Positions 1 through 47,757 of a DNA stretch of 47,757 nucleotides are shown piece after piece. This DNA is from a virus (lineage: Duplodnaviria; Heunggongvirae; Uroviricota; Caudoviricetes). Below the pieces are notes generated by a model. The model ran no database searches, had not been told where the DNA came from, and was given only the letters and a program-made list of their open reading frames with translations. How positions within the stretch are numbered: the stretch's first letter is position 1; every line of letters starts with the position of its first letter. Both the position numbers and the translations under genes were made by a program. The stretch is from the IMG/VR virus record IMGVR_UViG_2529292906_000010; one strand, written 5' to 3'.

Positions 1-1
1 G

Positions 2-226
2 GTTAAACGGATTTATACGGCAGATGAACAGCAACAACAGGCCGAATCACAAAAGGCCGCGTTACTTTCCGAAGCAGAAAGCGTTATTCAGCCACTGGAA
101 CGCGCTGTCAGGCTGAATATGGCAACGGATGAGGAACGCACACGACTGGAAGCATGGGAACGCTACAGTGTTCTGGTCAGCCGTGTGGATACGGCAAATC
201 CTGAATGGTCACAAAAGCCTGAATAA
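2..226 (+). CDS. tail fibre assembly protein (Tfa), C-terminal fragment; 5' end outside window
   Basis: Open frame from window edge to TAA 224-226; shares a VKRIYT-EEQ-QQAE core with the 255-788 Tfa but has a different C-terminus. Confidence 0.6.
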
Positions 227-232
227 AAATTA

Positions 233-250
233 AGGCCCGCTATCGGGCCT
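233..250. terminator. hairpin between convergent Tfa genes
   Basis: AGGCCCG-CTAT-CGGGCCT stem-loop between stops at 226 (+) and 255 (-). Confidence 0.35.
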
Positions 251-254
251 TGTC

Positions 255-788
255 TCATTCAGGTTGTTCGGGAAATGTTACTGGCAGGCTGGAGGTGTCT
301 GTGGATTCGACTTTCTGCGCATAGAGCATCCACTCGGTTAATTTTTGTTTATTCTCGTCGGAAATGATTCCCAGCCGTAGCTGTGAATCCCATAGCTGGG
401 TTTTATCCCTGACAAGTTGCAACAGGCTTTGCTTTTCATTCTCTGCCTGCTGCCTCTGTTCCTCCTCGGTATAAATTCGCTTTATCACTACTCCATCTTT
501 GAACTTCCATTTACCCGAAATATCAGCCCGGCGATTTGCTGTAATATCTGGAACCTCAACGACGCTTGCGCCTTCTGGATTAATTGCTGAAACATCCTTT
601 TCAATACAAATAATAACGTCGTTGTGGTCATAGACCATTTTCAACGTATCAGGCTGAAAGTTCTTTTGTTCCTCATACCAGTTTTTTCCATCATCTGAAT
701 AAAGCCATTTGATGTTAAATTGTTTCGTTAGCTGGTATTGCTCTTTTGTTTTAGGGTTGCCAGCAGTAATGTTTTTTAAGTGCATCAT
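255..788 (-). CDS. tail fibre assembly protein (Tfa), inverted copy
   Basis: 177-aa ORF; first 20 nt identical to the partial gene at 47738-47757; lies immediately downstream of the inverted fibre cassette. Confidence 0.8.
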   Translation of the reverse strand: MMHLKNITAGNPKTKEQYQLTKQFNIKWLYSDDGKNWYEEQKNFQPDTLKMVYDHNDVIICIEKDVSAINPEGASVVEVPDITANRRADISGKWKFKDGVVIKRIYTEEEQRQQAENEKQSLLQLVRDKTQLWDSQLRLGIISDENKQKLTEWMLYAQKVESTDTSSLPVTFPEQPE

Positions 789-790
789 AA

Positions 791-1486
791 TTAAATACTC
801 CCCGCGTTATACCACCTTCCATTAATGCAATACTGAATTGGCCTTGCCTGCGTTGTATCAATTAATTCATCACGGTTCCCGTTAACTGAACCCGTAACGA
901 CATAACCTGACCTGTCAGACCAGCCGGGACCATTCCATGTCTGAACAGATGACAGACCGCCAAGGCGAATACCTGTAATAAACCTTGAGTTACATTCTGC
1001 CTGTGTATATGCACCAACATCTCCTGCTGAAGGTTTTCGTGTCGTGGTATAGAAATCTGACCAACCTAATTCAAACCCATAACCATCACGAGCCGACCTG
1101 TAGGAAATGCCACCATTTTTATAATTCACACGGAATTGTACGGCAGGACAGCTACCAGCATTTATATTAAAGTGAAGAATTAATGCAGTTGCACCACCAA
1201 TTATGGCGTTATATGCACCACTATCCCAATTCCATCCAACGGATGTATCACCATTAACAGTATTACCTGTTTGTCGGAGTGCAAATGCATTGACATTTTT
1301 GGCACTAATTGAAATATCGCTAGAACCATCAAAACCAACTCCAGCAATTTTTCGTGCTGTTTTCAGCTTTGTTGCAGTAGCGGCATTGCCGGACAGTTCC
1401 CCAGAAAGGCCACCACTGAATGTTTGTCGATTGGTCCAGGTATTCGCCGTACTGAGTAACGGTATTTTTTCCCCGCTTGTGCCGAG
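791..1486 (-). CDS. silent tail-fibre C-terminal cassette (no own start; in-frame up to crossover site)
   Basis: Reverse complement of 47040-47735; translation identical to C-terminus of tail fibre 45702-47735 (NYKNGGISYRSARDGYGFELGW...RWYNAGSI). Confidence 0.7.
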   Translation of the reverse strand, partial: LGTSGEKIPLLSTANTWTNRQTFSGGLSGELSGNAATATKLKTARKIAGVGFDGSSDISISAKNVNAFALRQTGNTVNGDTSVGWNWDSGAYNAIIGGATALILHFNINAGSCPAVQFRVNYKNGGISYRSARDGYGFELGWSDFYTTTRKPSAGDVGAYTQAECNSRFITGIRLGGLSSVQTWNGPGWSDRSGYVVTGSVNGNRDELIDTTQARPIQYCINGRWYNAGSI

Positions 1487-1512
1487 TTCTCGTAAACCGA
1501 GGTTTTTGAGAA
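1487..1512. other. DNA invertase crossover site (gix/hix-like), invertase-proximal
   Basis: TTCTCGTAAACCGAGGTTTTTGAGAA; resembles gix/hix 26-bp sites as recalled; sits where inverted-repeat identity ends. Confidence 0.6.
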
Positions 1513-1576
1513 TTGCCTCTGTGTCGTCTGGACGATATTTTTTTCCGCTTTTAGCAACAATCGCGGTTTAGAAAGT

Positions 1577-2131
1577 ATGCAATATGGTTATGCGAGGGTG
1601 TCAACTTTTGACCAGAATTTGGAATTACAACTGGAGGCGCTCAGGAGTTCAGGATGTGACCGGATTTTTGAAGATAAAATATCCGGTGCTAAATCAAAAC
1701 GTCCAGGACTTGATAAGCTACTGAAGGTGTTACGACCGGGCGATACGGTTATTGTCTGGAAGCTGGACCGAATGGGGCGTTCTCTGATTCATCTTGTTGA
1801 TTTACTTAACCATTTTTTATCAAACAACATTGAGTTCATTTCGATTACGGAAGGAATAAAAATTAGCACTTCAATTGGCCGCTTTGCCTACACGATGCTG
1901 AGTGCAGTCGCAGAGATGGAGCGGGAAAATATGATTGAAAGAACGCGTGCAGGATTGGCGGTGGCAAGGGCTAACGGCAGGATAGGAGGACGCCGCTCAA
2001 AGCTGTCACCAGAGCAATGGGAACAGATCGGAAGGCTTATTGCGAATGGTGTTTCACGTAAGCGGATAGCGATTATCTTCGATGTTACTTTATCCACGCT
2101 TTACCGCAGGTTTCCGGCTGGGAATCATTGA
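1577..2131 (+). CDS. site-specific DNA invertase, Hin/Gin/Pin/Cin family serine recombinase
   Basis: 184 aa; N-terminal GYARVSTFDQ catalytic-serine motif; C-terminal HTH; adjacent to crossover site and fibre cassettes. Confidence 0.9.
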   Translation: MQYGYARVSTFDQNLELQLEALRSSGCDRIFEDKISGAKSKRPGLDKLLKVLRPGDTVIVWKLDRMGRSLIHLVDLLNHFLSNNIEFISITEGIKISTSIGRFAYTMLSAVAEMERENMIERTRAGLAVARANGRIGGRRSKLSPEQWEQIGRLIANGVSRKRIAIIFDVTLSTLYRRFPAGNH

Positions 2132-2260
2132 CTGGAGTTAGGCCAGTAGTATGATGCTCGCAAAACGAGATCCAATTTAGATCCTTTTACTGGTGGATTA
2201 TCGTTCGATCAGTGAGAGACTTCGTGCATGACCGAAAGTGTTGTGGTAGAGTTCTCTCAA

Positions 2261-2277
2261 AACCACGTAACGTGGTT
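2261..2277. promoter_or_regulatory. operator-like palindrome AACCAC-N5-GTGGTT upstream of repA
   Basis: AACCACGTAACGTGGTT; same palindrome family as the sites flanking the CI-like repressor gene. Confidence 0.4.
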
Positions 2278-2312
2278 ATGATTGTGGGTGTCTGGTTGGA
2301 AAGTGACCAGAT

Positions 2313-2440
2313 ATGGAAACAAAAAGCCCGCAGATAAATCTGCGGGCTTCTTGCGACATCCACGGAAAACCAACAACTAACCATGGGCGCCTCGACAACT
2401 CCCATTATACGTTGGTTTTCCGTGGACGCAAGAGCGAACA
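2313..2440 (-). ncRNA. candidate antisense control RNA of repA (CopA-like), with minus-strand terminator at 2322-2350
   Basis: Hairpin AGCCCGCAG-N6-CTGCGGGCT followed by a T-run on the minus strand; 15-bp stem 2360-2374/2411-2425 immediately upstream of the RepA start. Confidence 0.35.
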
Positions 2441-2441
2441 T

Positions 2442-3290
2442 ATGGATAGACCAATGCCGTCTCTACGTTCAGCTTACGTTTGTAATTTGTCGCCGGAGTT
2501 CCAGCCTCCAAAGCACCATACGCACAAGCTGCCGCTGGTGTTATCTGATGCTTTACAGCGCATTAATGGGCGTGATCTTACGTGTGAGGTTGCGTTCTAC
2601 GTTAATCAACCGTCAGAGCGGAAGCGCCGGATAAACGAGCATCGTCGTCGGGCGATTAATGCTGTGATCGCTGCGATTTTGCACCATGTAAACATCATTT
2701 CTAAGCGGGTTCTGGCTAGTGCTGAGGCGTTGGCTGATTTTTGCGGCCTGTCTACCGTATCCGAAGCTGGGAACAAGTCTATAACGCGCTGTACAAGGGC
2801 GTTGTCGCAACTGAAAGCGTTAGGTTTTATTGATTATGAACGTCGCTGGGATCGGGTGAATAAACAGTATTGGCCAGCGAAAATAGAGATTCGTGATCAA
2901 CTGCTGGAAACCGTTGGTATTACTGAACAAGCATGGAGACGTGCGGTTAGCCAGAAACTTAATTACTTCAATGCGAAGAATAGCGAACGGCTTAAAAAAG
3001 CGATAACGGAGGCTGATTATAAGCGTATTGTTATTCAGGAGCAGATGGAGAATGTATGGCGCCAGAGGAAGACGGCCAGAGAGATAAAGGCAAAACAGAA
3101 AGCAGCGGAGAGAGCTGCGCGTCTTGTCCGGGAAAAGGGAGAGGCCGAACTTCGTCATCAAATCACTAGAGAGGTTAGCCAGGAATTTGCTGATGGCATG
3201 TATCCAGGTGCTGACCTTGCATATTTACGATCCCTCGTTGAGCAGCGTTATAACAGGCTAAGAAAGACCTGGAAATCACTCCAACATTAA
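2442..3290 (+). CDS. repA: plasmid replication initiator RepA (IncFII RepA1-like)
   Basis: Recalled similarity to R100/R1 RepA1 (SITRCTRALSQLKALGFIDYE vs SITRATRALTFLSELGLITYQ); in-frame ATG at 2313 is an alternative start but overlaps the antisense hairpins. Confidence 0.75.
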   Translation: MDRPMPSLRSAYVCNLSPEFQPPKHHTHKLPLVLSDALQRINGRDLTCEVAFYVNQPSERKRRINEHRRRAINAVIAAILHHVNIISKRVLASAEALADFCGLSTVSEAGNKSITRCTRALSQLKALGFIDYERRWDRVNKQYWPAKIEIRDQLLETVGITEQAWRRAVSQKLNYFNAKNSERLKKAITEADYKRIVIQEQMENVWRQRKTAREIKAKQKAAERAARLVREKGEAELRHQITREVSQEFADGMYPGADLAYLRSLVEQRYNRLRKTWKSLQH

Positions 3291-3299
3291 CCCACCTGA

Positions 3300-3550
3300 A
3301 TGATGAATCCGGTTTTACCGGAGGATTATCTACGTCGCAATAAAATATCTGTTCAAAAAATAGTCTAAATTAATTTTCTCTAAACCTGGACACAGCAAAA
3401 ATATCGCCTTTACAGGCATCGGCTAATAAAGTTATCCACAGTTTTGATATGTATATGCAAATGGTTTTTTATAATAGATGCACTAAACAAATAAATGCAA
3501 AATCACTTTCTTTTATTAAGACTTTCTTTATTTAACTTACGCAGGCTTTG
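3300..3550. other. candidate replication origin (oriR-like) with DnaA box
   Basis: Consensus DnaA box TTATCCACA at 3432-3440 followed by ~100 bp of AT-rich DNA, directly downstream of repA as in IncFII replicons. Confidence 0.4.
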
Positions 3551-3828
3551 CCTGTGAATATGTTCGCCCTTGCAGCGAGCTAAAGCTCGCGCCGGTTCGA
3601 GTCGCTACGCTCAAATATACCTCCTCCGGCACTTGCCGGAGGCATGGAGCAGCCTGATCATCCTTTTCGAAACGGCGCGTTTCGAACTATACAAAATCAA
3701 TTTATATAAGGCCGAAATAAGGCCTACGGCCGGGCTTTGCAGGAGGAAGGGACGGACCTTATCAATAAACGTCGATAAATACGCACACAGTAGCAATCAG
3801 AACGCGACAAAACGTAAGAAACATCCTT

Positions 3829-3894
3829 TTCTATTAGACATAGAAAACTTGTCTTATACGCAATGTAGTAAATTTCTATTGCCACATAGGAAAA
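3829..3894. promoter_or_regulatory. two TTCTAT-N-ATAGAA palindromes upstream of HTH gene
   Basis: TTCTATTAGACATAGAAAA (3829-3847) and TTCTATTGCCACATAGGAAAA (3873-3894). Confidence 0.3.
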
Positions 3895-3921
3895 GATTTC
3901 CTACCATCGTAGATATAATAA

Positions 3922-4221
3922 ATGGAGATGGTTATGGATAAAGATACTGTTTTAAAAATGTTGAATCCGGCTTGTTTAAAAAAAGCGGATGAATGGGAAT
4001 CTCCTACATGTGGAGAAGTTCGGGCAGTCATTGGCCTGACCGGAATGAGCGGCTCGCAGTTGGCCAAAAAACTAGGCTTAAAAGATAGTCGCAATGTTCG
4101 CAACTGGCAGATGTTAAAGGAGTCCACATCCAGATCCAGCATTCCGTATGCAGCCTGGGCGCTGCTGTGTTACTTCGCTGGGTTAGGGTTAATCTTCATT
4201 GATAACAAAACAGATGTTTGA
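3922..4221 (+). CDS. helix-turn-helix DNA-binding protein
   Basis: 99-aa ORF; HTH-like segment GMSGSQLAKKLGLKDSRNVRNWQ; start may be ATG 3934. Confidence 0.5.
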   Translation: MEMVMDKDTVLKMLNPACLKKADEWESPTCGEVRAVIGLTGMSGSQLAKKLGLKDSRNVRNWQMLKESTSRSSIPYAAWALLCYFAGLGLIFIDNKTDV

Positions 4222-4508
4222 AACATGCAAATATGAGGTTTGTTATGGAACTTGTACGCAAAACACGCAAAGAGTTCTTGGACCTGTATCGCATGGGAGC
4301 TTTCACTTGTGTTGTGGCTACCCAGGACGAAGTGACAAAAAGCTGGCGGCTTTTTGCTCTCAATAAAAAAGGGATTGCCGTTTTCATTGAAAAAGCCCGT
4401 GGTGGTATCCGCGAATGGGCGGGATTGAATTATGTGGCTGATTTTTGCGCAGCTATGGGGATTCGTCGCTGGGAAGTCCATATGCCAGGAGTAAAGTCAC
4501 AAAAATAG
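4218..4508 (+). CDS. hypothetical protein
   Basis: 96-aa ORF coupled to upstream gene; true start may be ATG 4245. Confidence 0.4.
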   Translation: MKHANMRFVMELVRKTRKEFLDLYRMGAFTCVVATQDEVTKSWRLFALNKKGIAVFIEKARGGIREWAGLNYVADFCAAMGIRRWEVHMPGVKSQK

Positions 4509-4746
4509 GGCTTTCGTGTCGAAAATGAGGCGAAACTGAAAACGAGATTTCATTAACAAATAAGCAACATAAAAAACAGTGGAAAACGCCCAGGAAAACA
4601 TGATCTTTTGAGCGGATTTTTTAGATCCGACAATGAACGGTGATCCGGTGGTGCCGATAACGTCCATTATGTTAAATGGCCCCGTTTTTCTTGAAATTAT
4701 AACTCACAGGTTATATAGTTAGTGATATAAACTACAGGTTATAGGA

Positions 4747-5100
4747 TTGAGCATGTGGACGGTACTTTTTAGCCAGCGATTTGACGGCTGGCTAAATGAG
4801 CAAGAAGACGCTCTTCAGGAAAAGGTTTTGGCTGATTTGAAAAAGCTACAGGTTTACGGACCTGAGTTACCCAGGCCATATGCCGATACCGTAAAAGGTT
4901 CTCGGTACAAAAATATGAAAGAGCTTCGCGTTCAGTTTTCTGGCCGTCCGATAAGAGCCTTTTATGCGTTCGATCCGATTCGCCGGGCTATCGTTCTTTG
5001 TGCAGGAGACAAAAGTAACGATAAGCGGTTTTATAAAAAACTGGTGCGTATAGCTGAGGATGAGTTTGCAGCACATCTGAACACACTGGAGAGCAAGTAA
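4747..5100 (+). CDS. type II toxin, RelE/ParE superfamily (HigB-like)
   Basis: 117 aa; toxin-first arrangement with stop overlapping the HTH antitoxin start; probable ATG start at 4753. Confidence 0.65.
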   Translation: MSMWTVLFSQRFDGWLNEQEDALQEKVLADLKKLQVYGPELPRPYADTVKGSRYKNMKELRVQFSGRPIRAFYAFDPIRRAIVLCAGDKSNDKRFYKKLVRIAEDEFAAHLNTLESK

Positions 5101-5399
5101 TGAGAACATTAGATGAGGTGATTGCCAGCCGTTCACCGGAAAGCCAGGCGCGAATTAAAGAAATGGCAGATGAGATGATTCTTGAGGTCGGCTTGCAGAT
5201 GATGCGTGAAGAACTCCAGTTATCACAAAAGCAGGTTGCTGAGGCGATGGGTATAAGCCAGCCAGCAGTAACAAAGCTGGAGCAGCGCGGAAATGATTTA
5301 AAGCTGGCGACATTAAAGCGTTACGTTGAAGCTATGGGAGGCAAATTAAGCCTGGATGTTGAGCTTCCCACAGGAAAACGAATAGCGTTTAACATCTGA
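5100..5399 (+). CDS. HTH (XRE-family) antitoxin, HigA-like
   Basis: 99 aa; HTH segment LSQKQVAEAMGISQPAVTKLEQ; translationally coupled to upstream toxin. Confidence 0.65.
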   Translation: MRTLDEVIASRSPESQARIKEMADEMILEVGLQMMREELQLSQKQVAEAMGISQPAVTKLEQRGNDLKLATLKRYVEAMGGKLSLDVELPTGKRIAFNI

Positions 5400-5413
5400 T
5401 CAGAACGAATGAT

Positions 5414-5441
5414 AAGCCCCTGTTGCAAAGGGGCTTTTTTG
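5414..5441 (+). terminator. rho-independent terminator
   Basis: AGCCCCT-N-AGGGGCT stem followed by TTTTTT. Confidence 0.6.
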
Positions 5442-5450
5442 TGCTCATGG

Positions 5451-5562
5451 AATTATATAATTATAGATTTATATAAAAAGTGCTTTACAGGTGGGAAAAT
5501 ATTTCCTAGTGTTATACCCGAAACCGAGCGATACCCGCCCTGGTTAAACCGGAGATAACCCG
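5451..5562 (+). promoter_or_regulatory. conserved promoter-leader element, copy A
   Basis: Near-identical to 14348-14464 and 22011-22122; contains TATAATTATA palindrome, TTTACA (-35-like), GGGAAAA(A/T)ATTTCC, conserved leader and GGAGA RBS. Confidence 0.5.
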
Positions 5563-5943
5563 ATGAGCATGATTAAAATCCGCAAAAACGCTTTCCTTAA
5601 AATTCAAACTATCCTGGCTGGTTCTGTTGGCGTGATTTGCCGTTCTTCTTCAAGCCGCATCGATGACGGCTACGATGATGAGTATCGTGTGTCCTCGTGC
5701 GATGAGGCTTTAACCTGGCTGAAGGAGAATCAGGAACGTGCCCAGGTATATCTGGAAACAGAGAACGGCAATCAGATGCTGCGTATTAGCGGTCGTTATG
5801 GATTTGAAACTACATTCATTGCCTATTTTAATCAGGTTTACTTTGACAAGGAGCTGGCCTGGTACACTGATCGCATGAGCAAAAGCGAGCCAGCTCCGAT
5901 TACACCGCCGAACAATAAACCATTTTTATTCCTCGTTAAGTAA
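5563..5943 (+). CDS. hypothetical protein
   Basis: 126-aa ORF immediately after leader copy A. Confidence 0.5.
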   Translation: MSMIKIRKNAFLKIQTILAGSVGVICRSSSSRIDDGYDDEYRVSSCDEALTWLKENQERAQVYLETENGNQMLRISGRYGFETTFIAYFNQVYFDKELAWYTDRMSKSEPAPITPPNNKPFLFLVK

Positions 5944-5954
5944 ACACAATACGT

Positions 5955-5975
5955 AAAGTGTCATTTTGACACTTT
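5955..5975. promoter_or_regulatory. perfect palindrome AAAGTGTCA-TTT-TGACACTTT upstream of HTH regulator
   Basis: 21-bp palindrome ~30 bp upstream of the 6007 start; half-site repeated at 14295-14309. Confidence 0.35.
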
Positions 5976-6006
5976 GCGAGTGTTAATATTGTGCGAGGAG
6001 GATGCT

Positions 6007-6279
6007 ATGACGGGTTATGAATTGAAATTATGGCGTCGTGGGATGAACTGGACGCAGGAGCGAGCCGCCGAAGAATTTGGGATATCGTTGGCTACATATA
6101 AGCGATATGAGAAGGGGGAGCCGCCGAGGGTCATTGAGATGGCCATTCGCGTTCTGTCATTTGACGATATGGTTAAGGATCTTTCACACCTTGATAAAGA
6201 TGCGATTCTGTTAAGGCTGCAAACCCTTGTATGGGAAAAGGTTAAAGTGTCGTCAGAATTGGAACAAGAGATCAAATGA
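6007..6279 (+). CDS. XRE-family helix-turn-helix regulator
   Basis: HTH segment MNWTQERAAEEFGISLATYKRYEKG; GAGGAGGA RBS before ATG 6007. Confidence 0.6.
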   Translation: MTGYELKLWRRGMNWTQERAAEEFGISLATYKRYEKGEPPRVIEMAIRVLSFDDMVKDLSHLDKDAILLRLQTLVWEKVKVSSELEQEIK

Positions 6280-6325
6280 TCCTTTACGGATCGTTTTATG
6301 GTGGTGTAATGTAAGCGCCAGAAAG

Positions 6326-6354
6326 ACAAAAACCGCCTTGCCGGGCGGTTTTCA
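6326..6354. terminator. bidirectional hairpin terminator
   Basis: ACCGCC-TTGCCG-GGCGGT stem followed by TTTT. Confidence 0.45.
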
Positions 6355-7086
6355 GTCTGAAATTTAAATCTTGCTTGGTAGGCTGGATTTAAAAAGACAC
6401 CTCTTGATTGGGGCGGCTTTCTTGCGTCTAAAGATAATCAAATCTTTTTGCGCCTGCAACCCCTTTTTTACTGGTGCCTGTTTCAGACTCACGCTCGCGT
6501 CGTTGTCTTTGCCACTTCGTTGGGTTCGGTGTTTTTGGACGGAGTGGCGCGCGGGTATGCGTACAAGGGGAAAGTGTGCTGACGCAAGCCAGGAACAGCG
6601 ATCTAAACTAAGTCGAGTCTGAGAAAGGCAGGAGTGCGACAACTCGCCTGTGCTCAATGAGCAGAAGAAGGTATATCAGACGACCAATGGCATGATTGTG
6701 GGCCACAGGGCGCACACGGCGGCGAAGCATTGGAAACGATGTGGAGCTATCTGGTGGCATGAGTTCCGGTACTCGATCTCGAGCTTTTTTGATGCTTTTG
6801 AGAAGGGGCCGGAACTCCGGTAAAGGGCACCCTGTATGGGGGGAGGGGGGTTGTGTCTGAAGGGTGGCTATCGGTTATGGTGGAATTATGATGCGTAGAA
6901 AAGCAAGTTTGCTGCAAGCTATTGGGTCCATTATTTCTTTGTTTCCGGCAGTTGATCATTTTCGTCATATGGCGACACGTTCGAGTATGGGCTTGGTGCG
7001 TGACGCTGACGCTATTCGAAAGGATTTTCAGAAAGTCTCTGGTGTTGATAAGAGAGAAAAGAGTAAGGGGCCGTAGCCCCTTGTAG

Positions 7087-8229
7087 TTATGGTCTGCTTT
7101 TCTGTGCCAGCTTATCAGCACATGTTTTTATCAGATCCTGTAGTGTCCTGGCTGGCAGGTTTGCATCCAGTACGCTGAGTATGCTGTTGTGATCTGCTTG
7201 GTCGACTACTTTGCCTGTCGGTGGTAGTAGCTTGAGCTGAGGATTCAGGTTTTCGTCAAAACTGATAAGTGCTCTGGCGTTTCTGAGCAGATCAAGAAGT
7301 AAGGCTGATATCACATCATCTTTAGTCATTGTTGGTAGATTTAGTGCCGCTTTAGTTTTCTCCGTCGCCTTGTCAAACTCTTTGATTAGTGTCTTGCGGT
7401 AGTTTGGTTCCGTTAATAGCCGATGATGTTCTGTTGCCGTTCGGATAATCTTTGTTTCCTGATACAGTCGGTTGTATAGCATTCGCTCGTATTCTGCCTT
7501 TAACACGCTGCTGATAGCGTTAAAGGCTTCAATGTAGGCCAGCTTGATATCCTTCACGCCTGGACCGTCGATACTTTCCATGAGCAAGGTAAATCCGTCT
7601 TTTGTCATGCGATAGATTGTTATTTCGCGGTCGCTTCCTTCCAGCGGTCGTTGTTCTTTAAAGAAGTGACGCGCCGCAGCCGTGCGAGGAATGCGTAACG
7701 CATCGATGGCCATAACGATGGAATTGTTTGTGGTGCTGAATGCTTGGGCAACATCGGCTGAGGTTGTGAGTGGCTCGTTGTTGCACACCTTAACGTAATA
7801 CATTGGTTTAGCGTTGAGCGTATCGACAACCTCACGAGCATTGTTTGGTGAGACGGTTACGGTCGCGGCCGTTTGCGCGTTCTGGTTGAAGTAGCAGTCT
7901 TCCAGCCGTTCGAATACATCCCATGCCTGATCGGTTTCGAGCATTTTAGCGTGACGTGCAGCCCCGCGTTCGGTCCAGAGGATGAGCTTTCTAACGTTAT
8001 TCGCGATGGTTTGAAAATCTCTTAAAGAGATTTTCAAACTTTGGAGATCTGTACCTTTTACAACTATGAAATGTTTTCCTTCTGTAAACCGGGACTTATT
8101 ACGGTGGTGATTTCTGTGAAGACATTCGACGCTACAGCCATATAGTTTGGCAAGCAGCTCCGTGGTGATAACGGGGAGCTGCTTATGCAGGATAGGCTGT
8201 AGGGTGTTAACGGTCGGAAGCGTTTTCAT
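7087..8229 (-). CDS. phage antirepressor (ORF6N/Rha-like N-terminus)
   Basis: 380 aa; N-terminal region resembles ORF6N/Rha antirepressor domains as recalled. Confidence 0.65.
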   Translation of the reverse strand: MKTLPTVNTLQPILHKQLPVITTELLAKLYGCSVECLHRNHHRNKSRFTEGKHFIVVKGTDLQSLKISLRDFQTIANNVRKLILWTERGAARHAKMLETDQAWDVFERLEDCYFNQNAQTAATVTVSPNNAREVVDTLNAKPMYYVKVCNNEPLTTSADVAQAFSTTNNSIVMAIDALRIPRTAAARHFFKEQRPLEGSDREITIYRMTKDGFTLLMESIDGPGVKDIKLAYIEAFNAISSVLKAEYERMLYNRLYQETKIIRTATEHHRLLTEPNYRKTLIKEFDKATEKTKAALNLPTMTKDDVISALLLDLLRNARALISFDENLNPQLKLLPPTGKVVDQADHNSILSVLDANLPARTLQDLIKTCADKLAQKSRP

Positions 8230-8417
8230 TTTGCACCTCCCATAACTACTTTGGTTACGAGGGAGATTTTTGCGACAGAAACAGCGTTATCGTTGCTGGC
8301 GATGCGCATAGCTTCGCGCTCGATGATTTCAGCCAGGCGGAATTTATCGGCGTATGAGGCTTTCTTGAGAAGGATCTTTACGAGGTTGACGTAATAGTCA
8401 TGGGGTAGGTTTGTCAT
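8226..8417 (-). CDS. small protein overlapping antirepressor start (Icd-like position)
   Basis: 63-aa ORF whose stop overlaps the antirepressor start; AAGGGA RBS. Confidence 0.4.
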   Translation of the reverse strand: MTNLPHDYYVNLVKILLKKASYADKFRLAEIIEREAMRIASNDNAVSVAKISLVTKVVMGGAK

Positions 8418-8582
8418 TGTGATGATTCCCTTAAAGGTTAAGGATACTCACCACCGTCAGGTTCCAATCATTGGGTGGTGAGACGTGCAGGGTTGGAACT
8501 ACCGGACACAATGACGAACCGGCGAGTCTTACGACTCCCCCGCACGCCCCACCATAATTTGGGTGTAGCAGTGCTTTACGCA

Positions 8583-8690
8583 TAAAAAAACCGCTAACGC
8601 GGTATGCGCCATTGTGTCTACGGGGTTCCAATCCCGACCGTAGATTTTGCTACGGCTCGGAAAGTGTCCACCAATGGCGCATTCATGTCA
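8583..8690 (-). ncRNA. candidate structured small RNA upstream of antirepressor operon
   Basis: Minus-strand hairpins (GCGCCATTG/CAATGGCGC; TCTACGG/CCGTAGA) ending in CCGCGTTAGCGG + T7 terminator at 8583-8605; no ORF. Confidence 0.25.
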
Positions 8691-9173
8691 ATACGGCGGG
8701 ATTTTAACAGAGACAACCACATAGCGTGGGTTTATTGGTAGGCAGAAACAAAAAAACCGCCCTATTGAGGACGGTTCTTTCGTGCTGATCGGATTCGCGG
8801 TCCTTTCAGCATTACGTTGTTGTATAAACAACCACGCAAGCACAAGCAGCAAGTTAATTTTACCCAAAAGGTAATAATAGTCCACTATTATGCTTCAAAA
8901 AATTGTGGTTCTTGTTGTGCCTGCAAACTCACAGATTGTGGGTAGGTTACTGATTTTGTGAAAATAAACGAGTTTTTTCGTTTAATTTCTTTCCTATTAC
9001 TAATCTTAAAATAATCGTAAAATACCTGTGGACCTTCCCGCCGATTCGCACCCGGGCACCGACTTTAGGGGAGGATTCTCCGTTGCCGTACATGCAAGCA
9101 CAAGCAGCCGTGCTTGCTCTCGCGTTGTTTTCGTCGGTGGGGATGCCGTGAAACGGCCTGTAAGGGCCATACA

Positions 9174-9296
9174 ATGAAAAAATACTGTATGTGTATTTTT
9201 ATCGTTGTTACTGGAGCTTTGTTTACGCCACATGGGGAGGGTTGGAAGATTACTGATAACGCTCTGAATGTGACGATAAACATTAGCAGCAAGTAG
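9174..9296 (+). CDS. small hydrophobic protein (40 aa)
   Basis: MKKYCMCIFIVVTGALFT... with AAGGG RBS; followed by terminator at 9302-9325. Confidence 0.3.
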   Translation: MKKYCMCIFIVVTGALFTPHGEGWKITDNALNVTINISSK

Positions 9297-9301
9297 CGAT
9301 T

Positions 9302-9325
9302 AGGCCCCTTCGGGGGCCTTTTTTA
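9302..9325. terminator. hairpin terminator
   Basis: AGGCCCC-TTCG-GGGGCCT followed by TTTTTT. Confidence 0.6.
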
Positions 9326-9334
9326 TGGTTGAAT

Positions 9335-9517
9335 TTAAACGCTGGAGCGCATTAAGCCTTTCAGAACTGCTTCACGTACCCATTCTGGTCTGGTGGATAG
9401 CAGGGCAAATAAGCGGCCAGCTTGCAGCCGTTTGAGGTCGGTTAGACGAGTTTTCAGTAACCGTGTATATTGTTGTTCGGACATAACAAATTCCCCTTGT
9501 TGTGTCGCGACGGCCAA
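9335..9517 (-). CDS. hypothetical protein
   Basis: 60-aa ORF downstream of partition genes. Confidence 0.35.
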   Translation of the reverse strand: MAVATQQGEFVMSEQQYTRLLKTRLTDLKRLQAGRLFALLSTRPEWVREAVLKGLMRSSV

Positions 9518-9546
9518 CAGTTGGCGCTGGAGGCCGTCACCTTCTC

Positions 9547-9795
9547 TTACTTCTGGTTGTATTGAGCCTTGAGTAACTCAAAAGATTTTGTCAGCACTTC
9601 TTTCAATGACATATCCATTGAGCTGGCGAACGTTTTGTACTCGCGTTTAAATTCAGGGTCGACGTTAAACGCCATTTGTGCCCCACCTGATTTGGTTCTG
9701 GCTGGCGTTTCAGTCGGGTCGAAAACCTGCGGTTGTTCGATCGATGGCGGTACGCCTTTGCTGTTCTTCTTTGGTGGTTTTGATGGTGCGGCCAT
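9547..9795 (-). CDS. ParG-like centromere-binding protein (probable ribbon-helix-helix)
   Basis: 82 aa; Pro/Lys-rich N-terminal tail then short structured C-terminus; directly downstream of parA; AGAGAGGA RBS. Confidence 0.5.
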   Translation of the reverse strand: MAAPSKPPKKNSKGVPPSIEQPQVFDPTETPARTKSGGAQMAFNVDPEFKREYKTFASSMDMSLKEVLTKSFELLKAQYNQK

Positions 9796-9807
9796 GTGTA
9801 TCCTCTC

Positions 9808-9840
9808 TTATATAAATCTATAAAACTATAATTATATATT
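9808..9840. repeat. TATAATTATA palindrome site D (between parA and parG-like gene)
   Basis: Core at 9827-9836; reverse complement carries ATAGTTTTATAGATTTATATAA flank as in leader copies. Confidence 0.5.
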
Positions 9841-10507
9841 ACGCGGCAGTAGTCAGAGCCTCAAGCTGGTTGATAATCCCCTGAATAACGTCGTCTGCTT
9901 TTTTGCGTGGCGCAACGTATGAGCACTCAATGAGGCTTAAGCCCTTATCCTGAGCTTTGCTCAGAGCTGGCTTGTGGGGAATGTACTTATCGACAACAAA
10001 GTATGGCGTATTAGCCAGGTACTCTTGGGCTTCAATATAGTCAGCTTCGTTTTCAGCCGCGCCGGAAAACACCATGCAAATTTTCTTGATTGGTACACCC
10101 TTTTTAACGATGCCGTGAGCTGTGTTAACGGTGGTTTCCAGGTCATCGGTAGAGAATCTGGTTGGCAAAATAACCATATCCAGAAATTCAGAGAGCTTCG
10201 GTACTGATTCAGATGCGTAGGCACCGCCATCAACGATAACCAGGTCGTATACTTCTGATTCGATGATTTTCTGGACTTGTGATGGCGTGCCGCACGGCTG
10301 CGCCGCGATTGCAGGTTCGATATTGTTGGCCATTCTGCGTTGTACCCAACGCGTTACCGTTCCGTTAAGCACATCCATATCGATCAGGCATACATTCCAG
10401 CCAGCCTTTGCATAAGCAACTGCTAAAGCACGAGCAATGGTTGATTTGGTTACGCCGCCTTTTCCGTTGAAAATACCTACAGATATAGTCATTTGTCGAG
10501 ACTCCAT
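9839..10507 (-). CDS. parA: partition ATPase ParA (ParA/MinD family, small type Ib)
   Basis: 222 aa; deviant Walker A GKGGVTKST near N-terminus. Confidence 0.85.
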   Translation of the reverse strand: MESRQMTISVGIFNGKGGVTKSTIARALAVAYAKAGWNVCLIDMDVLNGTVTRWVQRRMANNIEPAIAAQPCGTPSQVQKIIESEVYDLVIVDGGAYASESVPKLSEFLDMVILPTRFSTDDLETTVNTAHGIVKKGVPIKKICMVFSGAAENEADYIEAQEYLANTPYFVVDKYIPHKPALSKAQDKGLSLIECSYVAPRKKADDVIQGIINQLEALTTAA

Positions 10508-10512
10508 GCGTT

Positions 10513-10618
10513 TGATTATATAATTCTATAAATCTATATTTATAGAATGAGGTAAGCATAACCAACTTTTTGGCGGATGAAAAGTGTTTTATATAATTAT
10601 ATAAATCTATAATCATAT
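10513..10618. promoter_or_regulatory. par promoter/centromere-like region with two TATAATTATA-family sites
   Basis: TATAATTCTA at 10518-10527 and TATAATTATA at 10591-10600, directly upstream of parA. Confidence 0.4.
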
Positions 10619-10638
10619 AAGCGGGCGTTAGCCCGCTT
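10618..10638 (-). terminator. hairpin terminator
   Basis: GCGGGC-GTTA-GCCCGC stem after stop of gene 10643-11017. Confidence 0.45.
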
Positions 10639-10642
10639 TCAG

Positions 10643-11017
10643 TCAGAGGTCAGCTATCGTTGATATCAGTTGATTTGCTAGCTGTCGCTGTTTACGTGAG
10701 AGGGTTAGAGCAGCTTCTGAGCGGTCGCTAAGAGGGGTGTTTTCATCGAGAATCATGAGGCATACAGAAATAATAGCCCTGTTATATGCCATCAATGGCT
10801 GGCACAGCTTCGATATCGCTGGCACATCGTATTGTAAGGCCGTTTTGAGGCAGACTTTTTGTTCTGATGCCAGATGAAGGATAGATTCTATCCAGTCGAT
10901 ATCTTTCTCATTATCAATGAGTTGGCATAACATACACTCAATCGCTATGTTCAACGCTTGGATTTCGATTCCAGCAGTGATCAGAGTTTCGTTTTTATTG
11001 GCTGTATGTAATTCCAT
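10643..11017 (-). CDS. hypothetical protein
   Basis: 124-aa ORF downstream of the repressor gene. Confidence 0.5.
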   Translation of the reverse strand: MELHTANKNETLITAGIEIQALNIAIECMLCQLIDNEKDIDWIESILHLASEQKVCLKTALQYDVPAISKLCQPLMAYNRAIISVCLMILDENTPLSDRSEAALTLSRKQRQLANQLISTIADL

Positions 11018-11050
11018 GCGTAGCCTCTTTTATACTTTTTCATGTTGTCA

Positions 11051-11069
11051 AAACCACAAAGCGTGGTTT
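11051..11069. promoter_or_regulatory. operator-like palindrome AAACCAC-N5-GTGGTTT (may also act as terminator)
   Basis: AAACCACAAAGCGTGGTTT followed by T-run. Confidence 0.35.
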
Positions 11070-11109
11070 TTTTGAGCGTAGAAATGCACGGCTTTCGCCG
11101 TGCTGTGTA

Positions 11110-11772
11110 TCATAACCAGTTGACAACACTAACTACGCGGCCAAGAACTTTATAACGCTTAAATTCCTCGTTATTCAGATGCTTAGTGTTCATTTCAGCA
11201 TCCCTTTCGGTTGACAGCATAACAGCATTGTCACCCGGTATGACTCTACAGTGCCTCAAAACAACCAGGCCATTTCTGTCTTCAAGGGCATAGATCCCCT
11301 CATGAACCTCTGTATCGTCTGTATTAATCAGGACTTGGGAGCCAGGGGATATTGTTGGTGACATTAGCTTTAGCTCATCGTTGCTCTGGAGAACAGACAG
11401 AGACGATGGGTTGATGTTCTTGCTTCGTAGAATCTCCTGTTCTATCGCCAGCACTGGCTTTTCTCCGGCGTGCGATGCTATGTCATTTTTTATAGCTACA
11501 AGCCCAGGAATAACAGGTGCGTTAGTATTCTGGGGTGGGAACGGGTTATCTGTTAAGCACGCGATATAAGGCGCTGATGCTTTCAGGGCGTGCGCGATTT
11601 TCTTGATGGCAGGTATAGATGGTTGTCTTAATCCGGCCTCATAGTTCTGCAAGGTGCTTAAGCCTATTCCAGTGACTTGCTGGAGATCTCCGGCAGTCAT
11701 GCCGGATTGTTTCCGTAGAGTCTGAATGCGCAGACCTATTTCTTTCTTGATGTTCTCGTCGTTGCTTTTCAT
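11110..11772 (-). CDS. CI-type repressor (N-terminal HTH, C-terminal S24/LexA-like domain)
   Basis: 220 aa; XRE HTH (LQQVTGIGLSTLQNYEAG); C-terminus has MSP and KVLGRVV motifs at the positions of the LexA-type Ser/Lys dyad; divergent from Cro-like gene. Confidence 0.75.
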   Translation of the reverse strand: MKSNDENIKKEIGLRIQTLRKQSGMTAGDLQQVTGIGLSTLQNYEAGLRQPSIPAIKKIAHALKASAPYIACLTDNPFPPQNTNAPVIPGLVAIKNDIASHAGEKPVLAIEQEILRSKNINPSSLSVLQSNDELKLMSPTISPGSQVLINTDDTEVHEGIYALEDRNGLVVLRHCRVIPGDNAVMLSTERDAEMNTKHLNNEEFKRYKVLGRVVSVVNWL

Positions 11773-11807
11773 TTCTCATCAATCGTGAATGGGGGGTTAT
11801 TTATACA

Positions 11808-11929
11808 TTACCACATTTAGTGGTTTTCACACGGTAAGACGAGAGGTAGACCACAAATAGAAGGTTATTTTTGTTTCCCCATTGAAAAACTCACGATTTG
11901 TGGTTTTAATACCACATATCGTGGTTTAA
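11808..11929. promoter_or_regulatory. immunity operator/promoter region (OR-like) between repressor and Cro-like gene
   Basis: Palindromes ACCACATTTAGTGGT (11810-11824) and ACCACATATCGTGGT (11911-11925) plus half-sites at 11850 and 11891; TTGAAA -35-like at 11882. Confidence 0.5.
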
Positions 11930-11943
11930 CTGGAGTTAGTTAA

Positions 11944-12438
11944 ATGACCTTTCAGGAGTGGGTTGATGAAAATGGAGGCCAAATTGGTGTTGCCAGAAAG
12001 TTTGGCTTTACGTCATCACTGATTGGTGCCTGGTATCGCTTCGAGAGATTCCCTCGTGCGGATAACCTGACGCTGCTGGTGGCGTATTCGGAAGGCCGGA
12101 TTAATGTCCAGCAATGGGCGGCAGATTTTGCCGAACGTCAGCGCCAGCGTAGCGATGGCACATCGGTTCGGCAGAACAAGATCAAAGGGAATCTCCCTGT
12201 TAACTGCTTATCAAGGCTGAAAGCGGTTTTCTCTGAGCTGGGGATACCTGCGGAGCGTTGCAATCTACGCGGTCCGCGATTCATTGCTCGCTGGAAACAC
12301 TCACACGTAACCGTTTCAGAGGTTCGTGATGCGATTGCCGTGCTGGAGTTTAAGAATAAAGATTCCAGCGATATCGAGCTGATTCATAAGGAGATTAGCA
12401 ACGCCCGGCGTTCAGCACTTGGGAGGCTTGAGGAATGA
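11944..12438 (+). CDS. Cro/YdaS-like HTH regulator
   Basis: 164 aa; N-terminal Cro-like segment (GGQIGVARKFGFTSSLIGAWY); divergent from repressor. Confidence 0.5.
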   Translation: MTFQEWVDENGGQIGVARKFGFTSSLIGAWYRFERFPRADNLTLLVAYSEGRINVQQWAADFAERQRQRSDGTSVRQNKIKGNLPVNCLSRLKAVFSELGIPAERCNLRGPRFIARWKHSHVTVSEVRDAIAVLEFKNKDSSDIELIHKEISNARRSALGRLEE

Positions 12439-12950
12439 TGATTCTGGCCTTCTTTGGTGATAATCACCAGATTCAATCGCAGGTGGTGCACTACCTTGAT
12501 CAAACGATTAAAGGATTTGTTATCGATCATATTGATAACGATAGTAAACGTCTATCTGTAGAGCAGAAAATTGGACGTGTGCAGCGACTGGTTGCCAGCC
12601 GTAACAGACGTGACGCCGTAACAGTCGTCACGGGGATAACGGAGGTCATGGAGTACCAGATGTTGCTGCATCGTGGAGCTGTTTTCTGCGTTCTTCCTGG
12701 CATTCTGCCAGCAATTCTTGCTCGTGGTTTTGTCCCTATTGATGAGTCGTTTTTATATGTAACTCCAAGCCGTTCCCTTCTGGATTCGGAGGCGAAACGT
12801 CGCATTTATATGCTGCCGGACGAGGCATTTTCTGAATGTTACCGCCGTGAAATGAGGTTGGGTAAACGAGATGTGTCTGTTTCTCGTGATGGCAGGTTTT
12901 TAAGCAGCCGCACGGTGAAAAGCACCTGGAATGACGGGGGCCATCAATGA
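12435..12950 (+). CDS. hypothetical protein
   Basis: 171-aa ORF, overlapping start. Confidence 0.5.
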   Translation: MMILAFFGDNHQIQSQVVHYLDQTIKGFVIDHIDNDSKRLSVEQKIGRVQRLVASRNRRDAVTVVTGITEVMEYQMLLHRGAVFCVLPGILPAILARGFVPIDESFLYVTPSRSLLDSEAKRRIYMLPDEAFSECYRREMRLGKRDVSVSRDGRFLSSRTVKSTWNDGGHQ

Positions 12951-13180
12951 GTGGTTATGTTCGCGGTGCTGCGATGCATTGCCAGAATCCCCAATTCTGG
13001 CGCTTTCTGACCAGTAAAACAGGGAAGAACATTTCAAACAGTTCTGAGGCCTCTGTGATTCTGCGTGAGTTTTGCGGGATCTCATCCCGTAAAGAGCTGG
13101 CAAAGAACTACGCGGCCAGAAGCATGTATGTCCAGTTAATTAACGAGTTCAACCTCTTTATCAATGGTAAGGGGCGTTGA
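12947..13180 (+). CDS. hypothetical protein
   Basis: 77-aa ORF, overlapping start. Confidence 0.4.
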   Translation: MSGYVRGAAMHCQNPQFWRFLTSKTGKNISNSSEASVILREFCGISSRKELAKNYAARSMYVQLINEFNLFINGKGR

Positions 13181-13584
13181 TGAACGGACGTACACCAACG
13201 AAGAAAGAGAAACTTTATATACAAGCGGTGCTCACTCACGTGGGTTGCATAGCTTGCATTATTGATGGCCGTGAAATTGATAATCCAGAGCTGTGGACGG
13301 AGCTGCATCACGATCCTGATTACGGCAGCGTTGATGAGAATTGCCACTTCCATAGCTTTGGGTTGTGCGCACCACATCATCGCGGTGTTGTGCCTGGTGG
13401 TGGGCGTGTGCCTCCGCATATTGCCGTTCGTCACCCTCCCCTGAGTAATTGTGCTCGCTTTGTTGAGCGTTATGGCACCGATGAATTTTTGTGTGCGCAG
13501 ACGTGGGAGCTGTTGCCGCAGTCAGTTAAAGACGAAATTGGGTTTGATCTTAGTCTTGGTGAAGTACCAGGGGATACCAAATGA
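13177..13584 (+). CDS. His/Cys-rich protein, possible HNH-type nuclease (Ref/NinG-like); tentative
   Basis: 135 aa with H/C clusters (HVGCIAC...HHDPDYG...CHFH...CAPHH). Confidence 0.4.
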   Translation: MMNGRTPTKKEKLYIQAVLTHVGCIACIIDGREIDNPELWTELHHDPDYGSVDENCHFHSFGLCAPHHRGVVPGGGRVPPHIAVRHPPLSNCARFVERYGTDEFLCAQTWELLPQSVKDEIGFDLSLGEVPGDTK

Positions 13585-13913
13585 GATATACCGGCTTTCG
13601 CAAACCAGCGACCAGAAAAAGCAAATACGGCAATAAAAAAACGGTTGTCGATGATATCGCTTTTGATAGCAAAAAAGAGGCTGATTACTACTGCGAACTG
13701 AAGCTACTGAGAAAAGCTGGCCGCGTTGTGACGTTTCTTATGCAGGTGCCTTTTCATCTGCCAGGTGGTGTCGTTTATAAACTTGATTTCATGGTGTTTT
13801 ATGACGATGGGACGATTGATTGTGTCGACACTAAAGGTGTGCGAACAGACGTCTACATCATGAAGAAAAAGCAGGTAGAGGCGCTTTATCCCGTCACGAT
13901 ACGGGAGATCTGA
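13581..13913 (+). CDS. hypothetical phage protein
   Basis: 110-aa basic protein (KYGNKKTVVDDIAFDSKKEADYY). Confidence 0.5.
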   Translation: MRYTGFRKPATRKSKYGNKKTVVDDIAFDSKKEADYYCELKLLRKAGRVVTFLMQVPFHLPGGVVYKLDFMVFYDDGTIDCVDTKGVRTDVYIMKKKQVEALYPVTIREI

Positions 13914-13916
13914 ACA

Positions 13917-14294
13917 GTGAGACGCGATCTGGATAGCTTGTTTGAGCTATGGGCGCTGTGGGTGCGCAATGGCTGCAACGCCCGTAGCGGTTTCGCGTCG
14001 ATGTTAGAAATGATGATGGTTACGCGTTGCCAGTTTACCGGAGGGGGCGGCGCACCAAATGACTCACTGGAAACCAGTATCGAGGGAGCGGTGACGGCCC
14101 TCACGGTAGTTGATGAGACTGCGGCGCTGGTTGTCCGAATTGAATACGGGGCGTGGGAGATTCGGGGCCTCGACATAAATGCACCGCATATTGATAAAGC
14201 CCACGCCCTTTCTCTTAGTCTCAGACAGTATCGCCGGAAGCTGGCAAAAGCCAGGGCGTATGTTGTCGACTACTTGAAAAAGAGAAGAGAATGA
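13917..14294 (+). CDS. putative antitermination protein Q-like
   Basis: 125 aa; N-terminal LFELWALW motif recalled from phage Q antiterminators; GTG start with GGAGA RBS; followed by leader copy B. Confidence 0.4.
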   Translation: MRRDLDSLFELWALWVRNGCNARSGFASMLEMMMVTRCQFTGGGGAPNDSLETSIEGAVTALTVVDETAALVVRIEYGAWEIRGLDINAPHIDKAHALSLSLRQYRRKLAKARAYVVDYLKKRRE

Positions 14295-14347
14295 AAGTGT
14301 CATTTTGAGCTGTTTTGGTGATTTGTAGGCACCGGGAATATCGGAAA

Positions 14348-14464
14348 ATCTATAAATATATAATTATAGATTTATATAAAAAGTGCTTTACAGGTGGGAA
14401 AAAATTTCCTAAGGTTATACCCAAAACCGAGCGATACCCGCCCTGGTTAAACCGGAGAAATCTG
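14348..14464 (+). promoter_or_regulatory. conserved promoter-leader element, copy B
   Basis: Near-identical to copies A and C; TATAATTATA core at 14359-14368. Confidence 0.5.
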
Positions 14465-15532
14465 ATGAATAAACAAGTAATTATTTCTGACTGGATCAAC
14501 AACCCTAACAGCCTGTTGAGCACTGATACTGGCTATAGATTACGTCATGTTAATGGCCGTATGGTCAAAAGCGATGAGCACGAAACCTTTTTCGTTGTTG
14601 AAGACGATGGACGTCTTTATGAGGATGGTCACTCTTATGAATCCCAAACAGGTTGTATCCCTGCAGAGTTGGTAGACGTAACAGAAAAGCTGCGCAAAGC
14701 ATGGCTTGAACAGCAGCAGCGCGGAGATGATTACGTAAATACCTATCAGGAACGCCAGAACGCGCGTCTTGCCCGATATATTGCTCGTGCAGAAAAAGCC
14801 AGAAAAGAAGGTGCGGTGGCGCATAAGCGAGCGCATGAACTGTTGGATGTGATCCCGTTAGGCCAGCCGATTTTAGTTGACCATTATAGCGCGAAAGGCC
14901 ATCGCCGCCGTTTGTCTAAAGCTGATGCGTTATTCAGAAAATCGTTTGTTGAGTGTGAAAGCAGAGCATCGTACTACGAAAGCAAAGCCGCAGGTGTCGG
15001 CCGTAATGGAGTTTCGTCTGATGATCCTGATGCGCTATTTAAGTTGCTTCGTAAGCTGCAAGGCTGCATGAAGTCACACATCAAAATGAAGGCCGCAAAT
15101 AAGGCTATTCGCAAATACAAAAAAGACCAATTACAGCAGCTTTCCGCATTAATTGACCTTGAGTTTACTGAAAGCGAAGCCAAAGGGTTACTCGCCGGAG
15201 ATTTCTGTGGGCACATTGGCTTCCCTTCATACTCACTGAGTAACAATAATGCCGAAATCAAACGACTACAGAGCCGTATTAAGGAGCTTGAATCGGTCAA
15301 GTCTGTAACAGGAGCACAGCGCGAAGAATACGACGGCTTTTCTATGGAGATAGATCCAGAGGATAACCGTATCCTGTTTTATTTCCCTGGCAAACCAGAG
15401 GCAAACATTCGTTCGCTGCTTAAATCACGCGCCTTTAAGTGGAGTCCAACCCGTAATGCATGGGTTCGCAAGATTACTCCAAACGCCCTGGCTGATGCCC
15501 GATATCTGAAAGAATCGCTATTGAAAGCCTGA
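14465..15532 (+). CDS. hypothetical protein (356 aa)
   Basis: Starts at ATG 14465 after GGAGA RBS; the longer ORF from 14315 would read through the leader. Confidence 0.6.
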   Translation: MNKQVIISDWINNPNSLLSTDTGYRLRHVNGRMVKSDEHETFFVVEDDGRLYEDGHSYESQTGCIPAELVDVTEKLRKAWLEQQQRGDDYVNTYQERQNARLARYIARAEKARKEGAVAHKRAHELLDVIPLGQPILVDHYSAKGHRRRLSKADALFRKSFVECESRASYYESKAAGVGRNGVSSDDPDALFKLLRKLQGCMKSHIKMKAANKAIRKYKKDQLQQLSALIDLEFTESEAKGLLAGDFCGHIGFPSYSLSNNNAEIKRLQSRIKELESVKSVTGAQREEYDGFSMEIDPEDNRILFYFPGKPEANIRSLLKSRAFKWSPTRNAWVRKITPNALADARYLKESLLKA

Positions 15533-15566
15533 CAGTAAGTCTACGGCGGGATGTCTCCCGCTGTAT

Positions 15567-15598
15567 ATAGAATTATATATTTATATAAATGTATAAGG
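15567..15598. repeat. TATAATTATA-family site F (variant AATTATATA)
   Basis: ATAGAATTATATATTTATATAAATG immediately upstream of gene 15610. Confidence 0.4.
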
Positions 15599-15609
15599 AC
15601 GCCTCGACA

Positions 15610-15891
15610 ATGAAACGCAAAATTATTAACCCCCAAGATGTGATTAATTTCCTGACCGATCACCCATGTTCAAAAGTGGACGTAATCGCGGAACACATTG
15701 GTGTGTCGCAGAACTCTATGCGTTGCAGACTGAGAAGCATGGTTGCCGAAGGACAGATAACAACCAGGAAAATAAATGGTTGCCTGTACTACTCCGCTAA
15801 ACCGGAATTGCCATTTGGCATGAATCCTAACTCCATGTTGTTTAACACCTTATTAGCCAAAGTTAAGCCGTTGAGAGGGGCTGTGGCATGA
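15610..15891 (+). CDS. hypothetical DNA-binding protein
   Basis: HTH-like segment VDVIAEHIGVSQNSMRCRLRSM; alternative start 15589. Confidence 0.5.
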   Translation: MKRKIINPQDVINFLTDHPCSKVDVIAEHIGVSQNSMRCRLRSMVAEGQITTRKINGCLYYSAKPELPFGMNPNSMLFNTLLAKVKPLRGAVA

Positions 15892-16253
15892 GCATCAAAA
15901 CCCATACCGGAATAATCATTACCAATGATGGTGAGAAAAGAGTGAAGTTGCGCGAAACGCCGACAACCTGGTGTGTTGGTCCGAAAGAAACATATCGCAA
16001 GGAAGATGGCCGTCGTTGTGGGGCACCACTTTCCCGCCGTCGCCTCCTTTTGAGCACGATAAAACCTATCGGGCAGGTTGAGCAACCAACGACTCCGGTA
16101 ACGAAGATTTCAGACAAGAGTCTGTCAAACCTGATCGCCGATGCGGACAAGGTGCTGGAGCGGAACACCCCCGTTGCAGATGAGGAATGGTGGCAGGATT
16201 TCCGAGCCGCAATGCTAGAGCTTCAGGAACGTCGTCGGGAGGAGTTGAAGTGA
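15888..16253 (+). CDS. hypothetical protein
   Basis: 121-aa ORF, overlapping start. Confidence 0.5.
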   Translation: MSIKTHTGIIITNDGEKRVKLRETPTTWCVGPKETYRKEDGRRCGAPLSRRRLLLSTIKPIGQVEQPTTPVTKISDKSLSNLIADADKVLERNTPVADEEWWQDFRAAMLELQERRREELK

Positions 16254-16441
16254 GCAAGAAAAATGCCGGATGGGTCAGGCCAATGAAGGCGAATAAACAT
16301 CATTATTTTAATGAAGGTGAAGTAACCAGCATTTGCGGCCGTTGGATGTATTTTGGTGATTACCGTGAGCCAGACACTTTTGAGAGTCCTGATGATTGCG
16401 TGTCTTGTCGCCGGAAATTGAACAAGGTGGCTTCTAAATGA
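16250..16441 (+). CDS. hypothetical protein with CxxC pair (possible zinc ribbon)
   Basis: GTG start overlapping upstream stop; ICGRW...CVSCRRK. Confidence 0.4.
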   Translation: MSKKNAGWVRPMKANKHHYFNEGEVTSICGRWMYFGDYREPDTFESPDDCVSCRRKLNKVASK

Positions 16442-17121
16442 AAGAACGTGGTGTTGTTTTTAATGACGATATGGTTAGGGCCATCCTCGAAGGAAGGAAG
16501 ACGCAGACTCGCCGACCCGTAAAAAATGTCAGGGCCGATAACTGCCTGGTTATCCGTAAACCGACAAAGAAACGCAATGGTGTCTATACCCACGTTATGG
16601 ATGCACCTGAACATAGTTTATGCCCGTTCGGTAACGTTGGTGATCGCATATGGGTCCGTGAAGCGTGGGCGATATTAGGCAATGAGGATGGTTGCAGTGT
16701 GGACTGGAACGACAACCTTTGTCGTGGCGATGAGAAGAACGCAGCAAGGATTTATCGGGCCAGTTGTGAGCAAAAACCGGGGGATTATGGCTTATGGTCG
16801 ATACCCGATGATGCCGACTGGAAGCCTCACACTGTGAATGAAAAGTTTGATGGCGGGTGGTGTCCATCAATTCACATGCCGCGCTGGGCTTCGCGTATTT
16901 TGCTGGAAATTACCGACGTGCGTGTGGAACGGCTGCATGACATGAGCGAGGCAGATGCTAAAGCGGAAGGCGCATCTCCGGCGACGTACAAGATTACACA
17001 GCCGGAAGCTGTTTATCGCGTTGGTTTTGGTGATATCTGGCGCGGTATTTACGGGCAAGAGAACTGGCTATCTAACCCGTGGGTATGGGTAATTGAGTTT
17101 AAGCGTATTCAGGAAGCATAA
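16438..17121 (+). CDS. conserved phage protein of unknown function
   Basis: 227 aa; N-terminal FNDDMVRAILEGRKTQTRRP motif. Confidence 0.5.
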   Translation: MKERGVVFNDDMVRAILEGRKTQTRRPVKNVRADNCLVIRKPTKKRNGVYTHVMDAPEHSLCPFGNVGDRIWVREAWAILGNEDGCSVDWNDNLCRGDEKNAARIYRASCEQKPGDYGLWSIPDDADWKPHTVNEKFDGGWCPSIHMPRWASRILLEITDVRVERLHDMSEADAKAEGASPATYKITQPEAVYRVGFGDIWRGIYGQENWLSNPWVWVIEFKRIQEA

Positions 17122-17123
17122 CT

Positions 17124-17465
17124 ATGAGCAAATCACTTAATGCACGTTGTATTCGCCGTTGGGAAGTCAAATTTAAGCCTATTTGTGATTCGAAAGTTAG
17201 TCCTCACATGCGTAAGAGTTTTTTGTGTGGGATGCGTGAATTGGGGCTTATTACGGCTGAAAACATGGTTGAAAGCATGGCTGAGAAAAATGCCAAGTTT
17301 GACTACGACGGCAAGGACACTGGCTGGTCGCCTGAGTTTTCTAACTGGTATGAAGCGCATAGAGAAAAGTATCGTAAAGAGGCTCGTGACCATCTGGATG
17401 AAGAAGCCACAAACGATGAGATCGATAAAGAAATTGAAACAGAGCTGGAGTCTTGGAATGACTAA
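17124..17465 (+). CDS. hypothetical protein
   Basis: 113-aa ORF with acidic C-terminus. Confidence 0.5.
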   Translation: MSKSLNARCIRRWEVKFKPICDSKVSPHMRKSFLCGMRELGLITAENMVESMAEKNAKFDYDGKDTGWSPEFSNWYEAHREKYRKEARDHLDEEATNDEIDKEIETELESWND

Positions 17466-18183
17466 CAGCACAGCAATTAATTATCAGGCGCTGCGTGAGA
17501 TAGCAAAACAGGCAACACCAGACGAATGGGTCGCATTTATTTCGACGGATACTGGTACTTATGCGGTGCACACGCCCGGTGATGAACGATGTGAAGACGT
17601 TATCAAATGGACCGGCTTTGATGGACAGAAAAATGCAGAGAACAACGCTCGTTATGTTGCCGCGTTCAACCCAAAGGTTGCTTTGGCACTACTGGATGAA
17701 CGGGAAGCCAAAGACAAAGCATGGTCCGCACAGGACAACCATATCAACCAGCAGGCTGAACGAATTGAATCGCTGGAGAAGAAGAATGGAGAGCTGGGCA
17801 GAGAGCTGGAATCCGCAGAGAAGCGCATTGCAGAACTGAAAAAACAATGCGCTGAATGGGAGCGGAAAGCATTAAGCAATTTTGAAGAGTGTGCTGCGAT
17901 GGCTGAACGTATCGAAGAGTTGGAGCAGGCTACCACAGGGCAGGACGCCAATGTAAACAGCCAACAGGAACGCGTGGCTCAATCAGCTAATAGGCACGTA
18001 TATCACTACAACGCAGTGAGCAATGTTAGCGGCATTACTATGTCCGGGATTGCGCAGTCACCTTTCAGAATCAAATCGCAATCCGACCTTGAAGAGTTTA
18101 AAAGCGCACTTAGCAAGGTTTGTGGTTTCCATGCAACAGCAGTCACATCTCTTTCATATCTTGGGCGTGAGGAAGAAGAATAA
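17458..18183 (+). CDS. Ead/Ea22-like protein
   Basis: Starts MTNSTAINYQALREIAKQATPDEW (recalled Ea22-like N-terminus) then coiled-coil; the longer ORF from 17140 is not supported. Confidence 0.5.
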   Translation: MTNSTAINYQALREIAKQATPDEWVAFISTDTGTYAVHTPGDERCEDVIKWTGFDGQKNAENNARYVAAFNPKVALALLDEREAKDKAWSAQDNHINQQAERIESLEKKNGELGRELESAEKRIAELKKQCAEWERKALSNFEECAAMAERIEELEQATTGQDANVNSQQERVAQSANRHVYHYNAVSNVSGITMSGIAQSPFRIKSQSDLEEFKSALSKVCGFHATAVTSLSYLGREEEE

Positions 18184-18187
18184 AGCG

Positions 18188-18379
18188 ATGAAAAACCGTA
18201 AAGCAAAGATGCTTATCTCCCGTGTATACAAACTTTGCTATCCCAGCCAGTGGTTGAGAGTTAGCAATCGCCGTGTGGTGTTGTACTTATATTCTGGAAT
18301 TGCCAGAGAGGGAGTCAAAGAGAAGCGCAGCGCGGCGCAAAACCGCTGGAAAAAACACTTGCGCACTAAAGGAGCCTGA
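18188..18379 (+). CDS. hypothetical small protein
   Basis: 63-aa ORF from ATG 18188. Confidence 0.3.
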   Translation: MKNRKAKMLISRVYKLCYPSQWLRVSNRRVVLYLYSGIAREGVKEKRSAAQNRWKKHLRTKGA

Positions 18380-18589
18380 TATGTCTATTGCCGCAAGTTA
18401 CACCATGCATCTCTATTGTGACTGCCGCCAGTGTACGGAAGGTGTATATCCAGTGCCAGACTTCGGTGAGTATATCGGTACGTCATGGGCTGGCTGTGCA
18501 AAAGAGGCGCGCAAGGATGGCTGGCGAATAAGCAAAGACAAAACGCGTGCTTTTGCGCCAGGGCATAAAGTTTTGAGGATTAACAAATG
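18380..18589 (+). CDS. hypothetical Cys-rich small protein
   Basis: 69 aa from ATG 18380; CDCRQC motif. Confidence 0.4.
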
Positions 18590-18889
18590 ACCACTTTTAC
18601 CGACAAAGAACTGATTAAAGAAATCAAAGAGCGCATAGGCAGCTTGGATGTGCGAGACAATATTGAGCGCCGGGCTTATGAAATAGCGTTAGCCTTGCTG
18701 GAAGCAGAACCGGTGGCATATCAGTATCGCCAGTGGGATGCAGAATATGATGAATGGGGAGAATGGGAAGATTGCGGGGAATGTGCTTTCGAATGGTTTG
18801 TTGAGGAAGAGAAATGTCAGGGGGCAGGTGTTCAGACCCGTAAGCTATATGCCGCGCCGCCAGTTTCGGTAACTCCGGGTGTTGGATAA
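18587..18889 (+). CDS. hypothetical protein
   Basis: 100-aa ORF, overlapping start. Confidence 0.5.
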   Translation: MTTFTDKELIKEIKERIGSLDVRDNIERRAYEIALALLEAEPVAYQYRQWDAEYDEWGEWEDCGECAFEWFVEEEKCQGAGVQTRKLYAAPPVSVTPGVG

Positions 18890-19264
18890 GCTGTAGTGAG
18901 AATCCATGCGCTTACGAGCAGTATTCAGAGCGGGTAATGAAGCACATACAACCGAAAACATGGCAGAAACTGGACTCTATGGGAGTTAAGTTGGAGAAGA
19001 TTACTCAACTTAAGCAGTGGCATATCGGCGAATATTATGGAAGTCTTGGCCGGGATGTTCGTTTGGCAAAAAGTTGAGTATTGTTTTTTATTGATTGATT
19101 AACCACGATTTGAAGGTTTTTTATGGGAAAACCTTGTTTTAGGTGGTAACTGGGTGTAGTGTTTCATTTAACGTAGTAAAACTGCGTTAAGCGATTACCG
19201 CGTAATTTGTTGCTTTATGAAGCCCTGCCTTTTCGGTGGGGCTTTTTTTTTAACGAGGATTTCA

Positions 19265-19660
19265 ATGTCAGCAGAACCAATTTCCGGTACGGCCGTTGCT
19301 GCTGGTGGCCTGATGGGTGCCAGCGTTTTTGGTATTGCAACTGGTATTGATTACGGCGTTGTATTCGGGGCATTTGCTGGCGCTGTTTTCTATGTTGCTA
19401 CAGCGGTGAATATTAGCCGTCTCAAGCTGATTGGCTATTTCTTTACATCGTTCATTGTTGGAGTGATTGGAGCGCCGTTAGTTGGCTCATTTCTTGCCAA
19501 ATGGACCAGCTACAACGATCGTCCTCTTGATGCGCTTGGTGCGGTTATTGTGGCTGCATTGACAATTAAAATCCTCACGTTCGTAAACAGCCAGGATCTC
19601 GGTAGCATCTTTGGAATGCTTTCCCGCTTACGTGGAGGGGGTTCAAATGGTAAGCAGTGA
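19265..19660 (+). CDS. putative holin
   Basis: 132 aa with several hydrophobic helices and charged C-terminus; GAGGA RBS; first gene of lysis cassette. Confidence 0.5.
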   Translation: MSAEPISGTAVAAGGLMGASVFGIATGIDYGVVFGAFAGAVFYVATAVNISRLKLIGYFFTSFIVGVIGAPLVGSFLAKWTSYNDRPLDALGAVIVAALTIKILTFVNSQDLGSIFGMLSRLRGGGSNGKQ

Positions 19661-19943
19661 CCCGTCAGCACTGATTAATGCGGTGCTTTGCACAGTAATA
19701 GTAATGGCGCTGATGCTTTATCGACGGAAAGACTCCAGGCATCGTCCATTTGTTTCCTTTCTGGCTTATATCTACGTCATTGTATACGCCAATGTTCCCT
19801 TCCGTTATGTGTTCGGTCTTTATCAAGAATCCCACTGGCTGGTGGTTATTGGAAATCTGATTATCTGCATCGTTGTTCTGTATTTCAGGGGCAATCTGGC
19901 GCGGATAGTTGACGCATTAGGGTTTAATCATGACCAAAGATGA
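19647..19943 (+). CDS. membrane protein (holin/antiholin candidate)
   Basis: 98 aa, hydrophobic segments, between holin and endolysin. Confidence 0.45.
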   Translation: MVSSDPSALINAVLCTVIVMALMLYRRKDSRHRPFVSFLAYIYVIVYANVPFRYVFGLYQESHWLVVIGNLIICIVVLYFRGNLARIVDALGFNHDQR

Positions 19944-20472
19944 GATTTTTAACAGCGTTCTTGGAAAAGAGGGCGGCTATGTGGATCACCCTGACGACAA
20001 GGGAGGCCCAACAAAGTGGGGCATTACTCAGAACACTGCCCGTGCTCATGGATACCGTGGCGATATGCGCGATTTAACCCGCGAACAGGCACTGGAAATC
20101 CTTGAGGCTGATTACTGGTACGGACCACGCTTTGATCAGGTGGCCGCATTATCCTCTGATATTGCCGCAGAGCTGTGTGACACGGGGGTGAACATGGGGC
20201 CAACAGTGGCGTCAAAAATGCTTCAACGCTGGCTGAATGTGTTCAACCTGCGCGGGAAGCTGTATCCCGATTTGGATGCAGACGGACGAATCGGTCCACG
20301 TACCATTAATGCGCTACGTGCTTATCTTGGGAATCGGGGAAAAGACGGCGAACGGGTGATGCTGACGTCGCTGAACTGTACGCAGGGCGAACGCTATCTG
20401 GAGCTGGCGGAGAAGCGCGAGGCTAATGAGTCGTTTGTCTACGGCTGGATGAAAGAGCGAGTGGTGGTATGA
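19930..20472 (+). CDS. endolysin, GH108-type N-acetylmuramidase with peptidoglycan-binding domain
   Basis: GGYVDHPDDKGGPTKWGIT signature near N-terminus. Confidence 0.85.
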   Translation: MTKDEIFNSVLGKEGGYVDHPDDKGGPTKWGITQNTARAHGYRGDMRDLTREQALEILEADYWYGPRFDQVAALSSDIAAELCDTGVNMGPTVASKMLQRWLNVFNLRGKLYPDLDADGRIGPRTINALRAYLGNRGKDGERVMLTSLNCTQGERYLELAEKREANESFVYGWMKERVVV

Positions 20473-20747
20473 CTGGTTTGAAAGCCGTTTTGTCATTTAT
20501 CGGCACCGTTATATTGGTTGCATTCGGTGCGTTTGGTTTTGGTCGTATGAAGGGGCGAGAAAAGGCCGAAGATGAAGCTGAAAAGCAGCGCATTAATGAG
20601 AATGCAGCCGCCGTAAAAGCCACTGCGGAGCGGCGTATAGAAGTGACAAAAGAGGTGGGGAATGTACAGCAGAGTGTTAACCATATGGCTGATGACGATG
20701 TTGATCGCGAGCTGCGGGAGTCGTGGAAGCGTCCCGGTGGTGGTTGA
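20469..20747 (+). CDS. i-spanin (Rz-like)
   Basis: N-terminal TM helix then charged coiled-coil; directly after endolysin. Confidence 0.6.
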   Translation: MTGLKAVLSFIGTVILVAFGAFGFGRMKGREKAEDEAEKQRINENAAAVKATAERRIEVTKEVGNVQQSVNHMADDDVDRELRESWKRPGGG

Positions 20748-20871
20748 TACCGCCTGTGATTGGGTAAAGCCCATCTACCTGACTGATCACGACATCGATG
20801 TTATGGACCGCCAGACAAAGAAAGATATTCTGGCTCATAACAGGGCATGGGAAATCAACTGCCGAAAGTAA
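20662..20871 (+). CDS. o-spanin (Rz1-like lipoprotein), overlapping i-spanin
   Basis: Lipobox LIASC; probable start at internal Met (20692/20698). Confidence 0.55.
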   Translation: MYSRVLTIWLMTMLIASCGSRGSVPVVVDTACDWVKPIYLTDHDIDVMDRQTKKDILAHNRAWEINCRK

Positions 20872-20912
20872 TATATATTTCTATAATTATATAAATATAT
20901 AGTTACAACATT
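20871..20912. repeat. TATAATTATA palindrome site G
   Basis: Core at 20882-20891 in AT-rich DNA after lysis cassette. Confidence 0.45.
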
Positions 20913-20946
20913 CTATGCGCTTTTCTCATGGCGCACGCATCAACCA

Positions 20947-21029
20947 TGTTTGTCTGATATGCCGCCGCGCCCAAAAATCCTGAATTTATTGGCTGGGATT
21001 TTCGTGCGCGGCGCCACACCAGACAAACA
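20947..21029. repeat. long imperfect inverted repeat upstream of tRNA
   Basis: TGTTTGTCTG...GCCGCCGCGC (20947-20970) pairs with GCGCGGCGC...CAGACAAACA (21006-21029); loop has AAAATCC/GGATTTT. Confidence 0.4.
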
Positions 21030-21039
21030 AATCAAATAT

Positions 21040-21115
21040 GGCCCCTTAGCTTAGTGGTTAGAGCAGGCGACTCATAATCGCACGGTCATCGGTTCAAATC
21101 CGGTAGGGGCCACCA
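21040..21115 (+). tRNA. tRNA with CAU anticodon (Met or Ile2/lysidine type)
   Basis: 76-nt cloverleaf: acceptor GGCCCCT/AGGGGCC, anticodon loop CTCATAA, T-loop GGTTCAAATCC, 3' CCA; recalled as close to E. coli tRNA-Ile2. Confidence 0.8.
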
Positions 21116-21423
21116 ATTCACCCTCACACATAAAGATAAGCGCGGTGGAGTTACTTCTTCGTGCTCATCTTTATGCGTGCCTGGTGCACATTTCGGGAAG
21201 CCGTTGGTTAGTGAGTACAGGCAGGGCCTGTTATCCGCAAAGGGGTAAAAGCTGGAGCGGCACGGAACTGTAGCCGTGTTACCAAAACAGCGTTGTCGGG
21301 CGATATCCGGCACACAACAGGCAAGGGCATTAATCAGTCTGGTTAGTGCCCTTTTCGTTGTGTCTGCTGTAGAGCTGGCCAGCGTTATGACTGCCGGAGA
21401 TAAGCGCCGGAGGCACAACTAAC

Positions 21424-22011
21424 ATGGAGGCAATTGCATTGTTTAATCTGATTTATGCAGATCCCCCCTGGGAATACAAAGATAAGTGTAAGGATGGGAA
21501 TCGTGGAGCTGGTTTTAAGTATCCAACGATGAAAGCTGAGGATATTGCTCGTATTCCTGTCTGGCAGCTTGCTAATCCTGAATCGTGTTTGTTGGCCATG
21601 TGGTGGGTTCCGACTCAGCCAGAAGAAGCGTTGCTGGTGGTGAAAGCATGGGGATTCAGGCTTATGACCATGAAGGGCTTCACATGGAACAAATGTGGTA
21701 GCCGACAACCAGATAAGCTGGTGATGGGGATGGGGCATATGACTCGTGCAAACAGTGAAGATTGCTTGTTTGCGGTAAAAGGCAAATTGCCGACCCGCCT
21801 TGATGCGGGGATCATTCAGTCGTTTACATCGCCTCGTCTGGAGCATTCTCGGAAGCCTGATGTGGTTCGTGACAAGCTGGTAAGGCTGTTAGGTGATGTT
21901 CCTCGTATTGAGCTGTTTGCTCGCGGTGATTTACCTGATGGTTGGCATGGCTGGGGCAACCAGTGCAATGGAGGTATCCAGTTGCATGATGCTCTCTGGC
22001 AAGTGGCATAG
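21424..22011 (+). CDS. orphan N6-adenine DNA methyltransferase, MT-A70 family
   Basis: DPPW motif (IYADPPWEY) near N-terminus; no adjacent restriction endonuclease. Confidence 0.75.
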   Translation: MEAIALFNLIYADPPWEYKDKCKDGNRGAGFKYPTMKAEDIARIPVWQLANPESCLLAMWWVPTQPEEALLVVKAWGFRLMTMKGFTWNKCGSRQPDKLVMGMGHMTRANSEDCLFAVKGKLPTRLDAGIIQSFTSPRLEHSRKPDVVRDKLVRLLGDVPRIELFARGDLPDGWHGWGNQCNGGIQLHDALWQVA

Positions 22012-22122
22012 AATTATATAATTATAGATTTATATAAAAAGTGCTTTACAGGTGGGAAAAAATTTCCTAAGGTTATACCCGAAACCGAGCGATACCCGCC
22101 CTGGTTAAACCGGAGAAATCTG
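22011..22122 (+). promoter_or_regulatory. conserved promoter-leader element, copy C
   Basis: Near-identical to copies A and B; core at 22017-22026. Confidence 0.5.
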
Positions 22123-22419
22123 ATGAAAGTACAAGACCGTGAAGTAGTAAAAAACCTCCTGCAATACCTGACCTCAAAAAACCTGACGGGCAGCGTTGAG
22201 TTCCGTGAAGCGTTAAAACATTTCAACGTCACTACGGTTTATCGTTGGGAAAACAAACATTCTGAAAGACCGTATGTGGTGGATGTTTTTGCGCCTGATA
22301 TTGAGTGCGGTTTTGAGCGTCATTCGTTCAAGGAGAAACATTCTGCTGATTTTTTTGTGAGGTTGTATGTGCGGCAGGAGATGATGAGTGATGCGTATTT
22401 CCTTCAAACGTGCGACTGA
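22123..22419 (+). CDS. hypothetical protein
   Basis: 98-aa ORF after leader copy C. Confidence 0.5.
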   Translation: MKVQDREVVKNLLQYLTSKNLTGSVEFREALKHFNVTTVYRWENKHSERPYVVDVFAPDIECGFERHSFKEKHSADFFVRLYVRQEMMSDAYFLQTCD

Positions 22420-22588
22420 GCAGCAACGCAAAGAGTTCCTGGCTGATGATGTAGCGGCCGTTTATGACCTCATGAAAGAGGTTGTGGAATCAGGGAACTA
22501 CACGGCGGCAAAGATGCTTAAACTGCAATTCTTGCTGGGCGACCTGAAATACAAATCCGAAGTTGTCGCCGGACGACGCGAGCATTAA
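22391..22588 (+). CDS. hypothetical protein
   Basis: 65-aa ORF (alternative GTG start 22388). Confidence 0.4.
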   Translation: MRISFKRATEQQRKEFLADDVAAVYDLMKEVVESGNYTAAKMLKLQFLLGDLKYKSEVVAGRREH

Positions 22589-22610
22589 ACCGTAACGATA
22601 ACGAACAACG

Positions 22611-22637
22611 AGCCTCGGCAATTGCCGGGGCTTTTTT
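22611..22637 (+). terminator. rho-independent terminator
   Basis: CCTCGGCAA/TTGCCGGGG hairpin + TTTTTT. Confidence 0.55.
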
Positions 22638-22662
22638 ACATCCAGACAAAGGAGAACATGGG

Positions 22663-22962
22663 ATGCCTTCGACAAGCACCAAAAAAGAAATGGCGGTTAG
22701 TGATGTGCTTTACGCGCTTTCGACTATATGTGACGGAGCAATGATGAGGATGAAAGTCCTCCGTGAAGCATACGGAAAAAGTCACGATGAGGCAGCTAAA
22801 GAATGCCTGAATGAGATTGTGGACTTCATTGATAACCATCGTTCAGTTATATCGCGTCAACCGACAGAGTCGTCCATCACGATTAGCGCACCGGTTATCA
22901 ATATATCAGTAACTGCGGCGTGTAAATCAGCAGCGGAAGATGATCGTGCTTATGCCGAGTGA
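22663..22962 (+). CDS. hypothetical protein
   Basis: 99-aa ORF. Confidence 0.5.
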   Translation: MPSTSTKKEMAVSDVLYALSTICDGAMMRMKVLREAYGKSHDEAAKECLNEIVDFIDNHRSVISRQPTESSITISAPVINISVTAACKSAAEDDRAYAE

Positions 22963-23152
22963 TTTGTTCTGGTTTCCGCTTCCAATAAGAGATTTGTTGG
23001 TATTTCTGGCTGGCGCTTACGTCTGGAGAAAAGCGAAAGATACCTCGTTATCTTTGAGGTTTGTCTTAGCTATATCGGTAGGAACCGCGCTGGGTACGGC
23101 GTATCTCTTGATATTACTGGAGGTATTCATTGAAAAATGGATAGTTTCATGA
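22940..23152 (+). CDS. small membrane protein
   Basis: 70 aa with two hydrophobic helices. Confidence 0.45.
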   Translation: MIVLMPSDLFWFPLPIRDLLVFLAGAYVWRKAKDTSLSLRFVLAISVGTALGTAYLLILLEVFIEKWIVS

Positions 23153-23301
23153 ATGGTCTTGGCATTTTTCTGATGGTTGTGGCTGTGTGTTTTTGTATCT
23201 CGCTGGTGGTTATTGCTGGTGTCCTGTGGCGCATCTTAGTGGCGCAGAGAGCTTTTCGGCTTAAGCGGGAGCAAATGCGCCTTGATTTCTATCGAAAGTA
23301 A
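23149..23301 (+). CDS. small membrane protein (50 aa)
   Basis: ATGA start-stop overlap with upstream gene; one TM helix then basic tail; below ORF-track length cutoff. Confidence 0.4.
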   Translation: MNGLGIFLMVVAVCFCISLVVIAGVLWRILVAQRAFRLKREQMRLDFYRK

Positions 23302-23308
23302 CTCTTAC

Positions 23309-23336
23309 AGCCTCGCGTGTCGCGGGGCTTTTATTT
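23309..23336 (+). terminator. rho-independent terminator
   Basis: CCTCGCG-TGT-CGCGGGG + T-rich tail. Confidence 0.5.
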
Positions 23337-23348
23337 TCAGGTGATGTT

Positions 23349-23759
23349 ATGGAAAAGAAAGAAGATAAACCGATTGCCATTGGTGCAGAGTCTGTTCCGT
23401 TTAAGTTTGAATTATCCCAACTGGTAACAATGCGTATCAGTGAAGAGTGGGGAGAAGTTCAAGCCCGTGCTCAGTATGCAAATGGCGAAAACCAGTATTT
23501 GATTCACTATCAGGCGGCTGATGGTCGTGCTACCACAGAGTGGTTCGGTGAATCGATGTTGATTGCGATGGAAGATGATCGTTATCCAGGCTGCCCTGTT
23601 TTTGCCTGTGTTGATTTGCCAGAAGGCGCGGTACTTGAAGACGACAAAGAAGAATGCTCGTCTGATGGCGAACTTGTCATTACTGGAATCGTTGATGGTA
23701 AGCCGGAATACTCTCGTATTGAGGTAAATAACGGCCGCATCCGTTTGATCCCTGCGTAA
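23349..23759 (+). CDS. hypothetical protein
   Basis: 136-aa acidic ORF. Confidence 0.5.
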   Translation: MEKKEDKPIAIGAESVPFKFELSQLVTMRISEEWGEVQARAQYANGENQYLIHYQAADGRATTEWFGESMLIAMEDDRYPGCPVFACVDLPEGAVLEDDKEECSSDGELVITGIVDGKPEYSRIEVNNGRIRLIPA

Positions 23760-23820
23760 CGCATTACAGCAGCTCTTGTGCTTACCAGGGGCTGCGATAA
23801 TGCGCAAACCAAAGCTGCCT

Positions 23821-23866
23821 CATTAACTCCAGCTCGCTGTGGAGTTAATGCTGGTGGCTTTTTTAT
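23821..23866 (+). terminator. hairpin with downstream T-run
   Basis: CATTAACTCC-N10-GGAGTTAATG then TTTTTT at 23860. Confidence 0.4.
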
Positions 23867-23993
23867 TACTGGAAGGTGGGCGACCGCCGTCAGTTGCGAC
23901 CTGACGACAGTCATTCATACCCACAGGGTGCCGTGGATACAAACCGAGGCCCACTTGCTTGCACAAGCGAGGGGATTTTAGCGGATAAACGGC

Positions 23994-24617
23994 ATGACAA
24001 AACATCTTAATGTGGTTTCTTTACCACTTTCTGTGTTGATTGGTTATGAAAAGAACGCTCGCACACACTCCGTGGAGCAGGTAGATCAGATTATTGCCAG
24101 CATACAGGAGTACGGATGGACTAATCCGATCCTGATAGACGAGAACAACGTTGTAATTGCTGGTCATGGTCGAATTGCTGCGGCCACTCAGTTGGGGATG
24201 GATGATGTTCCCTGCATTGTTCTGGCTGGGCTAACGGAGAATCAGAAGAAGGCATATCGTCTGGCCGACAACCGTATTCCGCTGAATGCTGGTTGGGATG
24301 AAGAGTTGTTAAGCGCGGAGCTTGCAGATCTTGCGGCCGATGATTTTGCTCTGGACTCAATTGGTTTTACTCAGCGCGAACTGGATAACTTATTGAGTGC
24401 GGCGGTCTACGATGACACAGAGGGTATGGATATCCCATTTGAGAAGGATGAGGCCAAATCAGGCGTAAAAGTTCAGTACCTGTCATTTGGAGGTCATAAA
24501 ATCCCGGCAACGGATGAGGAAGCGGATCGTTTTGACTGCGCGGTGTCTCGTTATGTTGATGATAATGGCAGCTATATCGGATTTGTATCCGCATTGCTGG
24601 CTGGGGAGGTGTGCTGA
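23994..24617 (+). CDS. ParB/Srx-like nuclease-domain protein
   Basis: 207 aa; IAGHGRIAA box; paralogue of 27284-27874. Confidence 0.6.
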   Translation: MTKHLNVVSLPLSVLIGYEKNARTHSVEQVDQIIASIQEYGWTNPILIDENNVVIAGHGRIAAATQLGMDDVPCIVLAGLTENQKKAYRLADNRIPLNAGWDEELLSAELADLAADDFALDSIGFTQRELDNLLSAAVYDDTEGMDIPFEKDEAKSGVKVQYLSFGGHKIPATDEEADRFDCAVSRYVDDNGSYIGFVSALLAGEVC

Positions 24618-25990
24618 TGCTTCACCTCAATTACGACATAACGCACCTACGCGGCGCGGAATATAACCCGCGTTTTATCGGTGAGGATGATCTTGCGAGG
24701 CTGGCGGAAAGCGTCAGGGAGCTGGGGCTTGTGAAGCCATTGATAGTGCGCGGCGATTTGCTGGTGGCGGGACACCAAAGGACGAAGGCGCTACGTAAGT
24801 TGGGAATAACGCGTGCTGCGGTGTATGTGTTGCCCTGTGAAACGACGGTATACGACGAAGTACGGTTTAACCAACTGCATAACGGAACGGATTTTGATAG
24901 CGGAGATGAGCGTTGCAGGGTGTCCGGTCTGGAAGATAAGCATGGTTTTGTTCAGGTATCGGCAAGCCAGATCTCAGGCAATATGCGCGCGAAAATGGCA
25001 TATGTTCGAAAGAACATAGCGGAACTGGTTATCAAGTATGGTCCGTGGGGTGGTTGTGTTGCTACTCAGTCTGGTGAGGTTATTCACTGTGCTCAGTATG
25101 CATTAGCAGCGAAAATGACGCGCACACCGCTAACGGTGTTTGTGATCCCTGATGTTGAGAAGGAAAAATACCAAAGTTATCTGAATAAAACTTATGGTGT
25201 ATTTGAGTATTCTCATCTGGAGAAAACAACATACATCCAGACGTATGCGCAGCTTATGCGGTTGCGTAATGGTGGCAGCCTGAAATCAAATCTGTATGAG
25301 TCGTTGATCCTCCCGATCGTTGCCAAGACGCCAAGAGGAATTGATTTTGGTTCGGGGCAGGGAGACTACGCGCGAATGCTCAGGGCAAAGGGATATAACC
25401 TGCATGATCTTGAGCTTTTTCGCCGTAAGGGCGCTGGAAACACTCTGGATAGGGCTGCAACAAACCGAATGATTGATACGCTGGTGGACGACTTAAAAAC
25501 GCGAGGGCGTTACGACTACGTGATTTGCGATAGCGTTTTGAACTCGGTCGATAGTGTCGAGGCTGAATGGTCCGTTCTGACGGTTCTGAAAGGCCTGTGT
25601 AAAGCTGGTGGGTCAATATTCTTTTCTGGTCGTAGCCGTGGAGAGCTGGAAACAGTCCTGAAGCAAACACAAGCGGCGAGTTCCAAAAGCCGGCTTTATT
25701 TTATTGATCATAACGGTTTTACCGCGTTGTACCGGAAGGGGCACTGGTTTTACCAGAAGTTTCACTCTGATGATGAAGTGAAGCAGTTGTGTCGTGTACA
25801 TGGTTTCAGGATTAAGCGGTCAATATTCAACTGTAAGAGCTGGTATTTGCACGTCATTAACGATGATTCCCTTAGTTGGGCGAGTCTGGAGAAAGCTGTT
25901 CGTTTTGAGTTTGAGTTGCCGTTGCCTGGTGGTTCAACAATCGGACGATCTGATGATGTGCTGGCGGCTTTCCGGCCGTTGATTAAGTAG
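24611..25990 (+). CDS. ParB/Srx-like N-terminal domain fused to class I SAM-dependent methyltransferase domain
   Basis: 459 aa; VAGHQRTKA box; motif I GIDFGSGQGDYARML; no DPPY/NPPY motif. Confidence 0.6.
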   Translation: MLMLHLNYDITHLRGAEYNPRFIGEDDLARLAESVRELGLVKPLIVRGDLLVAGHQRTKALRKLGITRAAVYVLPCETTVYDEVRFNQLHNGTDFDSGDERCRVSGLEDKHGFVQVSASQISGNMRAKMAYVRKNIAELVIKYGPWGGCVATQSGEVIHCAQYALAAKMTRTPLTVFVIPDVEKEKYQSYLNKTYGVFEYSHLEKTTYIQTYAQLMRLRNGGSLKSNLYESLILPIVAKTPRGIDFGSGQGDYARMLRAKGYNLHDLELFRRKGAGNTLDRAATNRMIDTLVDDLKTRGRYDYVICDSVLNSVDSVEAEWSVLTVLKGLCKAGGSIFFSGRSRGELETVLKQTQAASSKSRLYFIDHNGFTALYRKGHWFYQKFHSDDEVKQLCRVHGFRIKRSIFNCKSWYLHVINDDSLSWASLEKAVRFEFELPLPGGSTIGRSDDVLAAFRPLIK

Positions 25991-26006
25991 TGTGTAGGAG
26001 GCGCTG

Positions 26007-26726
26007 GTGGCTGACAGAATTGAGATAAAGATGGATTTTTCTTCTCAGGATATTCAACGACAACTCCAGCGCCTTGAAGAACGCGAATTGCCGTTCGCAA
26101 TGGCGCTTGCGGCAACCAGAACGGCAAAGGCTTCTCAGGCTGCGATTAAGAATGAAATTAATCGGGTATTTGACAGGCCCACGCCGTGGATTCAGAACTC
26201 TACTTACGTTTTGGCCGCAAAGAAGAGTGATCCTACAGCCATTGTGTATGCTCGTGAATGGGGAGGAACGCCAGCCCCTGTAACGTTGACTCCGCAAATT
26301 GAAGGTGGCCAACGACAGTACAAACGCTCAGAAGGGGCGCTAAGGGCTGGTGGATATTTGCCTAACGGCTGGCAGCTTGCTCCTGGTCCCGGCGCAAAGC
26401 TGGACAAATACGGGAATATTTCGCGGGGGCAATTACAGAAGGTCTTATCTGGCCTAAGAGTTCAGCGAGATGCGCATCAAAATCGCCGTCAGGGCAAGCC
26501 TACGGAGTTTTTTGTTGTTCGACCTGGTACAGGTAACCCGCTTCAACCAGGCGTCTGGCAGCGCGTTGGGCGGCGTCCTACGTTGATCCTTACGTTTATC
26601 CAGCAACCTAACTATTCACAGCGTCTTGATTGGCATGGCGTGGCGCTGCGTGCTGGTGAGGATGCGTTTGCTGATGAAGTCACAAAGGCTATTGATGACA
26701 TTCTTTCTAAGACCTTCTCTCGTTAA
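26007..26726 (+). CDS. hypothetical protein
   Basis: 239-aa ORF with GTG start. Confidence 0.5.
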   Translation: MADRIEIKMDFSSQDIQRQLQRLEERELPFAMALAATRTAKASQAAIKNEINRVFDRPTPWIQNSTYVLAAKKSDPTAIVYAREWGGTPAPVTLTPQIEGGQRQYKRSEGALRAGGYLPNGWQLAPGPGAKLDKYGNISRGQLQKVLSGLRVQRDAHQNRRQGKPTEFFVVRPGTGNPLQPGVWQRVGRRPTLILTFIQQPNYSQRLDWHGVALRAGEDAFADEVTKAIDDILSKTFSR

Positions 26727-27283
26727 TCATCGTGTGGTTGATGGTGTTGTTATGCAGAGTGTATTCACTGTGTTCTGTAGCGTCGCTCGCTGGCTGTCTG
26801 TGGGGGAGCACGAGCATCGTTTCATCGTCCGGCAGAATTGGGTCCTTCTGGCCAAAAGCGTTGGATGCGGGTCATTCGAACCCCGATGTTCGGCTAGCTA
26901 AACGTGAAAAAAGTTAGGTTAAAAGTTGCGGTAAAAGAAATTTACTCATCTCATTGAAAAATATCGGGAAAACGTGATTTTTTGCTGTATTTGTGCTGGT
27001 AAAAAGAAAGTAGGAAATTTTCTTTTAGATCATCAAGATACGCGCAGATCTTTAACCAATGTGATGTTGTTCTGATAAAAATCGTTATAAATCATGTAAA
27101 TACATCCAATCTTTTAACCAAAACACCATCGCAAGATCCTTTTTACTTATAAAAACTTAATAAAATCAGATAATTATGCTGGTTTGTGTGATTTTTTATG
27201 AGTAAAAAGATCGTCATTTTTCTCTTTTAGTATCAATAAGTTAAACAGTTTTCTTTAACCTGTTGTGTTATGGCGGTTAAAAA

Positions 27284-27874
27284 ATGGCTCTAAAAATCGA
27301 ATATTTACCAGTCGGTAAGCTGCTCAGATATGCCAAAAATTCACGGACTCATTCAGATGAGCAAGTTGAACAGTTGGTGAACAGTATCCGTGAGTTCGGT
27401 TTCACTAATCCTGTGCTGATCGATGAAAAGAATGAACTGATTGCGGGGCATGGTCGGCTTGCAGCAGCCGAAATTCTGGAAATGGATAAAGTTCCGGCGA
27501 TTCGGTTGAGTAACCTTTCTGAAAAACAGAAGAAGGCTTACAGGATTGCAGATAACAAGCTGGCCTTAAATGCTGGTTGGGATATGCAGCTTCTGGCCGA
27601 AGAAGTCAAAGAGTTAATGGATGATGATTTTGATATTGATCTGCTTGGGTTTAATGATGCAGAGCTTGACGAAATGTTAAGCGATGAACAGCCGCAGGAA
27701 GAAGACGATAATTCTTCCCCTGTTGTTCAAATTAAGTACCTGGCTATTGATAAAGAACGTATTCCCGCGACGGATATGGAAATTGCATTGTTGCTGGATG
27801 TTTATCGTCAGTACCACGATGCGCATGAAACGCATGAGGGATTTGTTCAGTATCTTGCTAATGGTTGCAAGTAA
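27284..27874 (+). CDS. ParB/Srx-like nuclease-domain protein
   Basis: 196 aa; IAGHGRLAAA box; immediately upstream of terminase small subunit. Confidence 0.6.
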   Translation: MALKIEYLPVGKLLRYAKNSRTHSDEQVEQLVNSIREFGFTNPVLIDEKNELIAGHGRLAAAEILEMDKVPAIRLSNLSEKQKKAYRIADNKLALNAGWDMQLLAEEVKELMDDDFDIDLLGFNDAELDEMLSDEQPQEEDDNSSPVVQIKYLAIDKERIPATDMEIALLLDVYRQYHDAHETHEGFVQYLANGCK

Positions 27875-28425
27875 TGGCCATCGTCAGTAAGTCAGAGTTT
27901 GCCCGCCGGAAAGGTATTTCTCCGGCAATGGTTACGAAGCTCTGTCGTTCCGGTCGCATTCCAGTGCTGAAAAGCGGCAAGCTGGATTTTGATAAAGCCA
28001 GTGCGGCTTATGAAGCGAGCCGACAGGTTGGTCGTGAGGTATCTGCTGAAAATGGAAAAAGAGGGCATGGGATATCTTCGGAACAACCAGAGTTACCCGC
28101 TGATGATGTCGGATTAGCTGGTGGTACTTCCGGTGTTGCGGTGCAATTCAACAAGGCTAAGACCGCAGAAAAAATTTATCAGGCAAAGCTGAAACGCCTT
28201 GAATTTGAAGAAAAGGAAGGCTCTCTCATCGCTAAAGATACGGTCAGGGATGATGCATTTCTGGCAGCTAATGAATTGCGTAGCCGCTTATTTAGTATTG
28301 CTCCAAGAGCAGCTCCCCGTTGTGAAGGCAAAACAGCCAGGGAGATCGAACGCATTATTGAAGACGAGATTAATTTTGCGCTTCAGGCGCTCCAGGAATC
28401 CCGATTTATTAAGCAGGAAGAATAA
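27865..28425 (+). CDS. terminase small subunit
   Basis: N-terminal HTH (SKSEFARRKGISPAMVTKL); directly upstream of terminase large subunit; start may be ATG 27874. Confidence 0.6.
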   Translation: MQVMAIVSKSEFARRKGISPAMVTKLCRSGRIPVLKSGKLDFDKASAAYEASRQVGREVSAENGKRGHGISSEQPELPADDVGLAGGTSGVAVQFNKAKTAEKIYQAKLKRLEFEEKEGSLIAKDTVRDDAFLAANELRSRLFSIAPRAAPRCEGKTAREIERIIEDEINFALQALQESRFIKQEE

Positions 28426-28430
28426 ACCTC

Positions 28431-30287
28431 ATGGGCGAAACAGTATGGAGCACCGCTTTTTTCCGTGCGCTTCGCCCTAAATCACGGCTAACTGTTTCCG
28501 AATGGGCTGATAAGTATCGTCATGTAGCGCCGGGAACGTCTCCAGAGCCAGGGCCGTGGCGTACAAGCCGAGTGCCATATTTGCGTGAACCAATGGATGT
28601 TATTGGTGACGCTGATACAGAAACAGTAGTGATGCAATGTAGCTCGCAAATTGGTAAATCCGAATTACAGCTAAATGTTATGGGTTACTTTGCAGATCAG
28701 GAGCCATCTCCTCAGTTGATGATTTATCCAACGGTAGAGGCGGCTGAGGCTTTTTCAAAGGAGCGTATTGATCCGACGTTCAAATATTCCCCTGGTTTGA
28801 AACACAAGCTGCATGAAGGAAAAGAGGGGCGCGGTGCAGCCAAAAAGTCCAGCACGACTATACGTATGAAGCATTACGCTGGTGGATATATAGCACTTGT
28901 TGGTGCTAATTCCCCAGCAGGTCTTGCATCCAGGCCAATTCGAATACTGTTAGCTGATGAGATTGATCGTTACGGTGTGACGCAGGAGGGCGACCCACTA
29001 AAACTAGGTATTCAGCGTACTACCAACTTTCATAATCGTAAGAAAGTTTTTGTTTCTACTCCTGTTTTTGAGGAAACGAGCAAAATCCACAAGTGGTTTA
29101 AGCTCTCCGATCAGCGTTACTACCATGTTCCTTGCCCATGTTGTGGCACCATGCAGGTGATGAAATGGTCGCAAGTCAGATGGGATAAGAGCGATTCAGG
29201 TGAGGCGTTACCGGAAACGGCCAGATATGAGTGCTGTGAGTGCGGCGGGATTATGCGCGGATCTGGTAAACCAGACGTTGATTGGTTGGCAAAGGGGGTA
29301 TGGATAGCTGAACATACTGGAGTTAAAGGTATTGTTGGTTTTCATATTAACAGTCTTTACTCCCCGTGGGTTGCATTGTCAGAGCTGGTTGAAGAATTTA
29401 CGGAAGCAACCAGAAACCGCGATAAAAATGGATTAATGGAGTTTATTAACCTTAAGCTGGGTGAGCCATGGAAAGAGGATGCTAAAGACGATATCGATCC
29501 TGAATACTTGTTGCAACGCAGAATAAGGTTTGAAGAGTTTTTACCAGATGATGTTTTATTGTTAAGTGCTGGTGTTGACGTACAGGACACGTATTTAGTT
29601 TGTGAATTGGTCGGTTGGGGAAAAGGTAAGGAGTCATGGGGGATAGAATATAAAATATTCCCAGGTGATCCCGCACAAGATGTTGTCTGGAAACAACTTG
29701 ATGAATACTTACTCCGTAGCTGGTCATTCCGTGACGGTCGAAAATTACAGATTTCTTCTGTTTGTATTGACTCTGGTGGGCATTTTACGACAGAGGTATA
29801 TCGCTTCACTAAGCTGAGAGAATCAAGGCGAATATACTCTATCAGGGGGCGTGGTGGGGTAGGTTTACCATTTATAGGAAAGCCAAGTAATAATAACCGT
29901 GTGGGTGCTATGTTGTTTAATTTGGGGGTTGATGATGGTAAAGGGACCATCATGGCAAGAATTAAACTACATGATCCTGGTCCTGGTTATATGCATTTCC
30001 CATTAGATTCTGACAGAGGATATGATACCGAATACTTTAAAGGATTATTATCAGAGAAAAAAATATTTGAATATAAAAATGGGCAGACAAAAGAAAAGTG
30101 GGTGAAAGTCTACGAGCGTAACGAGCCTCTTGATTGCCGTAACTATGCAACTGCCGCGATGGAAATTCTGAACCCTAATTTTAACTGGCTTGCCGAACAG
30201 GAAATGCGAGGTAATGTGTATGTGCAGAACTCGTCAGGTATACGTAGAAGACGCCGTAGAGTTATAAGTAAAGGCGTAAACATATAG
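28431..30287 (+). CDS. terminase large subunit (lambda gpA family)
   Basis: 618 aa; position and length typical of gpA-type terminase. Confidence 0.85.
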   Translation: MGETVWSTAFFRALRPKSRLTVSEWADKYRHVAPGTSPEPGPWRTSRVPYLREPMDVIGDADTETVVMQCSSQIGKSELQLNVMGYFADQEPSPQLMIYPTVEAAEAFSKERIDPTFKYSPGLKHKLHEGKEGRGAAKKSSTTIRMKHYAGGYIALVGANSPAGLASRPIRILLADEIDRYGVTQEGDPLKLGIQRTTNFHNRKKVFVSTPVFEETSKIHKWFKLSDQRYYHVPCPCCGTMQVMKWSQVRWDKSDSGEALPETARYECCECGGIMRGSGKPDVDWLAKGVWIAEHTGVKGIVGFHINSLYSPWVALSELVEEFTEATRNRDKNGLMEFINLKLGEPWKEDAKDDIDPEYLLQRRIRFEEFLPDDVLLLSAGVDVQDTYLVCELVGWGKGKESWGIEYKIFPGDPAQDVVWKQLDEYLLRSWSFRDGRKLQISSVCIDSGGHFTTEVYRFTKLRESRRIYSIRGRGGVGLPFIGKPSNNNRVGAMLFNLGVDDGKGTIMARIKLHDPGPGYMHFPLDSDRGYDTEYFKGLLSEKKIFEYKNGQTKEKWVKVYERNEPLDCRNYATAAMEILNPNFNWLAEQEMRGNVYVQNSSGIRRRRRRVISKGVNI

Positions 30288-30298
30288 AGGAAATATAA

Positions 30299-30538
30299 AT
30301 GAACAATGAAGCATTTTCTCTGACTGAAGCCAGAGAGATGTTATCTGTCTGGCGGGAAGCATATCGCGCTATTGCTATTGGCGGTCAGTCATATAAATTT
30401 GGTACGCGGCAGTTAACTCGTGCGGATTTATCAGAAGTCAGAAAAGAGATGGATTACTGGCGTAATGAAGTAGAAAGATTATCAGCAGGTATACGCCGAG
30501 GCCCACGAATTAAACGAGTGGTGATAAGAGATTTATGA
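30299..30538 (+). CDS. head-tail joining protein (lambda gpW-like)
   Basis: 79 aa between terminase and portal; RRGP motif near C-terminus. Confidence 0.65.
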   Translation: MNNEAFSLTEAREMLSVWREAYRAIAIGGQSYKFGTRQLTRADLSEVRKEMDYWRNEVERLSAGIRRGPRIKRVVIRDL

Positions 30539-32108
30539 ATATTCTTGATCGAGTTATTGCACCGTTTTCACCTCAGAGGGCATTAAATCGAGCTTTGGCA
30601 AGAAAACGGTTAGAAGCACTTGAAGGTATTAATAACCTTGGATATTCACGTCATGGTGCAAGCACTCATAAAAAATCATTAAGGGGTTGGTTTAGTAAAG
30701 CTGGTTCTCCTGATGAGGATATTGTTAAAAATATAGATAAATTGCGTGAGCGTTCTCGTGATCTCTTCATGGGAAACCCGCTATCGGTTGGCGCAATAAA
30801 AACTATCAGGACAAACGTTGTTGGTTCCGGTTTAAAACTAAATGCGAACATTGATGCCGATTTCTTGGGGATGACGCAGGAAGAAGCGCGAGCATGGGAA
30901 AAACATGTTGAGCGTGAGTTTAGATTATGGGCTGATTCTCCAAATTGTGATGCATCAAGAATGTGTACTTTTGGACAATTGCAATCATTGGTTCAAATAT
31001 CTGCGTTAACATCTGGCGATATATTTGCTGCGCTACCAGTTATTAAGCGTAATGGTGTTATATATGATTTGTGCGTCTATTTAATTGAAGGTGATCGTGT
31101 TTGCAATCCAGAGGATCGTTTTATACCAAATCTTTACGGTGGCGTAGAGGTTGGTGAATTTAGCGAGCCTGTGGCGTACTGGGTTGCAAAACATCACCCA
31201 GCCGGGACTTCTGGTTTTGTAACCCGCAAGTGGGAACGTATTCCCGCATATGGGAGTAAAACAGGAAGAAGAAATATTCTGCATGTCATGCAGGATTTTG
31301 AAAGGCCTGGGCAACGCCGTGGCGTTCCTGTCCTTGCTCCTGTAATTGAAGCATTGAAGCAGTTAGGACGATACACCGATGCTGAATTGGTTGCTGCGGT
31401 TGTGTCAGGGATGTTTACTGTCTTTATTAAAACAGACGCTCCTGATGGACCAGTCGGTGAATCGGGTATCCCTCAGTACGAGCAGATCGATAACCATGAT
31501 GATAACACCCAAGAAATGGGGAATGGCTCCATAGTAAGTTTGGGTGAAGGTGAGTCGATAGATACAGCAAATCCCGGGCGACCAAATACGGCATTTGATG
31601 GTTTTGTTGTCGCCATATGCCGTCAAATTGGGGCTGCTTTAGAACTCCCTTACGAACTCTTGGTAAAGCATTTTACAGCAAGTTATAGCGCAAGCAGGGC
31701 CGCATTACTTGAAGCCTGGAAAATGTTCCGTATGCGACGTGACTGGATGGTTCAGTCATTTTGCCAACCGATCTATGAGGAATGGTTGGCCGAAGCCGTT
31801 GCTAAAGGTCGTGTTATTGCCCCTGGTTTTTTTATGGGCCTGAATATCGCTCTGCATGGAGTGGCGCTCAATGGTATGGCCCATCACAAGGCCAATTAGA
31901 TCCCCTTAAAGAAGTCAAAGCTGCAAAACTGCGTGTTGAGGAAACATTCTCTACCCGTGAAAAGGAAGCGGCTGAAATGTCAGGTCTTAACTGGGAAGAA
32001 ACCGCACAAATCTGTGGCAGAGAAGAGAATGCTCGCCGTGAGTTGGGGCTTATTACACCTCCTGTTTCTGAGGTAAATGAACAAAATATGGAGACTGATG
32101 ATGCCTAA
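30535..32108 (+). CDS. portal protein (lambda gpB family); frame interrupted near 31888-31897
   Basis: 454-aa ORF ends at TAG 31897-31899; the -1 frame stays open from 31806 to TAA 32106-32108 and reaches the protease start. Confidence 0.7.
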
Positions 32109-33165
32109 TTGGTGGGAAATAAAAAATAGCACGGGTGAAGATGACTCTCCGGCTGAACTTTTAATTTACGGGTATATTGGTGAATTTGATGAGGTTTCTT
32201 CTTCTGACATAGTTAATAAATTAAAGGATATTTCATCAAATACTATCAGCGTAAAAATTAATAGTTATGGTGGTTCTGTTTTTACTGCTCAAGCTATTCT
32301 TTCATCATTAAAGCGTCATAAGGCGAATATTACGGTTTATATCGACGGGATTGCTGCATCGGCTGCAACCATTATTGCAATGGCGGGTGATAAAATTATT
32401 ATCCCATCTAATGCTATGATGATGATCCATAATCCATGGACATTTGCTGCTGGCGATGCGGATGAATTGCGTGATATTGCTGAGATGATGGATAAGATAC
32501 GAAATAGTATTTTATCTGCATATAAGGAGAAAACAGGGCTTTCTGAGGATAAATTAATTGAACTAATGGATCAGGAAACATGGCTAAATGCAGAAGAGGC
32601 TGTAGAGCTTGGATTTGCTGACGAAGTTGAAAAACCTATGCGCTTATCCGCTTCTATAAAGGAAGGGATGCTTTCGCTTAATGGAATAACTTTTGAAGCA
32701 TCAAGGTTTTCAAAATTACCTGATTCACTCGCAAAGTTGCCGCAAAATAAAAATGAGTTATCTACTGAATCAAATGAACAAAATGAGGACGATATTGTGA
32801 CTCTTGATGAATTAAAAAACAAATATCCAGAATTATACAATCAGGTTTTTAATGCTGGTAAAGACGAGGGCGTTAAATCAGAACGCGAGCGCATTGAAAC
32901 AATCGAGAATAGCGTGATTCCTGGTCATGACGACCTGGTTAAGAATGCAAAATTCAAAACAGGAGTTTCTGCGGCTGACCTTGCTTTGGAAATTATGAAT
33001 GCAGAGCGAGCGCGTAACAAAAACTTTCTTAATCAACGGCAAGAAGACGCAAGTGAGGTGAATGATTCAGTTGATGTTAATCAACCAGAAAACAACGGCA
33101 ACAAACAGGCTGAAGCAGTAAAAAATGTTATTGGGTCAGTATTTAAAAACCGCGATAAAAATTAA
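32098..33165 (+). CDS. prohead protease, ClpP-like, with C-terminal scaffold-like extension
   Basis: ClpP-like motifs (NSYGGSV, GIAASAA, MMIHNPW); acidic/coiled C-terminal half. Confidence 0.8.
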   Translation: MMPNWWEIKNSTGEDDSPAELLIYGYIGEFDEVSSSDIVNKLKDISSNTISVKINSYGGSVFTAQAILSSLKRHKANITVYIDGIAASAATIIAMAGDKIIIPSNAMMMIHNPWTFAAGDADELRDIAEMMDKIRNSILSAYKEKTGLSEDKLIELMDQETWLNAEEAVELGFADEVEKPMRLSASIKEGMLSLNGITFEASRFSKLPDSLAKLPQNKNELSTESNEQNEDDIVTLDELKNKYPELYNQVFNAGKDEGVKSERERIETIENSVIPGHDDLVKNAKFKTGVSAADLALEIMNAERARNKNFLNQRQEDASEVNDSVDVNQPENNGNKQAEAVKNVIGSVFKNRDKN

Positions 33166-33174
33166 GGTGAGTTT

Positions 33175-33558
33175 ATGCGAGAGTCTTTTTCATTTGAACC
33201 AGATAATCTGATTATTTCTGGTGGTATGCCAGCAATTCCAACAAGTATTAAACTTGCCAGCGGTAAAGTAAAACGAGGTGAGTTACTTGCTTTTGTCAGT
33301 ATTGATCAGACAACAAATGTTGTCACTGTGGCTCCGATAAATCTCTCTGGAGAGGGAGTGGCAAAAGAACCGTATTGTATTGCTCAACACAGTATTGATG
33401 CGACTGATTCAGCGCAAGTAGGAACAGCATGGTTGACCGGAATGTTCAATGCACGTGCGGTTATCCTTCCTGAATCAGCAAAGGTTGCCGATGTATATCT
33501 GGCTTGCCGGAAGGTTGGAATATTCCTTAATACCGCACAACAAAATCCATCTGCATAA
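33175..33558 (+). CDS. head decoration protein (lambda gpD-like), tentative
   Basis: 127 aa between protease and major capsid gene. Confidence 0.45.
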   Translation: MRESFSFEPDNLIISGGMPAIPTSIKLASGKVKRGELLAFVSIDQTTNVVTVAPINLSGEGVAKEPYCIAQHSIDATDSAQVGTAWLTGMFNARAVILPESAKVADVYLACRKVGIFLNTAQQNPSA

Positions 33559-33578
33559 TATAAAGAGGTCGTATTTTT

Positions 33579-34622
33579 ATGCCGAATATTGATATTTTTG
33601 AACGACGTACAATGCTTGAGCCTGTTATTCAGAATTTCAAGGCTCGTCGTTTTCTTCTTCGTACTTTTTTTCCTGGTGTTCAGACCTTTAATACAAAGAA
33701 AGTTGATCTGGATTTTGTTCGCGGTGGCCGTACTATGGCTCCGTTTGTTGGTAAAGGTTTTGGCTCAAAAACCGTTGAGCGACGCGGCTTTGTAACGAGA
33801 ACTCTGGAGCCACCACTTGTTGCACCTGATTTGGTAACAACAGCAGAGCTGCTTTTAAACAGGCTTCCGGGTGAGAATATTTACAACGCAAAATCGCCAG
33901 CAGAACGAGCCGCCGAGCAATTAGGTAAAGATTTGCTTGAGCTTGATGAAATGGTTAACCGCCGTGAAGAATGGATGTGTGCACAAGTCTTGTTTACGGG
34001 GCAGGTTGATATTGTTGGTGAAGGAGTGGATGACACAGTTTATTTTTGGCCTGAAGAGGAAGGAGATAAACCATATCTTGAACTGACAGGTGATGATTTA
34101 TGGAGTGCAGCAAACTCAGATCCGTTAGTCAATGTTCGCAACTGGAAACGTCGGGTATCACTAACTTCAGGTTTTACACCTCGTGTTGCCGTAATGGGCG
34201 CAAAAGTTGTTGATGCCTTCGTTAAAAATGAAGCAGTAACTAAATATCTTGATAATCGCCGAAAAGAGCTTGGGTATATTGAGCCTAAGGAGTTAGAAGA
34301 AGGCGTAACTCATTATGGCAATCTTGAAGGTGTCGATTTTTATGGTTACGACGAACTTATTCGCAATGATAAAACAGGAAAACCAGAACCATTAGTACCG
34401 GAAGATAAGATCCTCTTTGGCTCTCCTGGTCGAGGAACGATGCTGTATGGTGCTGTAGAGCTTGTAGATGACGCCGAAAAGACTCTAACGATTGTTGAGT
34501 CACCACGAGTTCCAGACACCTGGGTAACTCGTAAGCCGGCTGGCCGTTATGTTGCCATGAAGTCATCTCCACTGCCTAATCCTGGTGTGGCTGATGCCTA
34601 TCTGGTGGCTAAGGTGGTTTAA
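33579..34622 (+). CDS. major capsid protein (lambda gpE family)
   Basis: 347 aa; N-terminal FLLRTFFPGVQTF resembles gpE FLRLFFRESYPF as recalled. Confidence 0.85.
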   Translation: MPNIDIFERRTMLEPVIQNFKARRFLLRTFFPGVQTFNTKKVDLDFVRGGRTMAPFVGKGFGSKTVERRGFVTRTLEPPLVAPDLVTTAELLLNRLPGENIYNAKSPAERAAEQLGKDLLELDEMVNRREEWMCAQVLFTGQVDIVGEGVDDTVYFWPEEEGDKPYLELTGDDLWSAANSDPLVNVRNWKRRVSLTSGFTPRVAVMGAKVVDAFVKNEAVTKYLDNRRKELGYIEPKELEEGVTHYGNLEGVDFYGYDELIRNDKTGKPEPLVPEDKILFGSPGRGTMLYGAVELVDDAEKTLTIVESPRVPDTWVTRKPAGRYVAMKSSPLPNPGVADAYLVAKVV

Positions 34623-35015
34623 ATGGCCAGACTGATTAAAAACATTGATACGATAAGCCACGGCTCGCTAAAAGCGGGCCGTTTGCTTAATGGGCTAATG
34701 GATAACTCCAGAATTGCCGAACTGATTGCGTCAGGACATGCTATTGCCACCGAAGAGGATGGTGATTTGGCATCGGCTGGGGGCTATGATGCTGCTAAGT
34801 TAGCTTTTGAGCATGGATACGCATCTGCTGTTAATGATGCTGTGGACGCGGGGTTGATTACGCGAACGGAGGCGGGTAGCTGTGTATTCGAGGTTGAGTT
34901 TGAGGATGATGGCGGCAATGAGGAAACGGTTGCTGATGATTCATCTGAATCTGTAGCTACTTCTGATACCAGTAATGCGAAAAAATCAACGCAAAAAAAA
35001 GGTAATAAGAAGTAA
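34623..35015 (+). CDS. hypothetical head-associated protein
   Basis: 130 aa, acidic C-terminal tail. Confidence 0.45.
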   Translation: MARLIKNIDTISHGSLKAGRLLNGLMDNSRIAELIASGHAIATEEDGDLASAGGYDAAKLAFEHGYASAVNDAVDAGLITRTEAGSCVFEVEFEDDGGNEETVADDSSESVATSDTSNAKKSTQKKGNKK

Positions 35016-35359
35016 TGAACTCATTCAAAGAGGTTATAGCGCAAGATATTTCTGCAATATTCCTCAATGAAAAAGAGTTTGCCGATACATATAACATAGA
35101 CGGCAAGGATATCCTTGCCGTTATTGATACAGACCTTATTCATGAGCGGAATAAACGCTCATATGCTGAGTTTGCAGAGGGAATAAATCAGGGGCAAATA
35201 ATATTATTTGTTTCAAGAAAAGATTTTCCTGTTCTCCCTGTCAAAGACCAGTCAATGAAAATCAACGGTAAAAATTATATTGTTGATGAAGTATCAGATA
35301 ATGTTGGTGTATTGGAAATAACTCTCACTGTTAATACTAACAGAGGAATGCCGATTTGA
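35015..35359 (+). CDS. putative head-tail connector/completion protein
   Basis: 114 aa; assigned by position. Confidence 0.4.
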   Translation: MNSFKEVIAQDISAIFLNEKEFADTYNIDGKDILAVIDTDLIHERNKRSYAEFAEGINQGQIILFVSRKDFPVLPVKDQSMKINGKNYIVDEVSDNVGVLEITLTVNTNRGMPI

Positions 35360-35841
35360 TTAATCTTTTGATAGATGCAATAAAAAATCGGTTGGAACAT
35401 GAGGTTTTCCATGATTTATTAGTGCAGGGACCTCCTTATGATGAAACAGACAGCGATATTAAATTGTTTGTTCCAACAATATTTAAAGGGTACTTGCCTC
35501 CTAAATCACAACCATCTCCAGATAAACCGCCAGAATTTCCTCATGTGATTATCAGGCCCACGGAAGGAGGAATGCAGCCTGAAACGGATGAAGTTAAGGT
35601 TAAGTTTCTTCTAGGTGGTTTTTGTGAGGACCATACTGGATATGAATGGGTAATGGCTCTTCTTGAAAGGATGATGTTTCATTTTCAGGAGAAGCCTTTA
35701 CTTGAAGAGAAATTTCTCTTTCAGGGCGATATCAGATGGCGAATGTTTGATGATCAACCGTATCCATATTGGATAACGGAAGCAACTGGAACGTGGATAG
35801 TATTAAAGCCTCAGAATATTCAGTCTCAGGAGTTTATCTAA
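35356..35841 (+). CDS. putative head-tail/tail completion protein
   Basis: 161 aa; TTG start overlapping upstream stop. Confidence 0.4.
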   Translation: MINLLIDAIKNRLEHEVFHDLLVQGPPYDETDSDIKLFVPTIFKGYLPPKSQPSPDKPPEFPHVIIRPTEGGMQPETDEVKVKFLLGGFCEDHTGYEWVMALLERMMFHFQEKPLLEEKFLFQGDIRWRMFDDQPYPYWITEATGTWIVLKPQNIQSQEFI

Positions 35842-36132
35842 ATGGCTAATAAGAAAAGTAGTAAAGAAGATATAGAAAAGAAGGAAGATGTTGCTCAAAC
35901 ATTTGTATATATAGGACCAACAATCCCTCAACTCTCAATTTTGAAGCATAAACTATTTAAGAATGGCTTATCTCCAGAGTGTAAAAAATTAATATCACAT
36001 ATTCCTGGTGCAAAGTGTTTGTTTGTGGCAACCAGTGATTTTGCAGATGCAGAGAAAAGACTTTCTGATAAAACCAGTGTCGAGTATGTAATGTACTCTA
36101 GAGTTTCTTCTTCTATCATGGAGATTAAATAA
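35842..36132 (+). CDS. hypothetical structural-module protein
   Basis: 96-aa ORF before sheath gene. Confidence 0.4.
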   Translation: MANKKSSKEDIEKKEDVAQTFVYIGPTIPQLSILKHKLFKNGLSPECKKLISHIPGAKCLFVATSDFADAEKRLSDKTSVEYVMYSRVSSSIMEIK

Positions 36133-37595
36133 TGGGATATCGCCACGGTATTTATATATCTGAACTGGCTACATCTATAACTCCTCCAGTGCAAGTTAGT
36201 GCTGGGTTGATTGTCGCATTTGGTACGGCTCCTGTTAATCAGTTAGAAGATCCAGCCTCAGCGGTAAATAAACCTATCATTGCTTATACATACGCAGAGG
36301 CCGTATCTAAAATAGGATATAGCACAAACTTCGAGAAATATACTTTAAGCGAAGTAATTAAAGTCGCATTTGGAATATATGGTGTTGCGCCAGTTGTATT
36401 TATCAATGTGCTTGATCCAGCAAAACATAAGAAAGACGTTACTGATGAGTTAGTAAAACTTTCTGGCGGGAAAGGTACGCTCTCTAACGATGGTGTCTTA
36501 TATAAATCTGTTGTTGTGAAAAAAGCAGATGGTGATTCGCCTGGGTTAACGCTTGATACCGATTATGTGCTGGCGCTGGATGATAATGGCTATACGGTCA
36601 TTACAGCTATTAGCGGAGGAAAAATTACCGAAAAAGACGCTACTCTTAAGGTTAGTTATACGCATCTTGATCCCGGTGCCGTAACTAAAAATGACATTAT
36701 CGGTGGTGTGGATTCCAACACTAAAGCCAATACAGGGCTTGAGTTACTGTCAGATGTGTATCCCCGCTTCAAGTTAGTTCCTGGACAAGTGATTGCACCT
36801 GGATTTAGTTCTGATAGTGAAGTTGGTCAGCTAATGGCGGCTAAAGCCGCGCTGATTAGTGAATTGTTCAAAGCTGAAGCTATAACGGATGCGCCGACCG
36901 ATAAATCTACTATCAGTGATTACTCGGCTGTTCCTGAATGGAAACAGAACAATAATCACATGGCCGCTAACCAGACAGTGTGCTGGCCGATGGTGAAACT
37001 TGGTGACAATATTTACCATCACTCAACCCATTTAGCGGCCGCAACATGCTTGCTGGATAGTCAGTATGGTGATATTCCATCACGTTCTCCGTCAAATATA
37101 AAACTACAGATGGACGGTGCTGTACGTAAAGATGGCAGTGAAGTATGGCTTAACATTAGTCAGGCAAACTACTTAAATGGACAGGGGATTGTAACAAGCC
37201 TTAATTTTGATGGTTGGAAATCATGGGGAAACCGTAATGCTATTTATCCAACATCTACAGACCCCAAAGACGCATTTCGTGTTTGCCGACGTATGTTTAA
37301 CTGGGTGGGTAATACGTTAATTCTTTCGCATTGGTCAAAAATAGACAATCCTGCAAACCGTCGATTAATTGAATCGATTGTTACAAGTGCGAATATTTGG
37401 CTTAACGGCCTCACAGGTAATCAGGATATTGCAGGTGGTGTTGTTACCTTTGATCAGTCTGAAAACACGATTACGTCATTAATGGACGGGATTGTTAAAT
37501 TCCATGTAAAAATGACACCATTCTCACCTGCCAGAGATATTGAGTTCGTCATGGAATATAATCCTGATTATCTGCTGAACTTGTTTTCTGAATAA
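36132..37595 (+). CDS. tail sheath protein
   Basis: 487 aa, followed by tube gene; typical contractile-tail order. Confidence 0.85.
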   Translation: MGYRHGIYISELATSITPPVQVSAGLIVAFGTAPVNQLEDPASAVNKPIIAYTYAEAVSKIGYSTNFEKYTLSEVIKVAFGIYGVAPVVFINVLDPAKHKKDVTDELVKLSGGKGTLSNDGVLYKSVVVKKADGDSPGLTLDTDYVLALDDNGYTVITAISGGKITEKDATLKVSYTHLDPGAVTKNDIIGGVDSNTKANTGLELLSDVYPRFKLVPGQVIAPGFSSDSEVGQLMAAKAALISELFKAEAITDAPTDKSTISDYSAVPEWKQNNNHMAANQTVCWPMVKLGDNIYHHSTHLAAATCLLDSQYGDIPSRSPSNIKLQMDGAVRKDGSEVWLNISQANYLNGQGIVTSLNFDGWKSWGNRNAIYPTSTDPKDAFRVCRRMFNWVGNTLILSHWSKIDNPANRRLIESIVTSANIWLNGLTGNQDIAGGVVTFDQSENTITSLMDGIVKFHVKMTPFSPARDIEFVMEYNPDYLLNLFSE

Positions 37596-37611
37596 ATAAT
37601 AGGAGGTTGCT

Positions 37612-38133
37612 TTGAGCAATCAAATTCCTGAGAGACTTATTAACTTTACAGTATACGGTGAGGGAAACCGTATTATCGGTGTTGCTGACGCAAAGCTGCC
37701 ATCAATTGAGATGATGACAGAAACTGTTAGTGGTGCAGGTATCGCTGGAGAGCTTGAGAGCGGAACGCTGGGGCATTTCAAACCAATGACTGTCTCTCTT
37801 AAATGGCGAACTCTGACCTCTGCTGGTACAAAATTATTTCTATCCTCATCGCATCAGGTAGATTTTCGCGGTAGCCAGCAGGTTTATGATGCAGGAACAG
37901 GAAAATATAAAACGGTTCCTATTCGGGCTTCAATGAAGCTAAATCCTAAAAAACTGGATTTAGGTTCGCTACAGGTGGCAAAGGCTACTGATTCAGAGAA
38001 TGAATTTGAAGTTCTCTATATCAAATTATTTATTGATGGGAAAGAAGTCCTGGAAATTGATAAGTTGAACTTTATTTGTATCTTTGATGGTGAAGATATA
38101 TTAAAAAGCGTTCGTGATGATTTAGGTTTATAA
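37612..38133 (+). CDS. tail tube protein
   Basis: 173 aa; TTG start with AGGAGG RBS. Confidence 0.7.
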   Translation: MSNQIPERLINFTVYGEGNRIIGVADAKLPSIEMMTETVSGAGIAGELESGTLGHFKPMTVSLKWRTLTSAGTKLFLSSSHQVDFRGSQQVYDAGTGKYKTVPIRASMKLNPKKLDLGSLQVAKATDSENEFEVLYIKLFIDGKEVLEIDKLNFICIFDGEDILKSVRDDLGL

Positions 38134-38142
38134 GGTGACAAA

Positions 38143-38424
38143 ATGGAAACCGTTAAATTAAGTAAAGAATATCGTTTTGAAGACTTTGAGCCGGTGACTG
38201 AACTCAACCTTGATTTAGACAACCTAAAAGGCAGTGATATTTTAGAGGTATCGGACTTACTGCAATCTCAAGGGCATGTTTCAGTTCAAACATCACTTGA
38301 TAATAAAGTCCATGCAGCCTTGGCTGCTCGCTGTATTGGTCGTCCAATAGAGTATCTGAATGGATTACCAGCGAAAGACTTTGTTAAAGTTTGTCAAAAG
38401 GTACAGAATTTTTTGCTCTCGTAG
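38143..38424 (+). CDS. tail assembly chaperone (P2 gpE-like)
   Basis: 93 aa upstream of tape measure; ends just after slippery TTTTTTG. Confidence 0.65.
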   Translation: METVKLSKEYRFEDFEPVTELNLDLDNLKGSDILEVSDLLQSQGHVSVQTSLDNKVHAALAARCIGRPIEYLNGLPAKDFVKVCQKVQNFLLS

Positions 38425-38573
38425 GTTTTGATGAGCAAAAACCTATTGATAAGCAAATAATGAGGGCCGCGAGTTCTCTATCTCAATCATCTCAATCAAC
38501 ACCTATATCCTACTGGCTTTCGCTTCGGTTGAGGCGAATCGTCGCATGGATTGACGTGTTTAATGAGGATTAA
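38143..38573 (+). CDS. tail assembly chaperone frameshift product (E+E'-like), via -1 shift at 38409-38415
   Basis: Heptamer T TTT TTG in frame; -1 frame continues FFALVGFDEQ... to 38573. Confidence 0.5.
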
Positions 38574-38578
38574 TACTA

Positions 38579-41370
38579 ATGGCCAGCAATAAGAACTTTA
38601 AGCTGGCTTTTGAAATTGGCGGCAAAGTTGCCGCCTCTCTCCCCAAAAGTTTTACTACAGCTAATCAGGCTGTTGCTAAATTAAATGCCGAGCTTGCTGG
38701 ATTAACGAAAGAACATGGGGAAATTCAAAAGCTACAATCTGTAAAAGTAAAGGTTGGACAGACTGCCCTCGAATATCATAAAGCTGCCGCTCGCGTTGAA
38801 GAGTTACAGAAGCAAATAAAAAACACGGCCAATCCAACCAGAGCGATGCTTCGTGACTTTGAGAAGGCAAAAACACATTCATCGAATTTACGAGCATCAC
38901 TACGTTCTCAGCGTGAAGAACTGGCCGCTTTAAAGTCTGCCTATCAGGGAGCTGATACATCTGCCAGAGCTTTGGCCTCAAGAGAGAAAGAGCTTAAAGC
39001 CAGCATTGATCGTAATCGTGAGGCTCAGGCCCGTAGCGTTGAGCAGGTTAACCGCTACAGAACGGCTTTGGCTTTAGCCAGAGCAAATGTTCAGCAAGTG
39101 AAAAACAGCAGGAGGAACTTAACCGGGCATTAGAAAAACAACGTATTGATAAAATTAACAGCTATAAAAATGCGTTGGCTGAAGCACGGAAAAATGTTCT
39201 TGCAGTAAAACGTGCTCAGGAGGAGTTAAACCGCGCGTTGGAAAGGCAGCGTGAATTGAAGCGAGAGCATCTTGGTGAGGCAAAGAGTCAACTTGTAAGG
39301 ACAGGATTACAAACTGGTGCTGTAGCGGCTGGTGCATTTGCTGCTGCTAATAATGCAGCAAATTTTAATCGTGAAAACAAAATGATTGGTCTTACGGCAG
39401 ATATGAAGCCGGAGGAAGTTCAGGCGATGGGGCAAGCGATGCTTGTTACCGGGGCGGCTACCAACCAGTTTGCATCTGATATTCAGGCCGCTCAGGGTTT
39501 TCTTGTCGCTGCTGGGCAGGATTATAAAGAGGCTCAGGCGAATCTACTAACTATTGGGCGAACAGCTACAGCTACTGGCTCTGATATCCTCGATGTCTCG
39601 AAAGCATCATTTACATTAAGTGACTCATTGAAGATTGATCCATCTCAAATGAAGTCTGCAATGGGGATTCTGGTTCAGGCAGGGAAAGAGGGAAACTTTG
39701 AATTTAAAGATATGGCCAAAAATCTTCCTGTGCTTGGTGCTCAGTTCCAGGCATTAAAAATGGGAGGTAAAGAAGCCGCCGCGACGATGGGGGCAGCTTT
39801 GCAGATAGCTCGCAAAGGTGCTGCAACTTCGGATGAGGCTGCTAATAATATGAACAACTTTTTGGCGAAAATACTTTCCCCTGAAACACTAAAAAAAGCA
39901 AAGAAAAATTTCGGTGTAGATTTATATAAAATTGTCACAGCAGCGCAGAAAAAAGGGAAGAATCCATTCGAAGCTGCAATGCATTCTGTCATGAAAATGA
40001 CTAAGAACGGAGATCAGAAGTTACTTGGTGAGCTATTTGGCGATATGCAGGTTCAGAACTTTGTTCGTCCGATGATTCAAAACTGGAAGGAATACCAGAG
40101 AATCAAAGCAACATCTCTTGGAGCTGGAAGTGCTGTTATTGACCGCGATTTTGCCAACATAACGAAAGATAATGCGGAGCGATTGAAACAATTACGTATT
40201 CAGGCTAGCAATGCATCATTAAGTTTTGGTCAGGCCTTGCAACCTGCTTTAAATGCCGCGCTTAGTGTTTTGGTTCCGCTGATTACAAAAATCAGTGAAT
40301 TTGTAGCTAACAACCCCAATTTTGTTTCTCAGATTGTGATGGCGGCAGGTGCGTTTCTAACCATGAAAAGTGTGGTTATAGCGTGTAGGGTAGCTATGCT
40401 GGCTTTATCTGTAGCGACAAAGCTAACCCCTTTCGGGTGGATTCAGATGGCCATATCAGCCATTGTGGCGTTAGGTATATTGTTGTATCAGAATTGGGAT
40501 AAAATAAAAGAATGTGCATCAAAAGTTTGGCCTGCTATTAAGGATTACACTGTTAAGTCTTTTGAGACTATAAAAAACTTTATCTTAAACTTTGATCTCA
40601 ATGGATGGATTATATCTATGTTTGGTAAAGCATGGTATTATCTTTCCAACATAAACTGGAGTTCGGCAGGAGTAAGAATTTACAGTGCATTAATTAGTGC
40701 TTTTAAATGGATGTCTCCGCTTCCGTTCTTAATTAAAGCATTTAAACTTACAACAAATTACCTTTCTGGCATTAACTGGAGCGAAACAGGAAAGAAAATC
40801 ATAGATACACTGGTGTCTGTTTTTATGCGTTTTTCGCCAGTTGGACTATTTATAAGAGCATTCCAATCTGTAACGGCTTATTTATCTGGAATAAACTGGA
40901 GTGAGTCAGGTGCAAAAATAATTGAGACGTTAATCACTGGGATAAAATCAAAAGCAAATGCTTTAATTAATGAAGTGAAAGGCGTTTTTTCTTCTGTACG
41001 TGAGTATTTACCGTTCTCTGACGCGAAAAAAGGTCCATTCTCACAGCTAACAAAGTCAGGTGGTGCAATAATGACTACTCTGGCATCAGGTGTTAGCAGG
41101 AATAACAGCTTACAGAATGCAATAGCAACCAAGTTCGGGCAATCAAATTTATCACCTCACGGGATATCTGCCGCCGGGACTTCTGGACCTCGCCAGAACG
41201 TTAACGCTGTGACTGGTGGAATAACCTATTCACCTGTAATCAATCTTCCGGCTGGTTCACCAAAGGAAACTGAGGCGGCAGCTAAAAGAGCATTAGATGC
41301 GGGATATTCTGATTTTGAGAAGAAATTGAGTGCTCATATGTTCCAACAACGGAGATTAAGTTTTGGATGA
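38579..41370 (+). CDS. tail tape measure protein; frame interrupted in A5 run at 39101-39105
   Basis: Coiled-coil N-terminus continues across the apparent stop at 39131 in the -1 frame; C-terminal TM and GINWSE repeats. Confidence 0.8.
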
Positions 41371-41581
41371 TTATAGAACGGTTCAAGGGGACTCATGGGA
41401 TAGTATCGCGTTAAAGTTGTATGGTAATGAGTACCTGTCTTATCTTCTTATTGATGCTAATACTGAGCACCGCTTTACGGTGCTTTTTTCTGCGGGAATT
41501 ATTCTTAAAGTTCCTGATGCTCCGGTTATGCCAATATCAGTAAACAATTTGCCTCCGTGGAGACGCAATAGTGTTACGTAA
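41363..41581 (+). CDS. tail protein X-like (LysM-like)
   Basis: 72 aa; TTG start; DYRTVQGDSWDSIALKLYG motif. Confidence 0.45.
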   Translation: MDDYRTVQGDSWDSIALKLYGNEYLSYLLIDANTEHRFTVLFSAGIILKVPDAPVMPISVNNLPPWRRNSVT

Positions 41582-42572
41582 AACGCTTTTTGATGTTGTA
41601 TATCAGAGTGTAAATATTACCGCTCATATGTCACCTGATGTTTTGTCAATGTCTTATACAGATAATGAAGATGGTCAGGTCGATGATATTTCTATTATAT
41701 TAAAAAATGATGATGGGAAATGGTCTGGAGACTGGACACCTAAAAAGGGTGATTTTATTGATTTGAGCTTTAAGCCTATAAATCAAATCGTCCTTGAGTG
41801 TGGGAAATTCCAGGTGGATGGCATAACTTGCTCTGGACCACCTTCTGTTGTTGAGGTGACTGCTGTTTCTGTTCCTGTTTCATCAGGCATTAGACGTGAT
41901 TTAAAAAGTAATGCATGGGAAAAAACAACTCTTAAAGATATAGCGACTTCTATAGCTAAATTAGCTAACCTTGAACTGTTGTTTCTTATTGATGGTGATA
42001 GTAATCCATATTATGCGCGTGAAGATCAAATGGAGGAAAGCGATTTAAAATTTCTCCATCGACTTTGCCAGGATGAAGGGGTGTCGTTAAAGGTCACTGA
42101 TAGCCAATTAATAATATTTGCTCAAGAGATGTTTGAGCAAAAAGATCCTATCGCTACGCTTACGTTAGGTATTGATGAGATAATCAGATATAGCTTTAGC
42201 ACACAATCTACAGATTTGTATAAAAGTTGCACGTGCAAATATCGCGTACCTAAAAAAAGAAAGTCGCTTTCGTATACTTGGGTAGATCCATCCGTAGAAG
42301 AAGGGGCGAATCTTAAGATAAGAAAACTGGTAGCTAATTTAGATGAAGCAAAACGTAAGGCAAAGGCTGCTTTGCGGCTTAAAAATAGATATCAAAATAC
42401 CGGATCTTTAGTTTTGGTTGGAGACACCAGATTGGTAGCTGGTGTAACTATAAATCTGGACGGATTCGGTTCATTTTCTGGAAAATATCTTATATCGAAA
42501 GCTGTGCATTCAATTGGGGCTAGTGGTTATACCACCTCGATTGATGTCCGAAGAGTAATTAATGGGTATTAA
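41571..42572 (+). CDS. tail protein (P2 gpD-like late control D family)
   Basis: 333 aa after tape measure; GTG start. Confidence 0.65.
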   Translation: MLRKTLFDVVYQSVNITAHMSPDVLSMSYTDNEDGQVDDISIILKNDDGKWSGDWTPKKGDFIDLSFKPINQIVLECGKFQVDGITCSGPPSVVEVTAVSVPVSSGIRRDLKSNAWEKTTLKDIATSIAKLANLELLFLIDGDSNPYYAREDQMEESDLKFLHRLCQDEGVSLKVTDSQLIIFAQEMFEQKDPIATLTLGIDEIIRYSFSTQSTDLYKSCTCKYRVPKKRKSLSYTWVDPSVEEGANLKIRKLVANLDEAKRKAKAALRLKNRYQNTGSLVLVGDTRLVAGVTINLDGFGSFSGKYLISKAVHSIGASGYTTSIDVRRVINGY

Positions 42573-42574
42573 TT

Positions 42575-43195
42575 ATGAATGATTTAGAAACATTATTACG
42601 TCAGACTATAAGAGTTGGCGTTGTTTCTGATATTGATGATGGTGATGTTACAGCAAGAGTTACTTTCGATGATCAGGATAACGTCACTTCGGCAAAGTTA
42701 TCAGTTATTGTGAAAAATACAGATAAGAATGCTGATTACTGGATGCCAGATATTGGTGAGCAAGTTTTGTGTATCTTTCATCCCGCAGGGCCGCAACAAG
42801 GTTTTATTCTTGGTAGTTTTTATGATGAAACACAGAAGCCGCCATCTAATACTGTTAATAAACGCGTAATTAGATTTAATAACGGAACTCGTATTGAGAT
42901 AGACAGAGAATCTAATTTACTCCTTGTTGATGCTGTCGGAGATGTAACCGTTAAGGCTACAGGAACCGTAACTATTGATGCTCCAGAAACCATCATTACC
43001 GGAAATGCTACAGTTGAAGGATTACTAACCTTCAAAGGTGGAATGAAAGGATCTTCTGCTGGAGGTGTTGCAGCTACAATTTCTGGGAATGTTAAGGTTG
43101 TTGGTGGTGATATAGATGTTGATGGGATTAAATCTAAAGGCCACCATCACACAGCTCAGGGGGAATACGCTCCGACAACGGAGGCTCAGGCATGA
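42575..43195 (+). CDS. baseplate spike/assembly protein V-like
   Basis: 206 aa; repetitive Gly/Val-rich C-terminal region. Confidence 0.65.
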   Translation: MNDLETLLRQTIRVGVVSDIDDGDVTARVTFDDQDNVTSAKLSVIVKNTDKNADYWMPDIGEQVLCIFHPAGPQQGFILGSFYDETQKPPSNTVNKRVIRFNNGTRIEIDRESNLLLVDAVGDVTVKATGTVTIDAPETIITGNATVEGLLTFKGGMKGSSAGGVAATISGNVKVVGGDIDVDGIKSKGHHHTAQGEYAPTTEAQA

Positions 43196-43659
43196 TTGTG
43201 GGTATGCTTGGTACAATGCCTTTTGTTGCCTCATCAATAGTAGTGAATACGTTCAACAATTTTAAAAGGACGTCAAAGCGTCGTGTAGCGCGCCATGATG
43301 TTATTGGGCTTAAACCTGTTCTGGAGGATATAGGTCCAGATCTGGATGAAGTTAGTTTTAATATGCGGTTGGATACAACACTTGGCATTGTTCCATTGGC
43401 TGCGCTTTCATTACTTAGGACGATGCAATCAATTCAGGAAGTAAATCCTGTTGTAATTGGTATTCAGTATTTTGGTAATTTTATAATTACAGATATAGAG
43501 GAATCATGGACTTATTTCGGTCCAACTGGGAATCCGCGAGTGATTATCGTCGGCATTAAATTACAGGAAGTCGGACAGACCTCTCTGAAAGAAGCATTAG
43601 TTGATATTGCTGGCAATATAGAGTCAAAAACTAGAAGTGCGTTAGGTAAATTATTATGA
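43192..43659 (+). CDS. putative baseplate/tail protein
   Basis: 155 aa between V-like and W-like genes. Confidence 0.45.
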   Translation: MIVGMLGTMPFVASSIVVNTFNNFKRTSKRRVARHDVIGLKPVLEDIGPDLDEVSFNMRLDTTLGIVPLAALSLLRTMQSIQEVNPVVIGIQYFGNFIITDIEESWTYFGPTGNPRVIIVGIKLQEVGQTSLKEALVDIAGNIESKTRSALGKLL

Positions 43660-43976
43660 ATAATACGTTTACCATATTATCACCTTCTTACTCGATTGAT
43701 TGGTCGCCCAAAACAGTTGTAGAAGAAGTTTTGCAAAATGTCTCTACTATTATTAACACTCAGATTGGCACTGTACCATATGCCAGAAAATTAGGAGTTA
43801 ATTCAAGTCTTGTTGATAGCCCCAGTCCAATTTTTATTGCTACAGCAACACGAGAAATAATTCAAAAAATTAGTGAGTTTGAGCCTAGAGCGATTATCCA
43901 TTCTGTTACTTTTGAAAGAACGGACGTTTCTGATGGTTTTATTAGGCCAAAACTTGTGATAGGAGTTAGAGAATGA
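43656..43976 (+). CDS. baseplate wedge protein W (gp25-like)
   Basis: 106 aa immediately upstream of baseplate J. Confidence 0.65.
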   Translation: MNNTFTILSPSYSIDWSPKTVVEEVLQNVSTIINTQIGTVPYARKLGVNSSLVDSPSPIFIATATREIIQKISEFEPRAIIHSVTFERTDVSDGFIRPKLVIGVRE

Positions 43977-45097
43977 CGTTGCCGCGTGGTGGTTTGCCAG
44001 ATATTACTTTCGCAGATTCTAACCCGACTGATATAACAACTCGTTCAATCAGGGCTTTTGAGAGTATAACAGGTGAAACATTAGCACCTGCTGATCCACG
44101 TAGATTATTCATCTTATCATTGTGTGAGATTATTATACAGCAAAGAAAAGCTATCGATTTTTCTGCAAAACAAAACCTTCTTACATATGGTGAAGGTGAA
44201 TATCTCGACCATATAGGCTATCTGACGGATACGCCTAGGCTGGAAGCTCAATCTGCTTTGACTACATTTGAGTTTAATCTGTCAACAAAATTATCGGGGA
44301 TATATACAATACCTGCTAGCACTCAAGTTTCAACTGGAAATGGTGTTATTTTCCAAACAGATATTTTGTTGGAAATACCTGCTGGGAAAACAGTTGGTAC
44401 AGTCTCAGGATATGCTGTTATACCTGGTTTATCTGGGAATGGCTTTTTACCAGGGCAAATAAATGAGTTGGTGACTCCGTTGCCGTATGTTTCCAGCGTA
44501 AGGAATGTAACAACATCTAATTCTGGTGCTGATACGGAGTCAGATGATAATTATGCTGAAAGAATAAAACTGTCGCCGGAAAAACTGTCTACAGCAGGGC
44601 CGGAGGATTCTTATAAATATTGGACAAGAACAGCCAATCAGAATATAAAAGATGTGAATGTATATACACCATCGCCCGGAATTGTAGAAATCCGTTCTTT
44701 GTTAGAGAACGGAGATATACCTTCTGATGAACTATTAGAGCAGATAAATAGCGTTCTCTCTGCAACTAATATTCGACCATTCACAGATAAAGTTCTTGTT
44801 AAGAAACCAGAGAGCATTGAATACGATATAATAATTAAATACTGGATTAACTCATCGGACAAAAACAGAACAACTTTAATTCAAAGTGAGGTTGAGAAAG
44901 CTATTGATGAGTATAAACAATGGCAACGTTCGGTTATGGGAAGAGATATAAATCCAGATGAAATTATTCAACGTTTAAAAAATGCTGGGGCTAAAAGATT
45001 AGAAATATCAAGTCCTGTTTTTACTGTGGTTGGAGAGACACAGGTCGCCAGAGAGAGAAATATAAATTGCCAGTATGCGGGGTTAGAGGATGGCTGA
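43973..45097 (+). CDS. baseplate protein J-like
   Basis: 374 aa between W-like and I-like genes. Confidence 0.8.
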   Translation: MTLPRGGLPDITFADSNPTDITTRSIRAFESITGETLAPADPRRLFILSLCEIIIQQRKAIDFSAKQNLLTYGEGEYLDHIGYLTDTPRLEAQSALTTFEFNLSTKLSGIYTIPASTQVSTGNGVIFQTDILLEIPAGKTVGTVSGYAVIPGLSGNGFLPGQINELVTPLPYVSSVRNVTTSNSGADTESDDNYAERIKLSPEKLSTAGPEDSYKYWTRTANQNIKDVNVYTPSPGIVEIRSLLENGDIPSDELLEQINSVLSATNIRPFTDKVLVKKPESIEYDIIIKYWINSSDKNRTTLIQSEVEKAIDEYKQWQRSVMGRDINPDEIIQRLKNAGAKRLEISSPVFTVVGETQVARERNINCQYAGLEDG

Positions 45098-45671
45098 TAT
45101 CTTTAATGTTAGCTTGTTGGATGTTTTACCTCCTAACTTAGCTAGCGATCCCAACGTGATAGCTATGTCGAAAGCTATCGATGATGAACTACAAGCAATT
45201 AACAATTTAATATATAAGACAGAAATATATAGCGTTGTTGATAACCTGGATTCAGTTGTCCTCGATCATTTAGCTTGGCAATGGAATGCTGATACATGGA
45301 GGGATAGTTGGCCTGTATCGTTAAAGCGTTCTGTTTTCAATTCAATAATACGAACAAAGCGAATAAAGGGTACAAGGGCAGCGGTTGAAGATGTAGTAAA
45401 TAGCTTGGGTGGAGAGGTAAACATAATAGAATGGTTTGAAACATCACCACCTGGCGAACCATATACAGCCTCAATTGTTGCTTCGATTAACTCTTTTGAT
45501 GGTGCCGTTCCTTCGAAAGAGATGTTGGAAGATACGTTAAGAAGTATCAAGAGCGCAAAGTCGGCAAGAACATTATTTACATTTTCGCAAGCAGCCAATG
45601 TTTCTGGTGGTGTCGGTATTGTTGGTGCTTGTCAGCCTGTGTCTTATATACGATTAATTGGCGAGTGTTAA
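45090..45671 (+). CDS. tail protein I-like
   Basis: 193 aa between J and tail fibre. Confidence 0.65.
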   Translation: MADIFNVSLLDVLPPNLASDPNVIAMSKAIDDELQAINNLIYKTEIYSVVDNLDSVVLDHLAWQWNADTWRDSWPVSLKRSVFNSIIRTKRIKGTRAAVEDVVNSLGGEVNIIEWFETSPPGEPYTASIVASINSFDGAVPSKEMLEDTLRSIKSAKSARTLFTFSQAANVSGGVGIVGACQPVSYIRLIGEC

Positions 45672-45701
45672 TTCGCAATTTGTTTATTCAAGGAATTAAG
45701 C

Positions 45702-47735
45702 GTGAGTAAATTATTATTTACGATGACTGACGCCGGGCGTCAGGAGTTGGTTAATGCCAACAAAACAGGAACAAATAAAGTTGAGATTGTTTCTGTTGGT
45801 TTAGGTGGTAGATATTATGTCACGTCAACCTCACAAACAAATATAACAAACGAAATAAAACGACTTACCACAATAGGTGGCAAAGTTGTTTCCCCTGATA
45901 CAATTCATGTAACGGCGAAGGATGATAGTAAAGATGAGTATGTTGTCCATACAATAGGATTGTATACAAATAAGGGAACGTTGTTTGCTGTATACTCGCA
46001 AGAACAAGCAATAATAAATAAAGCATCATCTACTATTGCTTTAATATCAAGTGACATAGCAATCAAGACTCTTGATACTAAAAATATTATATTTGGTGAT
46101 GTTGAGTTTATTAATCCTCCCGCGACCGAAACTGTTGTTGGGGTTGCAAGATTTGCTAATGAACAAGAAATTGATGCAGGTACAGATGATTCCCTTGCTG
46201 TTTCAGCAAAGCGGCTTAAGCAAGCCATTGTGAAACATGAGCAATCACGTAATCATCCTGATGCAACTTTAACCTCAAAAGGCTTTGTTCAACTTAGCAG
46301 CGCCACCAATAGCACGTCTGAAACGCTTGCTGCGACGCCTAAGGCTGTTAAGGCAGCATATGACCTGGCTAACGCTAAATACACCGCACAGGACGCTACC
46401 ACTGCGCGGAAAGGGATAGTTCAGCTCAGTAGCGCCACCAACAGCACGTCTGAAACGCTTGCGGCAACGCCAAAGGCTGTTAAGGCGGCATATGACCTGG
46501 CTAATGGCAAATACACCGCACAGGACGCTACCACTGCGCGGAAAGGGATAGTTCAGCTCAGTAGCGCCACCAACAGCACATCTGAAACGCTGGCTGCGAC
46601 GCCAAAAGCTGTTAAGGCGGTAATGGATGAAACGAACAAGAAAGCGCCCTTAAACAGTCCTGCGCTGACCGGAACGCCAACAACGCCAACTGCGCCAAAA
46701 GGGACTAATAATACTCAGATCGCAAGCACGGCTTATGTGATGGCCGCGATTGCCGCACTTGTAGACTCGTCGCCTGACGCACTGAATACGTTGAACGAGT
46801 TAGCGGCGGCGCTGGGAAACGACCCGAATTTTGCGACCACCATGACTAAAGCGCTTGCGGGTAAGCAACCGAAAGATGCCACTCTGACGGCGCTGGCCGG
46901 GCTTGCTACTGCGGCAGACAAGTTTCCGTATTTTACGGGGAATGATGTCGCCAGCCTGGCAACCCTGACAAAAGTCGGGCGGGATATTCTTGCGAAATCG
47001 ACCGTTGCCGCTGTTATCGAATACCTCGGTTTACGAGAACTCGGCACAAGCGGGGAAAAAATACCGTTACTCAGTACGGCGAATACCTGGACCAATCGAC
47101 AAACATTCAGTGGTGGCCTTTCTGGGGAACTGTCCGGCAATGCCGCTACTGCAACAAAGCTGAAAACAGCACGAAAAATTGCTGGAGTTGGTTTTGATGG
47201 TTCTAGCGATATTTCAATTAGTGCCAAAAATGTCAATGCATTTGCACTCCGACAAACAGGTAATACTGTTAATGGTGATACATCCGTTGGATGGAATTGG
47301 GATAGTGGTGCATATAACGCCATAATTGGTGGTGCAACTGCATTAATTCTTCACTTTAATATAAATGCTGGTAGCTGTCCTGCCGTACAATTCCGTGTGA
47401 ATTATAAAAATGGTGGCATTTCCTACAGGTCGGCTCGTGATGGTTATGGGTTTGAATTAGGTTGGTCAGATTTCTATACCACGACACGAAAACCTTCAGC
47501 AGGAGATGTTGGTGCATATACACAGGCAGAATGTAACTCAAGGTTTATTACAGGTATTCGCCTTGGCGGTCTGTCATCTGTTCAGACATGGAATGGTCCC
47601 GGCTGGTCTGACAGGTCAGGTTATGTCGTTACGGGTTCAGTTAACGGGAACCGTGATGAATTAATTGATACAACGCAGGCAAGGCCAATTCAGTATTGCA
47701 TTAATGGAAGGTGGTATAACGCGGGGAGTATTTAA
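45702..47735 (+). CDS. tail fibre protein (constant N-terminal part plus invertible C-terminal cassette from ~47040)
   Basis: 677 aa; three tandem ~44-aa fibre repeats; C-terminal 232 aa identical to the inverted cassette 791-1486. Confidence 0.9.
   Translation: MSKLLFTMTDAGRQELVNANKTGTNKVEIVSVGLGGRYYVTSTSQTNITNEIKRLTTIGGKVVSPDTIHVTAKDDSKDEYVVHTIGLYTNKGTLFAVYSQEQAIINKASSTIALISSDIAIKTLDTKNIIFGDVEFINPPATETVVGVARFANEQEIDAGTDDSLAVSAKRLKQAIVKHEQSRNHPDATLTSKGFVQLSSATNSTSETLAATPKAVKAAYDLANAKYTAQDATTARKGIVQLSSATNSTSETLAATPKAVKAAYDLANGKYTAQDATTARKGIVQLSSATNSTSETLAATPKAVKAVMDETNKKAPLNSPALTGTPTTPTAPKGTNNTQIASTAYVMAAIAALVDSSPDALNTLNELAAALGNDPNFATTMTKALAGKQPKDATLTALAGLATAADKFPYFTGNDVASLATLTKVGRDILAKSTVAAVIEYLGLRELGTSGEKIPLLSTANTWTNRQTFSGGLSGELSGNAATATKLKTARKIAGVGFDGSSDISISAKNVNAFALRQTGNTVNGDTSVGWNWDSGAYNAIIGGATALILHFNINAGSCPAVQFRVNYKNGGISYRSARDGYGFELGWSDFYTTTRKPSAGDVGAYTQAECNSRFITGIRLGGLSSVQTWNGPGWSDRSGYVVTGSVNGNRDELIDTTQARPIQYCINGRWYNAGSI
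46281..46620 (+). repeat. tandem 132-bp repeats within tail fibre gene (~2.6 copies)
   Basis: GGGATAGTTCAGCTCAGTAGCGCCACCAACAGCAC... recurs at 46413 and 46545. Confidence 0.7.
47014..47039. other. DNA invertase crossover site (gix/hix-like) inside tail fibre gene
   Basis: Reverse complement TTCTCGTAAACCGAGGTATTCGATAA; inverted-repeat identity with 769-1500 begins at 47026. Confidence 0.6.
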
Positions 47736-47737
47736 TT

Positions 47738-47757
47738 ATGATGCACTTAAAAAACAT
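47738..47757 (+). CDS. tail fibre assembly protein, first 6 codons (3' end outside window)
   Basis: ATGATGCACTTAAAAAAC identical to the start of the inverted Tfa at 788. Confidence 0.5.

Follow-up and report, generated by a model that had tools for sequence, protein, structure and literature searches.

The window, by which we mean the whole 47,757-nt stretch of DNA analyzed, comprises a phage-plasmid of ~48 kb that encodes a contractile tail of the P2 type. Its genes include those for RepA, ParA, a Hin-like invertase, and P2-like tail proteins. Among complete E. coli genomes, relatives of the window occupy 77 places, every one on a plasmid and none chromosomal. A search of the literature for a name for this phage-plasmid family returned only the P1-like and SSU5/pHCM2-like families, both of which were rejected as the family of the window because they are different elements.

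Among the tail genes, those for the sheath (positions 36132 to 37595) and the tube (37612 to 38133) are followed by a tail assembly chaperone pair (38143 to 38573, plus strand), which lies directly 5′ of the tape-measure gene and scores 25.4 bits against PF10109 (cutoff, 25). In this pair, a 93-aa ORF (38143 to 38424) overlaps an ORF in the −1 frame (38391 to 38573), and a slippery heptamer, T_TTT_TTG, is present at 38409 to 38415. It is here that the tail operon has its genuine programmed frameshift. The gene for the tail tape-measure protein (38579 to 41370, plus strand) occupies two frames as deposited and is identified by PF10145, TIGR01760, and the 2793-nt coding sequence of its relatives. 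It sits where a tape-measure gene is expected, 3′ of the tube and chaperone genes and 5′ of a gpD-like gene (41571 to 42572) and the baseplate genes, which are farther 3′.

The deposited gene begins with an ORF of 184 aa (38579 to 39133, plus strand), which encodes a coiled-coil N-terminal fragment and ends at an out-of-frame TAG codon (39131 to 39133). The C-terminal end of this fragment reads ...QQVKNSRRNLTGH (also written ...ANVQQVKNSRRNLTGH). The frame −1 to it is open from 39052, reads ...SEKQQEELNRALEKQRIDKINSYKNALAEARKNVLAVKRAQEELNRALERQR..., and runs on to 41370, so that the rest of the tape-measure protein, ~750 codons, is encoded at 39052 to 41370 on the plus strand. The frame breaks at a run of five A residues (A5; 39101 to 39105) within GTGAAAAACAG, a sequence found as a single copy in the window, at 39098 to 39108. 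When one A is inserted after 39105, a single ORF of 2793 nt results, encoding 930 aa, and the junction of the restored protein reads ...ANVQQVKKQQEELNRALEKQR.... A first-pass annotation, made from the sequence alone, had described this split with coordinates that proved exact throughout (the ORF ends, the TAG codon, the −1 frame open from 39052, and the position of GTGAAAAACAG), and had correctly anticipated that one extra A would fuse the two ORFs.

The ORF at 38579 to 39133 and the 731-aa ORF that follows are the two parts of a single tape-measure gene. Their juxtaposition is not a matter of chance, as the fused 930-aa protein differs at only 2 of 930 residues from that of its nearest relative, pE200086_49, and passes the curated thresholds of both PF10145 (PhageMin_Tail; 75 bits, cutoff 33.2) and TIGR01760 (61.5 bits, cutoff 28.8). 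The 731-aa ORF ends at 41370, and its first listed start is the TTG codon at 39175, before which there is no Shine-Dalgarno sequence. The start chosen by the GenBank caller, TTG 39238, is 14 nt past an AGGAGG, which in intact relatives is ordinary coding sequence (codons for QEEL). The downstream ORF has no credible start of its own.

The A run falls within an additional coiled-coil repeat unit of 36 aa (LALARANVQQVKKQQEELNRALEKQRIDKINSYKNA), encoded at 39068 to 39174 on the plus strand and visible in columns 164 to 199 of the protein alignment, although its boundaries are arbitrary within the repeat. This unit corresponds to the coiled-coil repetition that the first reading had picked out at the split. 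The duplication was visible at the protein level only; TRF found no DNA-level tandem repeat that might provide a larger slippage unit. The 36-aa unit is absent from the 815- to 835-aa homologs of Salmonella, Citrobacter, Klebsiella, and Yersinia, and the family of the window also differs from these enterobacterial homologs in having extra C-terminal INWS-type repeats. With P2-like contractile-tail tape-measure proteins in general, it shares the gene order after the sheath, the tube, and a frameshifted chaperone pair, a long helical N terminus, and scores above threshold for both HMMs. What distinguishes the deposited copy in the window from P2-like tape-measure genes is that its frame is broken.

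Comparison with relatives was informative as to which length of the A run is the usual one. The tape-measure gene is split in the deposited sequence, but it is one long ORF after the addition of one A, and also in every clean relative, where alignment, gap list, and private-indel test all give six A residues (A6) in place of the five at 39101 to 39105. Five related phage genomes align with the window at 97.7 to 98.0% identity over 3.3 kb, with a span of 3302 nt compared to 3301 nt in the window. All five carry A6 and one 2793-nt tape-measure frame, and A6 versus A5 is the only length difference in the alignment. The Yersinia phages vB_YpM_39 and vB_YpM_41 and the Escherichia phage vB_EcoM-613R2 each have one 2793-nt tape-measure coding sequence. 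For three of the five phages, the recorded host is Yersinia pestis EV76-CN.

Plasmid collections gave the same picture. Complete E. coli genomes in RefSeq held 71 matching records, all of them plasmids, and among the matches listed the span was 2793 nt, versus 2792 nt in the window, with the exception of the error-ridden NZ_CP037450.1. In PLSDB, 59 plasmids matched; among the matches listed, the block from the portal gene to the tape-measure gene spanned 10903 nt, versus 10901 nt in the window, and the listed plasmids therefore carry both of the bases that the window lacks, one in each of these genes. Distant homologs in Salmonella, Citrobacter, Klebsiella, and Yersinia (815 to 835 aa, 52 to 66% identity, 100% query coverage) were single ORFs as well, and no split tape-measure gene was found among homologs down to 52% identity. 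The first-pass annotation had called for a comparison with homologs and had named a separate, independently initiated upstream gene in homologous phages as the finding that would speak against its reading. The comparison returned A6 and a single ORF in the relatives, and the search for such an upstream gene found it absent, with homologs single-ORF to 52% identity.

An exact search with the 36-mer carrying A5 drew no matches from contig collections of viruses, genomes, and metagenomes; with A6 in its place, the 36-mer matched five viral contigs. An exact match to the 184-aa protein led to assembly GCA_000249595.2, contig AIFV01000057.1, of E. coli DEC6A, and the protein is in GenBank as EHV48165.1 (E. 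coli DEC6A). This contig belongs to a 2012-era draft assembly. Outside it, the stub was encountered in run-assemblies that all display generalized homopolymer loss (see below). We therefore rejected A5 as a shared natural variant, on the grounds of these run-assemblies and of the missing 36-mer matches.

The tape-measure gene is not the only broken gene in the window. The portal gene (PF05136; 30535 to 32108, plus strand) is frame-broken at a run of seven T residues (T7; 31827 to 31833, plus strand), where relatives have eight (T8) by gap list and private-indel test, and the portal protein is split into 454 aa and a remainder. One added T restores a portal protein of 524 aa, 3 residues off the portal protein of the ATCC 25922 plasmid. 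The portal case cited alongside the tape-measure split in the first-pass annotation is thus borne out. Over the structural block (23761 to 46620), the window is collinear with pE200086_49 at 99.45% identity, and the only two gaps are these two coding lesions.

As private indels of the window, we counted those by which it differs from every one of six clean full-length relatives (L004, L005, and L012 to L015). There were five such indels, and each is a 1-nt contraction of a homopolymer of 5 or more bases; no expansions and no indels of any other type were found. In addition to the tape-measure and portal sites, they comprise three intergenic contractions on the plus strand: G6, compared to G7 in all six relatives, at 6845 to 6850; T5, compared to T6, at 11868 to 11872, in the divergent region that separates the early operon from the XRE repressor gene; and T6, compared to T7, at 19117 to 19122, 5′ of the holin genes. 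At the five sites, the run lengths in relatives are 6, 6, 7, 7, and 8. With each clean relative taken in turn as the focal sequence, the numbers of contractions were 0, 0, 0, 1, 0, and 1. NZ_CP037450.1 (ATCC 25922) served as a positive control and had 63 private indels, 57 of them deletions, with its tape-measure gene annotated in four pieces; in the other ATCC 25922 assembly, the plasmid is intact.

The first-pass annotation had offered two accounts of the broken genes, namely, indel errors at homopolymers and partial degradation of the element. A degraded (cryptic) prophage or phage-plasmid would be expected to show lesions of several kinds and an excess of substitutions, whereas the window shows homopolymer contractions only. 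We found no IS element, deletion, or nonsense codon in the window that would indicate decay of another kind, and the tape-measure and portal genes show no sign of relaxed constraint (2 of 930 and 3 of 524 residues, respectively). The degraded-element account is the weaker of the two, as decay beyond homopolymer contractions was not found. The homopolymer account is supported by A6 in the relatives, by five private contractions in the window compared to none or one in each relative, and by recurrence of the same lesions in error-laden run-assemblies.

This recurrence was seen in Logan, where seven run-assemblies besides AIFV01000057.1 encode a protein identical to the 184-aa stub. Six of these runs have different SNP backgrounds and are 98.0 to 99.75% identical to the window, and the seventh, SRR094143, is 100% identical. 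As the SRR094143 assembly matches the window without a mismatch over 13.7 kb, we take it to be the same sample. Both lesions, the tape-measure A5 and the portal T7, recur in it, but at 34993 to 35000 its run is A7, whereas A8 is found there in the window and in every clean relative. This disagreement indicates that homopolymer length is unstable within the data of the DEC6A sample itself. In the other six runs, the gaps relative to an intact reference are all deletions, nearly all of them 1-nt contractions of A or T runs, and many sites are shared (this tally sets aside small compensated indel clusters that are common to the window). The T8-to-T7 change in the portal gene was present in all four stub-bearing contigs that cover the site, A8 was shortened to A7 or A6 in four stub-bearing contigs, and a capsid T6, a sheath A6, and several tape-measure runs were contracted in two or three contigs each. 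That the same pair of lethal mutations should arise in independent lineages, always together with further contractions and never with expansions, is not credible biology. Recurrent contractions of this type are the signature of a systematic under-call.

Taken together, the deletion is private to the DEC6A assembly, bound to homopolymers, one-directional, and recurrent in error-laden read sets, and the split tape-measure gene is very probably a sequencing artifact caused by a homopolymer error. A run of six A residues would have been recorded as five in the DEC6A contig through an under-call by the sequencing chemistry, which was then kept in the consensus. The lost A would shift the frame by one, so that gene callers see a 184-aa stub and a C-terminal piece of 710 or 731 aa, and the same process may have shortened the four other runs in the contig, including the portal T8, while the molecule in the cell presumably carries A6. 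The error pattern suggests a platform of the 454 type, which we assume was the one used for DEC6A.

The window agrees with what is on record for such errors. For E. coli assembled from 454 data, homopolymer errors in the consensus rise exponentially with run length, and ~90% of them fall on homopolymers of 5 or more bases (PMC3045373), a pattern that the lengths of 6, 6, 7, 7, and 8 in relatives at the affected runs fit. Like known under-calls, those in the window are 1-nt errors at runs of at least 5 bases with a frequency that rises with run length, they leave adjacent ORFs in neighboring frames that match consecutive parts of one homolog, and they are private to one assembly among near-identical relatives. 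Five errors in 48 kb is a higher rate than that of well-covered 454 data (PMC3045373), but there is no difference in kind. Long-read assemblies, too, are known to suffer from homopolymer errors that fragment genes (PMC12007338).

The main observation against an artifact is that the re-assembly of SRR094143 repeats A5 and T7, as it also would if the mutations were real. If the bases were under-called, then the under-call was the majority signal in that run and not a quirk of one assembler. It is mainly because this second assembly of the same run repeats both lesions that we hold our confidence in an artifact short of certainty.

Alternatively, slipped-strand deletions in the DEC6A lineage (A6 to A5 and T8 to T7) may have been real and produced a freshly defective phage-plasmid that replicates by means of RepA and ParA and makes no virions. 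We regard this as unlikely, although more than the agreement of the two assemblies on A5 and T7 can be said for it. Replication slippage, like under-calling, favors homopolymers and rises with run length, and both lesions belong to the commonest class of spontaneous indels. Phage-plasmids can also persist as plasmids with dead structural genes, which means that selection would be slow to purge such lesions, and in the window the plasmid maintenance genes are intact, so that the structural genes would be dispensable for persistence. However, a real deletion does not account well for the rest of the data. The broken genes carry only 2 and 3 amino acid differences and are not accompanied by any IS element, deletion, or nonsense codon; each of the five private indels is a contraction, and three lie in noncoding DNA, where an account based on selection does not apply. 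The identical pair of lesions appears on backgrounds that have diverged by 1 to 2%, and always with further homopolymer contractions. The A8 run is in conflict between assemblies of the DEC6A sample, and the A5 allele is missing from all curated collections.

It is very unlikely that the split is a site of programmed recoding, in which a −1 slip on G_AAA_AAC, or stuttering of RNA polymerase, would yield a 184-aa product alongside the full-length protein. The direction needed is indeed −1, AAA_AAC has slippery codons, and the operon is already translated with recoding, given the genuine −1 frameshift 700 nt 5′ in the chaperone gene. The tape-measure site does have the operon and the direction in common with the −1 frameshifts of chaperone genes (P2 E/E+E′ and lambda G/GT), of which T_TTT_TTG at 38409 to 38415 is the real case here, but it is not a member of that class, as it lacks a canonical heptamer, a stimulatory structure, and conservation of the split. 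Its zero-frame codons are GTG AAA AAC, which places a G before AAA and gives G_AAA_AAC instead of the X_XXY_YYZ pattern. The 91 nt at 39095 to 39185 fold at −12.2 kcal/mol, which is no better than for shuffled sequences (z-score, −0.62), and the two-frame layout is kept in no relative, all of which are in frame with A6. Productive transcriptional slippage requires runs of ~8 to 9 bases, and five A residues are far too few. Both a programmed −1 frameshift and transcriptional slippage at the A run were accordingly rejected, in the absence of a canonical heptamer, a downstream structure, or a conserved split.

An equally improbable idea is that the tape-measure A6 and portal T8 tracts are contingency loci, at which frequent, reversible slippage switches a phage-plasmid population between virion-competent and plasmid-only states; were this true, the recurrent A5 and T7 calls in several read sets would be true subpopulations. 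Finally, the notion of two separate genes, in which a small coiled-coil protein precedes a shorter tape-measure protein with a start of its own, can be dismissed with near certainty even though gene callers report two products and other isolates have a 710-aa version in GenBank, for those 710-aa annotations are start-site miscalls on intact 930-aa A6 ORFs, no split homolog was found down to 52% identity, the break falls in the middle of the 36-aa repeat unit, and TTG 39175, the candidate start of an independent downstream gene, has no ribosome-binding site.

With a homopolymer under-call as the preferred explanation, the gene is almost certainly an ordinary 930-aa tail tape-measure gene, and the split is very probably not a real feature of it. 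The finding is itself an ordinary one, since the near-identical elements, which number well over 100, and the other read sets point to a homopolymer error. The GenBank and RefSeq proteins derived from the two halves, EHV48165.1/WP_001420780.1 and WP_244428446.1, probably represent pieces of a single protein. The recurrence among run-assemblies shows, moreover, that the same homopolymer under-call can arise again across independent public assemblies and in this way mimic a shared allele. As a caution, neither of the two split genes, tape-measure or portal, should be tallied as a pseudogene, read as a sign that the element is decaying, or treated as a newly found site of recoding.

The tail operon contains a genuine programmed -1 frameshift, located in the tail assembly chaperone pair (38143-38573). 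Against PF10109, the 93-aa chaperone ORF scores 25.4 bits (cutoff, 25), and its 3' end reads AAT TTT TTG CTC TCG TAG, placing T_TTT_TTG in the zero frame as the slippery site (38409-38415). An overlapping -1 ORF lengthens the product to 143 aa, a -1 extension of the chaperone product like that of P2 E/E+E'. In L022, one of the error-laden Logan contigs, the T6 of this site has become T5, so even a real slippery site can be erased by the same error process.

The split of the portal gene (30535-32108) shares its cause with that of the tape-measure gene. A T8-to-T7 contraction at 31827-31833 breaks the portal gene into 454 aa and a remainder; restoring one T yields a 524-aa protein that differs at 3 residues from its counterpart encoded on the ATCC 25922 plasmid.

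Public records of the tape-measure protein are affected by a recurrent start-site miscall. For L030 (GCA_016682475.1) and L031 (GCA_013074945.1), at locus 2341-5133, GenBank gives a 710-aa protein starting at an internal TTG and leaves the 815-nt stretch upstream without annotation, despite the presence in both of a complete 930-aa ORF with the A6 run unbroken. The protein of the window's family is itself about 112 aa longer than its 815- to 818-aa homologues from Salmonella, Citrobacter, and Yersinia. The additional residues comprise one 36-aa coiled-coil unit (aa 164-199 of the restored protein; window, ~39068-39174) and two C-terminal "INWS" modules, which occupy columns 667-746 of A2, the protein alignment with enterobacterial homologues (about aa 667-746; window, ~40580-40820). 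This longer protein may have its counterpart in a longer tail.

Compared with six clean full-length relatives, the window carries ~40 private substitutions within 1.2 kb (32325-33519), spanning the head protease/scaffold gene and the gene that follows; such substitutions are nearly absent from the flanks. The region appears to be a patch acquired by recombination from a lineage that has not been sampled.

Four Rfam matches in the window scored above the gathering score: a C4 antisense RNA (8471-8559, minus strand; 77.8 bits), isrK (8584-8656, minus strand; 67.7 bits), ryfA (9028-9324, plus strand; 142.3 bits), and a tRNA (21040-21112, plus strand). The C4/isrK pair lies just past the 5' end (8229) of a 380-aa minus-strand ORF (7087-8229). 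In relatives, the equivalents of this ORF carry annotations as ORF6N-domain proteins, which are of the antirepressor type. The position of the RNA pair suggests that the putative antirepressor is under immI-type antisense control, in an arrangement resembling that of P1 immI.

Also dispersed through the window are three near-identical copies of a leader of ~115 nt (5441-5566, 14357-14469, and 22007-22127), with the sequence TATAATTATAGATTTATATAAAAAGTGCTTTACAGGTGGGAAAAAATTTCCTAAGGTTATACCCGAAACCGAGCGATACCCGCCCTGGTTAAACCGGAGA..ATG. Each copy closes with a ribosome-binding site and an ATG start codon, which belong to a different gene in each case, and the leader is kept in relatives. The three operons appear to reuse a single promoter and 5' untranslated region, which suggests that they are coregulated.

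Finally, private single-nucleotide contractions occur in three intergenic homopolymers: G7 to G6 at 6845-6850, T6 to T5 at 11868-11872, and T7 to T6 at 19117-19122. The contraction at 11868 falls within a divergent control region, flanked by the XRE repressor gene on one side and the early operon on the other; if real, it would alter the spacing there.
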